Shown piece after piece: positions 1 through 64,000 of a DNA stretch of 64,000 nt. The position numbers were made by a program, and so were the translations under genes. The notes under the pieces were generated by a model. It saw only the letters and a program-made list of their open reading frames with translations, made no database searches and was not told the DNA's origin. Source of the DNA: Candidatus Moraniibacteriota bacterium. Its GTDB lineage: Bacteria > Patescibacteriota > Minisyncoccia > Moranbacterales > UBA1568. The stretch spans positions 2,204 through 66,203 of the forward strand of contig JBAQEZ010000001.1 in NCBI GenBank assembly GCA_049287005.1. Direction: 5' to 3'. Every line of letters begins with the position of its first letter. Within the stretch, counting starts at the first letter, position 1.

Positions 1-163
1 TTAAACAGAGCGGGACGAGGATAATCCGCAACGCGCAAGACAAAGAAACCAGCGGTATTTTCCAGCCCGTCGCTCGGAACCGGAAACCGATGGATAGTCT
101 TGAGAAAAGCAAAGAGGGAAGCGAGCTGTGTGCGGCCAGTCCTGCTGCCACCCGGCAACAGAC

Positions 164-1117
164 TCACTCTTCCAGGCGACGGAAAAGTCCGTCCAAATCT
201 TCTGGGGAATAATATTCGATAACGATTTTCCCACCTTTCCCGGAAGGAGCAATTTTTACTTTTGTGCCAAGCAGCTGCGTCAGATGCTCCATGCGCTGTA
301 CAATTTCCGGATGGAGTACCGCGGTACTGCGAATATGCGGATTCACGGAAATACTCCGCACCTTCATTTCTGTCTCGCGCACCGTTAGTTCTTCTTTGAT
401 AATCAAATCAAAGACCGCGCGCTGCTTTTCTGGATTTTCTATCGCCAAGAGCGCCTTGGCATGGCCTTCGCTGATCTTCCCCTCGGCCACCGCCCGCTGA
501 ATTTCAATGGGAAGATGGAGCAAGCGGAGCGTATTCGCGACAGTACTGCGGCTCTTGCCCATTTTGATCGCCACCGCTTCTTGCTGCATGCCGAATTCAT
601 CAAGTAACCGCAGAAAAGCTTTTGCTTCTTCGATGGGATTGAGATTGTGCCGCTGAATATTTTCGATAATCGCCAATTCCAGTTTTTGCTGTTCGGTAGC
701 GTCGCGCACAACGACAGGAACGGTTTGCAGCCCGATACGCTTGGCTGCCTGAAACCGACGCTCTCCGGCAATAATCTCATACTGGGCGCCTGCCTGTGTC
801 ACGACGAGCGGCTGCAGAATCCCATGTTCTTTAATCGATTGCGCCAACTCATCAAGTTTGGATTCATCGAAATTGAGGCGGGGCTGATGCGGGTTCGGTA
901 CGATTTTTTCAACGGAGATTTCCATCGCTCTCCCGTTGCCACCTTCTCCTGTCGTAGCCGAAAAAATAGATGCCGACGACGCAGATACGAGAGGCTGCGG
1001 AATCGACTGCGCTACCGCGGTCGCATGGAAAGGCGACGAAATTTCTCCATCTTCAGCTTTTTTTTTCGGCGGTATCAGCGAGGCCAATCCCCGTCCGAGA
1101 CCATATTGTTGCGCCAT
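164..1117 (-). CDS. parB: Chromosome partitioning protein ParB (Spo0J-like)
   Basis: 317-aa ORF with a ParB/Spo0J box (LAIIENIQRHNLNPIEEAKAF) and an HTH segment; sits directly downstream of parA. Confidence 0.85.
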   Translation of the reverse strand: MAQQYGLGRGLASLIPPKKKAEDGEISSPFHATAVAQSIPQPLVSASSASIFSATTGEGGNGRAMEISVEKIVPNPHQPRLNFDESKLDELAQSIKEHGILQPLVVTQAGAQYEIIAGERRFQAAKRIGLQTVPVVVRDATEQQKLELAIIENIQRHNLNPIEEAKAFLRLLDEFGMQQEAVAIKMGKSRSTVANTLRLLHLPIEIQRAVAEGKISEGHAKALLAIENPEKQRAVFDLIIKEELTVRETEMKVRSISVNPHIRSTAVLHPEIVQRMEHLTQLLGTKVKIAPSGKGGKIVIEYYSPEDLDGLFRRLEE

Positions 1118-1261
1118 AATAACAAAATCAAAGTTTAAAAATCAAAATGAAAAATGACAATTTAAAATGCAAAAAGATGAAATGTCAAAATTATTCCGAA
1201 TTTTAATAATTTTTTATTTTGCATTGTCATTTTGATTTTTGATATTTACATTTTACATTTA
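1118..1261. repeat. AT-rich parA-parB intergenic region carrying the 23-nt motif AAAAATCAAAATGAAAAATGACA (1137-1159) and an inverted partial copy (~1205-1240)
   Basis: Direct reading of the sequence. An exact second copy of the motif occurs at 6448-6470. An inverted AAAAATCAAAATGACAATGCAAAA copy is on the opposite strand. Confidence 0.7.
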
Positions 1262-2053
1262 CTAGAGTACTTTCAGCTTCTTCTTCTCCTCTTCTTCCCA
1301 TGCGAGTATTTCTCGTACCACTCCTTTGTACGCACGCGCACCCTTGGAAAAGGCATCGAAATCCAGAATAGATTTTCCGAAACTCGGAGCCTCGGCAAGA
1401 CGCACCGAACGCGGTATCACGCTTTCGAACACCGGCCCGGGAAAATGTGTCCGCACCTCGGATACGACTTGCCGCGCCAGACGATTGCGCCGATCATAGA
1501 GTGTCAGTAATGCTCCCATAATTTTCAGATGCGGTTGCAAATTTTCACGTACCAACTCGATCGTACCGAGCAGCTGGCTGAGCCCCTCCAGCGCATAATA
1601 CTCCGTCTGGACGGGGATGACTATCTCGTCAGAAGCGACCAAACCGTTGATCGTGAGCAATCCCAAAGAAGGAGGACTATCGATCAAAATATAATCGTAG
1701 TAGGATCGTATCTGACGCAAAACATTGTACAGACGGAACTCGCGATTCTCGATGTGTACCATCTCGATTTCCGCCCCTGCCAGATCCTGTGCCGACGGGA
1801 TGATGTGCAGGTTTTCCGCGTCTGTCCGCAGAATGATTTCTTGTGGTGGCAGACCGAGGATCATCGCGTGATAGAGATTCTTTTTCAAACTCCGGGCATC
1901 GATACCCAGTCCCGAAGAAGCGTTGCCTTGCGGGTCCAAATCCACCAAGAGCACCTTCTTGCCTGCTTCGGCAAGATAATGGGCAACATTAATCGTCGAA
2001 GTAGTCTTGCCTACCCCGCCCTTCTGATTGACGAATCCGATGATCTTTGCCAT
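1262..2053 (-). CDS. parA: ParA/Soj family partitioning ATPase
   Basis: N-terminal deviant Walker A (KIIGFVNQKGGVGKTTSTINVA); 263 aa. Confidence 0.9.
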   Translation of the reverse strand: MAKIIGFVNQKGGVGKTTSTINVAHYLAEAGKKVLLVDLDPQGNASSGLGIDARSLKKNLYHAMILGLPPQEIILRTDAENLHIIPSAQDLAGAEIEMVHIENREFRLYNVLRQIRSYYDYILIDSPPSLGLLTINGLVASDEIVIPVQTEYYALEGLSQLLGTIELVRENLQPHLKIMGALLTLYDRRNRLARQVVSEVRTHFPGPVFESVIPRSVRLAEAPSFGKSILDFDAFSKGARAYKGVVREILAWEEEEKKKLKVL

Positions 2054-2250
2054 AGATAGCTTGTAACCTGTAGCTTATGAGCCGGTAGACTTAAAGTGAA
2101 GCGCCGACAAGCATTCTTATACTTTCCCTCAGAAGCTAAAAAACTACCGCCTAAGAAGCTTTCGTTATTATAGTCCATTGACAAATGATTATCAATTTTC
2201 TATCCTGCTTCTATGTCTACGGACAGTCTGGGGCTCAACACAAAGGAAAT

Positions 2251-2336
2251 GCCGAGGTGGTGGAATGGTAGACACACGGGACTCAAAATCCCGCGATAGC
2301 AATATCATGAGGGTTCAAGTCCCTCCCTCGGCACCC
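2251..2336 (+). tRNA. tRNA-Leu (anticodon CAA), long variable arm
   Basis: GCCGAGGTGGTGGAATGGTAGACAC...CTCAAAATCCC...GGTTCAAGTCCCTCCCTCGGCACCA folds as a cloverleaf with a CAA anticodon loop and a long extra arm. Confidence 0.85.
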
Positions 2337-2340
2337 ATAA

Positions 2341-2380
2341 AAAACAGCTCACCATCCGGTCAGCTGTTTTTAATTTTTCT
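2341..2380. terminator. Bidirectional intrinsic terminator (AAAACAGCT/AGCTGTTTT stem plus T-tract) after tRNA-Leu; also ends folD
   Basis: Perfect 9-bp inverted repeat with a 12-nt loop followed by TTTTTAATTTTT. Confidence 0.7.
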
Positions 2381-3206
2381 TCAGAGCCGCATCGGTCACG
2401 CGAGCGAGGAGCGAGGCGACGGTCACAGGACCGACGCCGCCCGGCACCGGAGAAAGCCACTTCGCTTTGTTGACAACACTGGCGTGGTGTACGTCGCCGA
2501 CGACTTTTCCGTCGAGATGACTGATGCCGCCATCGATAACGATACTCTCTGGAGCAAGCATCTCTCCCGTAATCAGATTCGCGATACCGCACGCGGTCAC
2601 GACCACCCGTGCCGCTTGTGTTTTTTCTGCAATGATTTCCTTTTTTTCAGAACTCAGTATATACTCGCTTGCCAAGCCTTCGAGGGCGAGCGCTTGTGCC
2701 ATAATTTTTCCCAGGAGATCAGAATTGGCTATGACCAGTCCTTTCTCGCCGATATAATATCCTCTTCCCGTACGCAGTAACTCGAGCATAGCGCGTGGAA
2801 ATACCGGACACGCTTCGATATCCCCCGTAAAAAAACGCCGCAGAGTTTCCTCATGAAAACCGTCCGTGTCTTTGTTCGGATCGATACGCGCGATAATCTC
2901 ATCCGTATCCAAACCTTCCGGAAGCGGCAGCTGCACGATAATCCCATGGATGTCACCGCGCTGATTGAGCGTATCGATACGCCGCGTGACGTCATCCGTA
3001 GCTGTCGCCGCAGGAAACAAGAATTTTTCAAAATAAATGCCGACGGCTTGCGCCGCTTTTTCCTTGAGATTCACGTACAGATGAGATGAAGTATCATCCC
3101 CTACCAGAATCACGGCCAGCCCCGGAGCGATGCCGGCTGCCGCGATCCGCTCTTGCGTTTCCGAGAGAATCTTATCGGCTATCGGTTTTCCATACAAAAG
3201 CGCCAT
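2370..3206 (-). CDS. folD: Bifunctional methylenetetrahydrofolate dehydrogenase/cyclohydrolase FolD
   Basis: MALLYGKPIADKI start within the 341-aa ORF; FolD-like sequence with a GGVGPVT motif. The likely start is the Met at 3206. Confidence 0.85.
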   Translation of the reverse strand: MALLYGKPIADKILSETQERIAAAGIAPGLAVILVGDDTSSHLYVNLKEKAAQAVGIYFEKFLFPAATATDDVTRRIDTLNQRGDIHGIIVQLPLPEGLDTDEIIARIDPNKDTDGFHEETLRRFFTGDIEACPVFPRAMLELLRTGRGYYIGEKGLVIANSDLLGKIMAQALALEGLASEYILSSEKKEIIAEKTQAARVVVTACGIANLITGEMLAPESIVIDGGISHLDGKVVGDVHHASVVNKAKWLSPVPGGVGPVTVASLLARVTDAALKKN

Positions 3207-3246
3207 AGATACGAAAGTAAAAAATCGTGAGTGAAAAGCGCCAAAA

Positions 3247-3735
3247 TTACAGCGCGTCGAAATATTTCTGAGAAAATCGTTCCCATGCTTTTGGAAAAAT
3301 ATATTCGCAAACAACATACGTCGTGGCAGCCGCGATCGCCATGCTCCCGAAAATATCGGTAAAATGATGGATTCCCGCGAACACCCGCGAAGCACCCACC
3401 AGAAACGCTATGATGAACAGCGTGTTGCCGATCTTACGATTAAAAAGAAATATCACCGCCGCGACGGCACTCCCGAGGAGCGTATGATCCGAAGGGAAAC
3501 CGTTGTCCGCATCGTGCGGCAAAAGCGGAGCAAATTGTCCGACGACGAACGGCCGCGGATCGTAATACAGCTGGCTCAAAATTTTTGCCGCTATGTACGT
3601 AAGCGGTAACGCGATGGCAGCGCACAGAATAATTTTCCAGCGCTGCTCTCTCGGTTGACGCCAGATATATGCGAGCGCGACAAGAACAATAAGCAGATAG
3701 AGATATTGCGCTCCAAAAATAATAATGGTTTCCAT
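3247..3735 (-). CDS. PAP2-family phosphatase (undecaprenyl-diphosphatase-like) membrane protein
   Basis: PSDH and SRVFAGIHHFTDI motifs (PAP2 signature); multiple TM helices. Confidence 0.7.
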   Translation of the reverse strand: METIIIFGAQYLYLLIVLVALAYIWRQPREQRWKIILCAAIALPLTYIAAKILSQLYYDPRPFVVGQFAPLLPHDADNGFPSDHTLLGSAVAAVIFLFNRKIGNTLFIIAFLVGASRVFAGIHHFTDIFGSMAIAAATTYVVCEYIFPKAWERFSQKYFDAL

Positions 3736-3791
3736 AAAATTGAAATAGTATTTTCCTAAAATTCTTGGAAAAATAATGGTTCAAAATAGCC

Positions 3792-4463
3792 TCAAAACAG
3801 CGTTCCGAACGGCTTGATATCGGCCAGCGGCGCGTGCTCTGTTTTGGCTGATTCCAACAGTTTCTTGTTACCGTGTAACTCAGCCAAATACTCCCAATTG
3901 CGGAATTCCGGATATTTTTCCAATTGTTTTTCCAGAATTTCCACTGTGACGCGCACATCTCCCGCTCCCGTATGAGCATTCACATGCTCCTTCCCGCAGT
4001 AGAGTTTGTACGCGGCACCGAGATTACGCGGCGCGAACATATCACGCACTTCCATTTTGTGATAGAGAATTTTCGCATCCAGCACTCTCTTCGATGTAAA
4101 ATCGAAATTTTTCCCCACCGAGGAGAACTCGCCCTTGAGAAACGGCAGATCGAATCCCGTGATATTGAATCCACCGACATCCGCCCCCTCGAACATGCTC
4201 CACAGTTCATACGAGAGTTTGGCGAAACTCGGCGCGTCCGCCACGTCCTTATCATAGATGCCATTGATGCGGCTCGCTACTTCTGGAATCGGTTTCCCGG
4301 GGTTGATCCGCTGGCAATACGCCACGATTTCTCCGCTGGGCATGATTTTCTCGTACGCGATCTCAATGATCTTATCCTCCCCCGCAGCCAGCCCGGTCGT
4401 TTCCAAATCAAAAATAACTAGCGGACGATCAAGTGGTAAATATTGTGCTATAGTGGATCTCAT
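3792..4463 (-). CDS. DEDDh 3'-5' exonuclease (DnaQ / Pol III epsilon-like)
   Basis: VIFDLETTGL Exo I motif; HTGAGDVRVT Exo III-like motif. Confidence 0.75.
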   Translation of the reverse strand: MRSTIAQYLPLDRPLVIFDLETTGLAAGEDKIIEIAYEKIMPSGEIVAYCQRINPGKPIPEVASRINGIYDKDVADAPSFAKLSYELWSMFEGADVGGFNITGFDLPFLKGEFSSVGKNFDFTSKRVLDAKILYHKMEVRDMFAPRNLGAAYKLYCGKEHVNAHTGAGDVRVTVEILEKQLEKYPEFRNWEYLAELHGNKKLLESAKTEHAPLADIKPFGTLF

Positions 4464-4598
4464 ACTGTGGCAAAAGATAACAAAAAAAACAAAGAATGTG
4501 CTTAGTGTAGCACTCTTTCAGAACTCTGCCTAGGCTCGATGGTTTCGGGAAATCGCTCGGGAGGTTTCGTCTTTTACCCTTCTGATCTGGGTCATACT

Positions 4599-6428
4599 CT
4601 ATTCTACCGTCACGCTTTTTGCTAAGTTTCTCGGCTTATCGATGTCGTAGCCGCGTTCCACGGCGACGAAATACGCAAATAATTGCAATGGGATAACCGC
4701 TACAAGCGGCGTCAGCATCTCCAGCGTCTTGGGGACATAAATCACATCAGTCGCTTTCTTGGCGATGGCCGTATCCCCTGCCGTAGCGATGGCGAGGATT
4801 TTTCCACCTCGCGCGAGGATCTCTTCCATGCCGCTGATATTCTTTTCATAAACGCTGTCTTTGGGAATGATCATCAGAGATACCACCGATGCGTCGATGA
4901 GCGCGATCGGTCCGTGTTTCATTTCTCCCGTCGGATATCCCTGCGCTGGCACATAGGCGATCTCCTTGATCTTGAGCGCTCCCTCCAGCGCATTGGGGAA
5001 ATTATATTTCCGTCCCAGATACAGATAGTGGGGCTGCTGGGCATATTTTTTGGCCAATTTTTTGATCTCTTTCACTTGCTCGAGCACTTTTTCTATGTCT
5101 CTCGGAATATTTTCGAGCTCTTTGATGATACGTTTCCCCATCACCAGAGACAGGCCCCGCTGGCGCCCCAAATACAGCGTAAGCAGCGACAAAATCGCCA
5201 GCTGCGAAGTGAACGCCTTCGTGGAAGCAACGGAAATCTCCGGGCCGGCATGACAGTACACGCCCGCATCTGTTTCTCGGGCGATCGTCGAACCGACGAC
5301 ATTCACGATACCGATCGTCAAAGCGCCTTTTTCTTTGGCCTCTCGAATCGCGGCCAACGTATCGGCCGTCTCGCCTGATTGCGAAATAGCGACAATGAGC
5401 GTTTTTTTGTCCAAGAGTGGCTTACGATAACGAAATTCCGAGGCCATCTCCACTTCGGTTGGGATGCCGGCGTATTCTTCGAGCATGTATTCGCCTACCA
5501 GACCAGAATGATAGGAAGTCCCGCACGAAACAATGATGATCCGATTGATGGAACGCAAACGCTTCTCTACCGTCCGCAGCCCACCGAGCCGTGCCCTGCC
5601 GTCCTCCGGCATCAGGCGTCCGCGCAGCGCGTCCGTAAAGCTTTGTGGCTGATCGAAAATCTCTTTCAGCATGAAGTGCGGATATCCGTTATGTTCGGCC
5701 ACCGTTTTGTCCCACTCCAGTATCAATTCCTCTTTTTCTTTCTTCCGGCTCGAAAACGTTTTTACCGCATAGCCGTCCTTTCTGATCACGGCGATCTCGC
5801 CATCATCGAGGTACACGACGCGTTTCACGTCGCCCACCATCGCCGACACGTCGGACGCGATGAACATCTCCTCATGCCCGATACCGATGACGAGAGGGCT
5901 GCTCAGGCGGGCCACCAGCATCACTTCGGGATCTTTCGCCGAAATGGCGACGATGCCATAGGCTCCTTTCAGCTGCTTGAGCGTTTTCACGAAGGCTTCT
6001 TCGAAAGAAAGCGTTTTCATGTCCTCTTCCAAGAGATGAGCGATCACTTCCGTATCCGTCTCGGAGCGGAACTTGTGTCCTCTCTTTTCAAGGATATCTT
6101 TCAATTCTCGATAATTCTCGATGATGCCATTGTGCACCACGGCCACCGCTCCGGTGCAATCGACGTGCGGATGGGCATTCTTTTCCGACGGCTTGCCGTG
6201 GGTCGCCCAGCGCGTATGCGCGATACCGATACCGCCGGCGTACGTGCTGCCCTCCATTTTCGATTCCAGCATCGCCACCTTGCCGAGCGCTTTTATGGCC
6301 TTGATTTTTCCTTTTTCCAAAAATGCCACACCGGCCGAATCATAGCCGCGATATTCCAAACGCTTGAGCCCCTCGATGAGAAAATCCTTTGCTGGCCGCT
6401 TCCCGAAATAGCCTACGATGCCGCACAT
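4599..6428 (-). CDS. glmS: Glutamine--fructose-6-phosphate aminotransferase GlmS
   Basis: MCGIVGY N-terminal nucleophile; two SIS domains; 609 aa. Confidence 0.95.
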   Translation of the reverse strand: MCGIVGYFGKRPAKDFLIEGLKRLEYRGYDSAGVAFLEKGKIKAIKALGKVAMLESKMEGSTYAGGIGIAHTRWATHGKPSEKNAHPHVDCTGAVAVVHNGIIENYRELKDILEKRGHKFRSETDTEVIAHLLEEDMKTLSFEEAFVKTLKQLKGAYGIVAISAKDPEVMLVARLSSPLVIGIGHEEMFIASDVSAMVGDVKRVVYLDDGEIAVIRKDGYAVKTFSSRKKEKEELILEWDKTVAEHNGYPHFMLKEIFDQPQSFTDALRGRLMPEDGRARLGGLRTVEKRLRSINRIIIVSCGTSYHSGLVGEYMLEEYAGIPTEVEMASEFRYRKPLLDKKTLIVAISQSGETADTLAAIREAKEKGALTIGIVNVVGSTIARETDAGVYCHAGPEISVASTKAFTSQLAILSLLTLYLGRQRGLSLVMGKRIIKELENIPRDIEKVLEQVKEIKKLAKKYAQQPHYLYLGRKYNFPNALEGALKIKEIAYVPAQGYPTGEMKHGPIALIDASVVSLMIIPKDSVYEKNISGMEEILARGGKILAIATAGDTAIAKKATDVIYVPKTLEMLTPLVAVIPLQLFAYFVAVERGYDIDKPRNLAKSVTVE

Positions 6429-6447
6429 AGTATTAGAATTAAAATGT

Positions 6448-6470
6448 AAAAATCAAAATGAAAAATGACA
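6448..6470. repeat. Second exact copy of the 23-nt AT-rich motif, 20 nt upstream of the glmS start
   Basis: Identical 23-mer to 1137-1159, with the same 20-nt spacing to the downstream minus-strand start codon. Confidence 0.7.
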
Positions 6471-6479
6471 GATAAAAAT

Positions 6480-7118
6480 TCAAAGATTTTTCAAAATTCC
6501 CCATGCTTCCTTTAAGTCACTTGCGATATAATCACAAAATTCGTTCGGCCCTTCATGATAACGCCCTTCTTCGCGCTGTATACAAACCGTCCGTATTTTT
6601 GGGAAAACTCGCTTCACACTTTCAATAAAGTGTATTCTATCATCAAAAAACCAAGCGTTCTTCCCATCATCGTTGATCTCGCTTTGAAGAGCCTTCGCCT
6701 TGTCCTTATCTGTTATGATATTCCGCTCTATGAATTGTGAGATGCCGGTTCCTGAAATTTTAGTTGACTGGAAATCTGCGTCACCAAATGAAAGGATAAA
6801 TATTTTATAACCGCTTTTTTTCAGTGATGATAGGAAGCCCTTTACGTCAGAAAAGAGAAATTTTTCCGTATCAGCAACATATATTCCTAACTCCTTCCGC
6901 AAACCCTCCTCATCGAAAGACAATTGTTTTCGTAACCTTTCAATATGCATCTCGCAAGAATAACACCACCCACCCACAGGAAACTCAGCCCTTATCTCCT
7001 GATACGATGCCCGAAATAATTCTTTCGAAATTCCGAACTCTTCAAAGATATCTTGCAAACCGTCAGAAAACGCACGCGTATTAAAAAGTAAGTCATCAAA
7101 ATCCAAAAATATTTTCAT
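6480..7118 (-). CDS. HAD-superfamily hydrolase
   Basis: N-terminal KIFLDFDDLLF (HAD motif I DxD); 212 aa. Confidence 0.55.
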   Translation of the reverse strand: MKIFLDFDDLLFNTRAFSDGLQDIFEEFGISKELFRASYQEIRAEFPVGGWCYSCEMHIERLRKQLSFDEEGLRKELGIYVADTEKFLFSDVKGFLSSLKKSGYKIFILSFGDADFQSTKISGTGISQFIERNIITDKDKAKALQSEINDDGKNAWFFDDRIHFIESVKRVFPKIRTVCIQREEGRYHEGPNEFCDYIASDLKEAWGILKNL

Positions 7119-7795
7119 AGAAATGCCGCGATCTGTTGTTGCGCTTTCTGCAGCGCTTCCGGGCTGCCGATCGGAAACCAGGTTTTGGTCCGCTCGACGG
7201 CGATGTCGTATTTGTCACGCATCTGCACCAGCGTCTGCGGCAACCCGAATTCCCTCTGTGATATCGGCACCAGCGGGTACTCGAAAAAATGCCTGTTGAG
7301 CACATAGGCTCCGGTATTGACGAGCGTGTATTCGGCGGGATGCGGTTTTTCGATGATCCTCACGAGCTTGCCATGAGCATCAGTTTGGAGCACTCCGAAT
7401 TGGCTCGAATCCTCCATTTCGCAGGCGAGCACCGCGAGATCATGCCCGAGCATCCGCTCCAGATCTTCCCTGAGATACAGATCATCACCCATCAGGACCA
7501 GGAATTTTTCCCCGACGATATCTTTCATGAGATGGAGCGTCCCGCCCGTGCCATTCAATTCCCGCTGTTCCACATAACGGATGGGTTTCCCGCCGTAGGT
7601 CTCTCCGAAATACTCCCGGATCACCTCACCGCGATGGCCGATCACCAGAATGATCTCCGTGATAGCCTCCGGCAGCGTCTGCAAAGAATATTCCAATTTC
7701 GGCTTATTTTGAATCAAAAGCATCGGCTTGGGGATATTCTCCGTCAACTCCCCCATCCGCACTCCTCTCCCCGCCGCGAGAATAACGCACTGCAT
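7115..7795 (-). CDS. Sugar-phosphate nucleotidyltransferase (NTP-transferase domain, GlmU N-terminal domain-like)
   Basis: VILAAGRGVRMG...KPM glycine-rich loop; 4-nt overlap with the downstream HAD gene; same operon as glmS. Confidence 0.7.
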   Translation of the reverse strand: MQCVILAAGRGVRMGELTENIPKPMLLIQNKPKLEYSLQTLPEAITEIILVIGHRGEVIREYFGETYGGKPIRYVEQRELNGTGGTLHLMKDIVGEKFLVLMGDDLYLREDLERMLGHDLAVLACEMEDSSQFGVLQTDAHGKLVRIIEKPHPAEYTLVNTGAYVLNRHFFEYPLVPISQREFGLPQTLVQMRDKYDIAVERTKTWFPIGSPEALQKAQQQIAAFL

Positions 7796-7814
7796 ATCAT
7801 TAGAAAAACAGAAG

Positions 7815-10268
7815 TTAAATCACCAAACTCAGAATCTTGTCCTGGATATAGATCACTTTGCGAATTTTTTTACCAGCAATATATGTTGCCACTTTCGGAT
7901 CGGCCAAGGCCATGTTTTTCACTTCTTTCTCGGCGCTGCCCGTGGCCATCTGAAGAAGAGCACGCACCTTTCCGTTCACCTGTACCGCAATCGTTTGCAT
8001 TTCATCCACGATTTTCTTCGCATCATACTTCGGCCACTGCGTCAGAAAAATCGATTTCTTCTCCCCCATAGCATGCCACAATTCTTCCGCGATATGCGGC
8101 GTGAACGGACTCAAGAGCAGCAAAAGAAGCTTGTAGTTCGTCGTTTGCAGCTCTTCTTCTTTCTCAAACGCATTGACAAGAATCATGAGCGCGCTGATGG
8201 CCGTATTGAATTTGAGGTCTTCGATATCTTCCGTCACTTTCTTGATCGTCTTATGAAGTAAGCTCTCTACAGTCTTATTTGTTAACTGTTTTTTGTTGAC
8301 TGTTAACTGGCTCAATCGCCATGCCTTGTCCAAAAACCGCCGCAATCCGATCACGCTTCCCGTATTCCACGTTTTCATATCTTCGAGCGGACCCATGAAC
8401 ATCTCATAGAGACGGAGCGTATCCGCGCCGAGTTCCCCAACCACGATATCCGGATTCACCACGTTGCCGAGCGATTTGGACATCTTGCGCCCGTCTTCAG
8501 CGAGTACCATTCCCTGATGGCGCAGTTTCACGAACGGTTCATCGAATCGGAGGTAATCATATTTCGCCAAGGCCTTGGTGAAAAAACGCGCGTAAAGGAG
8601 ATGCAGTACCGTATGCTCTGCCCCGCCCATATAGAAGTCCACCGGCAGATACTGCGCGAGCTTCTTCGGATCGGCAAACTTCTTGGCATTGTGCGGATCA
8701 GCGAAACGGAGATAATACCAGCTCGAGCATACGAAAGTATCCATCGTATCTGCCTCGCGGCGCGCTTTCTTACCGCACCCTGGGCACTTCACCCTCTGAA
8801 AGCTCTTGGAGCGTGCCAGTGGCGATTCTCCCGTCGGACGGAAATCCACATCCGTCGGCAATTTCACCGGCAGATCTTTCTCCGGCACCGGCACCGCGCC
8901 GCAGTCTTCACAATAAATGATGGGGATCGGCGCGCCCCAATAGCGCTGCCGCGAAATGAGCCAGTCGTGCAAACGATAGTTGATTTTTTTCTTGCCTAAT
9001 TTTTCTTTTACGAGCCAGTTCGTCATCTGCTTACGCGCTGCCTCCGAAGTCAGTCCGGTAAATTCTCCGGAGGCAACCAAGAGACCGTCTTCCACAAAGC
9101 ATTCGCCTGCCTTCTTTTTATCGAGCGCAATGACAGATTGCTTGATTTCAAGCTGATACTTCTTCGCGAACTCGAAATCGCGCTCATCGTGCGCCGGGAC
9201 ACCCATCACCACGCCCGTACCATAACTTCCGAGGACATAATCGGCGACATACACCGGCACCTTCTCGCCCGTGAACGGATTCACCGCCGCGATGCCTTCG
9301 AGTTCTACGCCAGTCTTTTCCTTGTTGAGCTCCGTCCGCTCCAGATCCGTCTTCTTTGCTGTCTTCTCAAGATACTTCTTCACCTCCCTGGCATTTTTTA
9401 CTTTCAACTCTTCACTTTTACCTTGAAACAGTTCCTGAACTATTCTATGCTCAGGAGCTATAACCACGTACGTACAGCCGAAAATCGTATCTACTCGTGT
9501 GGTAAATACTTTTATGTCTTCCTCTGTATTCGCAATAGGAAACACCACCTCCGCACCTTCCGAGCGTCCAATCCAGTGTTTCTGTGCAGCCATAGTCGAT
9601 GACGGCCAATCGATTTTTGCCAAACCGGACAGTAATCCGGAAACTTTTTTCCCGCTCTTCGATCGGGAATCTTCAACGAAATCTGTAATTTTGAAAAACC
9701 ATTGCTCGAGTTCCTTCTGCACGACCTCCGTTCCACAACGATCACACTTACCGTCGATTACCTGTTCATTCGCAAGCACGGTCACATCCTTCGGACACCA
9801 ATTCACATGCGCTTTCTTTTTGTACGCGAGACCGTTTTCGTACAGGAAGAGGAACATCCACTGCGTCCACTTGTAATATTCAGGGCTGGAAGCATTGATT
9901 TCCCGCTCCCAGTCATAGGAAAGTCCGATGGATTTGATCTGACGTTTGAAATTCTTGATTGACTCGATGGTTTTCTTGCTCGGATGAATACCGGTCTTGA
10001 TAGCGAAGTTCTCGGCTGGTAGACCGAAGGCGTCCCAGCCCATCGGATGCAGCACACTGTACCCGTTCATCCGCTTGAATCGAGCATAAATATCCGTTGC
10101 CGTGAAATTTTCCACGTGTCCGACATGCAGACCATCGCCTGACGGATAGGGAAACATATCCAGGATATAGAATTTCCCTTTCCTGCCTTTCAACTGCGGA
10201 TGACCGCTTTTCGCCCAGGCTTTCTGCCATTTCGCCTCGATAACCTTTGGATTGTATGCTTTTTTCAT
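7815..10268 (-). CDS. leuS: Leucyl-tRNA synthetase
   Basis: PYPSGDGLHVGHVENF (HIGH motif), KMSKS present, ~817 aa. The start is taken at MKKAYNPK. Confidence 0.95.
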   Translation of the reverse strand: MKKAYNPKVIEAKWQKAWAKSGHPQLKGRKGKFYILDMFPYPSGDGLHVGHVENFTATDIYARFKRMNGYSVLHPMGWDAFGLPAENFAIKTGIHPSKKTIESIKNFKRQIKSIGLSYDWEREINASSPEYYKWTQWMFLFLYENGLAYKKKAHVNWCPKDVTVLANEQVIDGKCDRCGTEVVQKELEQWFFKITDFVEDSRSKSGKKVSGLLSGLAKIDWPSSTMAAQKHWIGRSEGAEVVFPIANTEEDIKVFTTRVDTIFGCTYVVIAPEHRIVQELFQGKSEELKVKNAREVKKYLEKTAKKTDLERTELNKEKTGVELEGIAAVNPFTGEKVPVYVADYVLGSYGTGVVMGVPAHDERDFEFAKKYQLEIKQSVIALDKKKAGECFVEDGLLVASGEFTGLTSEAARKQMTNWLVKEKLGKKKINYRLHDWLISRQRYWGAPIPIIYCEDCGAVPVPEKDLPVKLPTDVDFRPTGESPLARSKSFQRVKCPGCGKKARREADTMDTFVCSSWYYLRFADPHNAKKFADPKKLAQYLPVDFYMGGAEHTVLHLLYARFFTKALAKYDYLRFDEPFVKLRHQGMVLAEDGRKMSKSLGNVVNPDIVVGELGADTLRLYEMFMGPLEDMKTWNTGSVIGLRRFLDKAWRLSQLTVNKKQLTNKTVESLLHKTIKKVTEDIEDLKFNTAISALMILVNAFEKEEELQTTNYKLLLLLLSPFTPHIAEELWHAMGEKKSIFLTQWPKYDAKKIVDEMQTIAVQVNGKVRALLQMATGSAEKEVKNMALADPKVATYIAGKKIRKVIYIQDKILSLVI

Positions 10269-10374
10269 AAGACAGTCATCATATATCACTTTCTCACTCT
10301 ACCCGAAAAACGGCTTTTTTTCAAGCAAAAACAGGTTTTTGAGAAACCTGTCATCTGCCATGAAAATGCTTTTT

Positions 10375-10821
10375 TTACCGCTCCGCCAAAGCCTTCAGAG
10401 TAACGTCCACCACCTTCTGCGGATCAGTCAGTGATTTGACGAGGTAATACTGCGCGCCACCAAGCTCACTCACTTGCTGAAACATGTCTTCATTATCGAC
10501 ATTGCTCAGTATGACAACCGGGATTTTCGCAAGATCCCCGTCGCTTTTCAGTACTTTCAGGACACCCAACCCATCGAGGATCGGCATCTGGATGTCGAGC
10601 AGTATGACATCTGGCCGTTCTTTTCTAATCACGGCCAACGCTTCTTCTCCGTCCCCGGCCGTCACGACGGTAAATCCTTCACGCCGAAATTTGGTACCAT
10701 AAATGTCACGAATATCATCATTGTCATCCACGACACAGACTTTCTTTCCTTGTTTTCCCTGCTCTTGATGTTCTTCCATATTCGATGATATGCCTTTAAA
10801 GAAAAAATTACTTCGCCTCAT
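10375..10821 (-). CDS. Single-domain response regulator (CheY-like receiver)
   Basis: VCVVDDNDDIRD...ILLDIQMP...K receiver motifs; no output domain. No histidine kinase is seen in the window. Confidence 0.8.
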   Translation of the reverse strand: MRRSNFFFKGISSNMEEHQEQGKQGKKVCVVDDNDDIRDIYGTKFRREGFTVVTAGDGEEALAVIRKERPDVILLDIQMPILDGLGVLKVLKSDGDLAKIPVVILSNVDNEDMFQQVSELGGAQYYLVKSLTDPQKVVDVTLKALAER

Positions 10822-10854
10822 CTTACATTGTCTCGCAAGAACCGTTTCTTCACA

Positions 10855-12129
10855 TTATAGCTTACTCTCATAGTTGTTGGCCCAATATTGGACCCTCGCA
10901 GCATAATTTTTGCATGCCGCCACCCTGCCTGCATATGTTTCTTTCGGCTTGGATGTTCCACAATAATAAATCATCGACGCCGCCTTCTCCCCACCCTTAC
11001 TCGTCGCTCCTCCTGCGGCTAGCTTCAAAGCCATCCCCATGACTCCATCAGTAATGCTCCACGGATCAGCTGGGTTGTGCCCCGTTTTGGCCGCAATCGT
11101 AGCTTTCCAACCACTCCACGTGCTGGGAATAAATTGAGCTACCCCCATAGCCCCTCCATAACCCCCGCTTTTCGGAGCACAGGATACTTTTTTATCATTC
11201 AAACTATAGCCCAAGTCCTTCATGATCGTTTTGAATATAGGAATATCATAACTGTGCATCCGGGTATTCTTGTACGTGCAGCCGCCGGTAAAGCGCCCGA
11301 GGTTCGTTTCCACCACCAATTCTCCCAAAAGAAAATCCTTACGAACACCCGTAGCGTTCGCAGCGATTTTTGCGGCGTCCTGTATATCTTTGGCCGTGAT
11401 GCTTTCGCCCAAAAAAGATGACAAATCCTTCCGTAATTCCGCGAGCTTATCATTCAATTCCGCGATGGTCGCCTGCTGATTTTCGAGATCATCTTGCGTC
11501 TCTATTTTTTCCACCACTAGCACCTGCTTCTGCTTGTTCTTGATAGACAGCAATGCCGCATGATCCGCTTTGACATTCTCGAGAGAACGCTTCTCATCGG
11601 TGACTTTTCCCCGCATTTCACTGATATCGCGAATCACTTCCTGCATCTTTTCCTGCGTCGAAAACAATCCATCATTTTCCCGGAAAAAACCCATGAGATC
11701 ATTTCCGATCAAAATCACCTCAGGCAGCGGGACGTTACCATTGGCATACAGCTCTTGGATGAGCCCCGTCAATACATGCCGCTCCAGCACGAGTTGCTGC
11801 TCGAGGTTCGTAATCTCCTGCTCCTTCTGCCCTATGGTCTGTTCCGTTTGATTGAGTAGATTCTGCACCTTGAGGATCAGCTGCTGCGTGGACGTCAGTG
11901 AAGAATTGATCTGATTCAAATCTTGTTGCAAAGCATCCCCTTTCTTGATCGCGGACTTATATTTTTGCTCATATTTAGCTATTTCAGATTTTTGATCATC
12001 TATGCAGGCAGCGTCGCAATTATCCGACTGAGCCGAGACAAAGGCATGTTTTACCGGCACCACAAACAGAAGAGCCACAAAAACCCCTCCGAGGACAGCA
12101 ACAAATACTCTGCGTGTTATTTTTAACAT
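10855..12129 (-). CDS. Membrane-anchored coiled-coil protein with a C-terminal lytic murein transglycosylase (MltB-like) domain
   Basis: N-terminal TM helix, a long Q/L-rich coiled coil, and a GAMGVAQFIPSTW motif typical of lytic transglycosylases. Confidence 0.65.
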   Translation of the reverse strand: MLKITRRVFVAVLGGVFVALLFVVPVKHAFVSAQSDNCDAACIDDQKSEIAKYEQKYKSAIKKGDALQQDLNQINSSLTSTQQLILKVQNLLNQTEQTIGQKEQEITNLEQQLVLERHVLTGLIQELYANGNVPLPEVILIGNDLMGFFRENDGLFSTQEKMQEVIRDISEMRGKVTDEKRSLENVKADHAALLSIKNKQKQVLVVEKIETQDDLENQQATIAELNDKLAELRKDLSSFLGESITAKDIQDAAKIAANATGVRKDFLLGELVVETNLGRFTGGCTYKNTRMHSYDIPIFKTIMKDLGYSLNDKKVSCAPKSGGYGGAMGVAQFIPSTWSGWKATIAAKTGHNPADPWSITDGVMGMALKLAAGGATSKGGEKAASMIYYCGTSKPKETYAGRVAACKNYAARVQYWANNYESKL

Positions 12130-12200
12130 GTAGAAGCATTATACCATACGCCCTGCCGTCCTTTTTGATAAGCATATCGGATTCCCTCTAACGGGCAAAT

Positions 12201-12239
12201 CCGAAAAAACAAACGGCTCTCTCATCGGTGGAGGAGCCG
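12201..12239 (-). terminator. Intrinsic terminator downstream of recA
   Basis: CGGCTCT/GAGGAGCCG hairpin followed by a T-tract on the minus strand. Confidence 0.5.
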
Positions 12240-12287
12240 CCTTTTCTTTTCTCTCACGAAATATCTCGCGTCCGATATACGTCTTTT

Positions 12288-13328
12288 CTACTCATCAGGT
12301 TCGGCTTTCGCCTTCACGACACCATCTTTCACTTGTTTGTGGATCGCTTTTTCGATTTCCTTGCCGATCTTCGGATTCTCCTTGAGGAAGGCCTTGGCAG
12401 ACTCGCGTCCGGCACCGAGCTTCACTTCGCCGAAGATGAATGAATTGCCGGATTTCTTGACCGCGCCATACAATACGCCGGCATCGAGCAGATCGCCTGA
12501 AAAAGAAATGCCTTCGTTGTACATGATATCGAATTCCGCCGTCCGGAATGGAGCCGCCACCTTGTTCTTTACCACTTTGGCTTTGACGCGGTTACCAACG
12601 ACTTCCTCGCCGCGCTTGATCTGGGCGCTGCGTCGTACCTCGATACGCACCGAGGAATAGAATTTCAGAGCCTGTCCCCCTGTCGTCGTTTCCGGATTGC
12701 CAAACATCACACCGATCTTCATACGGATCTGGTTAATGAAAATAACCACCACGTTAGATCGAGCGATGATGGCCGTCAATTTGCGGAGCGCTTGCGACAT
12801 GAGGCGCGCTTGCCGTCCGACATGATGGTCTCCCATTTCACCCTCGATTTCGGCTTTCGGTACCAGGGCAGCCACGGAGTCAACCACGATCACATCCACC
12901 ATATTGGAGCGCACCAGGGTCTCCACGATATCCAGTGCCTGTTCACCATTATCCGGCTGGGAAATAAGCAGATCATTTATGTTCACGCCGATCCGCTTGG
13001 CATATTCCGGATCCAAAGCGTGCTCAGCATCCACGAAAGCAGCGATACCGCCCACCTTCTGAGCGTTGGCAATGATATGGAGCGACAAAGTCGTTTTTCC
13101 GGATGATTCCGGACCATAAATCTCTACGACACGCCCGCGCGGAACGCCTCCGATACCCAACGCGATGTCGAGTGATACGGAACCGGTCGGGATGACTTCG
13201 ACATCCACCTTGCGTACATCGCCGAGCTTCATCATCATTCCCTCACCAAATTTCTCCTGGATGGCGTCCAAAACCGTATTGATCTTGCTTTTTCCCTCGC
13301 CGGCTGCCGCCTGTTTGATCTTGGCCAT
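12288..13328 (-). CDS. recA: Recombinase RecA
   Basis: GPESSGKTT Walker A; full-length RecA similarity; 346 aa. Confidence 0.97.
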
Positions 13329-13509
13329 ATATTTTTTACTTTATAAACTTTTTAACTTTATTCATCCTGTAAAATAATCTGCTTGGGCAAATTCCTGCGA
13401 AGCAGGATTTCACAGGGTAAACTTTCCGGCTTGATAAACTTTATGAACTTTCTCACTTGCTTGTTTACTCTTCTTACATACTAACACACACAACATACCG
13501 CGTCTACTC

Positions 13510-14496
13510 CTACCTACCGGCTGAGGTAAATATGACGCCCGTTTTTGATATTTTTTCGCTTCCCAAAGGGATTTCCTCTGCCGCCCCATTGAAACGTACA
13601 AACGTCCTTGCGGCGTTTTCTGAAGTAATTTTTATCGTATTTTTCGCCTCTGCCGTTTGCAAATCACCAACCTTCAGAATACCATTGAACACGACGACAC
13701 CATCCGCTTCCACGGTAACCTGCGTCGGTGCATCGCGCATCGAAATATCCACCCGAAAGGTCTCTGCAATTTTCTTTTGAGTCAGATCCTCCATACTCCT
13801 CTCTGATGCCTGCGGTGTATAACTGGATTCGAGAGAAAGCGTTTCTGATTTTTCCTTATCAAAACGATTGACGGAGATGACAGTCACCGTATTGAGCCCC
13901 GCCTGCAGAATCAGCTTGTCAGAAAAGTCTCCATCGCTGCCGACAAACACTGTCTGATTATTGATAGAAACGCGCGCGCCCTTGTCTGTCTTACCTTGTA
14001 CGACGACTTCATTCGACGCTATTTTCGTACCGCTAACCGGGCTGAGAATAATCAAGCGCGGCTCTCCGGCGAATGTCTGAAATTCACGGAAGAGATACAG
14101 GAACGCTCCGCCTACCAGCAGAAAAATCATGGCGATCACGAGTGAGCGCGGCGTGATCACGAGAGAAGAAATATCCAAATGTTTTACATTGAAAGTCTTT
14201 TTCAGGGTCTCCTGACTAAGATTCGCCTGAATATGTCGTTCCCGCTCATAGAGTTTGATAAAGGCCTGCTCATCGATATTCAGATACCGTGCGTAACTCC
14301 TGAGGAATCCACGCACGTAGACATCCGCCGGCAGCTTGTGGTACTCACCATTCTCGAGATACTCCAAATATTTCACCTGAATTCTCGTCGCCTTGGAAAT
14401 TTCGGACAAGCTCATCCGGAGATCCCCCCGAAGCTTTTTCAATTTCTCACCGAGCGTCAGTGATTCGACTTTTTTCCGCGTAAAACCATCTTTCAT
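13510..14496 (-). CDS. RodZ-like cytoskeleton protein (XRE-type HTH, a single TM helix, and a C-terminal domain)
   Basis: LGEKLKKLRGDLRMSLSEISKATRIQVKYLEYLE HTH, followed by a TM helix (IAMIFLLVGGAFLYLF). Confidence 0.6.
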   Translation of the reverse strand: MKDGFTRKKVESLTLGEKLKKLRGDLRMSLSEISKATRIQVKYLEYLENGEYHKLPADVYVRGFLRSYARYLNIDEQAFIKLYERERHIQANLSQETLKKTFNVKHLDISSLVITPRSLVIAMIFLLVGGAFLYLFREFQTFAGEPRLIILSPVSGTKIASNEVVVQGKTDKGARVSINNQTVFVGSDGDFSDKLILQAGLNTVTVISVNRFDKEKSETLSLESSYTPQASERSMEDLTQKKIAETFRVDISMRDAPTQVTVEADGVVVFNGILKVGDLQTAEAKNTIKITSENAARTFVRFNGAAEEIPLGSEKISKTGVIFTSAGR

Positions 14497-14508
14497 ATAC
14501 TCGCTTTT

Positions 14509-14564
14509 TAGCTTCTTAGCTATTTAGCTTCTTAGCTATTTAGCTTCTTAGCTATTTAGCTTCT
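14509..14564. repeat. Tandem array, 3.5 copies of the 16-bp unit TAGCTTCTTAGCTATT (contains the near-palindrome AGCTAAATAGCT), immediately upstream of the rodZ-like start
   Basis: Direct reading; the units abut exactly. Confidence 0.9.
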
Positions 14565-14613
14565 GCCACCATTCTATCTCTCTACAAGCTACCAACTAAA
14601 AGCTATAAGCTGT

Positions 14614-17004
14614 TCAAAGTTGCCATTTGTCGCGGTCGCCCTGATCCGTCAGAGGATCATCGCCATACTGTTTCGCATCCTCATCTGCTGCCGGGAGAGT
14701 ATCCGCACTGCCGTCTCCTTTGCTCAAGAGCACCGTCTTCTTCCCGTTTACCATGCCTACCACGCCATTCTCTTCCAAAAGTCGCATGAGACGAGCCGCG
14801 CGCGGATACCCGACGCTGAAAGCGGTTTGGAACGACGTCGTCGAGGCACGTCCCGTTTGCACGGTGAGCTCTTTGGCCTGCTCATAGAGAGTGTCTTCTT
14901 TCGATCCGCCGTCCAGTTCATTCATCGCCTCAGTGATGTCCGCCGCCTTATCATCCCCATCAAGCTCTCCACCTATTTCATCTTCTCCAAGATTTTCTTT
15001 CTGATTACGCCAGAAAGTGGTGACACGTTTCACTTCATCATCCGACACGAATACGCCTTGAATACGTTTCAGTTCCGTCCCTTCAGAGGGAGAATACAAC
15101 ATATCCCCATTGCCCAAAAGCTTCTCCGCTCCTCCGGCCGCGAGGATAGTACGCGAATCAATCTGTGATTTCAATTGAAACGCGATGCGCGTCGGGATAT
15201 TGGATTTGATCAAGCCGGTAATGACCGTCACTTCCGGACGCTGTGTCGCCAGGAGCAAATGAATACCGATGGCCCGTGACTTGGCAGCCAAACGATTGAT
15301 CAGCGCCTCCACTTCCTTCCCATGCATCGACATCAGATCTGCCATTTCATCGATGACAATGACCAAATAGGGCAGGTTCAGGAACGGCTCTTTGGTCACT
15401 TTTCCTGTTTCCGCATCCACCACCGTCTTGTGTTCGCCTAAGAGAGCGCGCTCACGATACGCGACGATATCCCGCGCGTGCGCCTCTTCCAAAACTTTGT
15501 AGCGGTGTTCCATTTCGCCGACCGCCCAGCGCAGCGCGTTCACCACCTTCTTCATGTCTACGATCACGTCTGTCTGTAAATGAGGAATCCCTTTGTAGAT
15601 AGAGAGTTCCACGCGCTTCGGATCCACCAGAATCAGTCTAAGGTCTTCGGGAGAATTCTGATACAGGAGAGAAAGCAGGAAAGTATTGATACACACGCTC
15701 TTGCCTGATCCCGTCCGCCCCGCGATGAGCAGGTGCGGCATCTTACGGAGATCAGCCAACACATGCTTGCCGGCGACATCCTGCCCCATAACCAGCATCA
15801 GATCCGATTTCCGTTCGCGGAATTCCTTGCTCTCGATGATCGCCTTGAGACGGACAGTGGCGACGGTTTTATTGGGAACCTCGATGCCGATGAGCGCTTG
15901 ACCGGGGATCGGAGCTTCGATGCGGATGGACTTCGCGGAAAGAGCCAGCGCCAGATCGTCCGAAAGCGTCGTGATACGCGAAAGCTTTACGCCGAAAGCC
16001 GGACGAAACGTATATTGAGTCACGGTCGGACCGATGAGCGCTTCACCCGGTTCTACCTCTATACCGAAATACTTGAGCGTGCTTTGGACAATATGTTTGT
16101 TCCGTTCCGTATCGCCACCGGCGGCCTGTCCCATCGTCGATTCCATCAAATCCACTGATGGCAGTTCCCAGTGTATATGGCCGCGACGCCGCGTCTTCCT
16201 CGGACGGATGAATGCCGGCACCAAGACCGTCTCATCCGAGCTGTCTTCTCCTTCTGCTGCGCTCGCCGACAGGCTCTCGTCTTCCTGAAATTCCAAATGG
16301 CGGATGTTATTGGCTGCCAAATTCATATGCTCTTCCGCTGGGGCTCCTTCGCTGCCTGTCGCCGCCACAGGAGCGGGCTCAAGCTTTTCTTCCAGGGGTA
16401 CCGATCCGCTGACAGCCGTACCATCAGAAACGATGGTTTCTTTTTCTTTGGGACGCAATTTTTCCTGCAACCGTTCGAAGGAATGGATCAGCGACATATT
16501 GAACGACGCGATCATACCGATAATGAAGAGCGCGATCAGAATGATAGTGCCGGCTGCCTTGCCGGTGAAGTTCGCCAGCACGGAGGCAAAAGCGAAGCCG
16601 ATGTATCCCCCGCCCTGTCCCGCCCGGGCTATCTTGAGGAGTTCTTTCGTTCCCTCTCCGCTGTACAGGTGAAACAATCCCAGCACAGCGAAAAAACCGA
16701 GGATCAGCCCGATAAAGCGCACGGCATCCGCCAGAGTCGTTGTCCGTCGCTTGAGAAACATCAGCCCCGCACTCACCAAGAGGAGCGGGAGTAGCCACTT
16801 CCCCCATCCGAGGAGCATGCCGAGCCCCGTGTCGAGCCATCCTCCCAAGACGCCCGCCGTATCGAAATAGGCCAAGAGAAAAAGCAGGGAAAGGGCAAAC
16901 AAAAAAACCGCCGCGATGCTCCGTTTGGCATCGCTGTGGAGAATATCTTCGAATTTGAATCCATCATCTTCCGGCTCTACCGGGACCTTTTTTTTCCGCC
17001 CCAT
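14614..17004 (-). CDS. ftsK: DNA translocase FtsK/SpoIIIE
   Basis: N-terminal TM domain, GRTGSGKS Walker A, and a C-terminal gamma winged-helix domain; 796 aa. Confidence 0.92.
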   Translation of the reverse strand: MGRKKKVPVEPEDDGFKFEDILHSDAKRSIAAVFLFALSLLFLLAYFDTAGVLGGWLDTGLGMLLGWGKWLLPLLLVSAGLMFLKRRTTTLADAVRFIGLILGFFAVLGLFHLYSGEGTKELLKIARAGQGGGYIGFAFASVLANFTGKAAGTIILIALFIIGMIASFNMSLIHSFERLQEKLRPKEKETIVSDGTAVSGSVPLEEKLEPAPVAATGSEGAPAEEHMNLAANNIRHLEFQEDESLSASAAEGEDSSDETVLVPAFIRPRKTRRRGHIHWELPSVDLMESTMGQAAGGDTERNKHIVQSTLKYFGIEVEPGEALIGPTVTQYTFRPAFGVKLSRITTLSDDLALALSAKSIRIEAPIPGQALIGIEVPNKTVATVRLKAIIESKEFRERKSDLMLVMGQDVAGKHVLADLRKMPHLLIAGRTGSGKSVCINTFLLSLLYQNSPEDLRLILVDPKRVELSIYKGIPHLQTDVIVDMKKVVNALRWAVGEMEHRYKVLEEAHARDIVAYRERALLGEHKTVVDAETGKVTKEPFLNLPYLVIVIDEMADLMSMHGKEVEALINRLAAKSRAIGIHLLLATQRPEVTVITGLIKSNIPTRIAFQLKSQIDSRTILAAGGAEKLLGNGDMLYSPSEGTELKRIQGVFVSDDEVKRVTTFWRNQKENLGEDEIGGELDGDDKAADITEAMNELDGGSKEDTLYEQAKELTVQTGRASTTSFQTAFSVGYPRAARLMRLLEENGVVGMVNGKKTVLLSKGDGSADTLPAADEDAKQYGDDPLTDQGDRDKWQL

Positions 17005-17063
17005 AATTGGATATTCATTTTAGTAGTATATAAGGAAAGTATACCACGAACAATCCTCTCTTT

Positions 17064-17097
17064 TCAAAAAAACACCTTCCTTTGTATAAGGGGTGTT
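17064..17097 (-). terminator. Intrinsic terminator after the hypothetical membrane protein gene
   Basis: AACACC...GGTGTT hairpin followed by TTTTTTGAAAAG on the minus strand. Confidence 0.55.
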
Positions 17098-17126
17098 TTG
17101 GAGAAAAGACATACGCAACGATATCT

Positions 17127-17780
17127 TTACCGCTCTAATACCAGAAACTTGTAATCAGATTTCCAGTGTTCGTTTTTCCCGAACGTCAGATCCAGATAGA
17201 AGGTGATATAGTCGCCGCTTTTTGTCCACGTTCCGGTAGGCCATTTGCCCGTAGATTGTCCGCTCGTGACGCCTACCGTATCATACTTGGTACAAAATCT
17301 TTCTTCAATCTGATCCTTCACCGCATCGTGGCATTTGGTCAAATCAAACACCATCGTTTCGAGCTGTCCTCCTCGTTCATTATAGAAACGTTCCGAATTA
17401 TCCGCATCGGGCGCGCACTCGATCGGCTGATCAGCAAAGACATATTCTTTGATCGGATCATACGCCATGCGAGCCTCGAGAGGACACTCCGTAGCCGCTT
17501 CGACTTTGGTCAAGAAGATGGTTCCGAAACCATATGTATCATTCCTGTAGATGTTCGGATCAGTGACGCTTTCTGGCCGCGGTGCCGGACTGGCCACTCT
17601 CGAAGCGGGTGGTTCTATCCCTGATAATGGAACGCACGCCACTATCTCGATACTTTGCTTCCCGATCAGAAACAACAGTATGGCGATACCCACAAGAGCG
17701 ATAAAAATAATTCCGATTCTCCCAAAGCGAATGTTTGAATACATAATTTTTATTATCAAACGAGTGAGCGCACGTATCAA
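17127..17780 (-). CDS. Hypothetical membrane-anchored, Cys-containing secreted protein
   Basis: N-terminal TM/signal anchor (IGIIFIALVGIAILLFLIG); no recognisable domain. The start may be at MYSNIRF (17744). Confidence 0.5.
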   Translation of the reverse strand: MIRALTRLIIKIMYSNIRFGRIGIIFIALVGIAILLFLIGKQSIEIVACVPLSGIEPPASRVASPAPRPESVTDPNIYRNDTYGFGTIFLTKVEAATECPLEARMAYDPIKEYVFADQPIECAPDADNSERFYNERGGQLETMVFDLTKCHDAVKDQIEERFCTKYDTVGVTSGQSTGKWPTGTWTKSGDYITFYLDLTFGKNEHWKSDYKFLVLER

Positions 17781-17860
17781 ATAATGAACACCATTGGATA
17801 TTCAAAACTTTTGAGGAATGCTTCCCTCACTCAATATTTTTTATCAGTATACCATATCCT

Positions 17861-17905
17861 GTAAAAATATAAAGCAACCCTGCCTCTCGGAAGAGGCAGG
17901 GTTGC
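17861..17905 (-). terminator. Strong intrinsic terminator of the rpoBC operon
   Basis: Perfect 14-bp stem GCAACCCTGCCTCT/AGAGGCAGGGTTGC with a CGGA loop, followed by TTTATATTTTTAC. Confidence 0.8.
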
Positions 17906-17932
17906 AGTCAGGCACATGCAAAGGAGACTGAC

Positions 17933-20900
17933 TTAGGCTCGCGGTTGTCCTGGTTCGCGGTAACCGGTACCGGCTGGGATGAGGCGTCCGATAATGACGT
18001 TCTCTTTGAGACCGCGCAAGCGATCTTCTTTGCCGGCGACAGCCGCGTTGATGAGAACACGCGCCGTTTCCATGAATGACGCCGCAGAAAGGAATGATTC
18101 TGTGGAAAGCGCCACCTTGGTAATGCCCAAGACCATCGATTCGCCGATCGCCTCACGACCCTTGGCCGTCAGAGCGCCTTCATTGGCTTCGAGAAATTGG
18201 TCTTTCTCGACGATATCGCCCGGAAGGAGGAGAGTATCCCCCGGATCCATCACGCGGATACGCGACAGCATCTGACGGATAATCACTTCGATATGCTTGT
18301 CATTGATGCCCTCGCCTTGAGCGGCATAAATCTCTTCGATTTCACGGATGATATAGCGATGCACCGCCTCTTGTCCCATGACGGTGTAGAGCTTGCGCAA
18401 GTCGAGATGACCTTCAGAGAGTATCGCGCCGACACCGACGAGATCCCCTTCCTTGACGCGCAACGCCACATTGGCAGGCGCCTGATATTCATAGAGTTTC
18501 TTGTCTGTTCCTTCCACGGTGATCTTCACCACCTTAGCATTATCTTTGACGATCGTTTTCACCTGTCCGTCCGCTTCGCATAGGATAGCTTCCGTTTTCG
18601 GCACGCGCGCCTCGAAAATTTCTTCCACGCGCGGGAGGCCTTGAGTGATATCGGATCCGATAACGCCACCAACATGGAACGTACGCATCGTCAGCTGTGT
18701 CCCCGGTTCACCGATGGCTTGCGCGGCGACGACTCCGACTGAGGCGCCGAGTTCTACGAGCGCGCTCCGGCCGAGATCGATACCATAACACAAGCGACAG
18801 ACGCCGCGACGGGATTTGCACGTGACCAGAGAGCGGATTTTCACTTTGGGAATATTCTTGCTTTCGATTTCCTTGCCCTGCTCTCTCGAGATGATAGCGC
18901 CCTTCTTCACGATCACGGCTTTGGTGGCCGGATCCTTGAGAGCCTCGATGGCCGTGCGGCCTTCCACGCGAGCGGCATAGCTATGACCGATGGCATCGGA
19001 ATCTTCCCGATAGAGATACACGCCTTCCGTATCGGCACAGTCTTCTTCACGGACGATGATATCCTGTGCCACATCGACGAGACGCCGCGTCAGATATCCG
19101 GCAGTCGCCGTACGAAGAGCCGTATCAGCCATGCCTTTCCGCGCACCATGAGTGGAGATGAAATACTCGAGAACATTGAATCCTTCCTTGAAGGAGCTCT
19201 TGACTGGCAGCTCGATCGTTTCGCCGGTCGGTCCAGCCATCAGGCCTTTCATACCAGTCATCTGAACGACGACGGATTCGGATCCGCGCGCTTTGGAATA
19301 CACCATGGCATACACCGGGCCTTCTTTGTCGAGCGATGCGCGTACCGCATCGGTGATGCGATTCTTGGTTTCGTTCCAGATTTCAATCACCCGGTTACGG
19401 CGCTCTTCGTTGGTGAGGAGACCGACATTGTACTGATCTTTCACTTCTTTAACCCGGACTTCCGCATCGGTGATGAAAGCTGTTTTTTCCTTCGGCACGA
19501 TCAGATCATCCATGCCCCAACTGATACCGGAGCCGGACACCGCACGGAATGAGAGATCTTTCAAACGATCAGCGAACAAGGCGGCTTCGTCCTGTCCAAG
19601 CGTCTCCAAGATGCGGGACATGATAGCTTTCAGATCCTTCTTCACCATCTCTTCATTGAGGAAGCGGAGGCTTTCCGGAAGAATATCATTGAGGAGAATC
19701 CGTCCCACGGACGTCTCGATGAGCTTACCCTCCCACAAGAGCTTCACGGCCACATTGACGGCGACGATATTGTTCTGATAAGCGAGAATCGCTTCATCCA
19801 TCGATCCGAAGGCTTTCCCTTTGCCTTTGCCTTCCGCTTTGATATGGGTGAGGTAATACATGCCGAGCACCATATCCAAGGTCGCGGTCACGATCGGTTC
19901 ACCGGAGGCCGGTTTCAGGAGATTTTTGGAAGACAACATGATCGTCGCGCTTTCATGGCGGGCCTGATCGGTCAGCGGCACATGGACAGCCATCTGGTCG
20001 CCATCGAAGTCGGCGTTGAAGGCGGAACACACCATCGGGTGCAGGCGGATCGCCTTGCCTTCGATGAGCACCGGCTGGAAGGCCTGGATCGAGAGACGAT
20101 GGAGCGTCGGGGCGCGGTTCAGGAGGACGTAGTGATGTTCGATGATCTGGTCGAGAATTTCGTACGCCTCTTCTGTTTCCGCGTCCACCATGCGACCGGC
20201 TGTCCGGACGTTGTGGGCGAGCTCTTTCTCGATGAGTTTATTGATGATGAATGGTTTGAAGAGTTCGAGAGCCATTTTCTTTGGCAGACCGCACTGATGG
20301 AGCTTCAATTTCGGTCCAACCACGATGACCGAACGTCCGGAATAATCCACCCGCTTGCCGAGCAAGTTCTGACGGAAGCGTCCCTGCTTGCCTTTCAATG
20401 CATCTGCCAGGGAACGGAGGGCTCGTCTTTGTCCGGTCGAAGCGGCCGTCGAAGCCTGTCCGCGGCGAGCGCTGTTGTCGAAGAGGGCGTCTACCGCTTC
20501 CTGCAGCATTCTTTTCTCATTGCGGGTGATGACTTCCGGAGCGCCGATCGCCATCAGCTTCTTGAGACGGTTGTTACGGTTGATAATCCGACGATACAGA
20601 TCGTTGAGATCGGAAGTCGCGAAACGGCCGCCATCGAGGGCGACCATCGGACGCAGATCCGGAGGGATGACCGGGATCGCCGTCGGGAGCATCCATTCGA
20701 AACGCAGACTGGCTTTCTCGAATCCCTGATAAACCTTCAAACGCTGGAGTAATTTCTTCTGATCGATCGATTCATTTTCTGACAATTCTGCCTTCAAGAC
20801 TTTGAGCTGCTTCTTGATATCGATCTTCTCCAAAATCTTGCGGACGGCTTCCGCACCGATACCGGCAGTGAAAACTTGTCCGAAACGGCTCGACAGATTG

Positions 20901-21523
20901 AAATAATCCACTTCGGAGAGGATCTGATACGGACGCAGATTGCGCATCTCTTCTTTCGTCGTGCGATACTGTTCCTTCAATTCCTCAATGGACTCCTCGT
21001 AGACTTTCGTTTCTTTGCCGCTGCCTTTCAGTTCTTTCTGCTTGTTCTTGTATTCTTTCTCCAGCTGTTCGAGAGATTGGGTCTTCAAAGCCTCATTCAC
21101 TTCCATGATGATATAGGAAGAGAAATAAATCACCCGTTCGAGATCCTGCGGAGAGATACCCAAGACAAGACCGATCTTCGAAGGCACGCCCCGCAAAAAC
21201 CAGATATGCGACACCGGCGTCGCGAGCTTGATATGACCCATCCGTTCCCGCCGCACGATGGAGCGTGTCACTTCGACACCGCACTTATCGCAGACGATCC
21301 CGTTATAACGAATCCTTTTATACTTTCCACAATAACACTCCCAGTCTTTGGAAGGACCAAAAATCTTCTCACAAAACAACCCATCCGGTTCGTAGCGCTG
21401 TGTGCGATAATTGATCGTTTCCGGCTTGGTGATTTCACCGTGTGACCATTCGAGAATCTGGTCCGGGCTCGCGAGTGTCAGACGGACGCTGTCGAAATCA
21501 CTCACTTTCGTAATATTTTCCAT
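17933..21523 (-). CDS. rpoC: DNA-directed RNA polymerase subunit beta' RpoC
   Basis: Zn-finger CYCGKYKRIRYNGIVCDKCG and an NADFDGDQM catalytic motif. The start is taken at MENITK. Confidence 0.97.
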   Translation of the reverse strand: MENITKVSDFDSVRLTLASPDQILEWSHGEITKPETINYRTQRYEPDGLFCEKIFGPSKDWECYCGKYKRIRYNGIVCDKCGVEVTRSIVRRERMGHIKLATPVSHIWFLRGVPSKIGLVLGISPQDLERVIYFSSYIIMEVNEALKTQSLEQLEKEYKNKQKELKGSGKETKVYEESIEELKEQYRTTKEEMRNLRPYQILSEVDYFNLSSRFGQVFTAGIGAEAVRKILEKIDIKKQLKVLKAELSENESIDQKKLLQRLKVYQGFEKASLRFEWMLPTAIPVIPPDLRPMVALDGGRFATSDLNDLYRRIINRNNRLKKLMAIGAPEVITRNEKRMLQEAVDALFDNSARRGQASTAASTGQRRALRSLADALKGKQGRFRQNLLGKRVDYSGRSVIVVGPKLKLHQCGLPKKMALELFKPFIINKLIEKELAHNVRTAGRMVDAETEEAYEILDQIIEHHYVLLNRAPTLHRLSIQAFQPVLIEGKAIRLHPMVCSAFNADFDGDQMAVHVPLTDQARHESATIMLSSKNLLKPASGEPIVTATLDMVLGMYYLTHIKAEGKGKGKAFGSMDEAILAYQNNIVAVNVAVKLLWEGKLIETSVGRILLNDILPESLRFLNEEMVKKDLKAIMSRILETLGQDEAALFADRLKDLSFRAVSGSGISWGMDDLIVPKEKTAFITDAEVRVKEVKDQYNVGLLTNEERRNRVIEIWNETKNRITDAVRASLDKEGPVYAMVYSKARGSESVVVQMTGMKGLMAGPTGETIELPVKSSFKEGFNVLEYFISTHGARKGMADTALRTATAGYLTRRLVDVAQDIIVREEDCADTEGVYLYREDSDAIGHSYAARVEGRTAIEALKDPATKAVIVKKGAIISREQGKEIESKNIPKVKIRSLVTCKSRRGVCRLCYGIDLGRSALVELGASVGVVAAQAIGEPGTQLTMRTFHVGGVIGSDITQGLPRVEEIFEARVPKTEAILCEADGQVKTIVKDNAKVVKITVEGTDKKLYEYQAPANVALRVKEGDLVGVGAILSEGHLDLRKLYTVMGQEAVHRYIIREIEEIYAAQGEGINDKHIEVIIRQMLSRIRVMDPGDTLLLPGDIVEKDQFLEANEGALTAKGREAIGESMVLGITKVALSTESFLSAASFMETARVLINAAVAGKEDRLRGLKENVIIGRLIPAGTGYREPGQPRA

Positions 21524-21572
21524 AGTTTTGAATATTGACTTGGATAGAAATAAAAAGTAAGAAAGTTGGGGG

Positions 21573-24500
21573 TTAGACGGTATCGATAACGGCTGCGGGA
21601 GCAGCGTCATCCGATTCCGTTTTCACTCCCTTGAGTTCGACATTGAGACAGAGACCCTTCAGTTCATTGATGAGAACATGGAAAGAAGCGGGAAGGTTCG
21701 GACTCTTGATCGGCTCGCCTTTGATGATCGACTCGTAAGCCTTGGAGCGGCCCAACACATCATCGGATTTGATAGTCAGCATTTCTTGGAGGGTATAGGC
21801 GGCACCGTAGCCTTCGAGTGCCCACACTTCCATTTCGCCGAAGCGCTGTCCACCGAACTGCGCCTTGCCGCCGAGCGGCTGCTGGGTGATGAGAGAATAG
21901 GGCCCGATGCTTCGCATATGCAGCTTGTCTTCGATCAAATGGTTCAGTTTCATGATATACATCACGCCCACGGTCGATTCGTTATCGAAGGGTTGGCCGG
22001 TTTTGCCGTCAGTCAATCTGATCTTGCCGTTTTCCGGAAGACCAGCTGCCTTCAGTTCTTTCTTGATATCTCCTTCTGATACTCCATCCAGAGCCAAGCT
22101 CGCCACTTTGTATCCCAGTGTTTTGGCGGCCCATCCCAAGTGTGTCTCGAGAATCTGACCGATGTTCATACGCGAAGCCACACCAAGCGAGTTCAGCACA
22201 ACGTCCACTGGAGTTCCGTCAGGCAGGTATGGCATATCTTCAGCTGCAGCAATATAGGAAATGACGCCTTTGTTACCGTGTCGTCCAGCCAGCTTGTCAC
22301 CGACGGAAATCTTGCGCATCTGCGCGACCGATACTTGAATCTGCTGAAAGACACCCATCGGGAGTTTGTCACCGCGTTCACGAGAGAAAATTTTCACATC
22401 CACTACCTTGCCGTGTTCACCATGCGGCAGATACATCGAAGAATCTTTCACGTCACGGGACTTTTCACCGAAAATAACGCGGAGCAGTCTTTCTTCTGCC
22501 GTCAGATCACCCTCGCCTTTCGGGGTGATTTTCCCCACCAAGATATCGCCGGAAGAAATTTCCGCACCGATCCGGATGATGCCGTTCTCGTCGAGGTTTT
22601 TCAAGCGATCCTCACCGATATTGGGAATATCCCGCGTCACGACTTCAGGCCCAAGCTTGGTATCGCGCACGTCGATCGAGAAATCCTCGATATGGATCGA
22701 ACTCCAGCGATCACCCTGCACCACTTTTTCAGAAACGATGATGGCATCTTCGTAGTTGTATCCGTTCCACGGTACGAAGGCCACGACCATGTTCTGACCC
22801 AAGGCGAGTTCGCCGTGATCCGTCGAGGCACCGTCCGCGAGCATCTCGCCTTTCTCAACCACCTGACCCTTCGCGACGCGTGGCACCTGGTTCATACTGG
22901 TGAAGGCGTTGGACTTTTCGAAGCTCTGCAGGAGATATTCCGTATCAATATGATCTTTCTTGGCACCAGCCGGAGCCTTGGAGCGGACGATGATGTGGTT
23001 GGCATCGACGGTGATCACTTCACCAGCCATCATGGCCAACACCACTTGTCCCGAATCACGCGCCGCCTTGTCTTCGATACCGGTACCGACAATCGGCGCT
23101 TCCGGTACGACACAGGATACCGCTTGGCGCTGCATGTTCGATCCCATAAGGGCACGGTTGGCATCATCATGCTCGACGAAAGGAATCAACGCTGTGGCGA
23201 TAGAAATACACTGCTTCACGGAAACATCCATATAATCCACCACTTCCGCTTCGATGGTTTCCGGATGACCTTTCACGCGAGCCTCTACCATAGACTGCAC
23301 GATAGTGCGATGCTCGTCGATTTCCACGCCGGCGTGAGCGACGATCTTCCTGTCTTCCACGATGGCATTCAAATATTCGATATCGAGAGTCACGAATGGT
23401 TTCACTTTGACCGTCTCGCCTTTCTTTTTATCAGCCACTTTCTTGGCCGTTTCCTCTGACAACAGTTCGCCGATTTTCGCCACACCGGCTACGTCTTCAG
23501 CCAGGATGCGGTTCACCAGCTCTTCTTTGGTGGCAAGCACTTCTTTTTTCACGATCAGATACGGGGTCTCCAGAAAACCGTACTCGTTCACGCGAGCATA
23601 ACTGGCTAAGTGGCCTACTAGTCCGATATTCGGTCCTTCCGGCGTTTCAATCGGGCAAATACGACCATAGTGTGAATGATGGACGTCGCGCACTTCGAAA
23701 CCGGCGCGTTCACGTGTCAGACCACCAGGACCCATAGCCGACAAGCGTCGCTTGTGCTCGAGCTCAGCCAGCGGGTTCACCTGATCCATAAACTGTGACA
23801 GCTGGGAACTGGAAAAAAATTCTTTCACGGCGGCTGCCACCGGACGAGGATTAATCAGTTGTCCCGGCACTACCGTTTCCGGATCGCAGGTGCTCATTCT
23901 ATCCTTGATATTGCGCACCATGCGGTACATGCCGACACGCAGTTTGTTCTGAATCAATTCGCCCACGGCGCGCACACGGCGGTTACCGAGATGATCGATA
24001 TCGTCCGGCCGCCCTTCCGGATCGTTATTGAGACGCATGACTTCCTTGATGATCAACACCAGGTCATCGGTATTCAAAATGCGGTTCTCTTCCGTGTCGG
24101 CGCGCTCAATAGAGAGGCGCTGATTGAGACGGTAGCGACCGACGGCACCAAAATCATAACGCTCGAAATTGAAAAACATCGCGTTGATCATTTGCCGGGC
24201 GTTCTCCTCGGTGGCGAGATCGCCTGGACGGAGACGCTTGTACACTTCTCGATAAGCTTCGCCCTGATTCTTGGCTGGATCCTTGAGGATAGTCGCTTCG
24301 ATATATTTGCTTTCTTCCGGTTCAGAAAATTCCGCATGGATACGCTTCTCATCGAAACCGAATGCCTTGAAAAGCCCCGTGATCGGGAGCTTGCGCTTGC
24401 GGTCTATCTTGACGGAAATCACGCCGTCCATGTCCGTTTCGATTTCCAGCCAGGCTCCGCGATTCGGAATGATCTTGGCTCCGAACAACTTCTTCCCCTT

Positions 24501-24980
24501 CTGATAGTCCATGGTGAAAAACACGCCCGGGGAGCGGATCAACTGAGACACCACGACGCGCTCAACGCCGTTGATGATGAACGTGCCGCGTTCGGTCATG
24601 ATAGGAAAATCTCCCAGATAAATTTCTTGTTCCTTGACTTCGCCGGTCTGTTTCATGAGCAGCGTCGCCTTGGCACGGAGCGGTGCCTCGTAGGAAATAT
24701 TCTTGTTTTTGGCCACCAAAGCGCTATATTTCGGCTCATCCAGGTAGTAGTCCTGTATCGTCAGCTCCAAGTCCTTGCTGGTGAAGTCCGTAATAGGGTT
24801 GATTTCCGAAAACAGCTCCTTCAGTCCCTTGTCCCAGAACCACTGATAGGAGTCTGTCTGAACTTCGATCAGGTCCGGCAGAGAGACTGTAATCCGATTA
24901 TTGAAAAATCGCCGTTTGGAGAGAGAAGATTCTTTACCAAAAGAATCCTTCACCCGCAATGCTTTCTCTTTGCTGGACAT
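21573..24980 (-). CDS. rpoB: DNA-directed RNA polymerase subunit beta RpoB
   Basis: Full-length RpoB similarity, 1135 aa. Confidence 0.97.
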   Translation of the reverse strand: MSSKEKALRVKDSFGKESSLSKRRFFNNRITVSLPDLIEVQTDSYQWFWDKGLKELFSEINPITDFTSKDLELTIQDYYLDEPKYSALVAKNKNISYEAPLRAKATLLMKQTGEVKEQEIYLGDFPIMTERGTFIINGVERVVVSQLIRSPGVFFTMDYQKGKKLFGAKIIPNRGAWLEIETDMDGVISVKIDRKRKLPITGLFKAFGFDEKRIHAEFSEPEESKYIEATILKDPAKNQGEAYREVYKRLRPGDLATEENARQMINAMFFNFERYDFGAVGRYRLNQRLSIERADTEENRILNTDDLVLIIKEVMRLNNDPEGRPDDIDHLGNRRVRAVGELIQNKLRVGMYRMVRNIKDRMSTCDPETVVPGQLINPRPVAAAVKEFFSSSQLSQFMDQVNPLAELEHKRRLSAMGPGGLTRERAGFEVRDVHHSHYGRICPIETPEGPNIGLVGHLASYARVNEYGFLETPYLIVKKEVLATKEELVNRILAEDVAGVAKIGELLSEETAKKVADKKKGETVKVKPFVTLDIEYLNAIVEDRKIVAHAGVEIDEHRTIVQSMVEARVKGHPETIEAEVVDYMDVSVKQCISIATALIPFVEHDDANRALMGSNMQRQAVSCVVPEAPIVGTGIEDKAARDSGQVVLAMMAGEVITVDANHIIVRSKAPAGAKKDHIDTEYLLQSFEKSNAFTSMNQVPRVAKGQVVEKGEMLADGASTDHGELALGQNMVVAFVPWNGYNYEDAIIVSEKVVQGDRWSSIHIEDFSIDVRDTKLGPEVVTRDIPNIGEDRLKNLDENGIIRIGAEISSGDILVGKITPKGEGDLTAEERLLRVIFGEKSRDVKDSSMYLPHGEHGKVVDVKIFSRERGDKLPMGVFQQIQVSVAQMRKISVGDKLAGRHGNKGVISYIAAAEDMPYLPDGTPVDVVLNSLGVASRMNIGQILETHLGWAAKTLGYKVASLALDGVSEGDIKKELKAAGLPENGKIRLTDGKTGQPFDNESTVGVMYIMKLNHLIEDKLHMRSIGPYSLITQQPLGGKAQFGGQRFGEMEVWALEGYGAAYTLQEMLTIKSDDVLGRSKAYESIIKGEPIKSPNLPASFHVLINELKGLCLNVELKGVKTESDDAAPAAVIDTV

Positions 24981-25411
24981 AAAAAGACACTCATTGTGGA
25001 ACTCCTTGCTTCAAAACTGAAACAAGTAGGACAAATGAGATTATCGGATAAAACTATTTGATTGTGGATTGGGCACCTGTCCTCTCCATTGTGTTGGAAA
25101 ATGTTAGCTTCTTTCGATTAAGCAACCATCCCAACTCGGTCTCGCCATCCAGACCTTTCACCCACAGGCGATACGAGACAGAAAAGTTCTAGAGTCTGTT
25201 GAAAAAATCCTTACCCTCACGGAAGAGACCCTCTCAACAGACCCTACTTCTACAAAATGAATACAACTGATTGTAACAAGCTTCTTTTTCATTGTCAAAT
25301 GAAAACCAAAAAATGGCTCCAGAAGGCCTTTGTACTACAAAATATATCCGTTGTTTTTTGGATGCATCAAAATCTTTTTCCCGCCTGGCTGAAAATTTCA
25401 GTGCCGGCTGG

Positions 25412-25684
25412 TTACTTTTGATTCACTCCAAAAGTATATACCCTTTTGACCGTTTCCGCAATCCGCATCGAAGTATAGTTTTCCGGAACCTCCGAATCGA
25501 TCACGAAATCACTCACCTGCTCGGGTTGCAGATTGCTTTCTGCGAGCAAACCGGCTATCCCCTCAAACAATCTCCGCCCCATATCCCGCCCTTCCTGCCA
25601 CTCTTTCGCAGACACAACTTCATTTCCCTTCATCAAAGAGAGCTCGCTTTTTTCTTTTTCAATTTTCAGATGAAATGTATACAT
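25412..25684 (-). CDS. Small protein resembling the N-terminal region of TsaB/YeaZ (Kae1-associated); truncated
   Basis: EWQEGRDMGRRL...LLAESNLQPEQVSDFVID...SMRIAET resembles the TsaB N-terminal domain. The ORF is only 90 aa. Confidence 0.35.
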   Translation of the reverse strand: MYTFHLKIEKEKSELSLMKGNEVVSAKEWQEGRDMGRRLFEGIAGLLAESNLQPEQVSDFVIDSEVPENYTSMRIAETVKRVYTFGVNQK

Positions 25685-25728
25685 ATATTACTTCAACTTC
25701 TTCCAAAAGAGAGGGTTTTACTTTTTTC

Positions 25729-26931
25729 TTAATTCATTTTTTGTGATTCTCTATAGATCTCTACCTGCCGCTGATACTTCTCATAAGCAGCCTTCACCTT
25801 CTCCTGTCCCGTAGCAGAACTGACAAGCTCTTTCGAAAGTTTATTCAACTCTTCAACTGGGAGACCCGATCCATTAGGCGACCATTGCGCTATCTTATCT
25901 CTTACTTCAGGGGTGAATATCTCATCAAAAGCATCACTCAGCTCGCTTTCATCAAGATCCACGCCTAACATATATCCTTGCTTGATCGAGTCCCAAACAA
26001 CATCTCTAGGAACGTCCAAGCTTGCTGACAGCGTCTCTATCATAATATCAACCATAGCTCGCTCACCAATATACCCTTCGCCGTACTGCGTTCCAGCATG
26101 ATCCAAGAAAAACTTCTTCTCCCCCGTCCTTTTCAGATACTCGTCATATACTTCTTCACCGATTTTATCCGTAACGGCCTCATTAAAAGGCAGATGCCTG
26201 ACGTTAAATCCTCCTTTTTCAATTCCTTCCATTTGATATCCGGAAGAATTATCAACCTTTTGTCTTCCGAAAAAGAAAGATTTCATCTGTTTTTTCAGGC
26301 GCTCGATTTTTCCTTCCTCTCTCCTGATATTTTTACTGATAGCATGGGTTTGCTCATGCATGAAAGTGCTCAGGATATCCGCTCGCAATCTTCCGCGAGT
26401 GAATTGTTTCTCGCTTCTCCATTCGCGCGAGTGAAACTGACGAGAGCGTATGGCCCAAGGAGAGAAGTCCGCACCGATGGTTATTCTCTTTTCAACCGAG
26501 TTAGATTCCCCGCCAGAATAACCGACGACTTCGATATTCTCAAGAGGAATAAGCTTGGGCTCCGACTGCAAACCTGACTTACGATACATCTCAGAAAAAA
26601 TATCCTGCATTACTGAGAAATCTACCTTTTCCAAGACTTTCTTCGCTTCAACAAGACGCTCTCCTGGATCCAAATCAACCTTATCATTCTCTTCCGTCGA
26701 TTTTTCTGGCAACTGTCTGATCCTTTCCAAAACCACGACAACCTCTCTTTCTGCCTCTTCCTGCGCCTGCACAGATTCCTCTATCGTGTCTTCCTCTTCT
26801 TCTGGAATATTTTCAGGAGGACGAACACCACTACTCTCCAGTACATGACGAGTTTTTTCATTTTCTATCGAAGTCATCTGCTCAAGGTGTGGCATAGCTT
26901 TTATTTTAATTTCTTCCAATCGAAATTCCAA
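25729..26931 (-). CDS. Hypothetical acidic protein with an HExxH motif (MHEQTHAISK); putative Zn-dependent hydrolase
   Basis: The only recognisable feature is HEQTH; E/K-rich; no TM. The start may be at 26895 (MPHLEQM). Confidence 0.45.
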   Translation of the reverse strand: MEFRLEEIKIKAMPHLEQMTSIENEKTRHVLESSGVRPPENIPEEEEDTIEESVQAQEEAEREVVVVLERIRQLPEKSTEENDKVDLDPGERLVEAKKVLEKVDFSVMQDIFSEMYRKSGLQSEPKLIPLENIEVVGYSGGESNSVEKRITIGADFSPWAIRSRQFHSREWRSEKQFTRGRLRADILSTFMHEQTHAISKNIRREEGKIERLKKQMKSFFFGRQKVDNSSGYQMEGIEKGGFNVRHLPFNEAVTDKIGEEVYDEYLKRTGEKKFFLDHAGTQYGEGYIGERAMVDIMIETLSASLDVPRDVVWDSIKQGYMLGVDLDESELSDAFDEIFTPEVRDKIAQWSPNGSGLPVEELNKLSKELVSSATGQEKVKAAYEKYQRQVEIYRESQKMN

Positions 26932-27644
26932 GGATCCGTCTTGCGGTCGGGGGCGATATCACTGTGACCGACGACAGATTTGATAGGATACTGCTGCTTG
27001 AGTGACGCTATCAGATCATTGACCGCACTATACTGTGCGTTCGTGAACTGTCCCGTTTGCGTATTGATCATTTCGATGCCGAGAGAAAAATCATTCACAT
27101 TTGTTCGGTTGTCCGGCATTTTGCTCACACCGGCATGATAGGCGATGTTTTTGTCTGCCACCAGGCGATAGATCGTCCCCTTGCGGTCTATCAGATAATG
27201 CGCACTCACTCCATAATCTGCGTATTCTTTGATGACGCCGCTCACCAAATACGGATCGACGCCATTCAGATCATATGAGGAATGGAGCACGAGAGTATCG
27301 ATGGTACGCGCCTTTTGCGGCACGGAAAAACCGGATTTCATCAAACGATCAACGATAGAGAAAGGTTCATCGGCTGCCTCGGTCTCACTGGCTTTGTCGG
27401 TTTGAGAATCCGCGACCGCTGATACACCCGCAGACGGCATCGTTTCGCCTGCCGCCTGTTCTACCAAGTTTTTCACATCACGCGCGACACCGAGAGCAGC
27501 CTGAGCCTGAGTGACCTCTTGGACAATGGGTGCTTTGAGACTTTCATTGCGCACCGTTATCGGCGCGCCCGGAGTACTCAAAAAGAAATACCCCGCCCCG
27601 AGTATCATCAGTAACACCGTAATAAACAGTCCGATCAGTCCCAT
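26901..27644 (-). CDS. N-acetylmuramoyl-L-alanine amidase (Amidase_2 / AmpD-PGRP fold) with an N-terminal TM anchor
   Basis: VLHSS...AHYLIDRKGTIYRLV...AYHAG...FSLGIEMIN...GHSDIAPDRKTDP motifs; N-terminal helix MGLIGLFITVLLMILG. Confidence 0.8.
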   Translation of the reverse strand: MGLIGLFITVLLMILGAGYFFLSTPGAPITVRNESLKAPIVQEVTQAQAALGVARDVKNLVEQAAGETMPSAGVSAVADSQTDKASETEAADEPFSIVDRLMKSGFSVPQKARTIDTLVLHSSYDLNGVDPYLVSGVIKEYADYGVSAHYLIDRKGTIYRLVADKNIAYHAGVSKMPDNRTNVNDFSLGIEMINTQTGQFTNAQYSAVNDLIASLKQQYPIKSVVGHSDIAPDRKTDPWNFDWKKLK

Positions 27645-27726
27645 GGCATTATTCTTCGTCTCTCTATTATAGTACACAAAAGAAAAACCCGCCTCACGGA
27701 CGGGTTGATACAGATTGCAACTCTCT

Positions 27727-27990
27727 CTACTTCTTCTTGCTCTTTTTCCCACCACTCATAAGCAGGGCAATCGCCGCGCCCAGTGCGGCACCGATACCGG
27801 CAACCACTGCGGCAGCCTTCTCCGGATTCTTCTTGGCATAACTCTCGACGGTCGCATAGGTACTCTCCAGATGCTTCTTTACTTTCGCGAGTTCCTTCTC
27901 AGCCACAGACCGGCTCTCATCCACCTGCGCCATGACCTTCTTCTGCAATGCCTTTACTATAGCCTCTCCCTCTGCTTGTTTCTTTTCCAT
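27727..27990 (-). CDS. ElaB/YqjD-like (DUF883) tail-anchored membrane protein
   Basis: ~88 aa, a coiled-coil N-terminus and a C-terminal TM helix (AAVVAGIGAALGAAIALLM) followed by KKSKKK. Confidence 0.5.
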   Translation of the reverse strand: MEKKQAEGEAIVKALQKKVMAQVDESRSVAEKELAKVKKHLESTYATVESYAKKNPEKAAAVVAGIGAALGAAIALLMSGGKKSKKK

Positions 27991-28016
27991 ATGTCTTTTT
28001 ATGAAATGAATTAGGC

Positions 28017-28418
28017 CTAATGATCCTGGCGGTCGAACACATATACTACGAGACACAACAACAGAATGAATGCCCCCATGATCACTTCCCCTGAACCAGG
28101 GAACTGATACGCCGCGCTCATGAGCTGCGAAAGTCCCACTAAGAGGAATATCACCCCCAAAAAAGCGAAGGAAAAAAGAAATAGCCGGCGTGTCACCTTT
28201 CTGGTGAATACATGCACCGCTTGATGCGCCCGTTCAACCGCTCCGTCGAATGAAGACTGGATACCCTTGACCACGCTCTCCAAAAGGAGTCCCGTCCAAC
28301 CAGTACCCACATTTTCTTTTTTCGTCCGGGTTGTTTTTTTTGTTTCCATATCTTTCTTATTTATATTTATAATTATAGCACGAAAAAAGCAACTTGTAAA
28401 AAATTGCCACGCGTGCAT
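28017..28418 (-). CDS. Phage-holin-family (YqjE/DUF1469-like) membrane protein
   Basis: ~110-130 aa, two TM helices; sits in a pair with the ElaB-like gene as in yqjD-yqjE arrangements. Confidence 0.4.
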   Translation of the reverse strand: MHAWQFFTSCFFRAIIININKKDMETKKTTRTKKENVGTGWTGLLLESVVKGIQSSFDGAVERAHQAVHVFTRKVTRRLFLFSFAFLGVIFLLVGLSQLMSAAYQFPGSGEVIMGAFILLLCLVVYVFDRQDH

Positions 28419-28450
28419 TTTTGTGGTATGAAAAAAATAATATTCAAATT

Positions 28451-30295
28451 ATGAAAACTGAAATATTTCTTATTGGTCTCGCCGTTTTTTTCTTTCCGTT
28501 TTTTCGTACTGCTACTGCTTCCGCGGAAACCAAAAAAATTATTCTCGGTGAAATTCAGATAAGCGGGATCACGGCGAACGACGAATTCGTCCGTTTCAAA
28601 AACGAAACCGATGCCGCTATCGACTTGGCCGGTTTCAAGCTGACAAAAAAATCTGTTTCCAGCGGCAGCTGCAAAGAAAGCTCGCTCGTCAGTACGATCC
28701 ATTTCGCAGGTATTCTCGCTCCGCAAGACACCTTCACCATCGCTCATCCATCATACAAAGAAGCTCTCCGTGCCGACCTCGAATACTCGAGTGCTTCCTA
28801 TTATCTTTCAGACAACACGGCCATTCTCCTCTATGATACGACCGGGACGCTCCTCGACCGAAAAGCCGTCGGGAATGCCTGCGATATTCCTGTTGTACCT
28901 GCCAATCCGCCGATAACGCCACCGGTGCCGGATCCTCCAGCTCCAATCGCATACGATACCGCTCTCCGTCTCAACGAATTCCTTCCCGATCCTTCCGGTG
29001 ATGAAGGGACGAACGAATTCATCGAACTTTACAATGCTTCCGATGAAACTGCCGACCTTGCTTCATGGGCGCTCAAAGACGCGAGCGCATCAGGAAAATA
29101 TATTTTCCCTGACGGTACGAAACTCAAGCCGAAAGATTTTCTTGCTGTTTATCGGAACGTATTCACATTCGCTTTGAATAATTCCAATGAGACGCTTTCT
29201 CTGCTTGATCCAAACGGTACAAAAAAAGATACTGTGGCCTATACAACATCCAAAGAAGATATTTCCTGGAATTACACTTCTTCCGGCTGGCGCGGCGGCG
29301 CGCCCACTCCCGGTGCTGCAAATCAGCTGAACAATCTCCCGGAAACCAAAGAAAAGGTTCCGAAAAAAGGTTACCGCGGAGTAGCGATTGATTTCGATGC
29401 GCAGGGCAACGATGATGACCGCGATACTCTCAAATACGCCTGGGATTTCGGCGACGGCCACAAAAGTTACAAAGAACAAACATCGCACACCTTCGAAGAA
29501 AACGGCACCTATACTGTCACTCTGAAAACCAGCGACAATAAAGAAGACGTTAGAGAGACGTTCACACTCGAAATAGAGTCTTTGCCTCATCCGGAAGTCC
29601 GTATCACTTCTCTCCTGCCCAACCCGAATGGAAGCGATACGGACCATGAGTGGCTCATGATAGAGAACAGGGAAAAGAAGACCATCAACCTGAAAGATTA
29701 CAGCATCGCTACCGGATGGAAGACGCTTTCGAATCATCCGATCCGCGAAGACTTCCCGATCAAACCGAAATCCGAAGCAAAACTGACTCGGGCGGTCTCC
29801 CTCTTCACCCTTCCCAACCAAAAAGGGAAGATTGAGCTCCGAGCTCCCGATGGAAAGACGCTCCAGAAAATACAATACAAGTCCGACAAATCCATTCCAG
29901 AAAATACCCTCTACCGCAAAGAAAAAGGAAGTACCTGGAAATGGGCAGCACTCGCACAACAAATACCAACAACTTCTGAAAAGGAAGCTGCCCCTATATC
30001 ATCACCGCCACTGGAAGGAAAACCGGAAGAGGCTCTCTCGCCGAGAGAAGAAGACGCTCCAAGCGACACGATAAAAAGAAACCAACTTTCTCTCGATCCT
30101 GACCGCCCTATACCCCAAGACATCTTGGCCTATGGCACGCATACGGAAATACCCGACACTATCATTCTGAAACCTTTCCCTGCCAAAGAAGCGCTGCCTC
30201 TGTCCGCAACGCGTCATTACGCTGTTGCCTTCGTAGGAACCGCGTTCTCAGATATCAACGCATCATTGAATGATCTCTTGGCGAGAGCACGGTAG
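28451..30295 (+). CDS. Secreted lamin-tail-domain (LTD) repeat protein with a PKD domain
   Basis: Signal peptide; three LTD motifs (LNEFLPDPSGDEG..EFIELYN; ITSLLPNPNGSD..EWLMIEN; ILGEIQISG..EFVRFKN); PKD-like YAWDFGDGHKS...GTYTVTLK. Confidence 0.75.
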   Translation: MKTEIFLIGLAVFFFPFFRTATASAETKKIILGEIQISGITANDEFVRFKNETDAAIDLAGFKLTKKSVSSGSCKESSLVSTIHFAGILAPQDTFTIAHPSYKEALRADLEYSSASYYLSDNTAILLYDTTGTLLDRKAVGNACDIPVVPANPPITPPVPDPPAPIAYDTALRLNEFLPDPSGDEGTNEFIELYNASDETADLASWALKDASASGKYIFPDGTKLKPKDFLAVYRNVFTFALNNSNETLSLLDPNGTKKDTVAYTTSKEDISWNYTSSGWRGGAPTPGAANQLNNLPETKEKVPKKGYRGVAIDFDAQGNDDDRDTLKYAWDFGDGHKSYKEQTSHTFEENGTYTVTLKTSDNKEDVRETFTLEIESLPHPEVRITSLLPNPNGSDTDHEWLMIENREKKTINLKDYSIATGWKTLSNHPIREDFPIKPKSEAKLTRAVSLFTLPNQKGKIELRAPDGKTLQKIQYKSDKSIPENTLYRKEKGSTWKWAALAQQIPTTSEKEAAPISSPPLEGKPEEALSPREEDAPSDTIKRNQLSLDPDRPIPQDILAYGTHTEIPDTIILKPFPAKEALPLSATRHYAVAFVGTAFSDINASLNDLLARAR

Positions 30296-30900
30296 ACATA
30301 CACGTACGCTATAATGCTCACCGGAATGGTAACGAGCAATCCGAGAACAAGCGCCAGCGCCCCCAAAATATTCAAGCCACAGAGCACAAGAGCGAATCCC
30401 AGCAATTTCCATTTGACCCCTTCGGTCATCGTGGCGCTTTTTTTCAGAGCATCCAGCACGCCGAGGTTCTTATCCACGATCAGGTAAGAAAAAAACTGAT
30501 ATTTCAAGGCCCAATAAATACCCGGGATGATAAGCAGTGCCAGACCGAGCGCCACCATCAGGCCATACAGGAGCGCCGCTCCGAGATAGCGCCAAATCAA
30601 ACGATGTTGAGAAAAAAGCACCGCGAGCTTGTCTTCGGTACCCTCCGCGAGATCGAGATACATCCGGATCAGCCCCAGCTGGACGATAAAGCCTAAAACG
30701 ATAGCGACCAGACCGATCAGTGTGCCGAGAGAAGTTTCCTTTCCCGCACCTTTCTGGAGCAGGCTGAACACAAGAGAAATCCCCCAAACAGACCCGAATA
30801 TCATCCACAAAAAAAGGAAATGCGTCTTGAAGGTTTCCCATCCGAACCGCACTGCCTCCCCTACGCGAAAAGTGTCCATAACCGGAAACGAGTGAATCAT
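30217..30900 (-). CDS. Hypothetical polytopic membrane protein
   Basis: 5-6 predicted TM helices; the 3' end overlaps the LTD gene convergently by 79 nt. Confidence 0.5.
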   Translation of the reverse strand: MIHSFPVMDTFRVGEAVRFGWETFKTHFLFLWMIFGSVWGISLVFSLLQKGAGKETSLGTLIGLVAIVLGFIVQLGLIRMYLDLAEGTEDKLAVLFSQHRLIWRYLGAALLYGLMVALGLALLIIPGIYWALKYQFFSYLIVDKNLGVLDALKKSATMTEGVKWKLLGFALVLCGLNILGALALVLGLLVTIPVSIIAYVYVYRALAKRSFNDALISENAVPTKATA

Positions 30901-30933
30901 TACTTTCTTCTATTATATCATATCAGGAGTATC

Positions 30934-31170
30934 GTGGCTGGTATTTCTCAAAAACGTCGAAAAGATCTATACTGCACGTATGTAATCACACCACCTATGA
31001 CCGAAGAAGAAATCAAGAAACACGTGGCAGAAATCGATGAGATCTATAAATCATATCTCGGAAAACTCTTCGACCTGAAAAAAGAGCAGGACGCGATACT
31101 GGCGGATTTAGAAAAAGTACTCACCAGCGACAGAATGCAAGAAATCAAGAACTCTCTCGGCATCATATGA
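30934..31170 (+). CDS. Small hypothetical protein
   Basis: AGGAG SD 5 nt upstream of GTG 30934; alternative ATG at 30997; overlaps the next ORF by ATGA. Confidence 0.35.
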   Translation: MAGISQKRRKDLYCTYVITPPMTEEEIKKHVAEIDEIYKSYLGKLFDLKKEQDAILADLEKVLTSDRMQEIKNSLGII

Positions 31171-31496
31171 GCATAGAAATGAAAAAAATCGGCGACGAGC
31201 ATATTGAAAACGTACCATATACTCCGGAAAAGCCTGTAAGAATCATCAACAAAGAAGGTCTCGTAGAATATGGCATAGACATCCAGAACTGTGTCGCGGA
31301 GCAGGCCGGCAGGGTGCAGAGGGATGCCCGTGCGGCGCTAGGACACATCATTGGGAAATCTCCCGAAAATATCGCACTCATGACGCGATTGGGGGTGGAT
31401 AAAAAACTGGAAAAAACCGACCAACGGATAGATCAATTGGTGATAACGACTCAAGATGACATAGCGACTATCGCAGAAGGCAGGGTCGATATATAG
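31167..31496 (+). CDS. Small hypothetical protein
   Basis: 109-aa ORF translationally coupled to the preceding small ORF. Confidence 0.4.
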   Translation: MSIEMKKIGDEHIENVPYTPEKPVRIINKEGLVEYGIDIQNCVAEQAGRVQRDARAALGHIIGKSPENIALMTRLGVDKKLEKTDQRIDQLVITTQDDIATIAEGRVDI

Positions 31497-31632
31497 CCAC
31501 CGAGGCCGGTGAAGCAGCAGATGAGAGCGCAAGGAGAATCCTTTTTGCCCCAACGAAAAGCCTGGACGCCGCGCACAGTCCCGCCGCGACGGAGCTCCTC
31601 CTGTCCTTCTCCTCTCTTGCTCGGAAAAACGC

Positions 31633-31659
31633 AAAGGCCTGGAAAGAATCCAGGCCTTT
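31633..31659. terminator. Intrinsic terminator downstream of tRNA-Gly
   Basis: Perfect AAAGGCCTGG/CCAGGCCTTT hairpin; on the minus strand it is followed by GCGTTTTTCC. Confidence 0.7.
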
Positions 31660-31670
31660 GCATGCTTTAG

Positions 31671-31741
31671 AGCGGGTAAGGAGAATCGAACTCCTCGCTT
31701 AACCTTGGGAAGGTCACGTATTACCACTATACTATACCCGC
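31671..31741 (-). tRNA. tRNA-Gly (anticodon CCC)
   Basis: Minus-strand GCGGGTATAGTATAGTGGTAATACGTGACCTTCCCAAGGTTAAGCGAGGAGTTCGATTCTCCTTACCCGCT; cloverleaf with a TTCCCAA anticodon loop; no encoded CCA. Confidence 0.8.
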
Positions 31742-31858
31742 TACCGTACCAGCCTCGCAGCTCTTTACTTGCGCTATTGTAACGCACAATTCACATCTTT
31801 TCAAACCGCTCTACTCCTGATACACTGAGGAAGTATTTAATTTTCTATTTTCCCACTC

Positions 31859-33268
31859 ATGCATCCTTTTTTCACGCGGAAGCGCACAATCGCTATTGCC
31901 CTCTCTATTGTTGTTGTTTTGGGAGGCGTATCCTTATTTTTTTATGCCAAAACGCATAAGGTGCAATTTGCCGCGAACTCCCTCAATCTTTTTCAGAAAG
32001 TCTCCCGGCTGCTGCCTTTGGCTCCGGACACCAAGAAAGAAATCGAGGTCATCAACGCGCTGGTCGCAGCGGTTACTCAGAAAGATGATCAGATCCATAC
32101 GTTCCTCATTCTTCTCCAGAATAGCGACGAACTGCGTCCGGGCGGCGGATTTTTGGGTCAATACGCCGTCGTCAAGACGAAGAATGGTGAGGTAGTCTCA
32201 ACCTTCGTCGAAGATGCCAACCTTCTGGATCAGCGTATCTCAGCCGACGTACCAACGCCCTACCCTTTTGAACGTAAAATGCAGCTGAGAAAATGGAAAT
32301 TCCGTGATTCTAATTTCTCGCCCAACTTCCCGACCAACGCGGAAAAGGCGCAGTATTTCTATCGCCTGGCCGGCGGCTATGAGAAATTCGATGGTGTCAT
32401 CGCGGTGAATTCCCTCACCTTCAACAACATCCTCGCACTGACCGGACCGATTCAGATTCCCGGAGATTCCAACGTCTACACCAGCACTGACGGCGCGTAC
32501 AAGCTGGAAGATCGCGTCGAGCGAGCCTATCTCGGAGAAGATGTCCCAGCTGAATTGAAACAGGCTCGCAAACTGATCATGAAGAAAATCGCCGCCGAGA
32601 TCATGAAACGCGCGGTCACGGTCTCCAATATTCCGAAACTCGCCGAGTTCGCAGGCACAGAACTCCGCAACAAAGATGTCATGTTCTTTTTCAAAGATCC
32701 AGCGCTCCAAGCTTTGGTGGAAAGCGTCCATTGGGACGGGAGCGTCGTCAAAGACTGGAACAATGACTATCTGATGCTCGTCGATGCCAACATGGGCGCC
32801 CTCAAGACGGATTTCTATATCAAACGCTCCTTGGACTACACCGTTGATTTCACGGGCGACAAACCGACGGGCACGATCATCTATACCTACAAAAACACAG
32901 CCACGTACGGAGATTGGCGTACCAGCGACTATCACACCTACCTGCGCGCCTACGTACCGAAAGGCTCGAAATTCCTCGAGCGCAAGATGATCAACGTCGT
33001 CACGACCAAGGAAGACTTCAACAAAACCTATTTCGATGGCTTCGTGGATGTAGAAATCGGGCAGAGCGATGTCAACACCACGCTTAGATATGAGCTCCCG
33101 GACACCATCACTCCCGAAAATTATCATCTCTTGATCCAGAAGCAATCCGGTGTCGGCACCCTTCCGGTCACCATCCACCTGAAAACCAAGGACAAAGAGT
33201 ACACACAAAGCGCCGACCTTTTGAAAGACCTCAACTTTTCTATCCAGACAACGGAAGAGAAGAAATAA
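31859..33268 (+). CDS. DUF4012-like N-terminally anchored extracytoplasmic protein
   Basis: N-terminal TM helix and an LLQNSDELRPGGGFLGQYAVV motif, which I recognise as the DUF4012 signature. Confidence 0.5.
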   Translation: MHPFFTRKRTIAIALSIVVVLGGVSLFFYAKTHKVQFAANSLNLFQKVSRLLPLAPDTKKEIEVINALVAAVTQKDDQIHTFLILLQNSDELRPGGGFLGQYAVVKTKNGEVVSTFVEDANLLDQRISADVPTPYPFERKMQLRKWKFRDSNFSPNFPTNAEKAQYFYRLAGGYEKFDGVIAVNSLTFNNILALTGPIQIPGDSNVYTSTDGAYKLEDRVERAYLGEDVPAELKQARKLIMKKIAAEIMKRAVTVSNIPKLAEFAGTELRNKDVMFFFKDPALQALVESVHWDGSVVKDWNNDYLMLVDANMGALKTDFYIKRSLDYTVDFTGDKPTGTIIYTYKNTATYGDWRTSDYHTYLRAYVPKGSKFLERKMINVVTTKEDFNKTYFDGFVDVEIGQSDVNTTLRYELPDTITPENYHLLIQKQSGVGTLPVTIHLKTKDKEYTQSADLLKDLNFSIQTTEEKK

Positions 33269-33311
33269 CCCTGATTCTGACTCTGACTTTGCATTGTGAC
33301 GAAAAACCGCT

Positions 33312-35069
33312 ATGCTAAGAGGTATGGAAGAAACACTCTACAACATTCGTCACTCTTTGGCTCACTTGCTCGCCATCGCGGCTCTCGAGCATGATTCCAA
33401 GGCCAAACTCTCCGTCGGTCCCGTCACGGAGAACGGCTTCTATTATGATATCGATTTCAGTGAAGGCAAAGCGCCCACGCCAGAAGATCTGAAAGCCTTC
33501 GAAAAGACGATGCGCAAAATGATCAACAAGAAGCTACTCTTCGCGCGCCAGGAAGTCTCCCCTGAAGAAGCCCGTCAACATTTCGCGGGCAACCCCTACA
33601 AGATGGCTATCATCGATGATATCGAGCAAGCGGGGACTCCCGTCAGCCTCTACGCCACCGGGGATTTTATTGATTTGTGCGAAGGACGCCATGTAGACAA
33701 CACGAGCGAGATTGACGCCAAATGTTTCACGCTCACTCACCTGGCTGGCGCTTACTGGCGCGGCGATGAAAAAAACCCGATGCTCACCCGCGTATACGGT
33801 CTGGCTTTTGCGACCGCAGAGGAACTCAAAGCCTATCTTACCCAGCAAGAAGAAGCCAAAAAACGCGATCATCGGAGGATCGCCAAAGAACAAGACCTGC
33901 TCGTCTTTTCTGATCTCGTGGGTTCGGGTATGCCCATGTTCACTCCCAAGGGGAATATCATCCGCAATGCAATCATCGGTTTTTCACGCGAACTTAATAA
34001 TACCCTCGGCTTCGAGGAGGTGCACACGCCGAATATCAACAAAGCGGAACTTTTCAGGATATCCGGTCATTACGACAAATATAAGGAGGATATGCTCGTT
34101 GTACGATCACAGTATAGTGAGGAAGATTTTTTTCTGAAACCGATGAATTGCCCACAACATACGCAGATATATGCAGCACGTCCAAGAAGCTACCGTGATT
34201 TGCCTATTCGCTATTCTGATTTTGCCAACCTCTACCGTGATGAACGCCCCGGTGAACTCTCCGGACTTACTCGGCTGCGTTCGTTTGCTCAAGACGACGG
34301 GCACGTTTTCTGCATGGAAAGTCAGATAGAAGGAGAGATGACAAGCATACTCACCGCTATTGAAACGGCTCTTACGACATACAAGATTGACTATTGGATG
34401 CGCCTATCGCTCCGCGACCCAGAAAAGAAGGAAAAATATCTCGGCGATGACGATGTCTGGGAACGCTCACAGGCAATCATGCGTAAACTTCTGCAAGAAA
34501 AAAATATTACACACAAAGAGGCGGAAGGTGAAGCTGCCTTTTATGGTCCGAAAATCGATATTATGGCTGTTGACGCGCTCGGTAGAGAATGGCAGATTTC
34601 TACCGTGCAACTCGATTTCAATCAACCAAAACGGTTTGGACTGGTGTATACTGATAGTGATGGTACAGAAAAAACACCCGTGATGATTCATCGTGCGCTG
34701 ATCGGCTCACCGGATAGATTCATGGGAATCCTTATCGAACACTATGCTGGCGCTTTTCCGGTATGGCTGGCGCCGATCCAAGCGGTCGTCTTGCCCATCG
34801 GAGAGAACCATCAGGCCTTTGCAAAGGAAATAACGGACGCGCTCAAAGAAAAAAATATTCGTGTCGAACTCGATCTGGATAACGAGTCACTCGGCAAACG
34901 CGTCCGGAACGCCAAAATACAGAAAATCCCCTACCTTCTCATTATCGGAGACAAAGAAGTCGCGGCAAAAAATATCACTCTCGAACACCGGAGTGCGGGT
35001 TCGCTCGGTACCCAGACTCTGGCGGAGTGTATCGATATCTTCGCGCAAGCCATCACCTCCAAAAGCTAA
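33312..35069 (+). CDS. thrS: Threonyl-tRNA synthetase, lacking the N-terminal TGS domain
   Basis: Begins at the editing-domain HSLAH motif; class II catalytic core and a C-terminal anticodon-binding domain; ~581 aa. Confidence 0.92.
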   Translation: MLRGMEETLYNIRHSLAHLLAIAALEHDSKAKLSVGPVTENGFYYDIDFSEGKAPTPEDLKAFEKTMRKMINKKLLFARQEVSPEEARQHFAGNPYKMAIIDDIEQAGTPVSLYATGDFIDLCEGRHVDNTSEIDAKCFTLTHLAGAYWRGDEKNPMLTRVYGLAFATAEELKAYLTQQEEAKKRDHRRIAKEQDLLVFSDLVGSGMPMFTPKGNIIRNAIIGFSRELNNTLGFEEVHTPNINKAELFRISGHYDKYKEDMLVVRSQYSEEDFFLKPMNCPQHTQIYAARPRSYRDLPIRYSDFANLYRDERPGELSGLTRLRSFAQDDGHVFCMESQIEGEMTSILTAIETALTTYKIDYWMRLSLRDPEKKEKYLGDDDVWERSQAIMRKLLQEKNITHKEAEGEAAFYGPKIDIMAVDALGREWQISTVQLDFNQPKRFGLVYTDSDGTEKTPVMIHRALIGSPDRFMGILIEHYAGAFPVWLAPIQAVVLPIGENHQAFAKEITDALKEKNIRVELDLDNESLGKRVRNAKIQKIPYLLIIGDKEVAAKNITLEHRSAGSLGTQTLAECIDIFAQAITSKS

Positions 35070-35112
35070 CTTTACAACCGCAATCCTCTGTGGTATAAAA
35101 ACGGTAACAGTA

Positions 35113-35131
35113 AACGGTTCGCCGTTTTTTG
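35113..35131 (+). terminator. Intrinsic terminator after thrS
   Basis: AACGG-TTCG-CCGTT hairpin followed by TTTTTT. Confidence 0.65.
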
Positions 35132-35190
35132 TTAGGGGGGATTCGGGAACGTCCGGGTCCACAATAAAAAGTCTTGCAGGAGGTTTAACA

Positions 35191-35607
35191 ATGAATATGG
35201 CTTGCAGCTTCACACGTCACGGCCACCAAAACCCTATCATTCAGCCGACACACTACGCTCAGTCAGCGGAGGAACAGCTGATTCAATCAGAGGAACAGTC
35301 AACCGATGACCGTTACCCCAGTCCACAGGAGTTTGAGAGACTGTTGCAGGAGCACCTCAACGGCAAGCTCCGCAAGAACCGGGCTAACAAGGCCAAAAAG
35401 GCCGCTGGCGTACGTCGAGCCAAAATATTGGCTCAGATAGAGGGTCTGAAGCGTTCCGTGCGACACCGTCCGGACCAATGCGAATGCGTCCACACGCGCT
35501 CCGCGAGCTGCCAGTTCAACACACACGCCAACAAAGGACGGCTGAACCGGCGGGTGCTGATCACTCGTCCTTCCGGACAAGCAGCCCTCTGCTCTGGCTG
35601 CTGCTGA
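35191..35607 (+). CDS. Small basic Cys-rich hypothetical protein (C-terminus ...ALCSGCC) in a GC-rich islet
   Basis: Strong AGGAGG SD 7 nt upstream of the ATG; 139 aa; followed by its own terminator. Local GC content is noticeably higher than the flanks. Confidence 0.45.
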   Translation: MNMACSFTRHGHQNPIIQPTHYAQSAEEQLIQSEEQSTDDRYPSPQEFERLLQEHLNGKLRKNRANKAKKAAGVRRAKILAQIEGLKRSVRHRPDQCECVHTRSASCQFNTHANKGRLNRRVLITRPSGQAALCSGCC

Positions 35608-35639
35608 TACTCCGGGCGGCAACGCCACCCATCAAGAAT

Positions 35640-35677
35640 GCCCGAGCTCCTCTGGAGTCTCGGGCGCTTATTTTTTA
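35640..35677 (+). terminator. Intrinsic terminator after the Cys-rich small ORF
   Basis: GCCCGAG...CTCGGGC 7-bp stem followed by GCTTATTTTTTA. Confidence 0.65.
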
Positions 35678-35729
35678 TCACAAACAGCTCGCTGCCATCC
35701 CCAGCCGCATCATGCCACGATCCGCATAT

Positions 35730-38297
35730 TCATTCCAACACTCGCGCTGGCGCATTGAAACGGACCGATTGCCTCGCGTCACCTTCGTGGAAATGCTGGA
35801 AATAAAAGTGCTTCACTGCTTCGGTCATCAGGAAGTACCCACCCGCGAGAAGCAGGATGGTCCAGAACATGTGCGGCGTCGGATGAATGAACAAGAAAAT
35901 ATTTTCCCCCGCCGAGAAAAGCGGGAGCAGGAAAGCGAACAGAATGACCGAAAAAGAAAGCGCGACCAGAAGCACCGGCGGCACCTTCGATCGAAAAAAT
36001 GGCCGGCGTGTCCGCAAAGAAAATATAAGGACTATTTCCGTCACGATATTGAAAAGAAACCAAGAGGTCTGGAGCGTCGCCGGAGAGACATTGTAAAATT
36101 TTCCGAAAAGGATGAAATCGAAGCTCGAATTGACGACTCCCAGAATCATCGTCATCAGCACGATCGAGTGCACCTGATAATTTCTCGGTTTTTGCAGCTC
36201 TTCCGTATCCACCGTGTCCGTCGCGATGGCAATCATGGGAAAGTCTGCCAAGAGATCCAAAAGAAGTATCTGCACCGGCAGCAAGGGTACGAACGGCAGA
36301 AACAGCGATGCCAAGGCGACTGAATAGAAATTCCCGAAATTGGCTGTCAACGTGATCCTCAGGTACTTCAGGATGTTGGCGAAAATAACCCGCCCCTCTT
36401 TGATGCCATCAATCACGGTATCAAGGCTCCGCTGCAGCAGAACGACATCGGCAGCTCCTCTGGCGACATCCGAAGCCCCCTGCACCACCAACCCGACGTT
36501 CGCCAATCGAAGGGCGGGCGCGTCATTGATCCCTTCGCCCAGAAATCCCACCTCGTGTTTTTCCTGGAGGATTTTGATGATCTCGTACTTCTCTCTCGGG
36601 GAAATTCTGGCAAAGACAGTATGAGAAAAAATGACTCGTTTTTTGTCCCCGTACGGCATCTCGGCGAGATCTTTCCCGGTGATCACATCCTCTGGTCGCT
36701 TGAGCAATCCGACCGCATAGCCCACGGCGCCGGCTACTTCCGGACTATCTCCCGTCAAAATCTTCACCTGTACCTGGAGCGCCCTTGCTTTCTCGAGAGT
36801 TTCTTTGGCCGTATTCTTCAATGGATCCGCGAAGGCAATCAACCCGACAAACTCCAGCTGTTGCTCTTCATAGAGAGTGTATTTTTGTTTCGCCGTAAAC
36901 GATCTGCGCGCAACGGCGAGCACGCGGTCCCCCTCCGTCCCTTTTCCTTTCATCCACTCAAGTAGCTTTTGCACCGTGAAAGAATCCACATTCTTCGAAA
37001 GCCGCAAGACTTCTTCCGGTGCGCCGCGTACGATGATCTCCCTTTTCCCAGTCGCCATCTCTATGAGTACGCTGTTGCGCCTCCGCTCCGGATCAAAAGG
37101 GATGTTATCAATACGCCGCATGTTTCGCACGGCACCGTGTCCTGCGGAGGAAAGTTTCTGCCACAAGGCCAGATCGAAAGCGTCATGCAATTTCCCTCGG
37201 CGGGTAGGGTCTGCCAGAGAGGCTGCCGCAGCCAATTCGAGGCAGAGGTCCGTGTCTCCTGCCTTGATAGCGCTCACGGATAACATATTTTCTGTCAGCG
37301 TCCCCGTTTTGTCAGTACAGAGAATTTCGATGCTCCCCAGATCCTCGATAGCCGAAAGGCGTTTCATGATCACTTTTTTCTGAGCCAGACGCAGCGCTCC
37401 GCGTGAGAGCGCAACCGTCACGATGACCGGCAGCGCCTCCGGGATAACCGATACGGCTAATACCAAGGAAAAAATCAGCAGCTCTGTCACGTCAACGCTA
37501 TCACCCTTGATGAATATATTGGCCACAAAAATGAGCGTCAGGGTCAAAAGCACAAATTTCAGAATAAACCGGCTGAATTGGGCGATGTTTCTTTCGAATC
37601 CCGTCTCATGCTTGCTTTCCGTCGTCAGCGTTGCGATATCGCTGAGTGCCGTGTCTTTACCGGTAGCGAAGACGACTCCTTCTCCGCGGCCAGCCGTCAC
37701 GATGGTCCCGGCAAAACCGATGTTCTCCGCTTCAAACATTTCCGTCGGCGGCCTAAGCGCCGTGGCTGCTTTCTTGGACACGGCCACTGACTCGCCTGTC
37801 ATGACACTTTCATCCAGCTGCAGTCCGAAAGAGGCGATGAAACGCATATCAGCCGACAAGCGATCGCCTGCCTCCACCAGGACAACCTCCCCCGGGACGA
37901 TGACCTCGCTTTCGATGAGCATTTCGCTGCCGCCACGACGTACGCGGGTATGCGTGACGAGATATCGCTTGAGCGATTGTGCCGCTTTTTCTCCATGATA
38001 TTCCTGATATATTTCCAAACCGACATTGATGGCGATAAAAAGAAGGATCAGCCCCCCTCCCAAATGATCGCCGAGGCCATACGAAAGAGCGGAAGCACCC
38101 AAAAGAAGATACAAAAAAGAAGAGCGTGTCCGCCGCTTCAGCATCTCCATGAGAGAAAAAGTCTCCTCCGCCAGTTTATTTCCTCCCAAGCGGCGGAGCC
38201 GCTCTTCTGCTATTTCCAAAGCAAGGCCTTTCTCCGAACTTTGAAGCTCCGCAAAGACTTGCGCCACGTCTTCTGAAGATATTTTTTTCCACTCCAT
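35730..38297 (-). CDS. P-type cation-transporting ATPase (type II, Ca2+/Mg2+-like)
   Basis: CTDKTGTLTEN phosphorylation motif, TGDSPEVA and GEGINDAPAL motifs, 10 TM segments; 855 aa. Confidence 0.9.
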   Translation of the reverse strand: MEWKKISSEDVAQVFAELQSSEKGLALEIAEERLRRLGGNKLAEETFSLMEMLKRRTRSSFLYLLLGASALSYGLGDHLGGGLILLFIAINVGLEIYQEYHGEKAAQSLKRYLVTHTRVRRGGSEMLIESEVIVPGEVVLVEAGDRLSADMRFIASFGLQLDESVMTGESVAVSKKAATALRPPTEMFEAENIGFAGTIVTAGRGEGVVFATGKDTALSDIATLTTESKHETGFERNIAQFSRFILKFVLLTLTLIFVANIFIKGDSVDVTELLIFSLVLAVSVIPEALPVIVTVALSRGALRLAQKKVIMKRLSAIEDLGSIEILCTDKTGTLTENMLSVSAIKAGDTDLCLELAAAASLADPTRRGKLHDAFDLALWQKLSSAGHGAVRNMRRIDNIPFDPERRRNSVLIEMATGKREIIVRGAPEEVLRLSKNVDSFTVQKLLEWMKGKGTEGDRVLAVARRSFTAKQKYTLYEEQQLEFVGLIAFADPLKNTAKETLEKARALQVQVKILTGDSPEVAGAVGYAVGLLKRPEDVITGKDLAEMPYGDKKRVIFSHTVFARISPREKYEIIKILQEKHEVGFLGEGINDAPALRLANVGLVVQGASDVARGAADVVLLQRSLDTVIDGIKEGRVIFANILKYLRITLTANFGNFYSVALASLFLPFVPLLPVQILLLDLLADFPMIAIATDTVDTEELQKPRNYQVHSIVLMTMILGVVNSSFDFILFGKFYNVSPATLQTSWFLFNIVTEIVLIFSLRTRRPFFRSKVPPVLLVALSFSVILFAFLLPLFSAGENIFLFIHPTPHMFWTILLLAGGYFLMTEAVKHFYFQHFHEGDARQSVRFNAPARVLE

Positions 38298-38311
38298 TTT
38301 ATTTTTCTTAT

Positions 38312-38647
38312 CTACTCTGCGTTTGCCAAACGACGAGACAGCGCCAGCATCGCTTCAAAGTCGTCTTCTGCCGCTCCCTTGTTCTTCTTTTCGTGCCCAC
38401 ATTTTTGACAGCAATGCGTCAGAACATATCCCGTTCCTTCCTGTCTGAGAGCTATCGGTTCCATCAAACCTCCACAATCCGCCAAACGATCTCCCGGAGC
38501 GATGTCCACGTGCTTGCTCCACAGGCACTGCGCGCAATGATTCGTATAGCCATTCCCTACCATCGTTGCTCCGCAATGTTCACACAAAAAATCCTCCTCC
38601 CGTCGCTGAAACTTTTTCTCTGGTTTTTTTTCTTGCGATTGGGACAT
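38312..38647 (-). CDS. RNHCP-domain zinc-ribbon protein
   Basis: FLCEHCG...TNHCAQCLWSKHVD...CQKCGH: the Cys/His pattern matches the RNHCP family as I recall it. Confidence 0.5.
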   Translation of the reverse strand: MSQSQEKKPEKKFQRREEDFLCEHCGATMVGNGYTNHCAQCLWSKHVDIAPGDRLADCGGLMEPIALRQEGTGYVLTHCCQKCGHEKKNKGAAEDDFEAMLALSRRLANAE

Positions 38648-38799
38648 GCCGAAAAGAATAGGAGATATTTGATGCCTGCATTATATCAAAAATTCTCTCT
38701 CTAAGCGAAAAGTAACCCTCAAAAAAATACTTGCACTTCTCATTCTTAGCCCCCGGTTGGGAGGCCTGGCAGTAGAACGAAAGGAATTCCTCTCTTGTA

Positions 38800-40140
38800 T
38801 CACTTCTTTCCGGAAAGAATCGAGTTGATAACATCCTCATCCTGGCACGAATACTTCCTGCTCGCGGAATAAAAACGTTTTTTTGGTCCCTGACAGCCTC
38901 CGTTGTCCTTGTAGAGCGTTGCCAAGAGAGGCATCATGAAGCCTGTCCCTCGAGCCGTGAACGACGCATAGAGGTTACGGAGTATCGTTGCACGCTGCGG
39001 TTTGTCCATCCGCGTGAAAACACTCATGTCATCGCCCAGCTTACCGCTCCAATCGAGGTGCACGAAAACGTTGTTGGCCCGACTGGAAAAATCAGGATGC
39101 CACAAAAGCGCCCAACACCAGTCCCCTGGTTTCTGCCACCAGCGCGAAAAACACGGCCCGTTCTCGATACCGCCATCCTCCCCAATGCCCACTCCGCCTT
39201 CGATATAATCAAAGAGACGCAAATATCGCTCATCGATAATATCGTTGGTCTGCGCGCCGATGACAATTTTCATGCCGCGAAAATCAGCATACTCGCGCAT
39301 ATCCTGGATAACTTGCGGCATCATGCTCTCTGTCAGGTCGCCCGCATCCTGATAGAATACTTCTCCGAAAAGAAAACTCTGTACGCCGATATCCATGGCT
39401 TGTTCCGCAATGTACTGTACGTATCTACGGTATTCCTCCTTGCCGAGCGATGGCTTGCAGGTATGCTCTCCCCAGTAATTTTTGCTCCCGCTGCGGCACA
39501 TATCGCTGAAATTGAAATCGCGCTGCTCAGCCGGATACGCATACCGCGCCCGCGTATCGATCGCTTCCGCTATGAACATGCCGTACACCGTGTTGGGCTT
39601 GGTCACTTGCTTCTCTATTTTTCTAGCCAAGGCGAAATCCGGCGGACGAAGCCATGTTTCCAAAGCGCGATGCAGGTAATAACACTGTGAACGGTTGACC
39701 AAAGCTATAGAACTATTCACATCTCCGCCGTATCCTGAGAGAAAGCCGTCCGCCACGCAGCCCTGTTTTTTCATCCGCTCCATGGACGGTGGCGGAGGAG
39801 GAGGGAGGGTGGAGAGTTCTGGCTCTCCCTCTTTTTGCGGGATATTCGACTCATCAAGCGTCGGCTTCTCATCTACCCAATCGGAGAGCGGCGGCATAGG
39901 GATGGCCTCTGGCGGCGCCAGAGCGATTTCGTTGTTTGTATGAGAAAAAGGCGATAAGAAATAGAAGCCGCTTATGACAACCAGCGTCAGCGGAGCTGAG
40001 AAGAAAAGATGTTTTTCCCGGAACTTCTTTTTGCGTTCCAGCGGATAGAGTGGAAGCATAATGGTTTTTAAAGGGTACTCAGTAGTATACACCTCCGCGT
40101 CCAAAGAGAAAACCCTCACTTTACGGAATAAATTCAACAA
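38800..40140 (-). CDS. Hypothetical N-terminally anchored extracytoplasmic protein with a proline-rich linker
   Basis: TM helix (LTLVVISGFYFL) and a PPPPPP linker; no recognisable catalytic motif. Confidence 0.45.
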   Translation of the reverse strand: MLNLFRKVRVFSLDAEVYTTEYPLKTIMLPLYPLERKKKFREKHLFFSAPLTLVVISGFYFLSPFSHTNNEIALAPPEAIPMPPLSDWVDEKPTLDESNIPQKEGEPELSTLPPPPPPSMERMKKQGCVADGFLSGYGGDVNSSIALVNRSQCYYLHRALETWLRPPDFALARKIEKQVTKPNTVYGMFIAEAIDTRARYAYPAEQRDFNFSDMCRSGSKNYWGEHTCKPSLGKEEYRRYVQYIAEQAMDIGVQSFLFGEVFYQDAGDLTESMMPQVIQDMREYADFRGMKIVIGAQTNDIIDERYLRLFDYIEGGVGIGEDGGIENGPCFSRWWQKPGDWCWALLWHPDFSSRANNVFVHLDWSGKLGDDMSVFTRMDKPQRATILRNLYASFTARGTGFMMPLLATLYKDNGGCQGPKKRFYSASRKYSCQDEDVINSILSGKK

Positions 40141-40245
40141 ATAACCCCCCCCCTCTCCGTACTACCAAAAACCTTTTCTCACAAGCAACCTCCACGGAGG
40201 TCATTCGTTCGTGAAGCGATCGAACTTCTTTTATGAAATTTTTTT

Positions 40246-40273
40246 GGTCCGTCCCGCCGTGACGGGACGGCAC
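40246..40273. repeat. REP-like palindromic element GGTGCCGTCCCG-N4-GCGGGACGGA, copy 1 (minus-strand orientation)
   Basis: Near-identical ~27-nt sequence to the copy at 59634-59661 in opposite orientation. Confidence 0.7.
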
Positions 40274-40337
40274 CGTGCTCAAAAAAACTTCGACTCCTCC
40301 GGGAAAATTCTTGCGAAAAAAGCTACGTCAAGCAAAA

Positions 40338-40376
40338 TACTAAAAAGATCCCAAAACTTTTGGAATCTTTTTAGTA
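40338..40376 (-). terminator. Terminator of the atp operon (AT-rich long hairpin)
   Basis: TACTAAAAAGAT...ATCTTTTTAGTA 12-bp perfect outer stem plus an inner CCAAAA/TTTTGG stem, then TATTTTG on the minus strand. Confidence 0.6.
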
Positions 40377-40393
40377 TTGATTTCGAAACAGCA

Positions 40394-40840
40394 TTACAAG
40401 GCGCCATTTTCCAGAGAGATCCCTCTCCGGCTATGATGCTTGCGGGCGACTCTGACACGCGCCAACTCCTTCTCGAGGAGCGCCGCCGTGCGGGCGTATT
40501 CTTCTTCGCCCATATGCGCCTGCTCTTTCTTGAGATCCTCGGCTCGCTTGCGGGCTTCTTCCGCGCGCGCCAGATCGATTTCTTCTGCCCGTTCAGCCGT
40601 ATCAGCGAGAATCATCATGGTATTATCATGAAATTCGATGAAGCCGCCTGAGGTGGCGAGACTGATTTCCTCACCACCGGATGTCTTCCGTAAAACGATC
40701 TCTCCCGCTTGGATAGCGCCGATGTACGGCACATGCTCCGGAAGAATAGTCACCTCACCGCCCTCGACGGGCAGCGTCGCTTGATAGATTTCTTCTTCCA
40801 CCACGGTGCGCTCCGGAGTGACAATTTTAAATTTGATCAT
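40394..40840 (-). CDS. atpC: ATP synthase F1 epsilon subunit
   Basis: MIKFKIVTPERTVVEE... typical epsilon N-terminus; last gene of the operon. Confidence 0.9.
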   Translation of the reverse strand: MIKFKIVTPERTVVEEEIYQATLPVEGGEVTILPEHVPYIGAIQAGEIVLRKTSGGEEISLATSGGFIEFHDNTMMILADTAERAEEIDLARAEEARKRAEDLKKEQAHMGEEEYARTAALLEKELARVRVARKHHSRRGISLENGAL

Positions 40841-40933
40841 AGGTATAAAGATAAAGGATAAATGATGAGTGATGAGTGATCAAAAAAATATTCTGATCGT
40901 TCCTATCGCTTATCCAGCATCATGCATCTTGCA

Positions 40934-42331
<1,398 letters not shown>

Positions 42332-42362
42332 TCATTAAAAGGAATATTGATTATCTAAAAAA

Positions 42363-43262
42363 CTACTTCTGCACCGCCGCCATCCCAGCCGAGAGCTCCG
42401 CGATTTCCTGCGTGATCTTCCCCTGACGGATCTGGTTGTAGGCGAGCGTCAGATCAGACACCATGTCTTTGGCGGCATCGGTGGCATTGCGCATCGCCAG
42501 CATGCGAGACGATTCCTGTGAAGCGTTGGACTCGAGCACCGCGTGATAGAGCTCCATCTCGATCAGACGCGGGATCATCCGCCACAACACCTTTTTCGGC
42601 GATGGCTCTATGGCATACTCAGCCTGTGCCGTTCCTTTTTCTGACGCATCTGCTCCATTCATTTCATGAAAAGCTTTCTTGGTATCCTTGATCGCTACCG
42701 GAAGCAAGCCGCGCACCTTGACCTGCTGTACCATGACCGAAACGTAGTCGGTATACACCATCACCACGCGATCGACGCGCTTTGATTCGAACTCCTCGAT
42801 GATAATTTTGGCGATCGCCCGCATCCCTTCAACGGTCGGCGCCCCGATCACATCCGGAAAAGAAGCGATGATGTCCTTGCCGAACCGTCGCACGGACGAC
42901 TCACCTTTCTTGCCGATGGTGATGAAGACTTGCTCGCGAGCCGTATCTTCTTTGAGAATCTGGCGCAGATGTTTCACTACCTGAGCATTGAACGCGCCAC
43001 ACAATCCACGGTTGCTCGTGATCACCACGTACAGTTCTTTCTTCACTGCGCGGATAGCCAAGAGAGGATGGCTGTCCTCTTTGGTCGCCACACTCAACTG
43101 GCTCAGCAGTTCGATAGCGCTCTTGGCATAGGGACGGATAGCCAGTACCGACTGCACCGCTTTGCGCATTTTGACAGCCGAAATCATCTCCATGGCCCGG
43201 GTGATCTTTCCCGTGCTTTTCACTCCTTTGATACGTCTGCGAATGTCGCGTGCTGAAGCCAT
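42363..43262 (-). CDS. atpG: ATP synthase F1 gamma subunit
   Basis: MASARDIRRRIKGVKSTGKITRAMEMISAVKMRKA typical gamma N-terminus. Confidence 0.93.
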   Translation of the reverse strand: MASARDIRRRIKGVKSTGKITRAMEMISAVKMRKAVQSVLAIRPYAKSAIELLSQLSVATKEDSHPLLAIRAVKKELYVVITSNRGLCGAFNAQVVKHLRQILKEDTAREQVFITIGKKGESSVRRFGKDIIASFPDVIGAPTVEGMRAIAKIIIEEFESKRVDRVVMVYTDYVSVMVQQVKVRGLLPVAIKDTKKAFHEMNGADASEKGTAQAEYAIEPSPKKVLWRMIPRLIEMELYHAVLESNASQESSRMLAMRNATDAAKDMVSDLTLAYNQIRQGKITQEIAELSAGMAAVQK

Positions 43263-43272
43263 ACTTGCTTTA

Positions 43273-43436
43273 CAATTACCAATCACCAAATTCCAATCAC
43301 CAAGGAAAAACCGATTATCACTATTCAATCACCAAAATAAAACTCTTTCTTGATTATTTGGTTATTGATTATTGAAATTTATTTGTATCTTGCCTGCCTG
43401 CAGGCAGGCAGGGATTTTGGTTATTGGTTATTTAAA
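43273..43436. repeat. atpA-atpG intergenic repeat structure: 3-4 forward CAAT(C/T)ACCAA repeats, a 20-nt perfect GC palindrome TGCCTGCCTGCAGGCAGGCA (43391-43410), and inverted TTGGTTATTG repeats
   Basis: Direct reading; the palindrome is exact and the flanking 10-mers are reverse complements of each other. Confidence 0.85.
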
Positions 43437-44931
43437 GTGAAAAATTCTTTTTGAACGCAGCAATGTGTTTTTTCAACAGTTCTTCCACTTCCGGAGTCAG
43501 CGCCTTCTCTTTCAAAATAGCCGCCAACGCTTCTTTCCCTTCATTCCCTAGATGAGCCACTAATTCGCGCTCGAAACGGCTGATATCTTCCATAGCGATA
43601 TCATCCACGTATCCGCGGGTCAGCGCATACAAGACAGTGACTTCTTTCTCGACTGAGAGCGGCGCGTACTGCGGTTGTTTGAGTATCTCCGTCGCCCGTC
43701 GCCCACGCTCGATGAGCGCGCGGGTCTTTTCGTCGAGATCGGAACCGAACTGGGCGAAAGCCTCCAATTCACGGAATTGCGCCAGGTCGAGACGGAGCGT
43801 TCCAGCTACCTGCTTCATCGCTTTGATCTGTGCGGCTGAACCGACGCGAGAGACCGAGAGACCGACGTTGAGCGCTGGACGGATACCCTTGTAAAACAGA
43901 TCTGTTTCCAGATAGATCTGCCCATCGGTGATGGAGATCACATTGGTCGGGATATATGCCGACACGTCACCAGCCTGGGTTTCGATAATCGGCAGCGCCG
44001 TCAGCGATCCTCCGCCGTTTTCTTTGTTGAGTTTCGCACTGCGCTCGAGCAGGCGTGAGTGGACATAAAAAACATCTCCAGGATAAGCTTCGCGACCTGG
44101 TGGACGGCGCAAGATGAGAGAAATCTGCCGGTACGCGACGGCGTGTTTGGAAAGATCATCATAAATCACGAGGACGTCTTTGCCCTGATCCATGAAGTAT
44201 TCTCCGAGCGCACACCCGGCATACGGAGCGATAAAAGAAAGTGCTGCCGGATCAGATGCTCCGGCCACTACCACGGTCGTATATTCCATCGCGCCGCCTT
44301 TTTCCAGCTCAGCGACGATACGGGCCACTTTGGACTCCTTCTGGCCGATGGCGACATAGATACAGATGATATCCTGCCCCTTCTGATTGATAATCGTATC
44401 GATCGCGATCGCCGTCTTGCCCGTCTGGCGATCACCGATGATCAGCTCGCGTTGTCCGCGTCCGATCGGAATAAGTGCATCAATGGCCTTGATACCCGTC
44501 TGCACCGGCTGATGTACTGACTGACGGGTGATGACGCCGGGAGCGATTTTCTCTACCGGATAGAAGGCGTCCGCCTTGATATCCCCTTTGCCATCGATAG
44601 GCGACCCGAGCGGCGAGAGCACTCGTCCGATAATGCCGTTACCAACGGGCACGGAAAGGATTTTCCCCGTGCTTTTCACGATCATGCCCTCGCGCAAATC
44701 TTCCATTTCTCCCAACAGCATGATGCCAGCCTCTCCCTCCTCGAGATTGAGAGCGACCCCGATTACGCCGTTTTCGAACTCCACCATTTCAGATGCCATA
44801 ACCTCGGAAAGGCCAGCCACGCGAGCCACGCCGTCACCGACTTCCAACACCGTGCCGATCGCTTCCGCTTTCGGTTCATGATGAAAATCGGCAATGCTTC
44901 TTTTTAATTCTTGAATGAGAGGATTGGACAT
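43432..44931 (-). CDS. atpA: ATP synthase F1 alpha subunit
   Basis: GDRQTGKTA Walker A; 499 aa. Confidence 0.97.
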
Positions 44932-44975
44932 ATGAATAGCGATTAGGTATTAAAATGGAGAAAGTAAAAACGAGA

Positions 44976-45377
44976 TTATTGAACGAGAGATTTTTTCAAA
45001 CTATTGAGTTCAGCCGCGAGAGTCGCGTCATAGAGCACTTCGTCCGTGCGAAAAACCGCTCCACCGATTACCCCTGGATCCATCACGTACTGAATCTCGA
45101 CTTTTTTATGAGGGAAAAGTTTGCTGGCTTGCGAAGAAAGCCGTGCCTTGGTATCTGCGTCCGCAACATGCGCCAACACGACAGTGACCGCTACGCGTCC
45201 ATCTTGCACAGCATCCATCTTCTCCAACTGTTTCAAAATAGCATTCATCTTTTTCTCTTCGCCACGACGTTTCAAAAAACCAAAAAAATTCCTCGCAATA
45301 ATCGACGCTGCCGCTGGCGTGGTCTCAGAAGACAACTCTGTCAAACTTCTCGCATATTGTGAAACGGTAGGACGCAT
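44976..45377 (-). CDS. atpH: ATP synthase F1 delta subunit (OSCP), short
   Basis: Operon position between atpF and atpA; weak OSCP-like N-terminus; only 133 aa. Confidence 0.7.
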   Translation of the reverse strand: MRPTVSQYARSLTELSSETTPAAASIIARNFFGFLKRRGEEKKMNAILKQLEKMDAVQDGRVAVTVVLAHVADADTKARLSSQASKLFPHKKVEIQYVMDPGVIGGAVFRTDEVLYDATLAAELNSLKKSLVQ

Positions 45378-45397
45378 GGCAAAAATTGAAAATCTTA

Positions 45398-45925
45398 TTA
45401 AACCATCTTCTCAATCAACTCCTTGTCTTTCGCCGTAGTTACTTTTTCTTTCAATACTTTTTCGACGGTCAGAACAACCATCTCAGCCACTTCCTGCTTG
45501 GCTTCGGCGAGTATCTTGTGTTTCTCTTCTTCTATCTTCACGCGAGCATCCTCGAGAAAACGCCTGGTTTTCTCTTCTGTTTCCAGCAGCCGTTCCGCAT
45601 CGCGCCTCTTCGCATTCGCCTCAGCCGCTTCGACAATCGCGCGAGCCTCGTTCCGAGCCTGCCCCAAAACCTGCTTTTCCTTTTCTTCCATCTCGGACAG
45701 TTTCATCTGGGCGGCCTCAGCATCCCGCAGGCCTTTGTCAATACGGGCGCTCCGGCTTTCCAGAAATGCCAACATCGGCCGGTAAGCGAAATGACGCAGC
45801 ACCAAAAAAAGGATGCCGAAATTGAGCGCTTGCGCGATGAGAAGCTTCCAATCAACACCCAATTTTGCGAAAATTTCCATAGCCGACGAAGAATCAGGAA
45901 TTAAGCCATCTGCATCCATGCCCAA
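45398..45925 (-). CDS. atpF: ATP synthase Fo b subunit
   Basis: Single N-terminal TM helix followed by a long charged helix. Confidence 0.85.
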   Translation of the reverse strand: MGMDADGLIPDSSSAMEIFAKLGVDWKLLIAQALNFGILFLVLRHFAYRPMLAFLESRSARIDKGLRDAEAAQMKLSEMEEKEKQVLGQARNEARAIVEAAEANAKRRDAERLLETEEKTRRFLEDARVKIEEEKHKILAEAKQEVAEMVVLTVEKVLKEKVTTAKDKELIEKMV

Positions 45926-45931
45926 AACGCG

Positions 45932-46204
<273 letters not shown>

Positions 46205-46265
46205 CTACAGCCTTTTCCCATATCTGTCCAACCGGACTGAAGGCGTTGCCCGCACTCTTCTAAAA

Positions 46266-47018
46266 TCAGTGCGCGGCCTCGATAGTAGCCATTTTCAGAA
46301 ACACGAGCGTCAGCATGGCAAACACGATCGCCTGGATAAATCCCACGAATATTTCGAGGAACATGAACGGAAGCGGAAGGAAATAGGGAACGAGATGAAG
46401 CATGACGGTCAGCAGCACTTCTCCGGCAAAAACATTCCCAAACAGACGGAAGGTGAAGGAGATCATTTTTCCGATCTCGCTGACCAATTCCAGAATACCG
46501 ACAGCCGTACCGATGCCATATGGCTTGTGCAAAGGACTGACAAAAAATTTCTTGCCATACTTGACGATGCCCAAAGCCGCGATCCCGGTAAACTGCACCG
46601 TCACCACGGTGATCAGCGAAAGCGCCAAGGTAAAGTTGAGATCCGCCGAAGTGCTGCGGAGGAAAGGCACGATGGTCGCGTGCGCCCCTTCGCCGTGGAG
46701 TGCTCCGACCGTTCCCAATCCCGGCAGCAGCCCCACCCAGTTGGCGATGAGCACGAACAAAAAAATTGTCGCGATGAGCGGAAAAAATTGTCGCGCTTGT
46801 TTCTTGTCTTGCGTCACGCTTTCTATCAGATCAAGCAACGCCTCAAAAATAAGCTCCAGCACATTTTGGACGCCGCGCGGCACAAGAGTCATCCGTTTGA
46901 GCACAATCTGCGTCACAAGAACCAAAAAAATGCTCACCGCAAAACCGACGAGCAACGCATTGGTCACCGGGAAGCTCCCGATACTGAAAAGTTTTTCCGC
47001 GGCAATGGATATTTCCAT
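46266..47018 (-). CDS. atpB: ATP synthase Fo a subunit
   Basis: Polytopic protein; conserved R in the penultimate helix (FTFRLFGN); first gene of the operon. Confidence 0.9.
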   Translation of the reverse strand: MEISIAAEKLFSIGSFPVTNALLVGFAVSIFLVLVTQIVLKRMTLVPRGVQNVLELIFEALLDLIESVTQDKKQARQFFPLIATIFLFVLIANWVGLLPGLGTVGALHGEGAHATIVPFLRSTSADLNFTLALSLITVVTVQFTGIAALGIVKYGKKFFVSPLHKPYGIGTAVGILELVSEIGKMISFTFRLFGNVFAGEVLLTVMLHLVPYFLPLPFMFLEIFVGFIQAIVFAMLTLVFLKMATIEAAH

Positions 47019-47022
47019 AAAA

Positions 47023-47052
47023 AAAGCGCTTTGATAAACACAAAAGCGCTTC
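47023..47052 (-). terminator. Palindrome pair AAGCGCTTT...AAAGCGCTT hairpin plus U-tract ending 5 nt before the atpB ATG
   Basis: 9-bp stem, 10-nt loop, TTTTT, then ATG; likely terminates upstream transcripts. Confidence 0.45.
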
Positions 47053-47053
47053 T

Positions 47054-47082
47054 ATTGTATCAGCGAAAGTGATATCCGTCAA
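47054..47082 (-). promoter_or_regulatory. Putative sigma70 promoter of the atp operon (TTGACG-17-TACAAT)
   Basis: Minus strand: -35 at 47082-47077, -10 at 47059-47054, 17-nt spacer; would give a ~30-nt leader. Confidence 0.45.
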
Positions 47083-47186
47083 TCTGACTTATTTCGTAGG
47101 AAAGAGCGTTTCCCGAAGCTTCTCGGCCGCACGAGCTTTGTCTGCCTCATCGGTTGCCTGCAGAGACAGCGTCTCCTCCGTTGTCC

Positions 47187-47465
47187 CTATGACACCCCCA
47201 TGAACAAGCGGCTTGCTCTCAGTCGTTTCCCCACGCAGGAGTCTTCCGTTGTCGACACTCGCCCTGTTGGAAGTTTCTGATGAAACAATGGACGCGTATC
47301 CCCCGTTGGCAACGGAGCGGACACCTCCGCCGAAATCCGCGGGCGTGCGGGATCTGTCTTTTTTTCCGGAGCTTCAGCAGCTCCCTGTTTAACAGGCTCC
47401 TCTGGTTTCTTTTTTCTTCTCCATATTTCAAACATACCCTTGCCTTTAATACGCCTCGTATACAA
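47187..47465 (-). CDS. Questionable small basic/Pro-rich ORF
   Basis: 92-aa low-complexity ORF; no SD, no domain. It may be non-coding leader sequence between tatD and atpB. Confidence 0.15.
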   Translation of the reverse strand: MYTRRIKGKGMFEIWRRKKKPEEPVKQGAAEAPEKKTDPARPRISAEVSAPLPTGDTRPLFHQKLPTGRVSTTEDSCVGKRLRASRLFMGVS

Positions 47466-47471
47466 AATTTC

Positions 47472-48347
47472 TTATATATTGAAAACCTGTCTCCCGTTCA
47501 TCTCGGTGGATCGTTCGATAGCCTCGGGCGTAAGGCCTCTCAGAAGAGCGATTTCCTCCGCCACCGCCACGACGAATGCCGGCTCGTTGCGCTCTCCCCG
47601 CTTGCCCTGCGGTGCCAGGAAAGGACAGTCCGTCTCAACAAACAATCTCTCGATTGGCACCAGCTTCACCGTTTCGGTCAGATCATCCTTGGTTCCGACA
47701 AGCGTTTTCTTGACAGGATACGTGATATTGCCAGCGAAAGAAAAATACACATGGGACAGCGCCAGAAACTTTCGGGTCGTTTCCGTGTCACCCATGTAGC
47801 AGTGCAAAATAGCTTTTATCCGCCAGCTGGCGGATTCGTTAGCTTTTAAAATCTCCAAAAGGTCTTCATAAGCATCCATGCTGCCCGCAGATGGGCGAGT
47901 ATGAATGATAAGCGGCAGAGAGAGTTCCTTCGCCAGGGCAATCTGCGCCATAAAGCCTGCTTTCTGCGCCACCTTCTGTTCGTCAGTCATCACTTTTGCT
48001 GGGTCATGGGAAAAATAATCCAACCCGCACTCCCCGATCGCTATCACCTTCTCGTGTTGAGCAAGCTTCTTCAATGCTTCGATAAGCTTTCGAATTTCTT
48101 CACCGAACAACTGGAGCTTGTTTGAAAATTGTTTTTCAATGAGCTCATTGAAAAAGTGCGGATGTATTCCCACGGCAGCAAAAACCCCCTCATATTTTTC
48201 AGCCACGGCGAGAGCGAGAAGATCATCCTCCGGCTCGGTTCCGACGCAAACCATTCGCGTAACGCCTGCTTCCCGCGCGCGCGACACCACTTCGTCTCGG
48301 TCAGCGTCATAACTTGTCCAAAAGAGATGCGTGTGAATGTCAATCAT
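47472..48347 (-). CDS. tatD: TatD-family metal-dependent hydrolase/DNase
   Basis: MIDIHTHLF N-terminus with an HxH motif; sits downstream of metG as in many bacteria. Confidence 0.88.
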   Translation of the reverse strand: MIDIHTHLFWTSYDADRDEVVSRAREAGVTRMVCVGTEPEDDLLALAVAEKYEGVFAAVGIHPHFFNELIEKQFSNKLQLFGEEIRKLIEALKKLAQHEKVIAIGECGLDYFSHDPAKVMTDEQKVAQKAGFMAQIALAKELSLPLIIHTRPSAGSMDAYEDLLEILKANESASWRIKAILHCYMGDTETTRKFLALSHVYFSFAGNITYPVKKTLVGTKDDLTETVKLVPIERLFVETDCPFLAPQGKRGERNEPAFVVAVAEEIALLRGLTPEAIERSTEMNGRQVFNI

Positions 48348-48390
48348 AAAAAGTTCATGGTACGGAAAAAATTTCAAATCTTTTTTGCTC

Positions 48391-49830
48391 TTATTTCAAT
48401 CTTACAAAAAGAGGTTCGGTTTTCCCATCTGCCAGAGCCTGAGAAATCTTGCCTGCGGTCTCTGGAAGGAAAGGGCTCAGAACGAGTCCGATGTAACCCA
48501 CCAATCCGAAAAGGCTCCGCATGATCTCATCAAACTTCCCCGGATTCGTTTTCGCCATTTCCCAAGGCTTGTTTTCATCAATAACCTTGTTGGCTTCTCG
48601 TACTTTCACCCAAATCAATTCCAAGCTATCGGAAAATCTGTACTCATTCAAAGGAGCGAGTTCTTTGGTTTTTAAATGAAGACTCTCATCTTTCGTACTG
48701 ATACCGATGGGTTCCCGAAGCTGCTCTGACAATTTCACAACGCGCGAAACGAGATTCCCAAGGCCATTAGCCAGATCAGCATTATATTTCTCCATGAGAC
48801 GCTCCAGGGTAATATCCGGGTCGTTCTCGAGGTTGCCCGATGAAAGAAGGAGGTACCTCGTGCCATCCTTCCCGAAACGTTCGATCAGCTCATCTGGCGA
48901 AATCCCGTTACCCAGCGACTTCGACATTTTCTGTCCGGCTACGAGGATATGTCCGTGAATAAGAATCTGTTTGGATGGCTCGAGGCCGGCCGAAAAAAGC
49001 ATCGCCTGCCACATGGCCGACTGCTGACGGAGATTGTCCTTGCCGGCGATCTGCAGTCCCGGCCAGAACTTCTTGAAATTCGCTTCATCTTCAGGCCAAT
49101 GCAAAGTAGAAATATAATTCACCAGCGCATCAAACCACACGTACATCACGTGAGTATTATCCCCCGGCACCGGAATTCCCCACGGCATCTTGGCCGCGAG
49201 CCGTGAGATGCTGAAATCCTGCAGTCCGCCTGCGACGAAATTTTTTATCTCCACAAGCCGGTTCGCTGGCACCACAAAATCAGGCCGATCGGCAAAGAGC
49301 CGAAGCAGCGTATCTTGATGCTTCGAAAAGCGGAAAAAATAATTTTCCTCCTCGACAATCTGGATTTCCATGTTCGGATGATCCGGGCACTTGCCGTGGT
49401 CAAGGTCGGAATCTGTTTTTTCCAACTCACAGCCGACACAATATTTCGTCTGATACTCCTTCTTATAAATATCGCCAGCTGCCTCGCAGCGTCGCCAGAA
49501 TTCCTGGGCTGTCTTTTTGTGGTGCTCGTCCGTCGTCCGGACAAAATGCGTATAGCTGATATCCAGCGTCTCTTTGACGGCTCGAAAGTATTCGGACATC
49601 CGGTCGCAGTATTCCTGTGGGGTGACGCCTTCTTCGGCAGCCTTCTGCAGAATCTTCTGCCCGTGCTCATCAGTGCCGGTGTTGAAAATAACCTCATCGC
49701 CCCGGAGACGGGCCATCCGCGCCAGAACATCCGCCTGGACAAACTCCAAAACATGCCCCAGATGCGGCCGGCCGTTGACATACGGCAGGGTGGTAGTGAT
49801 ATAAAATGGCTTGTTTTCAGTACTTTTCAT
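48391..49830 (-). CDS. metG: Methionyl-tRNA synthetase (short form without a C-terminal dimerisation domain)
   Basis: PYVNGRPHLGHVLEF HIGH motif, KMSKS, a CxxC...CxxC knuckle; 479 aa. Confidence 0.95.
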   Translation of the reverse strand: MKSTENKPFYITTTLPYVNGRPHLGHVLEFVQADVLARMARLRGDEVIFNTGTDEHGQKILQKAAEEGVTPQEYCDRMSEYFRAVKETLDISYTHFVRTTDEHHKKTAQEFWRRCEAAGDIYKKEYQTKYCVGCELEKTDSDLDHGKCPDHPNMEIQIVEEENYFFRFSKHQDTLLRLFADRPDFVVPANRLVEIKNFVAGGLQDFSISRLAAKMPWGIPVPGDNTHVMYVWFDALVNYISTLHWPEDEANFKKFWPGLQIAGKDNLRQQSAMWQAMLFSAGLEPSKQILIHGHILVAGQKMSKSLGNGISPDELIERFGKDGTRYLLLSSGNLENDPDITLERLMEKYNADLANGLGNLVSRVVKLSEQLREPIGISTKDESLHLKTKELAPLNEYRFSDSLELIWVKVREANKVIDENKPWEMAKTNPGKFDEIMRSLFGLVGYIGLVLSPFLPETAGKISQALADGKTEPLFVRLK

Positions 49831-49839
49831 AGAATAATA

Positions 49840-49868
49840 TTGACAACATCGAATTTACAGTGTATAAT
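49840..49868 (+). promoter_or_regulatory. Perfect-consensus sigma70 promoter TTGACA-17-TATAAT
   Basis: TTGACA at 49840-49845, a 17-nt spacer, TATAAT at 49863-49868; followed by the hairpin CTGGTTGG...CCAACCAG (49871-49897). Confidence 0.7.
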
Positions 49869-49922
49869 GGCTGGTTGGAAAGTTCGTTACCAACCAGCAA
49901 CCACCAGCGAGGAGATTATAGC

Positions 49923-50126
49923 ATGCAGACACAAACCCTGGAACGGCACGCGCTTGTAGCCTTCGTTTTTCTGGTCGCAATGATTTACACCATTGCCTCG
50001 GCAATCAGTGCCACCGGTGGCGGCGATACCTTCGCCAGCGGTCATTGGGCCAACTGGCTTTTCACGAAGGTTCTCGCGGCACACGATTTTTTTTGGTGCT
50101 GCGTAGCCCCAGGGCTGCCTGGCTAG
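49923..50126 (+). CDS. Small hydrophobic peptide ORF (67 aa), first ORF of the mini-operon
   Basis: AGGAG SD 8 nt upstream of the ATG; predicted TM segment ALVAFVFLVAMIYTIASAI; ends in FFWCCVAPGLPG. Confidence 0.4.
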   Translation: MQTQTLERHALVAFVFLVAMIYTIASAISATGGGDTFASGHWANWLFTKVLAAHDFFWCCVAPGLPG

Positions 50127-50149
50127 ATTCCGCCACAAGGGAGAAAATA

Positions 50150-50305
50150 ATGGGGGAAAATGATCCGTCGGGAGCCGACCCCCGAAAGAAGGCTCGGCAC
50201 AACCAGATCCAGGAAAGCCCGAGGGTCACCATGCATCTCCTCTGGGGGTTTCTTATAGGGTCTGCAGTGGCGGCCGCATTCATAGAATGGGTCACTGCCC
50301 TATAG
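50150..50305 (+). CDS. Small peptide ORF (51 aa) with a C-terminal TM segment, second ORF of the mini-operon
   Basis: AAGGGAG SD 7 nt upstream of the ATG; LLWGFLIGSAVAAAFIEWV TM segment. Confidence 0.35.
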   Translation: MGENDPSGADPRKKARHNQIQESPRVTMHLLWGFLIGSAVAAAFIEWVTAL

Positions 50306-50327
50306 AGTCTCACTATCAACCGATCAA

Positions 50328-50357
50328 CCTGACTTCGCACCACGCGGTCAGGTTTTT
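50328..50357 (+). terminator. Intrinsic terminator closing the small '+'-strand unit
   Basis: CCTGAC...GTCAGG hairpin followed by TTTTTCATTTT. Confidence 0.7.
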
Positions 50358-50373
50358 CATTTTCCTCGATTCA

Positions 50374-50772
50374 TTACACCTCATCTTCATAACGGGCGAT
50401 CTCTTCAGAGAGAGACGGTATGGATGGCAAGGCGGAAAATTCACTCGGGTCAATCCATCGATACTCTGAGTGCTCATGAGAAATGTGCACTTCACCACTC
50501 ACATACTCACACAGAAAAGTAATACCTACCTTGAATTCCCCATTATCTTTTCGGAAGGTGAAGACATGAAACGGTTTTCCGACCGTGACAATCAATCCCG
50601 TTTCTTCCAAGATCTCCCGCTTGAGCGCTTCTTGTGGGTTCTCTTCCTGATCGACACCACCACCTGGCGTTTCCCACACTCCCGGCTTGTGATCATCATG
50701 GTCGCTCCGCTTGAGAACGAGTATTCTTCCGTCCTTGTGAATGATCCCCTTCGCTGCCAAATGAAACTGCAT
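50374..50772 (-). CDS. NUDIX hydrolase
   Basis: Nudix box GGGVDQEENPQEALKREILEETGL. Confidence 0.9.
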   Translation of the reverse strand: MQFHLAAKGIIHKDGRILVLKRSDHDDHKPGVWETPGGGVDQEENPQEALKREILEETGLIVTVGKPFHVFTFRKDNGEFKVGITFLCEYVSGEVHISHEHSEYRWIDPSEFSALPSIPSLSEEIARYEDEV

Positions 50773-50779
50773 ATATTTT

Positions 50780-51454
50780 TTAATACGTAATGATCACGAA
50801 CTCCCCTTTTATCTTTTCCGAGTGGTCGGTGAAATATCGCAATGCTTCACTGACGGTGCCGCGAATCACTTCTTCGAATATTTTTGTCAGTTCCCGCCCG
50901 ATGACGACTTTCGTTTCCGGAGCCAGTTCCGACAGAAGCGTCAGATTCTTTATCACACGATGCGGGGATTCGTAATACACGTTCGGCAGATCGCTGGCCG
51001 CAACAGACTTGAAAAAGGTTTCTCTGCCTTTCTTGTGCGGAGGAAATCCTCGGAAAACGAATTCCCGCATATCGATACCGGCGACCGAAACAATCGCCCC
51101 CAACGCTGAAGCTCCAGGAATAGGTATGACCGATACTCCCGCCAGAACGGCAAAGGCTACCAGGCGATTCCCTGGATCGGAGAGTCCCGGTGTTCCGGCA
51201 TCGGAGACGAAGGCAAAACTCTCCCCTTGTCGCAGTCGCTCCACGATCTGCGCAAGTTTCTTCTCATCCGTATGCTCGTGGCAAGAAATCGTCGGCTTCT
51301 TTATTTCATACCGTTTCAAGAGATTTCCCGTCACGCGCGTATCCTCGCACAACACGGCATCCGCCGATCTCAGCGTTTCGAGCGCGCGCAACGTGATATC
51401 AGAAAGGTTTCCGATCGGCGTCGCAACGATAGAGAGGGTTCCTGAATTTTTCAT
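50780..51454 (-). CDS. rsmI: 16S rRNA (cytidine1402-2'-O)-methyltransferase RsmI
   Basis: Tetrapyrrole-methylase fold; LSIVATPIGNLSDIT...LCEDTR N-terminus typical of RsmI. Confidence 0.85.
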   Translation of the reverse strand: MKNSGTLSIVATPIGNLSDITLRALETLRSADAVLCEDTRVTGNLLKRYEIKKPTISCHEHTDEKKLAQIVERLRQGESFAFVSDAGTPGLSDPGNRLVAFAVLAGVSVIPIPGASALGAIVSVAGIDMREFVFRGFPPHKKGRETFFKSVAASDLPNVYYESPHRVIKNLTLLSELAPETKVVIGRELTKIFEEVIRGTVSEALRYFTDHSEKIKGEFVIITY

Positions 51455-51461
51455 AAGTTCT

Positions 51462-52484
51462 TTATCCTTGTCTTTTCACCAAAATATCATCCACGAATAC
51501 GGAGAGCATCATCGTGATCGGTACCGAGAGAACAATGCCGAGCGGACCAGCCAGCTCCGCTCCGATCAGGACGGCCACGATCAGGGCAACAGGATTGAGC
51601 CCCGCCGAATGTTTCATCACTTGCGGAGCGATGATATGTGCTTCTGCCTGATGAGCGATGACGTAAAAAATGAGGGCGGACACGCCCAGAACCGGAGAGA
51701 CGAGCAGTCCGACCAAGATGGCCGGAATGGCCGCAATAACCGGCCCGATATACGGCAGAATTTCCATGATTCCGCCGAAACAAGCGATAGCGAGAGCGTA
51801 GGGCACGCCCAATATCTGCAGTCCGATATAGTATGTGGCGAAGGCGATGAGCATGAGGAGCGCTTGACCCATGAGCCACTGACTCACCTTGCCCTGCATG
51901 CGAGAAACAACGGAAAGCGCTTGCTGGTGATATTCTTTCGGCGTCACGAGCAGAAAAAATTTCTCGATTCCTTTTTCTTCCAAAGACAAATACACCGCCA
52001 AGAAAAAGAAGCCGATAAAATGGATGAAGCTCTGAAACACGCTCACCGTCGTGGAGAGGATATGGGAAAGCCACCCGGCGATATTGGCAGCGATGTTTTG
52101 AGAAAACTGTTCCTTCTGAAAATCAATGCCGAGCGTGCTCAGGTACGTTTGGATACTCGACATCAAGACATCCAGACGTGCCGCATACTCCGGCCAGCTC
52201 CGCAGGAATTCTTTCACTTCCGAGAAAAAAAGCGGGAGGAGTATCGAGAGCAAGGCTATCCCGCCCAGGAACAAGACAGCGTACACGATGATGACGGCGG
52301 CCGTCCGAGACAGCTTCCATTTTTGCAGTCTCACGATGGCCGGAGAAAGAGCGGCGGATGTCAGCACCGCAAAAAGCACCAGGAGCACGACGCTTCGGAT
52401 CAGATACAAAAAATATATTCCCGCGATAACGTAAGCTAAGCGGAATGCGATTTTTGTGCCTATAGCGACACGTTCGTCTGACAT
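51462..52484 (-). CDS. AI-2E family (UPF0118/PerM) transporter
   Basis: 8 TM helices; topology and size typical of AI-2E/YdiK-like permeases. Confidence 0.7.
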   Translation of the reverse strand: MSDERVAIGTKIAFRLAYVIAGIYFLYLIRSVVLLVLFAVLTSAALSPAIVRLQKWKLSRTAAVIIVYAVLFLGGIALLSILLPLFFSEVKEFLRSWPEYAARLDVLMSSIQTYLSTLGIDFQKEQFSQNIAANIAGWLSHILSTTVSVFQSFIHFIGFFFLAVYLSLEEKGIEKFFLLVTPKEYHQQALSVVSRMQGKVSQWLMGQALLMLIAFATYYIGLQILGVPYALAIACFGGIMEILPYIGPVIAAIPAILVGLLVSPVLGVSALIFYVIAHQAEAHIIAPQVMKHSAGLNPVALIVAVLIGAELAGPLGIVLSVPITMMLSVFVDDILVKRQG

Positions 52485-52498
52485 ATGAGTCCTCCGCT

Positions 52499-53767
52499 TT
52501 ACAAATTGACGATCTTCAAAAGCTCTGACTGATGAACATGCGGACCGATAACCGCCAAATTCAATTTCTTATTCTGAAAAATATCCCGAGCGACACGGAT
52601 GACATCCGCGGCCGTCACGCGATCGACGCGCTTCCTTTTTTCCTCGAGGGTCGTGATTTCTCCGTAGAGCGTTTCTTGGGTCACTACATATTCGACGACA
52701 TCATCCGATCCTTCGAAGCCCATCGCCAGTTTCCCTTTGATATATTCCTTGGCTTTGGAAAGTTCGTCGGGAGCGACTTTTTCCGTCGCGATGCGCTTGT
52801 ATTCATCGAGGATGACCGTGATAGTTTTTTCCAAGTTCTCGTGCTCCACGCCGCACTGTGTGGCGAGATAGCCGGCGTCATGATAATTCTCGCCGGAAGT
52901 ATGGACACTGTAGGCCAGGCCACGCCGCTCTCTCACTGCTATAAACAGTCGGCTCGACATCCCGCCGCCCAAAAGCGTCGCGATGACCGAGAGCACGTAG
53001 CGATCCTTGTGCCGCATATCATACGTCCGTACACCGAGCAGCATATGCGTCTGATCGGTTTTCTTGTGCTGGAGGAACACCCCTGGGCTCTTCTGTTTTT
53101 CCACGATTTTCTTGAAAACTGGCTTCTTGCCTGTCCGAATATGCTTGAAACGCTTCAGGATCTCTTTTTTCATCTTTGCTGCATCCATCTTGCCCGCCAC
53201 GCCGATCACGACATTGCCCGCCACATATCCACGAGACAGATACTTGATGAAGTCGCTTCGCTGGAACCCCTTGATATTATCCTTGGTGCCGATGATTTCC
53301 CAGCCGAGCGGATGATCGCCGTAGAGGTGCATCTCCCACAGGTCGCCGAGATGGCGCATGGGAGCGTCCTCGAACATATTGAGTTCTTGGAGAATCGGCC
53401 CGCGCTCGCGGTCAATCTCTTCTTGCTCGATTTTCGCATGCAGGAAAATATCGGAAACCACATCCAAAGCCGTCTCCCAGTGATGCGCTTCTACTTTCGC
53501 ATAATACGCCGTGCGGTCTTTGCCGGTATAGGCATTGTATTCCGCTCCGATGGCATCCAGCTCCTTGGAAATATCCATCGCCGTCGGGCGTTTCTCGGTT
53601 CCCTTGAAAAACATATGCTCAAGAAAATGCGCCAGCCCATTCTCCTTGCGTGTCTCATAGCGCGATCCGACACCGGTCATCACCATCACGGTTACCGTTT
53701 CCGTTTCGTGCATCGGTGCCAGCACGATTCTCAGTCCATTCTTCAAAGTGTGTTTCTTGAATTTCAT
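52499..53767 (-). CDS. M16-family zinc peptidase (pitrilysin-like)
   Basis: Inverted zincin motif HFLEHMFFKGT near the N-terminus; ~420 aa. Confidence 0.85.
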   Translation of the reverse strand: MKFKKHTLKNGLRIVLAPMHETETVTVMVMTGVGSRYETRKENGLAHFLEHMFFKGTEKRPTAMDISKELDAIGAEYNAYTGKDRTAYYAKVEAHHWETALDVVSDIFLHAKIEQEEIDRERGPILQELNMFEDAPMRHLGDLWEMHLYGDHPLGWEIIGTKDNIKGFQRSDFIKYLSRGYVAGNVVIGVAGKMDAAKMKKEILKRFKHIRTGKKPVFKKIVEKQKSPGVFLQHKKTDQTHMLLGVRTYDMRHKDRYVLSVIATLLGGGMSSRLFIAVRERRGLAYSVHTSGENYHDAGYLATQCGVEHENLEKTITVILDEYKRIATEKVAPDELSKAKEYIKGKLAMGFEGSDDVVEYVVTQETLYGEITTLEEKRKRVDRVTAADVIRVARDIFQNKKLNLAVIGPHVHQSELLKIVNL

Positions 53768-53768
53768 A

Positions 53769-55160
53769 TTATATGAGTTTTTCTTGAAAATAATGCTTGA
53801 GCTCCTCAATCTTCACCCGCACCTGCTCCATGGTATCGCGGTCGCGAACCGTGACGGCACTGTCCTCGAGAGAATCGAAGTCGACGGTGACACAATACGG
53901 CGTTCCGATTTCATCCTGGCGACGATAGCGCTTACCGACATTCCCATTGTCATCGAACTCAACACGAAAATTTTTCTTCAATTCCATAAATATGCCGCGC
54001 GCTTTCTCCACCAGCTCAGGCTTGTTTTTCATGAGTGGGAACACCGCTATCTGTACCGGTGCCAGTCTCTTCGGGAATTTAAGCACGATACGCAGGTCAT
54101 TTTCCCCGACTGTTTCTTCGGTATAGGCATCCGTCATGACCGCAAGGAAAGTGCGCTCCACACCGACGGATGCTTCCACGATCCACGGAGTGTATTTTTC
54201 TCCCGTCTGCGGATCACGGTAGGAGAGATCCACGCCCGAAAACTTGGTATGCTGCGTCAAATCATAGTCGCTGCGATTGTGTACGCCTTCCAGTTCCTTG
54301 AATCCGAATGGGAAACGGTACTCGATATCCCAAGCCGCCTTCGCGTAAAAAACCAAATTTTCGTGTTGATGCCACCGTAAGTTTTCTTTTTTGATGCCGA
54401 GGTCGACATAATATTGGAAACGCTTCTGCCGCCATTCTTCATAGGCTGCCGCTGCCTCTGTTGGATGCACGAAATACTGCATCTCCATCTGTTCGAATTC
54501 ACGCTTGCGGAAAATGAACTGCCGAGCCGTAATCTCATTGCGGAAAGCCTTGCCAATCTGAGCGATACCGAAGGGTACCTTCACGCGACTCGAGTCCAAC
54601 ACATTTTTGAAGTTGACATAGATCCCCTGGCACGTCTCGCCACGCAAATACGTCGGATTCTCGTTCCAGTCACCCGCGAAATTGCCGAGATTCGACTGTA
54701 CCAAGAGATTGAAATTCTTGGCCTCGGTAAAATCCTTCTTACCGCACTTGGGACAGATAACTTTTTCCCTGTTCTCTGCAAAAAGTGTATTGATTTCTGT
54801 TTCCGTCATTTTTTCGTCGGCAAACACCCCTCTCTCTTCGAGCAAATGATCGACGCGTACTCTCGTGTGGCACTGGCGGCACTCTGCCAGAGGATCAGAA
54901 AACCCTCCCACATGACCCGAGGCTTCCCATACTTTCGGATGCATGAAAATGGCGCTATCGAGGCCGACGATATTGTCGTGATCCCGCACCATAGCCGTCC
55001 ACCACGCCTCACGGATGTTTTTGGCCAGCTCTACCCCATACGGTCCGAAGTCATAGACCGCCGCAAAGCCGCCGTAAATTTCTGACGAAGGGAACACGAA
55101 CCCGCGTCGTTTGCAGAGCGACACTATTTTTTCCATAAGATCATTTTTTTCTTCGGACAT
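53769..55160 (-). CDS. glyQS: Glycyl-tRNA synthetase, alpha2 dimeric type
   Basis: Class II motifs and eukaryote/archaeal-type GlyRS architecture; 463 aa. Confidence 0.93.
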   Translation of the reverse strand: MSEEKNDLMEKIVSLCKRRGFVFPSSEIYGGFAAVYDFGPYGVELAKNIREAWWTAMVRDHDNIVGLDSAIFMHPKVWEASGHVGGFSDPLAECRQCHTRVRVDHLLEERGVFADEKMTETEINTLFAENREKVICPKCGKKDFTEAKNFNLLVQSNLGNFAGDWNENPTYLRGETCQGIYVNFKNVLDSSRVKVPFGIAQIGKAFRNEITARQFIFRKREFEQMEMQYFVHPTEAAAAYEEWRQKRFQYYVDLGIKKENLRWHQHENLVFYAKAAWDIEYRFPFGFKELEGVHNRSDYDLTQHTKFSGVDLSYRDPQTGEKYTPWIVEASVGVERTFLAVMTDAYTEETVGENDLRIVLKFPKRLAPVQIAVFPLMKNKPELVEKARGIFMELKKNFRVEFDDNGNVGKRYRRQDEIGTPYCVTVDFDSLEDSAVTVRDRDTMEQVRVKIEELKHYFQEKLI

Positions 55161-55195
55161 ATGAGAAGGTAAGGAAATTACATTTTTTTGCTTTA

Positions 55196-55224
55196 TTGAC
55201 AGCGCTTGGTACCCGTAGTATAAC
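55196..55224 (+). promoter_or_regulatory. Near-consensus sigma70 promoter TTGACA-17-TATAAC
   Basis: TTGACA at 55196-55201, a 17-nt spacer, TATAAC at 55219-55224; divergent from glyQS. Confidence 0.6.
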
Positions 55225-55318
55225 TCGAAACAGTACCTTCAACAATCGGAGCGATGAGGGATTATAGCCCCTTTCCGGTTTTTCTTCAACCCGCCGCCTT
55301 ATTGGAGACAAGCATATC

Positions 55319-55462
55319 ATGGAAAGGATCCTCGCATTCGTCGTTGAAAACATCTTCATCGTTGTCATCCCGGCGGCGTTCATCAGCGCCGCTATCGCCC
55401 ACCATTGGCCAGTCATGGGCCACCATCGCCAGCCTTCTCACCGCGATGAGGAAGCCTGCTGA
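55319..55462 (+). CDS. 47-aa hydrophobic peptide ORF (MERILAFVVENIFIVVIPAAFISAAIAHHWPVMGHHRQPSHRDEEAC)
   Basis: Lies between the promoter and the terminator; GGAGA 10 nt upstream; one TM helix plus a His-rich tail. It is below the 60-aa cutoff of the ORF track. Confidence 0.35.
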   Translation: MERILAFVVENIFIVVIPAAFISAAIAHHWPVMGHHRQPSHRDEEAC

Positions 55463-55494
55463 GTCCCTGAAACAGGGAGAAGCTCCCAACCTCC

Positions 55495-55528
55495 GACGCT
55501 GTCACGCCCGACAGCGTCGTCTTTTTTT
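55495..55528 (+). terminator. Intrinsic terminator closing the second small '+'-strand unit
   Basis: GACGCTGTC-ACGCCC-GACAGCGTC perfect 9-bp stem followed by GTCTTTTTTT. Confidence 0.75.
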
Positions 55529-55546
55529 GTCCGTGATAACATGCGG

Positions 55547-56695
55547 TTATGCACGCAAACGCTCCATAAGACGCATATAGAAACGCAGGTTATGCAGCGA
55601 AGCGAGGCGCAGAGCCAACGGATCCCCCACTTTGAAGAGATGCTTCAGATACGCCCGCGTATGATTCCGACACAACTCACAATCACACGTCGGATCCACG
55701 GGCGCAAAATCTTCCTTGAACTGCTCGTTATTGATATTGATAGTTTTATAGAAAGAATCGAATTGTGAATTTTGAATTTTGATTGAATTTTGAGGTTCTA
55801 ATTGAGATTGTTCGTTCCAAATGAACAAACGGCCGTGCCGTCCCTCGCGCGTCGGTATTACGCAGTCGAACATATCCCACCCGACCCGATGACACCGGAC
55901 GATGTCGTCCGGCGTCCCGATGCCGAGAGCGAATCGCGCGCTCTCCTCCGGAAGAAGCGAGGCGGTGTAACGGACAATATCCTCCAAAAAATTTCCCTCA
56001 TCGTCGATGTGCCGGCCACCGAAGCCATAGCCGTCGAAACCGATTGCCACCAATCCTTCCGCGCAGTGTCTGCGTTGCTCCCGGAACATCCCGCCCTGCA
56101 CCACGCCGAAAAGCAGCGGACGCATCGCTTCTCTCAACCCGCGGGACGCGACCTGTTGTTCATATTCTCTTCGCGAACGTTCTGCCCAACGCAAAGTCCG
56201 TTCCACCGCTTCGGCGACTTCCGTTTCCGGAGCGCTATTGGGCCGCGGGTCATCCAGAACGACCATCATGTCCACACCGAGATCGAACTGGATCTGTATG
56301 GCGCGCTCCGGCGTCAACAGATGTTTCGACCCATCGAGTACCGAACGGAATTCCGCGCCCTCCTCCGTAATCCGCCCCAATTCCGGATTCCTATGAATGA
56401 GCGAGTACACCTGATAGCCGCCCGAATCGGAAAGGATCGGCTTATCCCAATGCATGAACGCATGGACGCCGCCGGCCCGTTTCACGAGATTTTCTCCCGG
56501 CTGCAAAAGAAGATGATAGGTATTGACGACTAATGCACCAATGCCAGCTTTTCCCAAATCCCCGCTCGATACTCCTCGTACCGCCGCGCGGGTGGCATCC
56601 GGCATGAAAAAGGGAGTGCACATACTCCCTGATTTCGTGGCCAGCACGCCCGTACGCCGCCCGCCGATATTTTGTTGTTGTTTCCACGCGGACAT
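55547..56695 (-). CDS. tgt: Queuine tRNA-ribosyltransferase
   Basis: Catalytic region LSDSGGYQV and a C-terminal Zn site CDCELCRNH...H. Confidence 0.93.
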   Translation of the reverse strand: MSAWKQQQNIGGRRTGVLATKSGSMCTPFFMPDATRAAVRGVSSGDLGKAGIGALVVNTYHLLLQPGENLVKRAGGVHAFMHWDKPILSDSGGYQVYSLIHRNPELGRITEEGAEFRSVLDGSKHLLTPERAIQIQFDLGVDMMVVLDDPRPNSAPETEVAEAVERTLRWAERSRREYEQQVASRGLREAMRPLLFGVVQGGMFREQRRHCAEGLVAIGFDGYGFGGRHIDDEGNFLEDIVRYTASLLPEESARFALGIGTPDDIVRCHRVGWDMFDCVIPTREGRHGRLFIWNEQSQLEPQNSIKIQNSQFDSFYKTININNEQFKEDFAPVDPTCDCELCRNHTRAYLKHLFKVGDPLALRLASLHNLRFYMRLMERLRA

Positions 56696-56723
56696 ACTTC
56701 AGTGCTTTCTAGCTCTGCCTGCT

Positions 56724-58721
56724 CTATTCTGCTGCCTGCACCATACTCGCTCCCTCACTGGCGCCATACACAGCGTCATTTTTGAGAATATTCTCTTGTT
56801 TCTCCCCTTCGGTACGGACATCCTGATTGGTAAATGCGTCTTTGGCAATAAAAACGATGTTCTTGATCAGTGTCAGAGTTTTGTTCACTTGATCTGGGCT
56901 CGGGATAACGGACACCTGAAACACCAATTCACGCGCCTTCCCCTCTGTTGCGGCAAACGTTCCCAATTCCCAGACGAGTTCGTTGCTCCGCTCATTGAAC
57001 GTCAGTGTTTCTCCGCCCGGAGCATGCTTGCCACTGTAATGGACGCCCGTTGGCAGGATGACTGAAATGCGCGCATCTTTGAGATCATTCAAAGAATTGG
57101 TGACGTTCAAATGTACCGTATAACTGGTTGTTTGTCCAACCTTGGGCGGTATGGGTCCGCTATTCGGGAAAATGGCATCCGTATATAGCGCTGCCGTGCC
57201 GATACCCACAGCGGACTTCAATTTTACCGAGAGCGTGTTACTGGCGATAATTTTATTGGCACCGCTTGGCGTCTGTATATCGAGACTATCGATTTTGGCA
57301 ACGGTGCTGATGGAAAGATTTTTCCCGCTGCCGGCAGCGATCTTTTCCATTACAGGCACAGAAAAAGTGACCTCACCTTCTGCCCCCGGTTCCAATTTCC
57401 CAAGTCCTGGGATGTCTGATGCCTTCCAAACGATCACTTTGCGCGCTACGTCATAAGCGCCCTTTTGCAACACGAAGCGGCTCACATCCAGAAACGTCGG
57501 ATCGATCTCGACTGTGATGATGGCATCGCGCAAACCGATATTCCCGTCATTCTTATAATGGATAACGTATTGCAGCATATCGCCAGGACTGACAGCGATG
57601 TCAGTCAAACTATTGACGGTTTGAGAAATAGAAAGCGGTGAAGCGACGATACGAGTCTGCCGCTCATTGTCCGCATACGCGACAAATTTTCCGTCACCCT
57701 GAAAAAAACCGATCATTCCGCCGACTCGCTTATACTCATCCCGCGTACCGGTCAGTATGCCCTGAATCGTGATCTTCCCCCTAGCGTTGATATCGAGGTT
57801 GCCTACATACCACACGGTCTCTCCTTCGGACGGTTTTGGGTCAGCGCTCACGAAACGGAATCCCTCAGGATAGACGGCTTTGACGCGCACATTGGAAAAC
57901 GCCATATCGCTCTTGTTGCTATAATCGATGACATACACGGCGGATTGACCGGTCGCCAGTTCCAAAGGCGCCGTCATTTCCAGGAAAAGCGGCGAAGAGG
58001 CAACTGTCACGGCGAAGGGCGTCGTTTTTTCCAGCACGGTCGAAACTTTGCTCGGCGAATACCGGAGCGTCGCTTGCAGTGTCAAATGATCCCCCCTGGA
58101 GCCATAAAACTTTCCTTTCACGGATACTTTTCCTTGGGCATGAGCCGCTATCGTTCCCAGAGAAATTTCTGCCAACGATCCGCTCACGCGCATCGTATTT
58201 TCGGCTTCCAGATGGAATGCCGCCGGATAAGTCAAAATCAATGAGGCGTCATCAAGCCCAGCCAAATTGTCGTTAGTATACGTGACAACGAAAGTGGTCT
58301 CTTCGACACTGGCGACATCTTTGGGCCCTGAGATGGACACCGAAACACGATCTTCAGCAAAAAGCATCCCGCGTATTTTCATAACCGCTCCTCCCAAGAG
58401 AACGATAAGAGCCAATCCTCCCAGAAAAAGAGCGATTCTTTTCCTCCGTTTCAGCGTGGTGAGATCTGCAAACCGAATTCCTGGTTCAGCAGCTGGAGGC
58501 TGTTTGGCAACCGGCGCCTGCCATGTTTCTTGTTTTTGAAACTGCGCTGTGACGCTCGGATCAGCGATACCCTGTTTCGGATCAAAGGCATTCTGCTTCT
58601 CCGCGCGACCGAGATGGATATCGCGGCCGTACAATTTTTCATTCAGATCTTCAAGCGCCATAGGAGTATTCCGTATTGATTTTTGTACACGTATTTTACC
58701 AAATGCAAGCCTTTTCCACAA
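56724..58721 (-). CDS. Membrane-anchored protein with repeated Ig-like (DUF11/CARDB-like) domains
   Basis: One TM helix near the N-terminus (IALFLGGLALIVLLGGAV), followed by ~550 aa of beta-rich repeat domains. Confidence 0.55.
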   Translation of the reverse strand: MWKRLAFGKIRVQKSIRNTPMALEDLNEKLYGRDIHLGRAEKQNAFDPKQGIADPSVTAQFQKQETWQAPVAKQPPAAEPGIRFADLTTLKRRKRIALFLGGLALIVLLGGAVMKIRGMLFAEDRVSVSISGPKDVASVEETTFVVTYTNDNLAGLDDASLILTYPAAFHLEAENTMRVSGSLAEISLGTIAAHAQGKVSVKGKFYGSRGDHLTLQATLRYSPSKVSTVLEKTTPFAVTVASSPLFLEMTAPLELATGQSAVYVIDYSNKSDMAFSNVRVKAVYPEGFRFVSADPKPSEGETVWYVGNLDINARGKITIQGILTGTRDEYKRVGGMIGFFQGDGKFVAYADNERQTRIVASPLSISQTVNSLTDIAVSPGDMLQYVIHYKNDGNIGLRDAIITVEIDPTFLDVSRFVLQKGAYDVARKVIVWKASDIPGLGKLEPGAEGEVTFSVPVMEKIAAGSGKNLSISTVAKIDSLDIQTPSGANKIIASNTLSVKLKSAVGIGTAALYTDAIFPNSGPIPPKVGQTTSYTVHLNVTNSLNDLKDARISVILPTGVHYSGKHAPGGETLTFNERSNELVWELGTFAATEGKARELVFQVSVIPSPDQVNKTLTLIKNIVFIAKDAFTNQDVRTEGEKQENILKNDAVYGASEGASMVQAAE

Positions 58722-58751
58722 ACGAAAGCACGGGCGTATCGCATGTGACAG

Positions 58752-59495
58752 CTAGTGCATAATCCACTGAAAAAACCGAGTGACCACCAAATGTACTTCG
58801 CGCAGCGCCGCCGGTTCCACTTTGACGCGTGACAACGTTTCCAAGCGATTACCCAAAAAAAGGCGGATGAGCTTGATCGTGTTCTCACTGACCGGGAAAA
58901 CATGCTCGGCACCATGAGTACGTTGTCCGGCCAGCATCCCACCGGCACTTGGACTGAAAAAATGTTGTTCGCCTGATTGCAGTTTTTTTCCTGATACGGC
59001 GCACCGGTCGGTTTCGATCGCATAGCCCAGATGGGCGAATAGCTGGATCAGAAAGCCTTCTGTCAATAAGAATATTTTCTCTTTTTTCCGTTCGCGCGCC
59101 AAATCATCGGCCAATGACAGATATGTTCCAAGCAACTGAAACAATTCACGATCCGGCTCATCCCACTCGATCAGGCGCTCGAAAATACTCACTGTTTCCA
59201 GTATGCGTTTCAGGATATCCAAATCGGTGCGCAGATGGAGAAAGTTTTTTTCCGCTACGGCTCCGGCGATTCTCCCCGTTCCGCGCCCTTTCACCACGAT
59301 CACCAATCCCTGCATGAGCGTCTCGAGCTGACCGGCCAGTTTCGCCTCGGACTTCCGCACGCCCTTGGCCACCAGCTGCACCTTGCCCTGCTCCGCCGTA
59401 TACAGCGTATACAGGCGGTCGGTTTCCCCTACCTCTTTTTTCCTGATCACGATGGCGTTATAGCGAAGTTCCACAGAAAAATTTCTAATTTCCAA
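58752..59495 (-). CDS. recO: DNA repair protein RecO (non-ATG, TTG start)
   Basis: N-terminal OB-fold-like sequence (NAIVIRKKEVGETDRLYTLYT), ~247 aa. The first codon is TTG. Confidence 0.65.
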   Translation of the reverse strand: MEIRNFSVELRYNAIVIRKKEVGETDRLYTLYTAEQGKVQLVAKGVRKSEAKLAGQLETLMQGLVIVVKGRGTGRIAGAVAEKNFLHLRTDLDILKRILETVSIFERLIEWDEPDRELFQLLGTYLSLADDLARERKKEKIFLLTEGFLIQLFAHLGYAIETDRCAVSGKKLQSGEQHFFSPSAGGMLAGQRTHGAEHVFPVSENTIKLIRLFLGNRLETLSRVKVEPAALREVHLVVTRFFQWIMH

Positions 59496-59623
59496 TTTCT
59501 AATTTCCAATCAATTTTCAATGACTGAATTTCAAAATCTTCAAAATTATTGATCACAATTTAACTCAAATGAGAATTTTCTCAAAATATCTGCGGTAAGA
59601 ATTTTTCAGAGAGGCTTGAAAGT

Positions 59624-59668
59624 TTTGCGAGCATGGTGCCGTCCCGCTCAGGCGGGACGGATCGCAAA
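59624..59668. repeat. REP-like palindromic element GGTGCCGTCCCG-N4-GCGGGACGGA, copy 2, with an outer TTTGCGA/TCGCAAA stem; probable ileS terminator
   Basis: 9-bp perfect inner stem (59639-59660) within a longer hairpin. Its core matches copy 1 at 40246-40273 with only the 4-nt loop (TCAC vs CTCA) differing. Confidence 0.7.
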
Positions 59669-59745
59669 AGTTTCAGGAGTGAGGCCGTCGCTGGACGGAC
59701 GAGTGTCTCTATGAAAGATTGCTTACCGTCGGATATTTTTCAACA

Positions 59746-62697
59746 CTATGCTCTCTTCAATGAAAAATGGAGTGACCCGCCTTCGATTTCAACGGTCTCG
59801 CTGAATTCGGCATCGGCAAGCTCGCCTGGCTGTACGGTGGTGGCCAGCACCTCTTTGGCGATTTCCTTTTCAAATTTCTCAAAGACTTTTTCCTTGCCTT
59901 GGTAACCGAGCAGGATGCGATCCTCGACATTGAAAGCGGCCTTCTTGCGCCCTTCCTGGATAGCCCGAATGATTTCCCGCGCCTCCCCCTCGAGCTTCAG
60001 TTCAGGAGTGATTTCTGTATTGAGAGTAATATTTCCTATTGTCGCTACAGACGATACATCACCTATAACGAACGTGCCTCCCGCTTGTCCAAGAACAACC
60101 TTTTCTGCTGAAGAACTTGAATCTATATTTTTTACATTCAACTCTTCCTTGAGAATCTCATGCATTTCCTCGCTCAACTCTTGATTCTTGATGCTTACTC
60201 CTGAGAGCGGTTGTCTTACTTTTATTTTTGCATCAGCACGCAATTTAAGTCCTTCCGTCACCAGATCACGAAGCGACCGCATTTGCTCATTCAATTTCTC
60301 ATCAATCAACGATTCATCCGCAACAGGAAAATCTGCTAAATGCACCGATTCTTCTCCGGTCAGATTCTTATAGATCTCTTCCGAAAGAAACGGCGTGAAC
60401 GGTGCCATCACTTTCGAAAGCGTCACCAAGACAGCATAGAGTGTCTGATAAGCCTGCTCCTTGTCGCTGTCATCCTCCGATTTCCAGAAACGCTTGCGGC
60501 TGCGCCGGATGTACCAGTTGGAGAGGTTATCGATGAACGGCATGAGGAGCCGCGTCGCTTTCGAAAGCTCATAATGCTCCATGGCACTTTCTACTTCTTG
60601 AATCAGCAGCTGCAATTCCGAGAGCATCCATTTATCCAGAATATTTTCTGGGACTGGCGCATCTTTTTTGGGCACCCACTTATCAATCGTCGTGTAGGTG
60701 GTGAAGAACGAATACGAATTCCACAGCATGCGAAACACGTTGCGGCTGACGTCGTTCAGATCACGCTCGGAAAAATTGAGGTTTTCCGCTGATACCACCG
60801 GCGAAGAGAGCAAGTAATACCGGAGGACATCGGCGCCATATTTATTGAGAACCTCCATCGGGTCAGGATAGTTCTTGAGCTTCTTGGACATCTTCTTGCC
60901 GTCTTCGGCCAGCACGATACCGTTGACGATGACGTTTTGGAACGCGTTGCTATCCTGGATGCTCACCGCGATGACATGCAGATAATAAAACCAGGCGCGC
61001 GTCTGATCGATGCCCTCGGCGATGAACTGCGCCGGAAAACTCGCCTCGAATTTTTCCTTGTCCGCGAACGGATAGTGCGCCTGCGCGTACGGCATCGAGC
61101 CGGAATCAAACCAGGTATCCAGAACATCAGGAATCCGTTTCATTGTGCCTCCGCATTTCTCGCAGGGCACAGTTATTTCATCGACGATGTGCTTGTGAAG
61201 ATCAGCAACTTTTTCCCCACTGGCTTCTTCTAATTCTTTTGCCGAGCCGAACACCCTCATCTCGCCGCAAGCGCATTTCCACAGCGGCATCACAGAGGCC
61301 CAATAGCGCTGCCGCGAAATAGACCAGTCTCGCGCTCCCTCGAGCCACTTGCCGAAACGCCCCTCTTTGATGTGCTCCGGCGACCAATGGATGCCTTCCG
61401 CCAACTGCAAAAGACGTTCCTTCACTTTGGTGACGCTGACGAACCAGGAAGATGTCGCGTAATTGAGGAGCGGCGTGTCGCAGCGCCAGCAATGCGGATA
61501 GCTGTGTTCGTATTTTTCCTTGCTGAAAAGCAACCTTTGCTTGGCAAGATACTTGATGATTTCGACATCCATGGCCTGGGGATCTTCTTTGGGCTTGACC
61601 GGCATCCCCGCGAACGCTGTCACTTCGGCTTTCATGATTCCATCCATATGCACATGCTGCACGAAAGGCAGATGCTCTCGCTTTCCCAATTCCATATCCT
61701 CCTCGCCGAAGGCCGGTGCCTCGTGGGCGATCCCCGTTCCCATCTCCGTCGTCACGAAATCGGCATGATAGATTTTCCAGCCGTTCTCGCGATTTTCCAA
61801 TGCTTCATCCTGGGCGTAATAATCAAACAGCGGTTTGTAGGATTTTCCCACCAAATCTTTTCCCATTATTTTTCCAATCACTTCGTATTCTTTATCCTTG
61901 AGGACACTCACTGCTGTCTCTTCAGCCAAAATATACTTCCCTTCTTCTCCCTTGATACTGACTACTTGATACTTGATACCTTCGCCCACAGCCAGTGCCA
62001 CATTGCCTGGCAACGTCCACGGCGTCGTCGTCCATGCCAGCATGAACGTACCTGGCTCATCAAGCAGTTCAAACTTGGCCGTGACGGCCAAATCCTTCAC
62101 CAGCTGATAGCCTTCCGCCACTTCGGACTGCGAGAGTGTCGTCTCACAGCGCGGACAGATGTGCATCGTCCGATAGCTTTCATAGACCAGTCCTTTGTCC
62201 CAGAGCGCCTTGAACACCCACCAGACGGATTCCATATAGTCGAGATCCATCGTCTTGTAGGCATTTTCCATATCTGCCCAGCGGCCGAAACGCCGGATGA
62301 CTTTTTTCCACTCCGCCACATATGCCAGCACCTTGGAACGGCAGATCTCGTTGAATTTTGCGACGCCCAGCTCCTCGATCTCTTTCTTATGCGTGATACC
62401 GAGCTCCTTCTCTGCGATGTTTTCGATCGGCAAGCCATGACAATCCCACCCCCACTTCCGTTCGACGCGATACCCTTTCATCGTCCAGTAGCGCGGTACG
62501 GTATCTTTGATGGCGCTGGCGACAATATGGCCGTAGTGCGGCGTCCCTGTCGCGAACGGAGGCCCATCATAAAAACTGTAGAGCTTGTCCGCGGGACGCT
62601 GCTCCACCGACTTCTCGAAAATCTTGTGCTCGTCCCAATATCGGAGCACCTCTTCTTCCAGTTTCGGAAAGCTGACTTGTGATTCGACTTTTTTCAT
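59746..62697 (-). CDS. ileS: Isoleucyl-tRNA synthetase
   Basis: PPFATGTPHYGHIVA HIGH motif, KMSKK, CP1 editing domain; ~983 aa from MKKVESQ. Confidence 0.95.
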   Translation of the reverse strand: MKKVESQVSFPKLEEEVLRYWDEHKIFEKSVEQRPADKLYSFYDGPPFATGTPHYGHIVASAIKDTVPRYWTMKGYRVERKWGWDCHGLPIENIAEKELGITHKKEIEELGVAKFNEICRSKVLAYVAEWKKVIRRFGRWADMENAYKTMDLDYMESVWWVFKALWDKGLVYESYRTMHICPRCETTLSQSEVAEGYQLVKDLAVTAKFELLDEPGTFMLAWTTTPWTLPGNVALAVGEGIKYQVVSIKGEEGKYILAEETAVSVLKDKEYEVIGKIMGKDLVGKSYKPLFDYYAQDEALENRENGWKIYHADFVTTEMGTGIAHEAPAFGEEDMELGKREHLPFVQHVHMDGIMKAEVTAFAGMPVKPKEDPQAMDVEIIKYLAKQRLLFSKEKYEHSYPHCWRCDTPLLNYATSSWFVSVTKVKERLLQLAEGIHWSPEHIKEGRFGKWLEGARDWSISRQRYWASVMPLWKCACGEMRVFGSAKELEEASGEKVADLHKHIVDEITVPCEKCGGTMKRIPDVLDTWFDSGSMPYAQAHYPFADKEKFEASFPAQFIAEGIDQTRAWFYYLHVIAVSIQDSNAFQNVIVNGIVLAEDGKKMSKKLKNYPDPMEVLNKYGADVLRYYLLSSPVVSAENLNFSERDLNDVSRNVFRMLWNSYSFFTTYTTIDKWVPKKDAPVPENILDKWMLSELQLLIQEVESAMEHYELSKATRLLMPFIDNLSNWYIRRSRKRFWKSEDDSDKEQAYQTLYAVLVTLSKVMAPFTPFLSEEIYKNLTGEESVHLADFPVADESLIDEKLNEQMRSLRDLVTEGLKLRADAKIKVRQPLSGVSIKNQELSEEMHEILKEELNVKNIDSSSSAEKVVLGQAGGTFVIGDVSSVATIGNITLNTEITPELKLEGEAREIIRAIQEGRKKAAFNVEDRILLGYQGKEKVFEKFEKEIAKEVLATTVQPGELADAEFSETVEIEGGSLHFSLKRA

Positions 62698-62828
62698 ACT
62701 TTTGTAGAGAAATTTTATGTTTGAGTACAGTTCGAGGCGCAAGCGAGGAGTGGAGTAAGCGGTATTCCACAATACCGCGTCGAACACCGGAACTTGCAAC
62801 AAAGAAATGTGCCAAACACAAAATTTCT

Positions 62829-63110
62829 AAAATAAAAAATCCCTAACACAAAACCGTGCTAAGGACGTTCGAAGACGTGGTACCACCTCAGTTTAGTATC
62901 ATGTATTTTGTATCAAGTATCATGTATCAAAAAATACAGTCTACAGAATACGCCATACAAAATACCCTCTTTATAGCTATTACGGGCTCACCCGGTAGAT
63001 TCTACATCTCAATATGAGATTTCTTTCTACAGCTTGGCCCGAGATTCACAAAAGTGGATTTTTCGGGTCGATGGAGTGATTGCCTACCCGCCTTGGGAGG
63101 GGCTCCTTCA
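62829..63110 (-). ncRNA. T-box riboswitch leader of ileS (Ile specifier)
   Basis: Minus strand: conserved T-box sequence AGGUGGUACCACG (62888-62876). Antiterminator: A1 CUGAGG / 7-nt bulge UGGUACC / A2 ACGU-CUUCGA-ACGU / CCUUAG. Competing terminator: CCUUAGCAC...GUGUUAGGG plus U-tract (62864-62829). Candidate specifier GCAAUCACU (AUC plus purine) at ~63080. Confidence 0.75.
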
Positions 63111-63158
63111 TAGCTTTTTCTCTTTGTAAAAGCAATATACCATCAATTGCTACAGGAA

Positions 63159-63725
63159 TCAACTGCCCTCTCGCCATATTACCTCCGTATAGGAACCCTT
63201 GTCCGGATACCACCCGGTAGCGGATTGGCCCGGAGCCTCATTGGTGAGGATACCGTGCAATTGTTCCAGCGGATCGCCATGCGACACGATGATCACTTTC
63301 TTGCCACTATACTTTTCTTGCACATCATCCAGAAAACTCTTCAGGCGTCCACGCATATCGATAAAACTCTCGACACCGTCGATTCCATCAGGACTGATGC
63401 GTGTCGCCGCAGTAGGATATTTTTTCAAGAGCTCTTGTTGCATCTTTCCGTTAAAAACACCCATCCCAGCTTCACACAGCCGCTCATCAAATTCGACGCT
63501 CAATCCGGTGACTCGGGCAATGATCTCGGCTGTTTCTTTGGCTCGAAGAATAGGCGAACTGAACATCGCATCCGCGCCCACGGTAACGAGAAACTGCGCC
63601 GTCTCGACAACCTGCTCCTTCCCCCGCTCTGTCAGAGAATACGTTTTGTTTTCAGGAAGGGAATTCAGAATGAAGCGGACGTTATTTTCCGCTTCTCCGT
63701 GCCGGACGAGATAGAAAGTAATCAT
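63159..63725 (-). CDS. Histidine phosphatase family protein (phosphoglycerate-mutase-like)
   Basis: LVRHGE N-terminal catalytic motif, a second His in the VSHG motif. Confidence 0.8.
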   Translation of the reverse strand: MITFYLVRHGEAENNVRFILNSLPENKTYSLTERGKEQVVETAQFLVTVGADAMFSSPILRAKETAEIIARVTGLSVEFDERLCEAGMGVFNGKMQQELLKKYPTAATRISPDGIDGVESFIDMRGRLKSFLDDVQEKYSGKKVIIVSHGDPLEQLHGILTNEAPGQSATGWYPDKGSYTEVIWREGS

Positions 63726-63790
63726 AACAAGGGAAATCGGTTCTCTGCGCGACTCACAACAACCCGTTATAGCCTACGTATCACCGTTTC

Positions 63791-63943
63791 TTAATGGAAA
63801 AAATGGTAGGCATCCATGCCGATGGCAACGACAAAAAAGAGGGCTGCCGAACCGACAGCTTTCATGACAAAACGCATAACTTCTTCATCCCGACTGAGCT
63901 TCCTACTGGGCTCTTTTTTCGGTGCGTGTTTTTTTCGCAACAT
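63791..63943 (-). CDS. Possible small tail-anchored membrane protein (~50 aa)
   Basis: Basic N-terminus plus a C-terminal TM segment (AVGSAALFFVVAIGM). It is below the ORF-track cutoff, and its identity (SecE-like?) is not supported by motifs. Confidence 0.2.
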   Translation of the reverse strand: MLRKKHAPKKEPSRKLSRDEEVMRFVMKAVGSAALFFVVAIGMDAYHFFH

Positions 63944-64000
63944 CTTCTCAATTTCTTAACAATAAACATGAAACGATGTTCCTTGACACATCACATTTTT

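Follow-up and report, generated by a model that had tools for sequence, protein, structure and literature searches.

A polar T-rich heptad repeat at ORF boundaries of Patescibacteria, with copies upstream of parB and glmS in a Moranbacteria genome

Results

Which sequences separate the genes around parB and glmS in a Moranbacteria MAG? The window—the whole 64,000-nucleotide stretch that was analysed—carries on its minus strand parB (164..1117; Pfam ParB_N, HTH_ParB, and ParB_C), parA (1262..2053; AAA_31, CbiA, and ParA), glmS (4599..6428; GATase_6/7 and SIS), and, upstream of glmS, a gene for a HAD-family hydrolase (6480..7118; Hydrolase and HAD_2). The ParB protein is 100% identical to a protein of a Candidatus Moraniibacteriota MAG. 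About 110 nt upstream of parA lies a canonical sigma-70 promoter (TTGATA-17-TATAAT, minus strand, 2167..2195; 11 of 12 consensus positions), and its sequence is conserved in three relatives (L121, L123, and L125). Thus, this genome uses ordinary promoters, and parA has one of its own.

The 23-mer AAAAATCAAAATGAAAAATGACA matches the plus strand of the window twice, at 1137-1159 and 6448-6470, and has no further match there at three or fewer mismatches; none of 100 dinucleotide-preserving shuffles matched it (0 expected). Both copies stand at the same distance from a minus-strand start codon: 19 nt separate the core from the ATG of parB (1118-1136; ATG at 1117-1115) and from that of glmS (6429-6447), the A of the ATG being base 20 in each case. 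Neither 19-nt stretch, AAACTTTGATTTTGTTATT or ACATTTTAATTCTAATACT, contains a Shine-Dalgarno (SD) sequence. An earlier note on this DNA had described the exact repeat, its fixed distance to the two start codons, and the absence of SD sequences, and all of these observations hold.

Each copy belongs to a longer T-rich arm. The arm immediately upstream of parB spans 1126..1177 on the minus strand (exact core match; profile match with E = 8.9e-10 in the first round and 3.6e-9 in the second). At the parA side, an inverted partner arm spans 1209..1258 on the plus strand, its T-rich 3' end directed toward the parA stop codon (1262-1264), 3 nt away. The inverted partial copy reported for this spacer is real: it is one heptad (TCATTTT) below consensus length and was matched by a profile built from other copies (E = 0.0036 in the first round, 6.7e-7 in the second). 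Between the two arms lies an AT-only, nonconserved spacer (1178..1208) with a perfect TTGACA on its minus strand, and the element includes a promoter-like TTGACA-18-TAAATT (minus strand, 1188..1159). The 51-nt spacer between the HAD-family gene and glmS is occupied by a single T-rich arm (6438..6488, minus strand; exact and profile match around the second core), whose 5' end reaches into the HAD-family stop codon (6480-6482); a duplex test of this arm against the 90 nt behind it gave no partner (z = +0.9). As the earlier note recognized, the motif is neither a parS site nor a DnaA box. Its suggestion of a centromere-like or origin-proximal site is not borne out, as the window holds no parS-like site and GC skew keeps its sign along the window, so that neither origin nor terminus lies inside it.

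How widespread is the repeat? The 23-mer is the best-conserved core of an arm of ~50 nt that is built of eight ~7-nt units (n-m-ATTTT) and has the consensus AATTTTnmATTTTrmAT-TGTCATTTTTCATTTTGATTTTT-nmATTTTnmATTT (m = A or C). Across 125 copies, conservation continues past the core for 17 nt on the 5' side and 13 nt on the 3' side, and the flanks beyond are unrelated. The arm family was found in many Patescibacteria: at least 120 stretches from GTDB species representatives, and at least 120 from metagenomes, contain the exact core, and the genome-collection matches listed come from about 70 Patescibacteria MAGs with GC contents of 32% to 59%. Viral contigs and Rfam held no copies of the core. 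The repeat was not found in the literature searched, and the family appears to be undescribed. Depending on the genome, elements occupy 7% to 62% of the spacers of at least 50 nt, with a maximum of about one element per 2.5 kb, and in dense genomes they part otherwise tightly packed gene clusters. Roughly 40% of elements consist of one unpartnered arm. The spacers inside 79 pairs measure 0-154 nt and are unrelated in sequence, and 17 further arm pairs flank spacers of 200-822 nt. At variable positions, the likeness between arms is 0.469 within a genome and 0.471 between genomes. Two local cases were also seen: in L040, two copies 0.8 kb apart have >85 nt in common, spacer included, and in L121 a 5' piece of atpD, duplicated and since diverged, flanks a pair and resembles a recombination scar.

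We then asked how the arms are placed relative to genes. Arms sit where a spacer meets an ORF, and their T-rich strand leads 5' to 3' into that ORF, at starts and stops alike. Median distances, taken from the profile end, place the 3' end of the T-rich strand 2 nt from a stop codon and 8-9 nt from a start codon, and on the arm's other side the next ORF is 62-110 nt away; copies abutting stop codons are about as numerous as those abutting start codons. The ATG lies at +16, +18, or +19 past the core in 29 of the 39 start-facing exact copies, a spacing that was replicated in metagenome contigs. The 23-mer thus recurs upstream of other genes at fixed spacing, and the earlier interpretation is partly supported: a shared cis-element that is not due to chance stands, but its specificity for parB and glmS, partition, or the origin does not, as many other genes and stop codons are abutted too. 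Genes preceded by an arm elsewhere include dnaJ, rplN, uvrC, hisS, rsmH, gap, topA, dnaE, and the RNase J gene. Behind the arms thus stands a diverse set of genes in which essential housekeeping genes and operon-leading genes are frequent, so the arm must permit efficient expression.

Because each arm points at its own gene, the order within a pair is invariant, A-rich and then T-rich (79/79 pairs; 69/69 in a second dataset). Pairs occur in tandem (56), convergent (7), and divergent (5) contexts at frequencies equal to the background. In tandem pairs, the stop-facing arms are conserved as well as the start-facing ones (exact core in 29/56 vs. 18/56), and a purely 5' function would therefore leave half of the copies unexplained. 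Some ORFs extend into an arm and terminate at its built-in stop codon. One tRNA gene was seen between arms, which abut protein-coding ORFs and not the tRNA gene.

Do paired arms act as a hairpin? The large inverted repeat that the earlier note saw between parA and parB is present, and its 131 nt fold better than shuffles on both strands (dG of -26.7 and -22.9 kcal/mol; z of -4.9 and -3.0), as do pairs overall (mean dG of -26.8 vs. -12.3 kcal/mol for shuffled sequence; median z of -5.3). It does not, however, resemble a selected hairpin. At free positions, partner arms have an identity of 0.28, below the 0.45 expected, and of 0.25, below 0.42, in an independent set; pairing cells amount to 78.0% compared with 82.7 +/- 0.6% in shuffles, of which 500/500 were higher, and real pairs fold more weakly than arms given random partners (-26.0 vs. 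-30.9 kcal/mol, p = 3e-6). The sense and antisense RNAs of pairs do not differ in stability, and 80% of single arms lack even a cryptic partner. GC-rich hairpins are found in 8 of 79 pair spacers and in 130 of 255 element-less spacers; directly 5' of single arms they are not enriched (15/100 vs. 45/335 control windows). The arms do not work through pairing, and the two-arm hairpin appears to be kept weak rather than selected.

The missing SD sequences at parB and glmS are not exceptional. Only 7% of the genes of related loci have an SD-like motif, with the same pattern across the window, and -10-like hexamers concentrate 6-10 nt before ATGs; SD-less translation is thus the general case in these lineages, where leaderless transcripts seem to make up a sizeable class. 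Position -1 is occupied by T or C in 89% of the genes preceded by an arm and in 66% of other genes. Canonical TTGACA/TATAAT promoters and GC-rich terminators are present in the same genomes. At putative -10 positions, start-facing arms are no closer to consensus than stop-facing ones (A at position 30, 49% vs. 63%; A at position 23, 59% vs. 35%, a weak effect). Overlapping terminators and promoters, with a T-tract just upstream of the -10 element, have been described (bioRxiv 10.64898/2026.08.19.745784).

The sites in the window have turned over among relatives. L121, L123, and L126, with ParB proteins 79-82% identical to that of the window, have in common a different sequence upstream of parB; L125 (75% identical) has a third, and the HAD-glmS spacer of L123 is also unlike that of the window. 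What these relatives (ParB 75-82% identical) have at the same sites is also periodic in 7 nt but differs in sequence. In the window, replacement extends over the entire spacer, leaving no remnant and adding no length. No association with transposases was seen, the sole Y1 transposase (in L125) having unrelated hairpin ends of its own.

Discussion

What, then, is the arm? Its role is probably related to gene expression. The reading we tentatively prefer, with a probability of about 0.35 and a mechanism that we infer, is that the arm is a polar ORF-boundary expression module for SD-less and possibly leaderless genes; on this reading it is not a hairpin, parS site, operator, or origin element. 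The arms are independent of one another, each an oriented module bordering a spacer, and the apparent inverted repeat between parA and parB consists of one arm from each neighbouring gene, the glmS spacer holding a single one. In mRNA sense, a gene is preceded by a heptad array that is rich in U, free of AUG, and ends 3-6 nt short of the start codon, or is followed directly behind the stop by the A-rich complement, which closes all three reading frames. Before a gene, the arm may serve as an unstructured U-rich initiation region and probably also as the promoter-proximal part of a short-leader or leaderless transcript, with candidate features in its TAnATT-like units, in the pyrimidine at -1, and in the ATG, whose A would be +1. 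At gene ends and in pairs, it would mark the end of a transcription and translation unit, with terminator and promoter regions perhaps combined compactly, as in promoter-coupled terminators. Several observations argue against this reading: an ATG at +16 is too near the last TnmATT unit for a leaderless start, pairs are not depleted where a promoter or terminator makes no sense, the putative -10 positions of start-facing arms are not more consensus-like, canonical promoters and terminators coexist in the same genomes, and GC hairpins are not enriched 5' of single arms. The arm's ~50 conserved positions also give it an information content well above that of known promoters, terminators, or ribosome-binding sites.

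Alternatively, the arms may be selfish or neutral intergenic repeats in a REP/BIME- or MITE-like role, spread by recombination or some form of transposition and tolerated nowhere but at ORF edges, with no more than secondary effects on expression. We consider this unlikely. The element is derived in the window, since relatives differ upstream of parB and at the HAD-glmS site, and the strongly genome-dependent density, the extended identity in L040, the scar-like atpD duplication in L121, and the ORFs that run into an arm and use its stop codon all agree with such an origin. Against it, arms are no more alike within than between genomes, inter-arm spacers are unrelated in sequence and length, whole-spacer replacement without a gain in length is unlike insertion, no transposase association was seen, viral contigs lack copies, and strict ORF polarity with tight ATG spacing is unexpected of neutral insertion. 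REP/BIME elements and REPINs of Proteobacteria are, like the arms, short spacer-confined repeats in hundreds of copies, single or in inverted pairs, within operons or at their ends, and may secondarily influence mRNA stability or bind proteins. Yet the REP unit is a GC-rich palindrome and the arm a nonpalindromic T-rich heptad array; REP families are species-specific and tied to RAYT transposases, whereas the arm consensus is common to ~70 genomes of many candidate phyla; and REP hairpins are kept by compensatory changes, whereas partner arms avoid pairing. MITEs such as the Correia elements of Neisseria likewise have terminal inverted repeats of ~25-50 nt around a short interior, lie next to genes, and can carry promoter-like sequences, but their copies have a common interior, uniform length, and target-site duplications. 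Arms enclose unrelated interiors of 0-154 nt or longer, form no genome-specific subfamilies, and come with spacer replacement that adds no length.

Could the repeat be a DNA-uptake or recombination signal, as are DUS of Neisseria and USS of Pasteurellaceae? A conserved competence machinery would then prefer the motif, which would build up in spacers through biased uptake and homologous recombination. Competence genes and natural transformation have reportedly been found in Patescibacteria. Copies are nonhomologous outside the motif and form no genome-specific subfamilies, orthologous sites turn over without insertion signatures, density varies by lineage up to about one element per 2.5 kb, singles and inverted pairs both occur, and the atpD recombination scar adjoins an element. 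USS have a conserved core plus periodic AT tracts, an architecture that the arm resembles, and with DUS (Neisseriaceae) and USS it has in common a clade-wide consensus, copies not related by descent, turnover at orthologous sites, and occurrence in spacers as singles and inverted pairs. The idea nevertheless seems distinctly improbable, as it predicts neither ORF polarity nor a fixed ATG distance and leaves the avoidance of complementarity between partner arms unexplained. Known uptake sequences have 9-12-nt cores and are found inside genes too, whereas the arm is much longer, at ~50 nt, never intragenic, and strictly oriented to ORFs.

No more credible, in our view, is a selected two-arm hairpin, whether as a bidirectional AU-rich intrinsic terminator, an RNase III processing or mRNA-stabilising stem, or a DNA cruciform. 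Pairs do fold far better than shuffles, their A-tract/stem/T-tract geometry is that of bidirectional terminators, and GC-rich hairpins are rare in pair spacers, as if the element had replaced canonical terminators. Bidirectional intrinsic and promoter-coupled terminators (bioRxiv 10.64898/2026.08.19.745784) are similar in that transcription units are separated by an A-rich arm, a centre, and then a T-rich arm that immediately precedes the next gene's start, and in that the spacers between tandem genes are compact; unlike them, the arms usually have no GC-rich stem, conserve ~50 nt of sequence, disfavour complementarity, and are often single. Partner arms are anticorrelated at all free positions in both datasets, pairing falls below that of every shuffle and folding below that with random partners, and sense and antisense RNAs are equally stable. 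Moreover, ~40% of elements, the glmS copy included, are single arms, arms also bracket spacers of 200-800 nt, and pairs precede essential genes within operons (e.g., atpD in L121).

Very unlikely, too, is a role at the level of DNA, with the arm as an array bound by an abundant architectural protein or topoisomerase, comparable to REP/BIME with gyrase and IHF, in which gene boundaries would be topological or nucleoid-domain borders. A/T tracts recur every ~7 bp across ~50 bp, flanking genes whatever their direction, and arm-less spacers have heptad periodicity as well; on the other side, there is no candidate protein, and neither the ATG distance nor the abutting of protein-coding ORFs but not of the tRNA gene is explained. 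An operator or regulon site common to parB and glmS, a ParB centromere, or an origin-proximal element is exceedingly improbable: the window copies precede the two genes at identical spacing, but these ideas, including the operator of the earlier note, are contradicted by the distribution of the arms, which precede many unrelated genes and abut gene ends as often, are lacking before parB and glmS in relatives, and are accompanied by no parS-like site or skew switch in the window.

The STRR heptanucleotide arrays of heterocystous cyanobacteria are, like the arms, 7-nt periodic and restricted to spacers. They simply repeat a single heptamer in tandem and are specific to their lineages, whereas the arm has a fixed order of units (..ATTGTC-ATTTTTC-ATTTTG-ATTTTT..), is oriented to ORFs, and is superphylum-wide. 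The periodic arm-less spacers seen here include tandem arrays.

A 23-nt motif before parB and glmS

How far beyond these two genes does the 23-mer before parB and glmS extend? The sequence, AAAAATCAAAATGAAAAATGACA, is present exactly at 1137-1159 and 6448-6470, as the earlier note stated, and the fixed spacing it described holds as well: on the coding strand both copies read TGTCATTTTTCATTTTGATTTTT, and 19 nt separate each from its ATG, with no Shine-Dalgarno (SD) sequence in either 19-nt stretch. The Pfam-identified genes of this neighborhood all lie on the minus strand: parB (164-1117), parA (1262-2053), glmS (4599-6428), and a HAD hydrolase gene (6480-7118), with folD, a PAP2 gene, and an exonuclease gene listed between parA and glmS and a nucleotidyltransferase gene after the HAD gene. 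The inverted partial copy proposed for the parA-parB spacer was recovered at 1209-1258, minus one TCATTTT unit, and the whole repeat in this spacer is predicted to fold more strongly than shuffled sequence. No third copy was found in the window at up to three mismatches, and shuffles gave zero matches. Chance or low complexity is ruled out: 0 copies are expected in the window, and at least 131 exact copies occur in at least 120 stretches of a genome collection.

The suggestion that the motif might be an origin-proximal site did not hold up, the GC skew being negative along the entire window. Its distinction from parS did: TGTTNCACGTGAAACA, a 16-bp palindrome, is unmatched at up to three mismatches across the window, and the 23-mer itself is nonpalindromic. 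With no skew switch and no parS-like site in the window, a parS, origin, or DnaA element is rejected; the motif is without any tie to origin or centromere.

The 23-mer is the core of a ~50-nt arm

Alignment of 125 copies shows that conservation reaches 17 nt before and 13 nt after the 23-mer, beyond which the flanks are unrelated. We refer to this ~50-nt T-rich repeat as the arm and to its best-conserved 23 nt as the core. The arm consensus, AATTTTnmATTTTrmAT-TGTCATTTTTCATTTTGATTTTT-nmATTTTnmATTT, consists of eight ~7-nt units (n, m, ATTTT, where m is A or C), the third unit being ATTGTC. Read from the consensus, the T-rich strand holds no ATG; its complement holds several and closes all three frames within ~35 nt, which is why some ORFs end inside arms.

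A profile built from the aligned copies found 263 arms in 890 kb (the window and the core-bearing loci of the genome collection, L001-L120), only three of them in the 64-kb window; as these loci were picked for an exact core, the central columns and density estimates are biased. The densest case, 37 elements in 94 kb of the MAG CAZVCF (62% of its ≥50-nt spacers), is partly inflated by locus choice. In dense genomes, gene clusters are tightly packed except where elements fill the space between them.

Distribution among Patescibacteria

Which organisms carry the core? When one genome from each bacterial and archaeal species was scanned, at least 120 stretches contained the exact 23-mer, and a scan of JGI metagenome contigs gave at least 120 further stretches, both counts being lower bounds. 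Viral contigs (IMG/VR) held zero exact copies, and a phage origin is rejected on this ground. The genome-collection stretches listed (at least 120) come from 69 genomes, with locus GC contents of 32-59%. Informative record names are those of Patescibacteria from many candidate phyla—Moran-, Taylor-, Uhr-, Sungii-, Falkow-, Buchanan-, Magasanik-, Vogel-, and Zambryskibacteria—together with Minisyncoccales and Paceibacterota; the window itself comes from a Candidatus Moraniibacteriota MAG.

The labels Gammaproteobacteria, Bdellovibrionales, Elusimicrobia, and Pacearchaeota on some core-bearing MAGs appear unreliable. Loci with such doubtful labels include L009, L113, L004, L005, L053, and L045. 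In the one case checked, L009 (“Bdellovibrionales”), the named hits of the tyrosyl-tRNA synthetase are all Moranbacteria, Parcubacteria, or Patescibacteria (66-73% identity), and judged by this protein the locus is Moranbacteria-like. L045 (“Pacearchaeota,” DAOSDI) has an element and spacer identical to those of L105 (Patescibacteria UBA6102) and is probably misbinned or from the same organism.

No known RNA family was found in Rfam: there was no match at the arms of window 1-8000 up to E=1, and none at gathering score in 12 arm-holding loci. The 23-mer was not found in the literature searched, nor was any such element found in literature on Patescibacteria promoters, terminators, and leaderless genes. 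Some contigs start or stop within tens of bases of a core copy, and 13 of the 233 arms of the metagenome set are no more than 60 nt from a locus end, which suggests that assemblies may break at the repeat. At the end of contig CAYZNS010000030 (L043, ~4764-4815), a Nextera adapter (GTCTCGTGGGCTCGGAGATGTGTATAAGAGACAG) adjoins an arm and is adapter contamination in a public MAG.

Arms adjoin the starts and stops of ORFs

How are arms arranged relative to genes? The 184 elements comprise 79 pairs (two inverted arms in one spacer, as between parA and parB) and 105 single arms, as at glmS. Pair order is always A-rich arm, spacer, T-rich arm (79:0; 69:0 in the metagenome set), so that both T-rich strands of every pair point outward. 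The sequences between paired arms are unrelated and 0-154 nt long (median ~23), and 17 more A-arm/T-arm combinations lie on either side of 200-822 nt. By gene calls that follow a longest-ORF heuristic, the 3' end of the T-rich strand adjoins an ORF, the median distance counted from the profile end being 2 nt to a stop codon or 8-9 nt to a start codon; the opposite end of single arms lies 62-110 nt from the next gene. The constant pair geometry thus arises because each arm points at its own gene, and it is no separate evidence for a hairpin.

Arms facing starts are about as frequent as those facing stops, and the sequence is the same in both. Stop-facing arms are conserved at least as well, and the idea that start-facing arms are the conserved class is therefore rejected. 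Pairs lie in tandem (56), convergent (7), or divergent (5) contexts, in the proportions of spacers in general. Among start-facing arms, the ATG follows the core at +16, +18, or +19 in 29 of 39 cases, and in 20 of 34 in the second, metagenome data set; the window copies, with the ATG 19 nt past the core, are typical of this class. The genes behind arms are varied housekeeping genes, often first in an operon: dnaJ, rplN, uvrC, hisS, rsmH (twice), gap, topA, dnaE, and an RNase J gene. These unrelated genes leave the gene-specific ideas of the earlier note unsupported and rule out a regulon. What emerges is a conserved module with a fixed orientation next to ORFs; any function it has is that of the single arm.

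Two further arrangements were seen. In L048 (6780-7135), a tRNA-Ala gene is bracketed by an A-arm and a T-arm that face away from it and adjoin the flanking protein-coding genes; this single case hints that arms associate with protein-coding boundaries and not with any transcription unit. Long arm-bracketed spacers (L116, 4440-4540; L076, 4270-4370; L093, 2096-2353) contain another palindromic repeat family of higher GC content (..GTCATTGCGAGC...GCTCGCAATGAC.. and ..GTCATTTCGAGC...CGAAATGAC..), which sometimes yields spurious ORFs.

Arms as possible expression signals

Do the arms act in gene expression? Across L001-L120 and the window, SD-like motifs precede 7% of genes, T is at -1 of the ATG in 52% of genes and in 72% of those behind arms, and -10-like hexamers, including TGnTAnnnT, concentrate 6-10 nt upstream of ATGs. 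These lineages thus appear to have a sizeable class of leaderless or near-leaderless transcripts, and the pattern suggests that Moranbacteria and Parcubacteria commonly use leaderless mRNAs. Sigma-70 promoters place their -35 and -10 hexamers 16-18 nt apart and start transcription ~7 nt past the -10; in the parA-parB element, matches of this kind reach 9-10/12 (TTGACA-18-TAAATT, TTGTCA-17-TAAACT, and TTGATT-18-TATTAT); the glmS arm is not among the promoter-scan matches listed. A leaderless promoter would have a -10 element that ends 6-8 nt before the ATG, a pyrimidine at -1, and a transcript beginning with the A, a signature that these genomes show in general. Arms with an ATG at +18/+19 place a TnmATT unit at the leaderless -10 distance, yet n is A in only about half of them, and arms with an ATG at +16 do not fit leaderless-promoter spacing. 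Putative -10 positions are no better in start-facing than in stop-facing arms. A canonical promoter, TTGATA-17-TATAAT, lies ~110 nt upstream of parA and is kept in relatives.

With regard to termination, canonical GC-rich terminators occur in the same genomes. In the window, a canonical bidirectional intrinsic terminator (AAAAACAGCTCACC..GGTCAGCTGTTTTTAATTTTT) lies at 2338-2375, between tRNA-Leu and folD, and GC-stem terminators therefore coexist with the arm family in this genome. No terminator-like site is predicted in 1118-1261 or 6429-6479, and a GC-rich hairpin is present in 8 of 79 pair spacers; an intrinsic terminator, for which a GC-rich stem-loop runs directly into a U-tract, is rejected. 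Nor are arms the U-tracts of canonical GC-hairpin terminators, since single arms show no excess of such hairpins on their 5' side (15/100 vs. 45/335 in control windows).

The reading we favor, at a probability of roughly 35%, is that the arm is a gene-boundary expression signal. The basis for this reading is that the ATG lies at a narrow range of distances, that a pyrimidine stands at -1, that SD sequences are lacking, and that these genomes have a leaderless signature, together with the position between transcription units and the essential genes behind, which need efficient expression. Before genes, the arm would be a U-rich initiation and promoter-proximal region; behind genes, its complement would be a trailer. 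Related in spirit are promoter-coupled terminators. The weak points of this reading are serious: stop-facing arms are equally conserved, -10 matches in start-facing arms are no better, and gene contexts equal background. The information content of the arm is also far above that of known expression signals.

Spread of the arms and likeness to known repeats

Could the arms instead be a selfish repeat spread by recombination? Relatives at the parB locus are informative on how the copies arrived. L121, L123, and L126, with ParB 79-82% identical and the same gene order, share a different sequence before parB (..GAAATTGGTAATTAGAAATTTTTT.AAAC..ATG); L125 (75% ParB identity) has a third, with CACAAAA and GTGTTTT heptads; and the HAD-glmS spacer of L123 is made of GACTTTT and AACTTTT heptads. 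As relatives carry other sequences at the same sites, the window copies are derived. Whole spacers of similar length were replaced, from stop codon to start codon and with no remnants, and this does not look like an insertion. In L121 (703-860), a diverged copy of the first 14 codons of atpD lies directly left of an arm pair and the real start directly right of it; duplicate and pair sit within a ~650-nt insertion in the atp operon, where the window and L125 have 40-44-nt spacers at the same junction. The L121 junction resembles one end of a recombination tract with which the element arrived. Arm likeness at variable positions is 0.469 within and 0.471 between genomes, giving no signal of recent within-genome proliferation or concerted evolution. 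We regard a recombination-spread selfish repeat as unlikely.

REP/REPIN units are short palindromes, in genome-specific families linked to RAYT transposases; the arm is not self-complementary and shows no within-genome excess of similarity, which rejects this class. The only Y1 transposase seen (L125, 14577-15322) is of the IS200/IS605 type and has its own GC-rich hairpin ends (ACAGCGGTTCAACCCCTGTA and complement), unrelated to arms. MITEs have a conserved interior, a uniform length, a target-site duplication, and an intact empty site; they are rejected because pair interiors are unrelated and 0-154 nt long, and because the ancestral window spacer was replaced, not interrupted. Integron attC sites and Vibrio cholerae repeats are alike in layout only (conserved outer arms, variable center, abutting ORFs): attC has an inverse core, RYYYAAC, and a core, GTTRRRY, and lies next to an integrase and a cassette array, whereas the arm consensus reads without a GTTRRRY core and its flanks are housekeeping genes.

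DNA uptake sequences are preferentially taken up and over-represented in both orientations, including inside genes. Arms, too, are over-represented and might be maintained by biased uptake and recombination, yet they lie only in spacers and are polar towards ORFs, and we consider an uptake-sequence-like signal quite unlikely.

Partner arms avoid complementarity

Are paired arms selected as hairpins? Pairs are predicted to fold at a mean of -26.8 kcal/mol vs. -12.3 kcal/mol for shuffles. However, partner arms are less complementary than chance. Their identity at variable positions is 0.28 against an expected 0.45 +/- 0.017, measured on flank columns because choosing loci by exact core biases the central ones. 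At A/C positions one partner has C and the other A: column 11 is mixed in 57 pairs, AA in 1, and CC in 3, against ~30, 14, and 16 expected. An independent set of 55 pairs from unbinned metagenome contigs replicated the result (0.248 vs. 0.420 +/- 0.025, z=-7.0; column 11 mixed in 42, AA in 2, CC in 1). No linkage was found between units within one arm. Paired cells amount to 78.0% vs. 82.7 +/- 0.6% with shuffled partners (higher in 500/500 shuffles), the covariation score is 0.041 vs. 0.078, and an arm folds less stably with its actual partner than with a random one (-26.0 vs. -30.9 kcal/mol, p=3e-6); a perfect palindrome of the arm is predicted at -60.9 kcal/mol.

A structured RNA or hairpin element (REPIN-like, or an RNase III site), whose base pairs would be maintained by compensatory changes, is rejected on these scores. 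A sense-strand-specific RNA hairpin with G-U pairs is rejected too, sense and antisense RNA stability of pairs being equal (p=0.33). Singles are not decayed pairs: 80% of them, the glmS arm included, have no complementary partner within 90 nt. Circularization of an mRNA through the 5' U-arm and 3' A-arm of one gene is rejected because their agreement is random (0.464). We judge an assembly artifact behind the anti-correlation unlikely, since ~50-nt arms are shorter than assemblers' common larger k-mers, identical 23-bp cores do not keep a pair from being assembled, and two data sets obey the rule column by column.

Arms thus do not behave as a selected hairpin, and a hairpin-based role is very doubtful. 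The anti-correlated partners and weaker folding imply that pairing is visible to selection and limited rather than favored, possibly to avoid cruciform formation or palindrome instability, RNase III cleavage, or masking of the next gene's start region. The replicated rule of partner mismatch at all free positions is an unusual sequence constraint, which existing palindromic-repeat models do not predict. An architectural DNA-binding array is a further rival, to which we give little credence.

Possible meaning for Patescibacteria

Patescibacteria account for a large part of bacterial diversity; most are uncultivable, and many do without SD sequences. To our knowledge, almost nothing is known of how their expression starts and stops. 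The arm offers a concrete foothold here: across dozens of lineages at candidate-phylum level, one sequence of ~50 nt recurs, and always at ORF edges. Any MAG can be screened for this element, which delimits transcription or translation units and predicts a conserved reader factor. It is conceivable, if doubtful, that the arms are a superphylum-wide, sequence-defined, nonhairpin boundary signal read by a conserved Patescibacteria factor. This signal would take one of two forms: (a) a new combined stop/start expression signal for mRNAs without SD or leader or (b) universal adapters for uptake or homology, placed on both sides of genes as inverted copies (T-arm -> gene <- T-arm). Under the second form, gene cassettes would be exchanged by homologous recombination between distant lineages in either orientation, and the enforced mismatch of adjacent arms would prevent their mutual pairing or recombination. 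Such an adapter, if real, would bear on gene exchange among reduced genomes.

Other heptad arrays

Spacers without recognizable arms show a weaker 7-nt periodicity, with identity peaks at lags 7, 14, and 21. These patterns make the 23-mer family look like one “dialect,” the most widespread, of a heptad grammar that is general in the spacers of these genomes. The window holds 7- or 14-nt AT-rich arrays at 55760-55793, 59480-59510, 61951-61979, 62892-62930, 43274-43303, and 8278-8304, including GAATTTT, AATTTCTAATTTCC, and CTTGATA, with an arm-like grammar and different sequences. In L121, the parA-parB spacer (..TTTCCAATCAATTTT.CAATGA..) is similar to the array at 59480-59530 of the window. Finally, a near-perfect 16-nt tandem repeat (GCTATTTAGCTTCTTA; 3.9 copies, 97% matches) at 14503-14564 lies directly upstream of the gene at 13510-14496.

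What the first reader, a model, noticed from the sequence alone, without database searches (positions are those of the whole stretch)
25412..28418. Holin-family protein, ElaB-like tail-anchored protein, TM-anchored Amidase_2 peptidoglycan hydrolase and an HExxH protein clustered upstream of rpoB
Reading 5' to 3' on the minus strand, the cluster contains: a YqjE/holin-superfamily-like two-TM protein; a DUF883/ElaB-like protein; an N-acetylmuramoyl-L-alanine amidase with an N-terminal signal-anchor (reminiscent of SAR-type endolysins); a 400-aa acidic protein whose only motif is HEQTH (putative metallohydrolase); and a truncated TsaB-like ORF. The holin-like plus amidase arrangement resembles a lysis cassette or a cryptic prophage remnant, but it lies in a core region next to rpoBC. 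It could be a chromosomally domesticated, stress-regulated autolysis or cell-wall remodelling module; YqjD/ElaB/YqjE are stationary-phase membrane proteins in E. coli.
Basis: partly seen in the sequence, partly recalled or inferred. Interest (0 to 1): 0.6.

Follow-up and report, generated by a model that had tools for sequence, protein, structure and literature searches.

The report
Unrelated membrane and cell-wall genes beside rpoB
The supposed "holin plus amidase lysis cassette" in this Candidatus Moraniibacteriota genome is more likely a conserved chromosomal neighbourhood of separate units, so it is ordinary as a lysis system but holds several uncharacterised protein families from these candidate-phyla-radiation (CPR) bacteria.

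Summary
All five minus-strand genes are real, but three begin downstream of the longest ORF: A is 110 aa, B 87 aa and C 247 aa.

- **A and B.** A (two TM segments) is only a sub-threshold relative of Pfam PF07332, the family of E. coli YqjE; "holin" there is a database label. B is a C-tail-anchored DUF883/YqjD/ElaB-like protein. They form a pair with a strong promoter-like site, and a terminator-like hairpin after B recurs in most relatives examined.
- **C.** C is a membrane-anchored Zn amidase of the AmpD/AmpDh2/AmiD type. It has an ordinary hydrophobic anchor and a -10-like box of its own.
- **D.** D (HEQTH) belongs to a family of over 300 cluster representatives with invariant HExxH and Glu, no Pfam or PDB match and low GC3. 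It is absent from this slot in every related species genome examined.
- **E.** E is a conserved ~90-aa, N-terminal-half-only TsaB/YeaZ, not a broken gene.

A-B-C-E-rpoB is syntenic in related Moraniibacteriota. A-B also occurs without the amidase, and the amidase without A-B. No phage genes or viral-contig relatives were found. The lysis-cassette and prophage readings are not supported. One lineage keeps C-E-A-B together away from rpoB, so a functional link is not excluded.

The parts
28372..28400 (-). Promoter-like site upstream of gene A (TTTACA, 17-nt spacer, TG-TATAAT; 11 of 12 consensus matches)
   Evidence: It lies inside the 133-aa ORF extension, which supports the 110-aa start for A.
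28017..28349 (-). Gene A: 110-aa basic membrane protein with an N-terminal Lys/Arg-rich cytoplasmic segment and two C-terminal TM helices joined by a conserved PG.GE loop. Remote YqjE-like (PF07332) candidate.
   Evidence: (alignment A3). Window A itself has no PF07332 hit. 11 of 14 relatives hit it below threshold.
27727..27990 (-). Gene B: 87-aa Lys-rich helical protein with a C-terminal glycine-zipper TM anchor preceded by an invariant Asn-Pro. DUF883 / YqjD / ElaB-like tail-anchored protein.
   Evidence: source names 'ElaB/YqjD/DUF883'; A2.
27686..27706 (-). Terminator-like GC-rich hairpin followed by a T-run, immediately after gene B
   Evidence: A hairpin with a different sequence occupies the same position in L002, L003, L005, L083 and L031, with a clear T-run in L003, L005 and L083; L007's short spacer shows none.
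27666..27671 (-). TATAAT -10-like box upstream of the amidase gene
   Evidence: Read directly. TATAAT boxes occur at the same position in L002, L003, L007, L083 and L031. The consensus scan did not list it because the -35 element is weak.
26901..27644 (-). Gene C: 247-aa N-acetylmuramoyl-L-alanine amidase. It has an N-terminal hydrophobic anchor (res 2-22), a ~100-aa linker and an Amidase_2 domain of the AmpD/AmpDh2/AmiD type.
   Evidence: 99.7 bits; AmpD model 113 bits, below the 143 cutoff.
25729..26895 (-). Gene D: 388-aa acidic protein (pI 5.0) with no signal peptide or TM, a disordered acidic N-terminus and invariant H180-E181-x-x-H184 plus E239 (FNEGVTD). Uncharacterised gluzincin-like family. 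Clade-specific insertion with low GC3.
   Evidence: The insertion is shown.
25412..25684 (-). Gene E: 90-aa protein matching only the N-terminal half of TsaB/YeaZ ('mini-TsaB'). It is conserved at this length directly upstream of rpoB in many Moraniibacteriota.
   Evidence: (A5).

Best explanation
The interval is not one functional cassette. It is a conserved chromosomal neighbourhood in a Candidatus Moraniibacteriota (CPR) genome, made of separate units that sit upstream of rpoBC.

**1. The A-B pair.** A is a YqjE-like two-TM protein and B is a C-tail-anchored DUF883/YqjD-like protein. They appear to be transcribed from their own strong promoter and stopped by an intrinsic terminator. By analogy with E. 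coli YqjD/ElaB, I infer that B dimerises through its glycine-zipper anchor and uses its basic N-terminal helices to bind and silence ribosomes at the membrane under stress. A would be its membrane partner, function unknown. This step is inferred, not shown.

**2. The amidase C.** It has its own -10-like box and an ordinary signal-anchor that places a zinc amidase of the AmpD/AmpDh2/AmiD type outside the membrane. There it would cut stem peptides from the cell's own peptidoglycan for wall turnover or daughter-cell separation. The domain and catalytic residues are shown. The topology and substrate are inferred.

**3. The insert D.** It is a cytoplasmic, acidic, gluzincin-like putative metallopeptidase. 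It was inserted into the C-E spacer in one sub-clade only and is functionally unrelated to its neighbours.

**4. The small gene E.** It is a conserved mini-TsaB, consisting of the YeaZ N-terminal half only, which accompanies rpoB across the wider lineage.
For: **Identity and synteny.**
- D equals a hypothetical protein of a Candidatus Moraniibacteriota MAG.
- A-B-C-E-rpoB is present in L002, L003, L005, L007, L008, L012, L031, L083, L096, L103 and L110. It is flanked by the same LTD/PKD, DUF975 and DUF4012 genes, with no phage genes.

**Separate transcription units.**
- A has an 11-of-12 promoter match, and a terminator-like hairpin follows B.
- A hairpin with differing stem sequence follows B in five relatives, with a clear T-run in three of them, and a TATAAT box lies between B and C in five; L007's short spacer has the box but no hairpin.

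**The A-B module.**
- hhalign of the B family against E. coli YqjD gives 94.9% probability, E = 4e-8.
- 25 of 38 B relatives hit DUF883_C, and JGI names several of them ElaB/YqjD/DUF883.
- 11 of 14 A relatives have PF07332, YqjE's family, as their commonest Pfam hit.
- Among 29 metagenomic B loci, an A homologue is called just upstream in 25. Three of the other four have no room upstream.
- Njenga et al. (doi 10.1101/2024.08.16.608256) report yqjE-like genes next to DUF883 genes throughout that family, and show that YqjD blocks the ribosomal tunnel exit.

**Independence of A-B and C.**
- A-B without the amidase: L084-L087, L105, L107, L112, L115 and L123.
- The amidase without A-B: L004, L015, L016, L019 and L023.

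**The amidase.**
- Pfam scores 99.7 bits. The best PDB relatives are AmpD, AmpDh2, AmpDh3 and AmiD, with GHSDIAPDRKTDP and GIE aligned to the AmpD zinc-ligand and catalytic motifs.
- A distant homologue has an LSGC lipobox, and another has Lys-Lys before the TM segment.

**D as an insertion.**
- It is absent between C and E in every related GTDB genome examined, and other inserts occupy nearby slots.
- Its GC3 is 0.44, against 0.51 to 0.64 for the minus-strand neighbours.
- D homologues elsewhere sit in unrelated contexts.
Against: - Homology of A to YqjE is weak. Window A has no PF07332 hit, relatives stay below the gathering score, and hhalign against the single YqjE sequence is negative.
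- B lacks a detectable DUF883 N-terminal domain. Its match rests largely on a Pro plus glycine-zipper anchor, which could be convergent.
- The gene order (yqjE-like, then yqjD-like) is the reverse of E. coli.
- In a more distant lineage (L116, L119) the four genes are still clustered as C-E-A-B, next to a class A PBP and away from rpoB. This suggests the A-B and C-E association may be more than inherited synteny.
- Terminators can be leaky, and no expression data exist.
- No biochemical function was tested for any of the five proteins.
Confidence: 0.6

Rival explanations
1. A, B and C (perhaps with E) form a functionally coupled envelope module. The YqjE-like and YqjD-like membrane proteins would regulate or gate the membrane-anchored amidase, giving controlled wall remodelling or autolysis under stress. 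They would be membrane regulators, not a phage-type holin.
For: - A-B lies next to the amidase in about a dozen Moraniibacteriota genomes, with A identity ranging from 25 to 71%.
- In L116 and L119 the genes stay together in a different order (PBP, C, E, A, B) without rpoB.
- All three proteins are membrane-anchored.
- The Pseudomonas yqjD/yqjE operon has been linked to the cell-envelope stress response (PMC11302039).
Against: - A terminator-like hairpin after B and a -10-like box before C recur across most relatives examined.
- A-B occurs in at least seven other contexts with no amidase or wall gene nearby.
- The amidase occurs without A-B.
- The loci that show adjacency are phylogenetically close to each other, so there are only about two independent observations.
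Confidence: 0.2
2. This is a domesticated holin-endolysin pair. A would be a class II holin or pinholin that permeabilises or depolarises the membrane to release or activate amidase C, causing programmed autolysis.
For: - A is small, has two TM segments, and its relatives have Pfam 'Phage_holin_3_6' as their commonest, sub-threshold hit.
- The C catalytic domain scores against PHROG endolysin and amidase families.
- C has an N-terminal TM segment, as SAR endolysins do.
- Overexpressed E. coli YqjE is reported to be toxic (cited in PMC11302039).
Against: - PF07332 is YqjE's family (75.8 bits). I found no experimental holin study for it in the library.
- A has a 50-aa cytoplasmic N-terminal domain and only a 5-residue acidic C-terminal tail, unlike typical holins.
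- B and a terminator-like hairpin separate A from C.
- The C anchor is 29% Gly/Ala/Ser/Thr with mean hydropathy 2.33. Two SAR domains recalled from memory are 55 to 65%.
- A distant homologue of C is a lipoprotein.
- The best profile match for C is bacterial AmpD at 113 bits, against 73 bits for the best PHROG.
- A-B is widespread without any lysin.
Confidence: 0.08
3. The region is a cryptic prophage remnant or other mobile-element scar carrying a lysis cassette.
For: - The GC content of 25-27 kb is lower (0.42-0.44) than the window mean of 0.50.
- The slot between C and E is variable among relatives.
Against: - The low-GC segment is mainly D (GC3 0.44), with E intermediate at 0.51.
- A, B, C and E are syntenic with core genes across species whose rpoB identity ranges from about 77 to 93%.
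- There is no integrase, capsid, tail or terminase gene, and no tRNA at the borders.
- Viral-contig scans with C and the B family found no relatives.
Confidence: 0.02

Closest known systems
E. coli yqjD-yqjE(-yqjK) operon. YqjD/ElaB/YgaM are DUF883 C-tail-anchored ribosome-inactivating proteins; YqjE is PF07332.
   Same: - A small helical, basic protein ends in a Pro-preceded glycine-zipper TM anchor (B), and it sits next to a two-TM protein with an N-terminal cytoplasmic helix (A).
- Profile similarity of B to YqjD is 94.9% probability.
- A relatives have PF07332 as their commonest Pfam hit.
- The pair is conserved as a unit in varied genomic contexts, as reported for DUF883 with yqjE-like genes.
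   Different: - All matches are below curated thresholds.
- No DUF883 N-terminal domain is detected.
- There is no Trp after the Pro and no C-terminal Arg-Arg; B has Glu-Lys and a poly-Lys tail instead.
- The gene order is reversed (yqjE-like first), and no yqjK-like gene is present.
- The host is a CPR bacterium. That phylum is not among those listed in the two DUF883 surveys read here.
AmpD / AmpDh2 / AmpDh3 / AmiD zinc amidases (the Amidase_2 or PGRP fold)
   Same: - The Amidase_2 domain is present.
- The GHSDIAPxRKTDP and GIE motifs align with the AmpD zinc ligands and catalytic residues.
- C is anchored outside the cytoplasm, like AmpDh2 and AmiD, which are lipoproteins.
   Different: - C scores below the AmpD equivalog cutoff (113 against 143 bits).
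- It has an uncleaved-looking N-terminal TM anchor and a ~100-aa low-complexity linker.
- It has no peptidoglycan-binding domain.
- CPR bacteria are generally thought to lack an outer membrane (my own knowledge), so it would act on the organism's own exposed wall.
Phage holin with SAR-endolysin lysis cassettes (for example P1 Lyz, phage 21 S21/R21)
   Same: A small two-TM protein is encoded near a peptidoglycan hydrolase that has an N-terminal TM segment.
   Different: - The genes are not adjacent, and a terminator-like hairpin lies between them.
- The anchor is strongly hydrophobic rather than Gly/Ala-rich.
- There is no phage context.
- A lacks the short N-terminus and basic C-terminal tail typical of holins.
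- The A-B pair exists widely without a lysin.
Gluzincin metallopeptidases (HExxH plus a downstream Glu, for example thermolysin's NExxSD, or the minigluzincins selecase and abylysin)
   Same: - D has an invariant HExxH on a predicted helix that is preceded by a three-strand sheet.
- It has an invariant Glu in an NEGxTD motif at the start of a later helix.
- Selecase, abylysin and ArdC appear among the Foldseek hits, though none is significant.
   Different: - D has no Pfam match, no PDB sequence match and no significant fold match (all E > 0.8).
- The HExxH-to-Glu spacing is 55 residues and contains an inserted beta-hairpin.
- D has a large helical C-terminal domain and an acidic, disordered N-terminus.
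TsaB / YeaZ (the dimerisation subunit in t6A tRNA modification)
   Same: E aligns with residues 3-86 of YeaZ, the first half of the fold. 13 of 17 family members hit TIGR03725.
   Different: E is only about 90 aa, against about 210-230 aa for TsaB, so the whole second half is missing. It is conserved at this short length and positioned upstream of rpoB. Its scores are far below the equivalog cutoff.

Membership tests
Holin (Pfam PF07332 Phage_holin_3_6, holin superfamily III) | Match to the family profile at or above the gathering score (28.4 bits) | tested here: not met
   Window A has no hit at E<=1. The best relatives reach 20.2 to 20.9 bits. E. coli YqjE, run as a control, scores 75.8 bits.
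Holin (functional class) | Small membrane protein with a short N-terminus and a charged, usually basic, hydrophilic C-terminal tail | tested here: not met
   A has two TM segments (mean hydropathy 2.33 and 3.01). It also has a ~50-aa cytoplasmic N-terminal domain, and its C-terminal tail is only five residues, DRQDH.
Holin (functional class) | Encoded next to, and co-transcribed with, an endolysin in a phage or prophage lysis cassette | tested here: not met
   Gene B and a terminator-like hairpin lie between A and C, and C has its own -10-like box. There are no phage genes in the conserved flanks. No viral-contig relatives were found.
Holin (functional class) | Membrane permeabilisation or lysis on expression | not testable with these tools
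   This requires an expression experiment.
DUF883 / YqjD-ElaB-YgaM | C-tail anchor with a conserved helix-breaking Pro next to a glycine-rich TM segment (DUF883_C) | tested here: met
   N55-P56 and AGIGAALGAA are invariant in 38 sequences. 25 of 38 hit PF19029, best E = 2.9e-5; the window protein scores 16 bits against a cutoff of 27. hhalign against YqjD gives 94.9% probability. The Pro and Gly conservation is described.
DUF883 / YqjD-ElaB-YgaM | DUF883 N-terminal domain (PF05957) | tested here: not met
   PF05957 does not appear among the listed families for the window protein or for the 38 relatives at E<=0.1. YqjD, run as a control, hits it at 4e-13.
DUF883 / YqjD-ElaB-YgaM | A neighbouring yqjE-like (PF07332) gene | tested here: inconclusive
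   A two-TM gene lies immediately upstream of B in 25 of 29 metagenomic loci, and three of the other four have no room upstream. It resembles PF07332 only below threshold. hhalign against single YqjE is negative.
DUF883 / YqjD-ElaB-YgaM | Binds the 50S subunit near the tunnel exit and inhibits translation | not testable with these tools
   This is known for E. coli YqjD and ElaB. It needs biochemistry here.
Amidase_2 N-acetylmuramoyl-L-alanine amidase | Pfam PF01510 above its cutoff, with the zinc ligands (His, His, Asp) and the catalytic Glu and Lys present | tested here: met
   The score is 99.7 bits against a cutoff of 26. GHSDIAPDRKTDP and GIEM align to AmpD's GHCNIAPERKTDP and GIEL. The first His lies in LVLHSS, within the Pfam-aligned region. 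The residue roles come from my knowledge of the AmpD structure.
AmpD (cytoplasmic 1,6-anhydro-MurNAc-L-Ala amidase, NCBIfam NF008758 equivalog) | Score at or above the equivalog cutoff, and a soluble cytoplasmic protein | tested here: not met
   C scores 113.3 bits against a cutoff of 143. An N-terminal hydrophobic anchor is present in all homologues, and one has a lipobox.
SAR (signal-anchor-release) endolysin | Weakly hydrophobic, Gly/Ala/Ser/Thr-rich N-terminal TM domain that can leave the membrane | tested here: not met
   The C anchor GLIGLFITVLLMILGAGYFFL is 29% G/A/S/T with mean Kyte-Doolittle hydropathy 2.33. The R21 and P1 Lyz SAR segments, recalled from memory, are 55 to 65% and 1.9 to 2.0.
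Zincin / gluzincin metallopeptidase (protein D) | HExxH on a helix, plus a third zinc ligand Glu on a downstream helix | tested here: met
   H180, E181, H184 and E239 are invariant in 69 sequences, and the corresponding positions are invariant in 90. In the model, helix 167-186 carries HExxH and helix 235-257 carries E239, with pLDDT 81 to 86. Metal binding was not tested.
Zincin / gluzincin metallopeptidase (protein D) | Significant sequence or fold similarity to a known zincin family | tested here: inconclusive
TsaB / YeaZ (protein E) | Full two-subdomain fold of about 210-230 aa, scoring above the TIGR03725 cutoff | tested here: not met
   E is 90 aa. It scores 22.8 bits against a cutoff of 69.3 and matches only profile positions 13-81 of 212. 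Relatives are all about 88-113 aa.

The most novel reading that the evidence does not exclude
A, B and C, perhaps with the mini-TsaB E, form a CPR-specific coupled module. A YqjE/YqjD-like membrane pair would control a surface-anchored amidase. That amidase would serve regulated autolysis or wall remodelling, or, in an episymbiotic lifestyle, attack on a host cell wall. The evidence does not exclude this, because the four genes stay clustered in two different orders and in two different genomic settings.

A milder and more likely novelty (about 0.5) is that A-B are true YqjE/YqjD homologues. That would extend this membrane-anchored ribosome-silencing module to Patescibacteria. It would bear on the recent claim that YqjD arose in Proteobacteria.
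Probability: 0.12. Interest if true: 0.6.

Novelty: new member of a known kind. Interest (0 to 1): 0.3.

Why it matters
- **Annotation caution.** The Pfam name "Phage_holin_3_6" belongs to the YqjE family. Combined with any Amidase_2 gene nearby, it can produce false lysis-cassette calls in genome mining.
- **A candidate hibernation module.** CPR bacteria have tiny genomes and mostly unknown stress biology. A divergent YqjE/YqjD-like pair would give them a candidate membrane-tethered ribosome-hibernation system that can be tested in vitro.
- **A lead on wall turnover.** The anchored AmpD-type amidase is a concrete candidate for how these organisms turn over or split their wall.
- **By-products.** The work also turned up a gluzincin-like family of over 300 cluster representatives with no database home, a half-size TsaB conserved beside rpoB, and a conserved rpoB leader. 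All three are small, well-defined targets for follow-up.

Tried and rejected
- **Direct tests of A.** BLASTP of A against E. coli YqjE found nothing. hhalign of the A family against single YqjE gave 1% probability. The YqjE link therefore rests on sub-threshold Pfam hits and gene neighbourhood only.
- **Family libraries.** NCBIfam and PHROGs gave nothing useful for A, B, D or E beyond weak noise.
- **Word-indexed search for D.** It found only four relatives. The exhaustive search was needed to reveal the family.
- **Viral contigs.** A scan with the D alignment could not be run because no stretch was conserved enough. Scans with C and the B family found no relatives. These scans detect only fairly close relatives, so the negative result is weak.
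- **RNA searches.** Rfam found nothing in the region except the two tRNAs elsewhere in the window.
- **Literature.** Searches for Patescibacteria amidase or holin systems, CPR TsaB and "Holin-X" returned nothing directly relevant.
- **Alternative start for C.** I considered the 284-aa GTG start, which would add a basic N-terminus. I rejected it because conservation begins at MGLIGL in the homologues, and the extension overlaps the terminator-like hairpin and the -10-like box.

Full report
**What is in the sequence.** Region 25412-28418 carries five consecutive minus-strand ORFs, followed by rpoB (21573-24980) and rpoC (17933-21610). Protein D is identical to a hypothetical protein of a Candidatus Moraniibacteriota MAG, so the window comes from a CPR/Patescibacteria genome.

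Homologue alignments, public gene calls and signal positions move three starts downstream of the longest ORFs.
- A is 28017-28349 (110 aa).
- B is 27727-27990 (87 aa).
- C is 26901-27644 (247 aa).
- D is 25729-26895 (388 aa).
- E is 25412-25684 (90 aa).

All five have conserved homologues, so they are real genes.

**Gene A, the "holin".** Window A gives no Pfam holin hit even at E<=1. Of the 14 members of its family, 11 match PF07332 "Phage_holin_3_6" below threshold. The best score among them is 20.2 bits, the L083 orthologue reaches 20.9 bits, and the cutoff is 28.4. As a control, E. coli YqjE scores 75.8 bits on that model, so this is the YqjE/DUF1469 family. I found no experimental holin work on it in the paper library.

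Direct comparisons with YqjE are negative. A has a Lys/Arg-rich cytoplasmic N-terminal region of about 50 residues, two strongly hydrophobic TM helices joined by a conserved PG.GE loop, and a 5-residue acidic tail. That is YqjE-like architecture, not typical holin architecture.

**Gene B.** B is a Lys-rich helical protein ending in an invariant Asn-Pro followed by an AGIGAALGAA glycine-zipper anchor and a poly-Lys tail.
- 25 of 38 relatives hit DUF883_C, best E = 2.9e-5.
- hhalign against E. coli YqjD gives 94.9% probability, E = 4e-8.
- BLASTP aligns the motif that runs from the Asn-Pro into the TM anchor.
- JGI names about a dozen relatives [quoted passage not shown].
- The DUF883 N-terminal domain is not detected.

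Njenga et al. (doi 10.1101/2024.08.16.608256) show that YqjD and ElaB are C-tail-anchored proteins that inactivate ribosomes at the tunnel exit. The Pro and the TM glycines are the conserved features of the family, and yqjE-like genes accompany DUF883 genes throughout it. The phyla they list do not include Patescibacteria. A later preprint places the origin of YqjD in Proteobacteria.

**A-B is an autonomous pair.**
- A promoter-like site matching 11 of 12 consensus positions (TTTACA, 17 nt, TG-TATAAT) lies at 28400-28372, and a terminator-like hairpin at 27706-27686 follows B.
- In five relatives a hairpin of different sequence follows B. Three have a clear T-run, and L007's short spacer has no hairpin. 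A TATAAT box lies between B and C in five relatives.
- In 29 metagenomic loci found with the B profile, an A homologue lies immediately upstream in 25. Three of the other four have no room upstream.
- In more distant lineages the pair is flanked by an ABC transporter, UvrB-like genes and other unrelated genes, with no amidase.

**Gene C, the amidase.** The Amidase_2 match is 99.7 bits. The best profile is bacterial AmpD at 113 bits, below the equivalog cutoff of 143. The best solved relatives are AmpD, AmpDh2, AmpDh3 and AmiD, with the GHSDIAPDRKTDP and GIE motifs aligned. PHROG endolysin families also match, at 73 bits or less, as expected for any Amidase_2 domain.

The N-terminal segment GLIGLFITVLLMILGAGYFFL is a strongly hydrophobic anchor. 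It is 29% Gly/Ala/Ser/Thr, against 55 to 65% for two SAR domains recalled from memory. Homologues keep the MGLIGL start, one distant homologue has an LSGC lipobox, and another has Lys-Lys before the TM segment. I therefore infer an extracytoplasmic, membrane-tethered enzyme that needs no holin for export.

**Gene D.** The HEQTH motif is real.
- The exhaustive search found 303 cluster representatives at E<=1e-3.
- H180, E181, H184, G219, E239 (within FNEGVTD), Y253 and Y275 are invariant (five of the seven are also invariant in the 90-sequence alignment, where Y275 is nearly so and Y253 is not listed).
- No Pfam family and no PDB sequence relative exist.
- The AlphaFold models are confident (pLDDT 81 and 86). 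They show a three-strand sheet, the HExxH helix, a beta-hairpin insert and a helix that begins with the invariant Glu.
- Foldseek against PDB finds nothing significant. The zincins selecase, abylysin and ArdC appear only at E > 4.

D has no signal peptide or TM segment, has pI 5.0, and has the lowest GC3 of the neighbourhood (0.44, against 0.51 to 0.64 for the minus-strand neighbours).

**Gene E.** E matches only the first half of TsaB/YeaZ. TIGR03725 covers positions 13-81 of 212, the PDB entry 3r6m (YeaZ) matches at E = 6e-5 with the family profile, and 13 of 17 members hit the TsaB model. It is conserved at about 88-113 aa upstream of rpoB in 24 of the first 30 or so Moraniibacteriota loci. 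It is a stable short form, not a truncated remnant.

**Synteny.** I retrieved 80 rpoB loci from one genome per species and compared them with the window proteins.
- A-B-C-E-rpoB is present in L002, L003, L005, L007, L008, L012 and L031. It is also in L083, L096, L103 and L110, with the same LTD/PKD, DUF975 and DUF4012 genes on the other side.
- C-E-rpoB without A-B occurs in L004. C without A-B occurs in L015, L016, L019 and L023. E-rpoB alone occurs more widely.
- D is absent from the C-E spacer in all of these. Other inserts occupy nearby slots: a 470-aa TM protein in L003, a 214-aa protein in L007, and PilX-like pseudopilins in L004 and L008.
- D is present in the same slot in one further metagenomic lineage, at 66% identity. 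D homologues elsewhere lie in unrelated places, several of them inside rpsL-rpsG-fusA-tuf regions.

Conservation is therefore nested: E-rpoB is widest, then C-E, then A-B-C-E, and D is clade-specific. No phage hallmark genes occur in the conserved flanks, and viral-contig scans with C and the B family were negative.

**The one observation that cuts the other way.** In two related groundwater contigs (L116, L119) the order is class A PBP, C, E, A, B, with no rpoB within 2 kb. The two pairs thus remain neighbours after rearrangement. This is only about one extra independent observation. It is nonetheless why I give 0.2 to a functionally coupled envelope module.

**Verdict.** The lysis-cassette and prophage interpretations are not supported.

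The best-supported reading (0.6) is a conserved neighbourhood of independent units:
- a divergent YqjE/YqjD-like membrane pair, probably involved in ribosome tethering or silencing (function inferred);
- a housekeeping anchored AmpD/AmiD-type amidase;
- an inserted gluzincin-like protein of unknown function;
- a mini-TsaB.

Novelty is modest, amounting to new and divergent CPR members of known kinds plus one unclassified HExxH family. Interest is 0.3.

Noticed in passing
window 24981-25300 (minus strand), between gene E and rpoB: A promoter-like site (TTGACA, 17 nt, TG-TACAAT; 25298-25270) and a leader of about 210 nt are highly conserved at the DNA level in L002, L004, L005, L012 and L083, seemingly more so than the flanking protein genes. 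RNAalifold predicts several stems. One is a 3' hairpin that pairs CCUACUUGUUUC with GAAGCAAGGAG and so sequesters the Shine-Dalgarno sequence; it has a few compensatory changes. There is no Rfam match even at E<=1. This is a candidate cis-regulatory leader for rpoB in Moraniibacteriota.
   Followed up: partly
window 24951-24995 (minus strand): The conserved AAGGAG lies about 8 nt upstream of a conserved ATG/GTG, at roughly position 24993. That codon opens a short out-of-frame uORF (MSVFLCPAKRKHCG*) overlapping the annotated rpoB ATG at 24980, which itself sits about 22 nt from the Shine-Dalgarno sequence. This could mean translational coupling, or a mis-set rpoB start.
   Followed up: no
window 25412-25684 (minus strand), and L002-L027 upstream of rpoB: A 'mini-TsaB' of about 90 aa, corresponding to only the N-terminal half of TsaB/YeaZ, is conserved directly upstream of rpoB across many Moraniibacteriota. 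In L116 and L119 it lies next to the amidase without rpoB. No full-length form was seen at this position, and no literature on it was found.
   Followed up: partly
L089, L090, L092, L093 (contexts of D homologues): Members of the D family (HExxH...NEGxTD) lie inside or beside the rpsL-rpsG-fusA-tuf region in other genomes, probably also CPR. They sit among variable genes of unknown function, a HicA toxin and a PI3/PI4-kinase-like gene. Core translation and transcription operons in these genomes seem to be recurrent landing sites for variable genes.
   Followed up: no
window 28421-30295 (+), 30217-30900 (-), 31859-33268 (+): The divergently oriented neighbours are a 624-aa secreted protein with lamin-tail domains and a PKD domain, a DUF975/YciC-like membrane protein, tRNA-Gly, and a 469-aa protein whose L083 counterpart is annotated DUF4012. 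All are syntenic with the A-B-C-E block in relatives.
   Followed up: partly
L004 2891-3652 and L008 2230-3012: PilX_N-like (type IV pseudopilin-like) genes are inserted just upstream of the amidase in two relatives. In L004 the gene takes the place of A-B, and in L008 it lies between B and C. This is another sign that the neighbourhood tolerates insertions.
   Followed up: no

Follow-up and report, generated by a model that had tools for sequence, protein, structure and literature searches.

We found that the segment between thrS and the P-type ATPase gene, within the 64,000-nucleotide stretch of DNA that was analyzed as a whole (hereafter the window), is likely a complete transcription unit of a lineage-specific small protein, here called X, vertically inherited in a narrow clade of Patescibacteria (Paceibacterota-like). 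X is an ordinary orphan gene whose expression signals form a tidy set. All features of the preliminary description were recovered, at its coordinates or a few bases away.

The coding sequence of X occupies positions 35191 to 35607 of the + strand (417 nt including the stop codon) and encodes 138 amino acids, not the 139 given in the preliminary description, with a pI of 9.8 and 7 cysteines; RKNRANKAKKAAGVRRAK and the pattern CxC...C...CSGCC are both found in the protein. The length of the ORF alone is not above chance, because about 50 spurious ORFs of at least 150 amino acids exist in the window; it is conservation that indicates a real ORF. When six homologous loci were compared, frame +0 alone stayed open in all six. 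Within the family, pN is 0.27-0.45 against a pS of 0.65-0.86, a close pair of homologues gives a dN/dS of 0.2, and variable sites at codon positions 1, 2 and 3 number 8, 5 and 21 (p = 0.0017). The + strand ORF, supported by homologues, alignments, frame conservation and substitution pattern, is therefore protein-coding and under purifying selection. A Markov model trained on the host ranked the X frame top of the six; its score exceeds those of about 8% of host genes and about 98% of wrong frames. The codon-pattern score of X is at the low end of host genes, yet inside the host distribution.

Two antisense ORFs, of 109 amino acids (35299-35628) and 82 amino acids (35433-35681), indeed overlap X and had left the coding strand in doubt, a doubt now settled in favor of the + strand by the frame open in all loci, the lower pN than pS and the excess of third-position changes. 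We considered whether the real product of the locus is one of these antisense ORFs or else a non-coding RNA with structure, as this would account for the high GC. Long antisense ORFs do exist, and frame -0 contains just 1-3 stops per family member; moreover, L082 and L085 are nearly identical in nucleotides over the last 46 codons and the 3' UTR, which could hint at a constraint at the RNA level. Against this, every antisense frame is broken by stops in every locus, the other rival antisense frames as well as frame -0, and the variable codons of frame -0 are 4 synonymous versus 27 non-synonymous. Rfam searches, of the whole window at the gathering threshold and of positions 35000-35800 at E <= 10, returned two tRNAs and noise only, with no structured RNA for the X locus at the gathering threshold and nothing but noise at E <= 10. 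Synonymous change is plentiful in the same 3' part of X in the L081, L084 and L086 subgroup and between subgroups. RNA-level constraint on the 3' half of X was rejected on this ground, and the identity between L082 and L085 is therefore local and best explained by recombination. Taken together, a product other than the X protein is extremely improbable.

The family is very rare. Homologue searches covered 1.84 billion and 5.8 billion proteins. A word-indexed protein search with the single X sequence gave nothing, and an exhaustive phmmer search of the 1.84e9 proteins was needed for the first 2 homologues (E = 1.3e-18 and 3.5e-7), after which a profile search added further members, for a family of fewer than 10 distinct sequences in 15 billion proteins. 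These form three subgroups, the X protein of the window being one, and all are unnamed. The absence of a recognisable domain noted earlier was borne out, as no match was found in Pfam, NCBIfam, PHROGs, PADLOC or PDB sequences, and the family libraries gave nothing above noise whether queried with the single protein or with the family alignment. Homology to a known ribosomal or nucleoid protein, named in the preliminary description as a result that would speak against its reading, was also looked for and yielded only noise (S3ae, E = 0.035, 13 bits versus a cut-off of 198), with nothing in Pfam.

The GC content of the segment is raised, as had been noticed: the X ORF has 57.1% GC, and the 300-nt peak reaches 0.60-0.61, where the mean for the window is 0.503 (sd 0.046); with a z of about 2.1, the peak ranks among the highest 0.7% of 300-nt windows. 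Ordinary genes (ftsK, rpoC, the ATPase and tgt) contain equally high peaks, near 16551, 20401, 37651 and 55851. The GC3 of X (0.65) lies within the host range of 0.38-0.69, so that its silent sites are not foreign in composition, while its GC2 is 0.46-0.47 versus 0.38 in the host. The excess is therefore located at codon position 2 and due to the amino-acid composition rather than to a foreign origin; the X genes of relatives reproduce the same excess.

These data bear on the proposal that the segment is a horizontally acquired mini-cassette, in other words a foreign GC-rich gene with a foreign-style Shine-Dalgarno (SD) sequence and terminators, recently inserted between thrS and the ATPase gene. 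The GC peak, the strong SD of X in an SD-poor genome, its codon-pattern score, lower than that of most host genes, and its absence from the GTDB relatives L001-L004 would all fit such an origin. However, in every locus long enough to judge the gene order is DUF975, tRNA-Gly(CCC), DUF4012, thrS, X, a variable cargo and RNHCP, and X is kept directly after DUF4012-thrS in L082/L083, L085, L086 and L087; the three other lineages that share this junction have a ThrRS with only 54-57% identity to that of the window. GTDB genomes were also approached through ThrRS, with a best match 63% identical, and X or islet DNA was present in 0 of 80 loci; among these, L001-L004, of similar ThrRS identity, lack the whole synteny and not X alone. 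The variable DNA at the locus is in fact downstream of X, where the cargo is an ATPase, an SNase plus an ATPase, or nothing, and X itself is not part of it. No meaningful repeats were found in the flanks of X, and the surrounding genes are housekeeping genes with no mobility genes among them; viral contigs (searched twice), phage records and plasmid records contained no relatives of X. Together with the host-like GC3, the GC2 excess shared with relatives and a promoter of the host's own enriched type (see below), these results largely refute a recent acquisition, which we regard as very improbable, and the proposed check for presence or absence of the islet in relatives thus turned out against the cassette.

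Considering that X remains behind thrS while the downstream cargo changes, we asked whether the adjacency reflects function, with X, for instance, handling zinc for ThrRS or regulating how thrS is expressed or how active its product is. ThrRS, as known from E. coli, is a zinc enzyme, and the five invariant cysteines of X are compatible with Zn binding; in addition, the putative X promoter abuts the thrS stop codon and the first leader hairpin would serve both genes. On the other hand, plain synteny within a narrow clade also explains the adjacency, as the conserved order also takes in DUF975, tRNA-Gly and DUF4012. L086 and L087 have about 600 bp between thrS and X, with a further small ORF and a separate terminator for thrS, and most Patescibacteria ThrRS genes have no X-like neighbor. 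A functional coupling to ThrRS is therefore unlikely in our view.

Coming back to X as a self-contained and inherited unit, its signals begin right after thrS. A -35-like box (TTTACA, 35071-35076, + strand) starts 2 nt past the thrS stop codon, and L082, L084, L085, L086 and L087 have TTGnnn likewise 17 nt away from the -10 box. The extended -10 box TGGTATAAA (35091-35099, + strand) is kept as TGGTATACA, TGGTATACC or TAGTATAAA in all homologous loci. Motif TGGTATAAT, with at most 1 mismatch, was found 15 times in the window versus 6.6 expected (0 of 100 shuffles reach 15), and motifs of this type are located just upstream of several gene starts. Read from these elements, the putative promoter of X would be of the extended -10 sigma-70 type.

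Downstream of this promoter lies a first hairpin with a U-run (35106-35135, + strand; found by terminator scan and folding), whose core AAACGG-TTCG-CCGTTT spans 35112-35127 and is followed by more T's. It folds at -4.7 kcal/mol for the core and at -9.6 kcal/mol with the A/U extension over 35106-35135. Hairpin and U-run are equally distant from the -10 box in L082, L085, L084 and L087, with different stem sequences; L087 and L084 keep the hairpin, with thrS ending at a separate terminator some 600 bp farther upstream, and in L086 the hairpin has degraded. In L086 and L087, promoter, hairpins and SD still precede X although thrS has its own terminator. The preliminary description had X bracketed by two terminators: both hairpins with U-runs are present, but the upstream one, lying downstream of the conserved promoter of X, is part of the leader of X itself. 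We infer that it terminates thrS and is at the same time a promoter-proximal hairpin or attenuator in the 5' UTR of X, while it may also simply be the terminator of the upstream gene. A terminator-like hairpin about 7 nt past the inferred start site is an odd design.

A second leader hairpin (35139-35160, + strand), with a 9-bp stem GGAUUCGGG/UCCGGGUCC and the loop AACG, was recovered in the RNAalifold consensus. Over 5 sequences, the stem is paired in 95% of cells and has 2 compensatory pairs, and the pairing collapses when the partner is slid; by the different measures, 11 to 141 of 500 shuffles do as well as the real alignment. With only three divergent subgroups in the family, the statistics of covariation and conservation are thin. 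The hairpin motif YCGGNAACRYCCGRG occurs once in the window at 0 mismatches, and it is present in all 6 leader-bearing family loci (L082-L087) and in 0 of 81 other loci (L001-L080 and the 5'-truncated L081). The leader (35100-35190) matches no known cis-regulatory RNA in Rfam. A mimic of the tRNA-Thr anticodon arm, as in the E. coli thrS operator, was examined by inspection of the loops and rejected because AACG, AACA and CAACGC share no NGU anticodon-like triplet. Sequestration of the SD by the CCUCC of the L082 leader was likewise discarded, as this element is not conserved and the window has GGGGGG there.

The SD of X, described earlier as strong and unusual in the window, is indeed a perfect AGGAGG (35178-35183, + strand), 7 nt before the ATG at 35191, and the homologues have GGAGG or AAGGAG 7-9 nt ahead of theirs. 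SD sequences are rare among the ORFs of the window: a 5-mer SD core precedes the first start codon in 0 of 36 long ORFs, and a 4-mer in 3 of 36, versus a random expectation of 12%. A few other genes in the window may be SD-led too.

At the other end, X is followed by a predicted intrinsic terminator (35640-35677, + strand; identified by folding) with a stem-loop at 35640-35665 and a T-run at 35671-35676. The hairpin has 11 bp with one bulge, followed by GCTTATTTTTTA; a simple terminator scanner missed it because of the bulge. Its folding energy is -18.9 to -20.4 kcal/mol for the + strand, and the - strand forms a similar hairpin, so that it probably acts both ways and also serves the convergent P-type ATPase gene ending at 35730. 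Homologous loci have a strong hairpin and T-run 25-45 nt past the X stop codon. Both sites flanking X (35112-35127 and 35640-35665) thus have the hairpin and U-run of predicted intrinsic terminators.

From these elements, expression of the X unit might proceed as follows. The transcript would start from the extended -10 promoter placed behind the thrS stop codon, and its first 30 nt or so would fold into the hairpin and U-run, possibly as a constitutive attenuator or a 5' stabiliser; if this hairpin also terminates thrS, expression of X would require read-through or escape there. The family-specific second hairpin would come next, then an A-rich stretch and the strong SD, which would make initiation SD-dependent and efficient, most genes of this genome being without an SD, and the strong, likely bidirectional terminator would close the unit.

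The protein itself has three regions: an N-terminal motif (residues ~1-20), a helix (~25-91) and a Cys-rich domain (93-138). The N-terminal motif is a conserved beta-hairpin, A-S-C-F-x-x-G-x-x-G-x-Q-I-P; the helix is single, long and charged, and varies in length and sequence across the family; the C-terminal domain of 46 residues is the most constrained part, with Q-C-x-C-x7-C ... DKGxLNxxVxITR ... C-x-G-x-C, and includes the invariant cysteines C97, C99, C107, C134 and C138. Two AlphaFold2 runs, one led by the window protein and the other by P0002, modelled only the helix with confidence, with a pLDDT of 84-94 for the helix, 57-71 for the N-terminal hairpin and below 50 for the Cys domain. 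The lack of a hydrophobic segment makes X a probable cytoplasmic protein. The basic character pointed out for the window protein (pI 9.8) is not conserved, as pI values in the family range from 6.9 to 9.8; therefore, of the two functions first suggested, metal binding is still plausible for a Cys-rich protein, while nucleic-acid binding by the basic helix is no family trait. Our best guess is that the five invariant cysteines and the N-terminal one form a putative metal site, most likely a structural Zn site and less so an Fe-S cluster. The spacing (CxC, CxGxC) is not that of a canonical zinc ribbon, with its two CxxC/CPxC knuckles. As to its role, regulation or the binding of a partner by the Cys domain would be the likeliest kind.

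We also considered that X could be the precursor of a ribosomally synthesized and post-translationally modified peptide (RiPP), with a long leader and a Cys-rich C-terminal core (six Cys in 42 residues), similar to SCIFFs or ranthipeptides. The Cys cluster ending in CSGCC, the unstructured C-terminus in AlphaFold2 and the conserved N-terminal motif, which could be a recognition sequence, are in line with this idea. Conversely, no radical-SAM enzyme, cyclodehydratase, lanthipeptide synthetase or dedicated exporter was found in the 64-kb window or in the homologous loci L082, L086 and L087, and no precursor family of NCBIfam or Pfam matched at E <= 10. The conservation pattern is reversed with respect to most such precursors, as the putative core is the most conserved part and the leader or linker is variable, and DKGxLNxxVxITR resembles a folded domain. 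A precursor peptide is thus a highly implausible identity for X.

X was also compared with the closest systems known. Like small Cys4-type zinc-binding proteins (zinc ribbons and the DksA/TraR-like layout), X is small, lacks a transmembrane segment and has its invariant cysteines in a compact C-terminal region behind a long helix; it differs by having no Pfam or NCBIfam match, by C-x-C-x7-C ... C-x-G-x-C instead of two CxxC knuckles, and by a single helix rather than the coiled-coil hairpin of DksA/TraR, its metal binding being putative. Like SCIFF and ranthipeptide precursors and metallothioneins (SmtA/BmtA), it has cysteines clustered near the C-terminus with CxC and CC dipeptides. However, SCIFF precursors have about 45 amino acids versus 138 in X, which has neither a nearby maturase nor a model match, and in the Cys domain of X the non-Cys residues are strongly conserved, unlike in metallothioneins and SCIFFs. 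The Cys content of X is 5%, far below that of metallothioneins. The place of X, a gene for a small basic protein, right behind thrS, together with its structured leader RNA and translational signals, also recalls infC-rpmI-rplT (IF3, L35 and L20), found 3' of thrS in many bacteria; X has no similarity to their models, is Cys-rich, and its basic character is not conserved in the family. Finally, lineage-restricted unknown families of the FESNov type make up 7.7% +/- 2.9 of the Patescibacteria gene set (PMC10849945). X resembles them in having no known homology, a conserved context, purifying selection and a restriction to uncultivated taxa, but its family is far rarer (three subgroups) and probably cytoplasmic rather than membrane-bound or secreted.

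In conclusion, a GC-rich, SD-led and terminator-bracketed ORF that seemed foreign is corrected to an old resident whose composition is set by its amino acids. X is one more very rare orphan family under purifying selection among the many unknowns of Patescibacteria, and it brings a defined promoter, leader, SD and terminator (all predicted) together with five invariant cysteines that can be mutated. A bolder reading, to which we give little credence, is that X could be a clade-specific metalloprotein working with ThrRS or controlling its own synthesis, with the second hairpin as a family-specific operator and the strong SD as a deliberate exception in a largely SD-independent and partly leaderless translation system. 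SD-dependent autoregulation of a few genes in other SD-poor phyla would then be a parallel in logic and not in sequence. If the leader and SD are not regulatory, X would be an ordinary hypothetical protein. If the leader hairpin and the rare SD are regulatory, the locus would be a compact model of gene-specific translational control in a mostly SD-free genome, and, should the bolder reading be true, X would be a way to study what use, if any, Patescibacteria make of the anti-SD.

The window belongs to the core chromosome of a Patescibacteria (Paceibacterota-like) bacterium of 50% GC and contains housekeeping genes such as parAB, folD, glmS, leuS, recA, ftsK, rpoBC, the ATP synthase genes, metG, tgt, recO and ileS. 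Its ThrRS has its top match, 63% identical, in Candidatus Paceibacterota MAGs (185,579 GTDB species representatives searched). The gene of X, a small Cys-rich orphan protein, lies between thrS (33312-35069, + strand, stop codon TAA at 35067-35069) and a P-type cation ATPase gene (35730-38297, - strand), which converges on X from the right. The X ORF runs on the + strand from the ATG at 35191 to the TGA at 35605-35607 and is preceded by an AGGAGG Shine-Dalgarno (SD) sequence (35178-35183, +), 7 nt 5' of the start codon. A hairpin, AAACGG-TTCG-CCGTTT followed by T's (35112-35127, +), stands upstream, and a strong hairpin followed by GCTTATTTTTTA (35640-35665, +) downstream. The protein, of which the peptide VLITRPSGQAALCSGCC is part, has a pI of 9.8 and 7 Cys. 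GC content of the ORF is 57%, with a 300-nt peak of 0.60-0.61 vs a window mean of 0.503; this peak is in the top 0.7% of 300-nt windows and is matched at four other sites, inside ordinary genes. Two antisense ORFs, 109 and 82 aa long, overlap X. The preliminary description had reported the ORF, its SD, both hairpins, the GC peak and the antisense ORFs, and all were found in the sequence, the length being 138 aa and not 139.

We looked for homologues of X at several depths. A word-indexed protein search with X returned no homologue and the exact sequence, like that of the window's ThrRS, was absent from a large protein collection, while exhaustive phmmer on 1.84 billion representatives recovered the proteins P0001 (E = 1.3e-18) and P0002 (E = 3.5e-7). 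Further members, among the matches listed, are the proteins P0003 to P0007 and the DNA locus L084, obtained by a profile search, cluster look-ups and a metagenome scan. With these and the phmmer pair recovered, the family comprises, among the matches listed, three subgroups, one of them being the X of the window. Results showed that frame +0 alone is open in 6/6 loci. Between subgroups X has pN of 0.27-0.45 vs pS of 0.65-0.86, dN/dS is 0.2 in the close pair L081/L084, and variable sites in a close trio fall 8/5/21 over the three codon positions (p = 0.0017). A host-trained 3-periodic Markov model also placed +0 at the top of the six X frames. The +0 score is low for a host gene (near the 8th percentile of these) and stands at the 98th percentile when set against wrong frames. 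Strand had been left for confirmation in the preliminary description, and by these comparisons the + strand ORF is the coding one, as the sole frame open in six loci and with pN below pS. The antisense ORFs were considered as the real gene and rejected: each other frame, both of theirs included, bears stops in every member, and the frame of the 109-aa ORF shows 4 synonymous vs 27 non-synonymous codon changes.

Alignments divide X into three parts. The N-terminal motif, M-x(2,3)-A-S-C-F-x-x-G-S-x-G-x-Q-I-P-[IL]-D, is modeled by AlphaFold2 with modest confidence as a beta-hairpin, and the middle as a single long helix (pLDDT 84-94); a 20-residue indel makes this helix differ in length between members, and its charge is variable too. 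X had been called a basic protein, which is true of the copy in the window; as the pI of the family spans 6.9 to 9.8, the basic stretch is not a family trait. The C-terminal domain of 46 residues, R-x-x-Q-C-x-C-x(4)-S-x-x-C ... [DN]-K-G-x-L-N-x-x-[VI]-x-I-T-R ... C-x-G-x-C, carries five invariant Cys. Constraint is strongest here, with pN of 0.27-0.35 between subgroups, and the AlphaFold2 pLDDT is below 50. X matched nothing in Pfam, NCBIfam, PHROGs, PADLOC or PDB sequences, in keeping with the first impression of a protein of no recognizable domain. Metal binding by the Cys is our best guess, with about an even chance of being right; their spacing differs from that of a canonical zinc ribbon. 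A small Cys-rich protein could also be a RiPP precursor, which is unlikely considering that no maturase was found within the 64 kb or in homologous loci, that no precursor model matched, and that the "core" of X is more conserved than the "leader".

The composition of X had suggested a horizontally acquired mini-cassette, a reading that is not supported. The locus L082 (GCA_964408635.1) has the order DUF4012, thrS, X, SNase(-), ATPase(-), its ATPase being a 58% identical homologue of that of the window; L086 has DUF975(-), tRNA-Gly(CCC)(-), DUF4012, thrS, X, RNHCP(-), and the window DUF975, tRNA-Gly(CCC), DUF4012, thrS, X, ATPase(-), RNHCP(-). ThrRS identity among X-bearing lineages is only 54-57%. 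These gene orders indicate that X is the constant element and that the cargo 3' of it varies; the indel-prone part of the locus is the ATPase/SNase segment, not X. In the GTDB relatives L001-L004, of similar ThrRS identity, the entire synteny is missing, not X alone. The GC excess resides at codon position 2 (0.46-0.47 vs 0.38) and reflects the Ala, Arg, Cys, Gly, Pro, Ser and Thr content of X, a GC3 of 0.65 falls within that of host genes, and X is GC-richer than its surroundings by 4-8 points also in L082, L086 and L087. Neither flanking repeats around X nor mobile-element homologues of it were found.

Between X and RNHCP, the cargo is the P-type ATPase gene in the window (35730-38297, - strand), an SNase-domain gene plus ATPase in L082 (2826-3987) and nothing in L086 (6306-6751). 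The RNHCP-domain protein (111 aa, 38312-38647, - strand), the next conserved neighbor, has several CxxC pairs and, like X, is small and Cys-rich; the two sequences are unrelated. Beyond it, a 446-aa ORF (38800-40140, - strand) has no Pfam match; a run of nine G's (40145-40153, - strand) lies 4 nt 5' of its TTG start (40140), and this homopolymer could affect its expression through slippage.

A putative promoter precedes X, formed by a -35-like box TTTACA (35071-35076, +) directly after the thrS stop and, after a 17-nt spacer, an extended -10 box TGGTATAAA (35091-35099, +). In every homologous locus a TTGnnn box is followed, after 17 nt, by (TG)nTATAAA, TATACA or TATACC. This conserved intergenic DNA would redefine the "upstream terminator" of the preliminary description: hairpin and T-run are present, yet they are not a mere bracket, the promoter being conserved 5' of the hairpin in homologous loci. 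The extended -10 motif TGGTATAAT (at most 1 mismatch) occurs 15 times in the window vs 6.6 expected, a count reached in 0/100 shuffles, and lies 9-35 nt 5' of several gene starts, e.g., 9 nt before the ATG at 12129. This enrichment and position suggest that the extended -10 is the host's own promoter type. Sites on the - strand include 12138-12146, 30912-30920, 17038-17046, 38680-38688 and 49915-49923, and two sites are only 9-11 nt before an ATG. Many host messages are probably leaderless or short-leadered, which fits the near absence of SD sequences, a 5-mer core being found at the first start codon of 0/36 long ORFs. The AGGAGG of X is thus as unusual as first stated, and in all X homologues GGAGG or AAGGAG precedes the ATG by 7-9 nt.

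If X is transcribed from this promoter, hairpin 1, the upstream stem-loop with its U-run, would lie about 7-30 nt 3' of the transcription start, where it may act by attenuation. In the window and in L082/L085, thrS has no terminator other than this hairpin. A separate strong terminator serves thrS in L086 and L087, about 600 bp upstream, and the module of promoter, hairpin and SD is still found 5' of X; L087/L084 have an intact hairpin 1 and L086 a degraded one. A second leader stem-loop, hairpin 2 (35139-35160), is conserved and may have a role as well. Across five sequences, 95% of cells are paired and two pairs are compensatory; its motif YCGGNAACRYCCGRG is present in 6/6 leader-bearing family loci (L082-L087) and 0/81 other fetched loci. 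No Rfam family matched the X leader. We also noticed that about 600 bp separate thrS and X in the P0001-type lineage (L086 5383-5474; L087 3696-3904; L084 314-481). This spacer contains the thrS terminator, an inverted repeat with 38-nt arms, which in L087 and L084 has an extra 131-nt insert, itself palindromic, and a conserved Pro/Ser-rich ORF of 55-59 aa (MPHDEHQPPSDQ...). It resembles a small insertion element that forms hairpins, accompanied by a further orphan mini-gene.

The X gene is probably a mosaic in L082 and L085. Positions 2570-2775 of L082 and 648-853 of L085, which cover the last 46 X codons together with 3' UTR and terminator, show 2 differences in about 205 nt. For the N-terminal two-thirds of X, pS is 0.35 and pN is 0.26, and about 15% of sites differ at the 3' end of thrS. 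Outside the near-identical segment, 15-25% of sites differ. Constraint at the RNA level might also keep this segment identical; since it varies synonymously in the other subgroup, a recombination tract is more likely.

In conclusion, X is a real small gene, complete and well signaled, whose family is unnamed, very rare and clade-restricted. Patescibacteria carry many unknown families, put at 7.7% +/- 2.9 of the gene set in PMC10849945, and so the finding is of an ordinary kind. Its modest interest lies in the strong conserved SD of X in an SD-poor genome, in the family-specific leader hairpin and the promoter-proximal terminator common to X and thrS, and in the invariant Cys set of the protein.

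Follow-up and report, generated by a model that had tools for sequence, protein, structure and literature searches.

A metG-divergent locus in a Moraniibacteriota bacterium is probably a small-protein cassette carrying a divergent member of an unnamed CxxGGxC family

Two minus-strand genes, metG and a NUDIX hydrolase gene, leave a gap of 543 bp between them in the Moraniibacteriota DNA analyzed here (the window, 64 kb in its full length), and this gap probably holds a self-contained small-protein cassette with very strong expression signals and not an RNA gene. The window matches contig JBAQNY010000013.1 of the metagenome-assembled genome GCA_049304235.1, and this contig is also present in run SRR28062879. 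A sequence-only reading of this stretch had described a plus-strand unit divergent from metG with its own promoter and terminator, and all of the elements that it described were found in the sequence (Table 1). Judged by its pattern of conservation, the first open reading frame of the unit, ORF1, is a genuine conserved protein-coding gene. The unit had also been called unannotated, which proved true of one ORF and not of the other: ORF1 is already a hypothetical protein in GenBank, and the second frame, ORF2, is uncalled in every assembly.

Table 1. Features of the cassette and its surroundings, with the small ORFs of two related loci; coordinates are those of the window except in the last two lines, which give positions in the respective locus
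Feature	Position	Strand	Remarks
metG	48391-49830	-	Divergent neighbor of the cassette
Sigma-70-type promoter TTGACA-17-TATAAT	49840-49868	+	Exact, 12/12; -35 box 49840-49845, -10 box 49863-49868
Inverted repeat GCTGGTTGG-N11-CCAACCAGC	49870-49898	+	9-bp stem; dG -14.5, z -4.9
Shine-Dalgarno sequence GAGGAG of ORF1	49909-49914	+	8 nt before the ATG
ORF1, 67 aa	49923-50126	+	Small-protein gene WAV46_00240; divergent member of the unnamed CxxGGxC family
Palindrome GCCACCGGTGGC	50010-50021	+	In-frame codons A30-T31-G32-G33, including the conserved TGG motif
Shine-Dalgarno-like AAGGGAG	50137-50143	+	6 nt before the ORF2 ATG
Lineage-specific insertion, ~190 nt	50140-50320	+	No counterpart between ORF1 stop and terminator in the nearest cassettes
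ORF2, 51 aa	50150-50305	+	Candidate orphan ORF; hydrophilic N-terminus and C-terminal hydrophobic segment
Segment predicted to pair with the ORF1 Shine-Dalgarno sequence and AUG (49900-49930)	50225-50249	+	Not distinguishable from chance
Intrinsic terminator, then TTTTTCATTTT	50326-50362	+	8+3 bp stem with 2-nt bulge; dG -16.4 kcal/mol, z -5.4
NUDIX hydrolase gene	50374-50772	-	Other flank of the cassette
L004 small ORF	1911-2114	-	MxGKNFGxTV...LWxII family, beside metG
L011 small ORF	~3740-3899	-	MxGKNFGxTV...LWxII family, beside metG

The -35 box of the promoter lies 10 nt from the minus-strand start codon of metG. This promoter had been singled out as perfect and rare, and a window-wide scan bore this out, the exact consensus occurring once in 64 kb. 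When one mismatch was allowed, five matches were observed against 0.15 expected, which indicates that the organism does use sigma-70-type promoters. The hairpin reported after the promoter is real, but it measures 29 nt and not 27. Because it begins 2 nt past the -10 box, the likely transcription start (about 49874 to 49877) falls inside it, and in an RNA that starts near 49875 only four to five weak pairs of the stem remain. The hairpin is also lineage specific; its CCAACCAGC arm is common only to the related locus L008, and none is found here in the other relatives. At the far end, the terminator that had been placed at 50328 to 50357 is strong and extends a few nucleotides further on both sides. 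It was missed by a simple scanner because of its bulge.

Both ORFs have the lengths originally given and each is led by a Shine-Dalgarno (SD) sequence. The accompanying statement that most housekeeping genes lack one also holds; with starts mechanically assigned, an SD match of at least 4 nt precedes only 4 of the 37 long ORFs in the window, and the other 33 are without. Strong SD sequences precede the small ORFs of the cassettes, in the window and in the relatives alike, with the proviso that the one in L008 depends on the start codon chosen. A literature search on SD use in Patescibacteria found nothing directly useful.

The metG gene itself has no SD. The best candidate for its promoter, obtained in a looser scan, is GTTCCA-18-TATAAT on the minus strand (9/12, 49944 to 49915), whose -10 hexamer, at 49920 to 49915, falls between the SD and the ATG of ORF1. 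Transcription from this site would give an antisense overlap of the two transcripts across the 49870 to 49898 hairpin. Weaker minus-strand hexamers resembling a -10 box overlap the plus-strand -10 box in the window and in the related loci L003 and L005.

Among 80 genome loci anchored on metG and 80 metagenome loci, homologous small ORFs occupy this site in L003, L005, L008, L083, and L087. Further family members adjoin metG in L163, L166, L168, and L170/171. Homologues are thus present in 9 distinct loci besides the window, in each of them upstream of metG and divergent from it. A profile hidden Markov model for which L003 and L005 were the only source sequences, with the query left out, matched ORF1 with an E value of 3.4e-10 (39.6 bits) among 15,023 six-frame ORFs. 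Differences among the homologues are most frequent at third codon positions (0.61), followed by first (0.49) and second (0.43) positions, and the closest pair of homologues has a dN of 0.16, a dS of 0.70, and a dN/dS of 0.23, with dS saturated in the other pairs. Together, the codon-position pattern and the dN/dS ratio are the signature of coding sequence and not of RNA. The sequence-only reading had proposed that conservation of the reading frames be weighed against conservation of structure. For ORF1 the outcome was clear: the peptide is conserved among relatives while nucleotide similarity is barely detectable, and its reading of ORF1 as a small membrane peptide is upheld. The codon-usage score of ORF1 reaches only about the 5th to 8th percentile of real-gene segments.

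A single transmembrane helix had been predicted for each ORF, and each indeed has a hydrophobic segment of transmembrane strength, at residues 10 to 28 in ORF1 (KD 2.49) and at residues 30 to 48 in ORF2 (KD 1.83). An AF2 model of ORF1 made with the family alignment (pLDDT 66) has a helix at residues 3 to 30, a loop, and a second helix at residues 40 to 64; the longer tail with its second helix is common to a subgroup of the family (P0003, P0012, and P0014).

A profile search of 5.8 billion proteins yielded 25 clusters of this family (P0001 to P0025), 52 to 74 amino acids in length, none of which has a Pfam domain or a name that indicates function; one example is HYV45_01875, a hypothetical protein in GenBank. 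Searches of Pfam, NCBIfam, and PDB sequences with the family gave no match above threshold, and no member was found in phages among the viral contigs searched. The family is confined to one Moraniibacteriota clade. Its members have a short N-terminus, with an N-region that is net positive in 17 of 23 members, followed by an uncharged, hydrophobic stretch of 17 to 24 amino acids, (L/A)-S-A, and then the consensus D/N/E-C-(A/S)-T-G-G-x-C-T-F-A-(N/S)-G-D-W-F-x-W-I-A-T-T. The tail is aromatic and net acidic or neutral in all 23. Such an N-terminus is compatible with a signal anchor of N-in/C-out topology as well as with a Sec signal that is cleaved behind S-A. Valine and isoleucine at the -1 position are disfavored by signal peptidase I. 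The residue at -1 of the putative cleavage site is alanine in 20 of the 23 members and valine or isoleucine in 3, and the latter argue against universal cleavage. In ORF1 itself, A-S-A precedes I28, the n-region has a net charge of 0, and the uncharged stretch is 19 amino acids, a transmembrane length.

ORF1 matches the family profile and shares with the family the hydrophobic N-terminal stretch, the TGG and FASG motifs, and the aromatic tail, as well as the same metG-divergent site and the same promoter-SD-ORF-terminator layout. It differs in the loop, where it reads ISATGGGD in place of the family's DCATGGSC. Indeed, it is the only one of the 23 aligned members without both loop cysteines, having S and D in their positions where the other 22 have C and C. 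The loss of a near-invariant cysteine pair may point to a different way of working or to decay.

The expression signals around these small ORFs are retained together with their site. A promoter matching 10 to 12 of the 12 consensus positions is kept at the same place in 11 of 11 related loci, 10 of which carry a CxxGGxC gene or a gene of the second family described below, the remaining one being L010. Within the nine other CxxGGxC loci the promoter scores at least 10/12 in all and is exact in six, and a clear SD is present in eight, L008 being the ninth; across all 11 related cassettes, at least 10 have a strong SD. An intrinsic terminator follows 43 to 66 nt past the stop codon in seven CxxGGxC loci. 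The closest relatives of the window by metG, L004 and L011, have the same promoter, SD, and terminator around an unrelated small hydrophobic protein. It belongs to the MxGKNFGxTV...LWxII family, represented by five clusters (P0026-P0029), and in these two loci the terminator lies 28 to 45 nt past the stop. Kinship between the two families was considered and rejected (hhalign probability of 0.75%). A third type, a 59-amino-acid ORF, lies upstream of metG in L010. A divergent promoter of at least 11/12 no more than 200 nt from the metG start was present in only 16 of 165 loci scanned, and 15 of those 16 are the small-ORF cassettes of this clade; the remaining locus, L135, has no SD-led ORF.

The occurrence of different ORFs at the same site suggests that ORFs have been replaced inside a conserved expression cassette. 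One could go further and picture the metG side as a slot, a fixed high-expression site with conserved promoter and terminator at which unrelated small hydrophobic ORFs are exchanged within one clade. Its occupants would be the Cys-loop family, the MxGKNFG family, the L010 type, and ORF2, which might serve as abundant exported or surface peptides of an episymbiont, and the ORF2 segment might gate ORF1 through a hok-like fold-back. We regard this extended proposal as speculative and unlikely.

The window also departs from its relatives at the 3' end. The distance from the ORF1 stop to the terminator is 201 nt, an interval that takes in ORF2, compared with 28 to 66 nt in the relatives with a recognizable terminator, and the family trait of a single-ORF unit terminated no more than about 70 nt past the stop is absent here. 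The window terminator aligns with those of L163, L087, and L166, and the shared loop sequence indicates that the terminator is homologous across the clade despite the roughly 190 nt inserted ahead of the window copy. The sequence ...CACGCG... is common to the terminator loops of the window (50336 to 50346), L163 (~1760 to 1772), and L087 (~2575 to 2590), and there is almost no difference between the terminators of L163 and L087. That the insertion might be a repeat or mobile element was considered and rejected, since no further copy of it turned up in the window or among the related loci.

ORF2 may be a genuine second small membrane protein, which would make the cassette bicistronic and would be compatible with the main explanation, or the stretch from 50127 to 50325 may be an untranslated insertion in the 3' untranslated region (UTR). 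We rate the former at somewhat less than an even chance. In its favor, an SD-like sequence lies 6 nt ahead of the ATG in an SD-poor genome, the codon-usage score of its frame is the highest among the six and as good as that of ORF1 (0.017 versus 0.006), and ORF2 has a hydrophobic segment toward its C-terminus. It also fits between ORF1 and the terminator, which begins 20 nt past the ORF2 stop, and the small ORFs found at this site in L004, L011, and L010 have a similar layout, with a hydrophilic N-terminus and a C-terminal transmembrane segment. However, no homologue of ORF2 was found with HMMER among 1.84 billion representative proteins, or with phmmer and tblastn in 162 related loci, or in viral contigs. 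Profile comparison gave hhalign probabilities of only 0.7% against the MxGKNFG family and 0.2% against the CxxGGxC family, BLASTP against the L010 ORF gave an E value of 4.6, no gene caller called ORF2 in either assembly, and the homologous cassettes are all single-ORF units. The second micro-ORF of the sequence-only reading is present with its SD, but it is an orphan that the relatives lack and no more than a candidate coding sequence.

An early tblastn match between ORF2 and the L004 ORF (E value of 0.08) was lost in profile comparison, and kinship of the two was rejected. Closer relatives that would allow covariation or dN/dS analysis of ORF2 were sought, and only identical copies of the locus were found; apart from these, metG identity reached at most 76% in genomes and 72% in metagenomes. 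One of the identical sequences, a Logan assembly (L002), has a 56-amino-acid ORF called opposite ORF2 at 1288 to 1458, equivalent to 50062 to 50232 on the minus strand of the window. The minus-strand frames opposite ORF2 score worse on codon usage than the ORF2 frame.

It had been suggested that the transcript, of about 480 nt, could equally be a new structured RNA, and we considered whether it might be a noncoding RNA or a dual-function small RNA (sRNA) in which the ORFs are incidental. The region does contain many inverted repeats, the whole transcript folds better than shuffled sequences (z -4.0 on the plus strand, -3.1 on the minus strand), and the ORF1 coding region alone folds at z -2.95. 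Nevertheless, a covariance search of the whole window against Rfam gave nothing at gathering thresholds; RNase P, signal recognition particle (SRP) RNA, transfer-messenger RNA (tmRNA), and 6S RNA, which had been named as families to check, were not matched, and relaxing the search to an E value of 10 on 49750 to 50450 returned only a spurious 18.9-bit snoRNA fragment. What the relatives conserve is protein, with a coding pattern of substitution. The 3' 190 nt are absent from them, and the ORF2 stretch folds like its shuffles (z -0.98). The most conspicuous palindrome, which had been offered as a hint of structure, is present and simply spells A-T-G-G codons that include the family's TGG motif, and the 5' hairpin is neither conserved nor wholly within the predicted transcript. 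It is the ORF1 coding region, together with the hairpins at either end, that accounts for the excess of folding. The description of the transcript as GC rich holds only mildly, the GC content of the region being 0.551 versus 0.503 for the window, within the top 9% of 488-nt windows. We therefore consider a structured RNA gene very improbable at this locus; the z scores of the whole transcript and of the ORF1 region leave room for some RNA-level role.

The other suggestion was a toxin of a type I toxin-antitoxin system. For such toxin mRNAs (Hok/Sok, TisB/IstR, and AapA1/IsoA1), the mechanism that lends itself to comparison is hok-type fold-back inhibition. By analogy, ORF1, ORF2, or both would be toxins, a hok-like fold-back would block the full-length mRNA, and an antisense RNA, for example the metG leader, would be the antitoxin. 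Both peptides are short and hydrophobic, as those toxins are, and the predicted ensemble does pair the SD and AUG of ORF1 with 50230 to 50242 (P about 0.99), a 5'-3' pairing over SD and start codon of the kind seen in those systems. However, the duplex energy of -26.5 was equaled by 52 of 1,000 dinucleotide shuffles (p ~0.05) and by one ordinary control gene, and the partner segment is absent downstream in the homologous cassettes, which keep the consensus promoter and the strong SD all the same; the translation signals appear strong and unrepressed in all relatives. As for an antitoxin, the standard scan lists no minus-strand promoter. The 9/12 site at 49944 to 49915 from the looser scan would give a transcript antisense to the ORF1 5' UTR, but it is more likely to be the metG promoter than an antitoxin promoter. 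No toxin family in Pfam or NCBIfam was matched above cutoffs, and ORF1 has no sequence membership in the known type I families. ORF1 is single copy within the window and conserved in its syntenic position beside metG, and purifying selection acts on a tail whose cysteine loop is conserved in the family, a combination met more typically in structural or exported proteins. No antitoxin RNA was identified. On these grounds together, a type I toxin is very unlikely, and the small-protein cassette remains the preferred reading.

Two other kinds of known small protein invite comparison with the cassette. YohP, MgtR, and MmpA, small single-pass membrane proteins in NCBIfam, are likewise 50 to 70 amino acids with one hydrophobic helix encoded in an independent small transcription unit. 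However, the matches to these families were composition driven and below threshold, with E values of 0.01 to 0.08, far below the curated cutoffs, and the families have no counterpart to the putatively extracytoplasmic Cys-loop tail of the CxxGGxC proteins. Class II bacteriocins such as enterocin P are Sec-dependent small disulfide peptides that are cationic. The CxxGGxC proteins resemble them in having a signal-like N-terminus that ends in (L/A)-S-A, a tail of 25 to 40 amino acids, and two cysteines. They differ in the acidic or neutral character of the tail and in the V or I at -1 of three members; moreover, there are no adjacent immunity or export genes, the neighbors of the cassette being metG, the NUDIX gene, and rsmI.

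Other units of similar appearance occur in the window. At 55196 to 55527 on the plus strand there is a second look-alike cassette with TTGACA-17-TATAAC (11/12), GGAG ahead of an ATG at 55319, a 47-amino-acid hydrophobic ORF (MERILAFVVENIFIVV...), and, after it, a T8-run terminator. The glycyl-tRNA synthetase gene (53769 to 55160), on the opposite strand, has this unit on its upstream side, and both window cassettes thus flank an aminoacyl-tRNA synthetase gene. The NCBI record includes the 47-amino-acid ORF among its called genes; Pfam gave no match to it. On the minus strand, a near-consensus promoter (TTTACA-17-TATAAT, 28372 to 28400) is followed by two small ORFs, one starting at about 28349 and the other at about 27990. 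The arrangement reaches downstream to about 27755, and the small ORFs lie in 666 bp that are free of long ORFs.

In the preferred reading of the locus as a small-protein cassette, a housekeeping sigma factor would start transcription near 49875 at the exact consensus promoter, giving a 5' UTR of about 48 nt with a strong SD and a transcript expected to end at the terminator. The N-terminus of the ORF1 product, of a kind that is mostly positive across the family, would stay inside the cell. The hydrophobic stretch of 17 to 24 amino acids would anchor the protein in the membrane or serve as a Sec signal with cleavage after (L/A)-S-A, and the acidic, aromatic tail of 25 to 42 amino acids, which in the family bears the CxxGGxC mini-loop, would face outward. 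The insertion, toward the 3' end of the transcript, holds ORF2, which may be translated or may belong to an untranslated region. The combination of a consensus promoter and an SD, in a genome largely without SDs, suggests that the product is abundant as a protein of the envelope or membrane.

The locus can be taken as settled in favor of a conserved small-protein gene over a new class of RNA, and there is no cause to pursue it as an sRNA; ORF2 is flagged as one uncalled orphan ORF. The cassette defines an uncharacterized small-protein family that is specific to one clade of Patescibacteria. The value of such a family is modest and the finding is a fairly ordinary one. With its unusually strong expression signals, the protein can reasonably be proposed as an abundant peptide, secreted or of the envelope, in a group of organisms about whose surface biology little is known.
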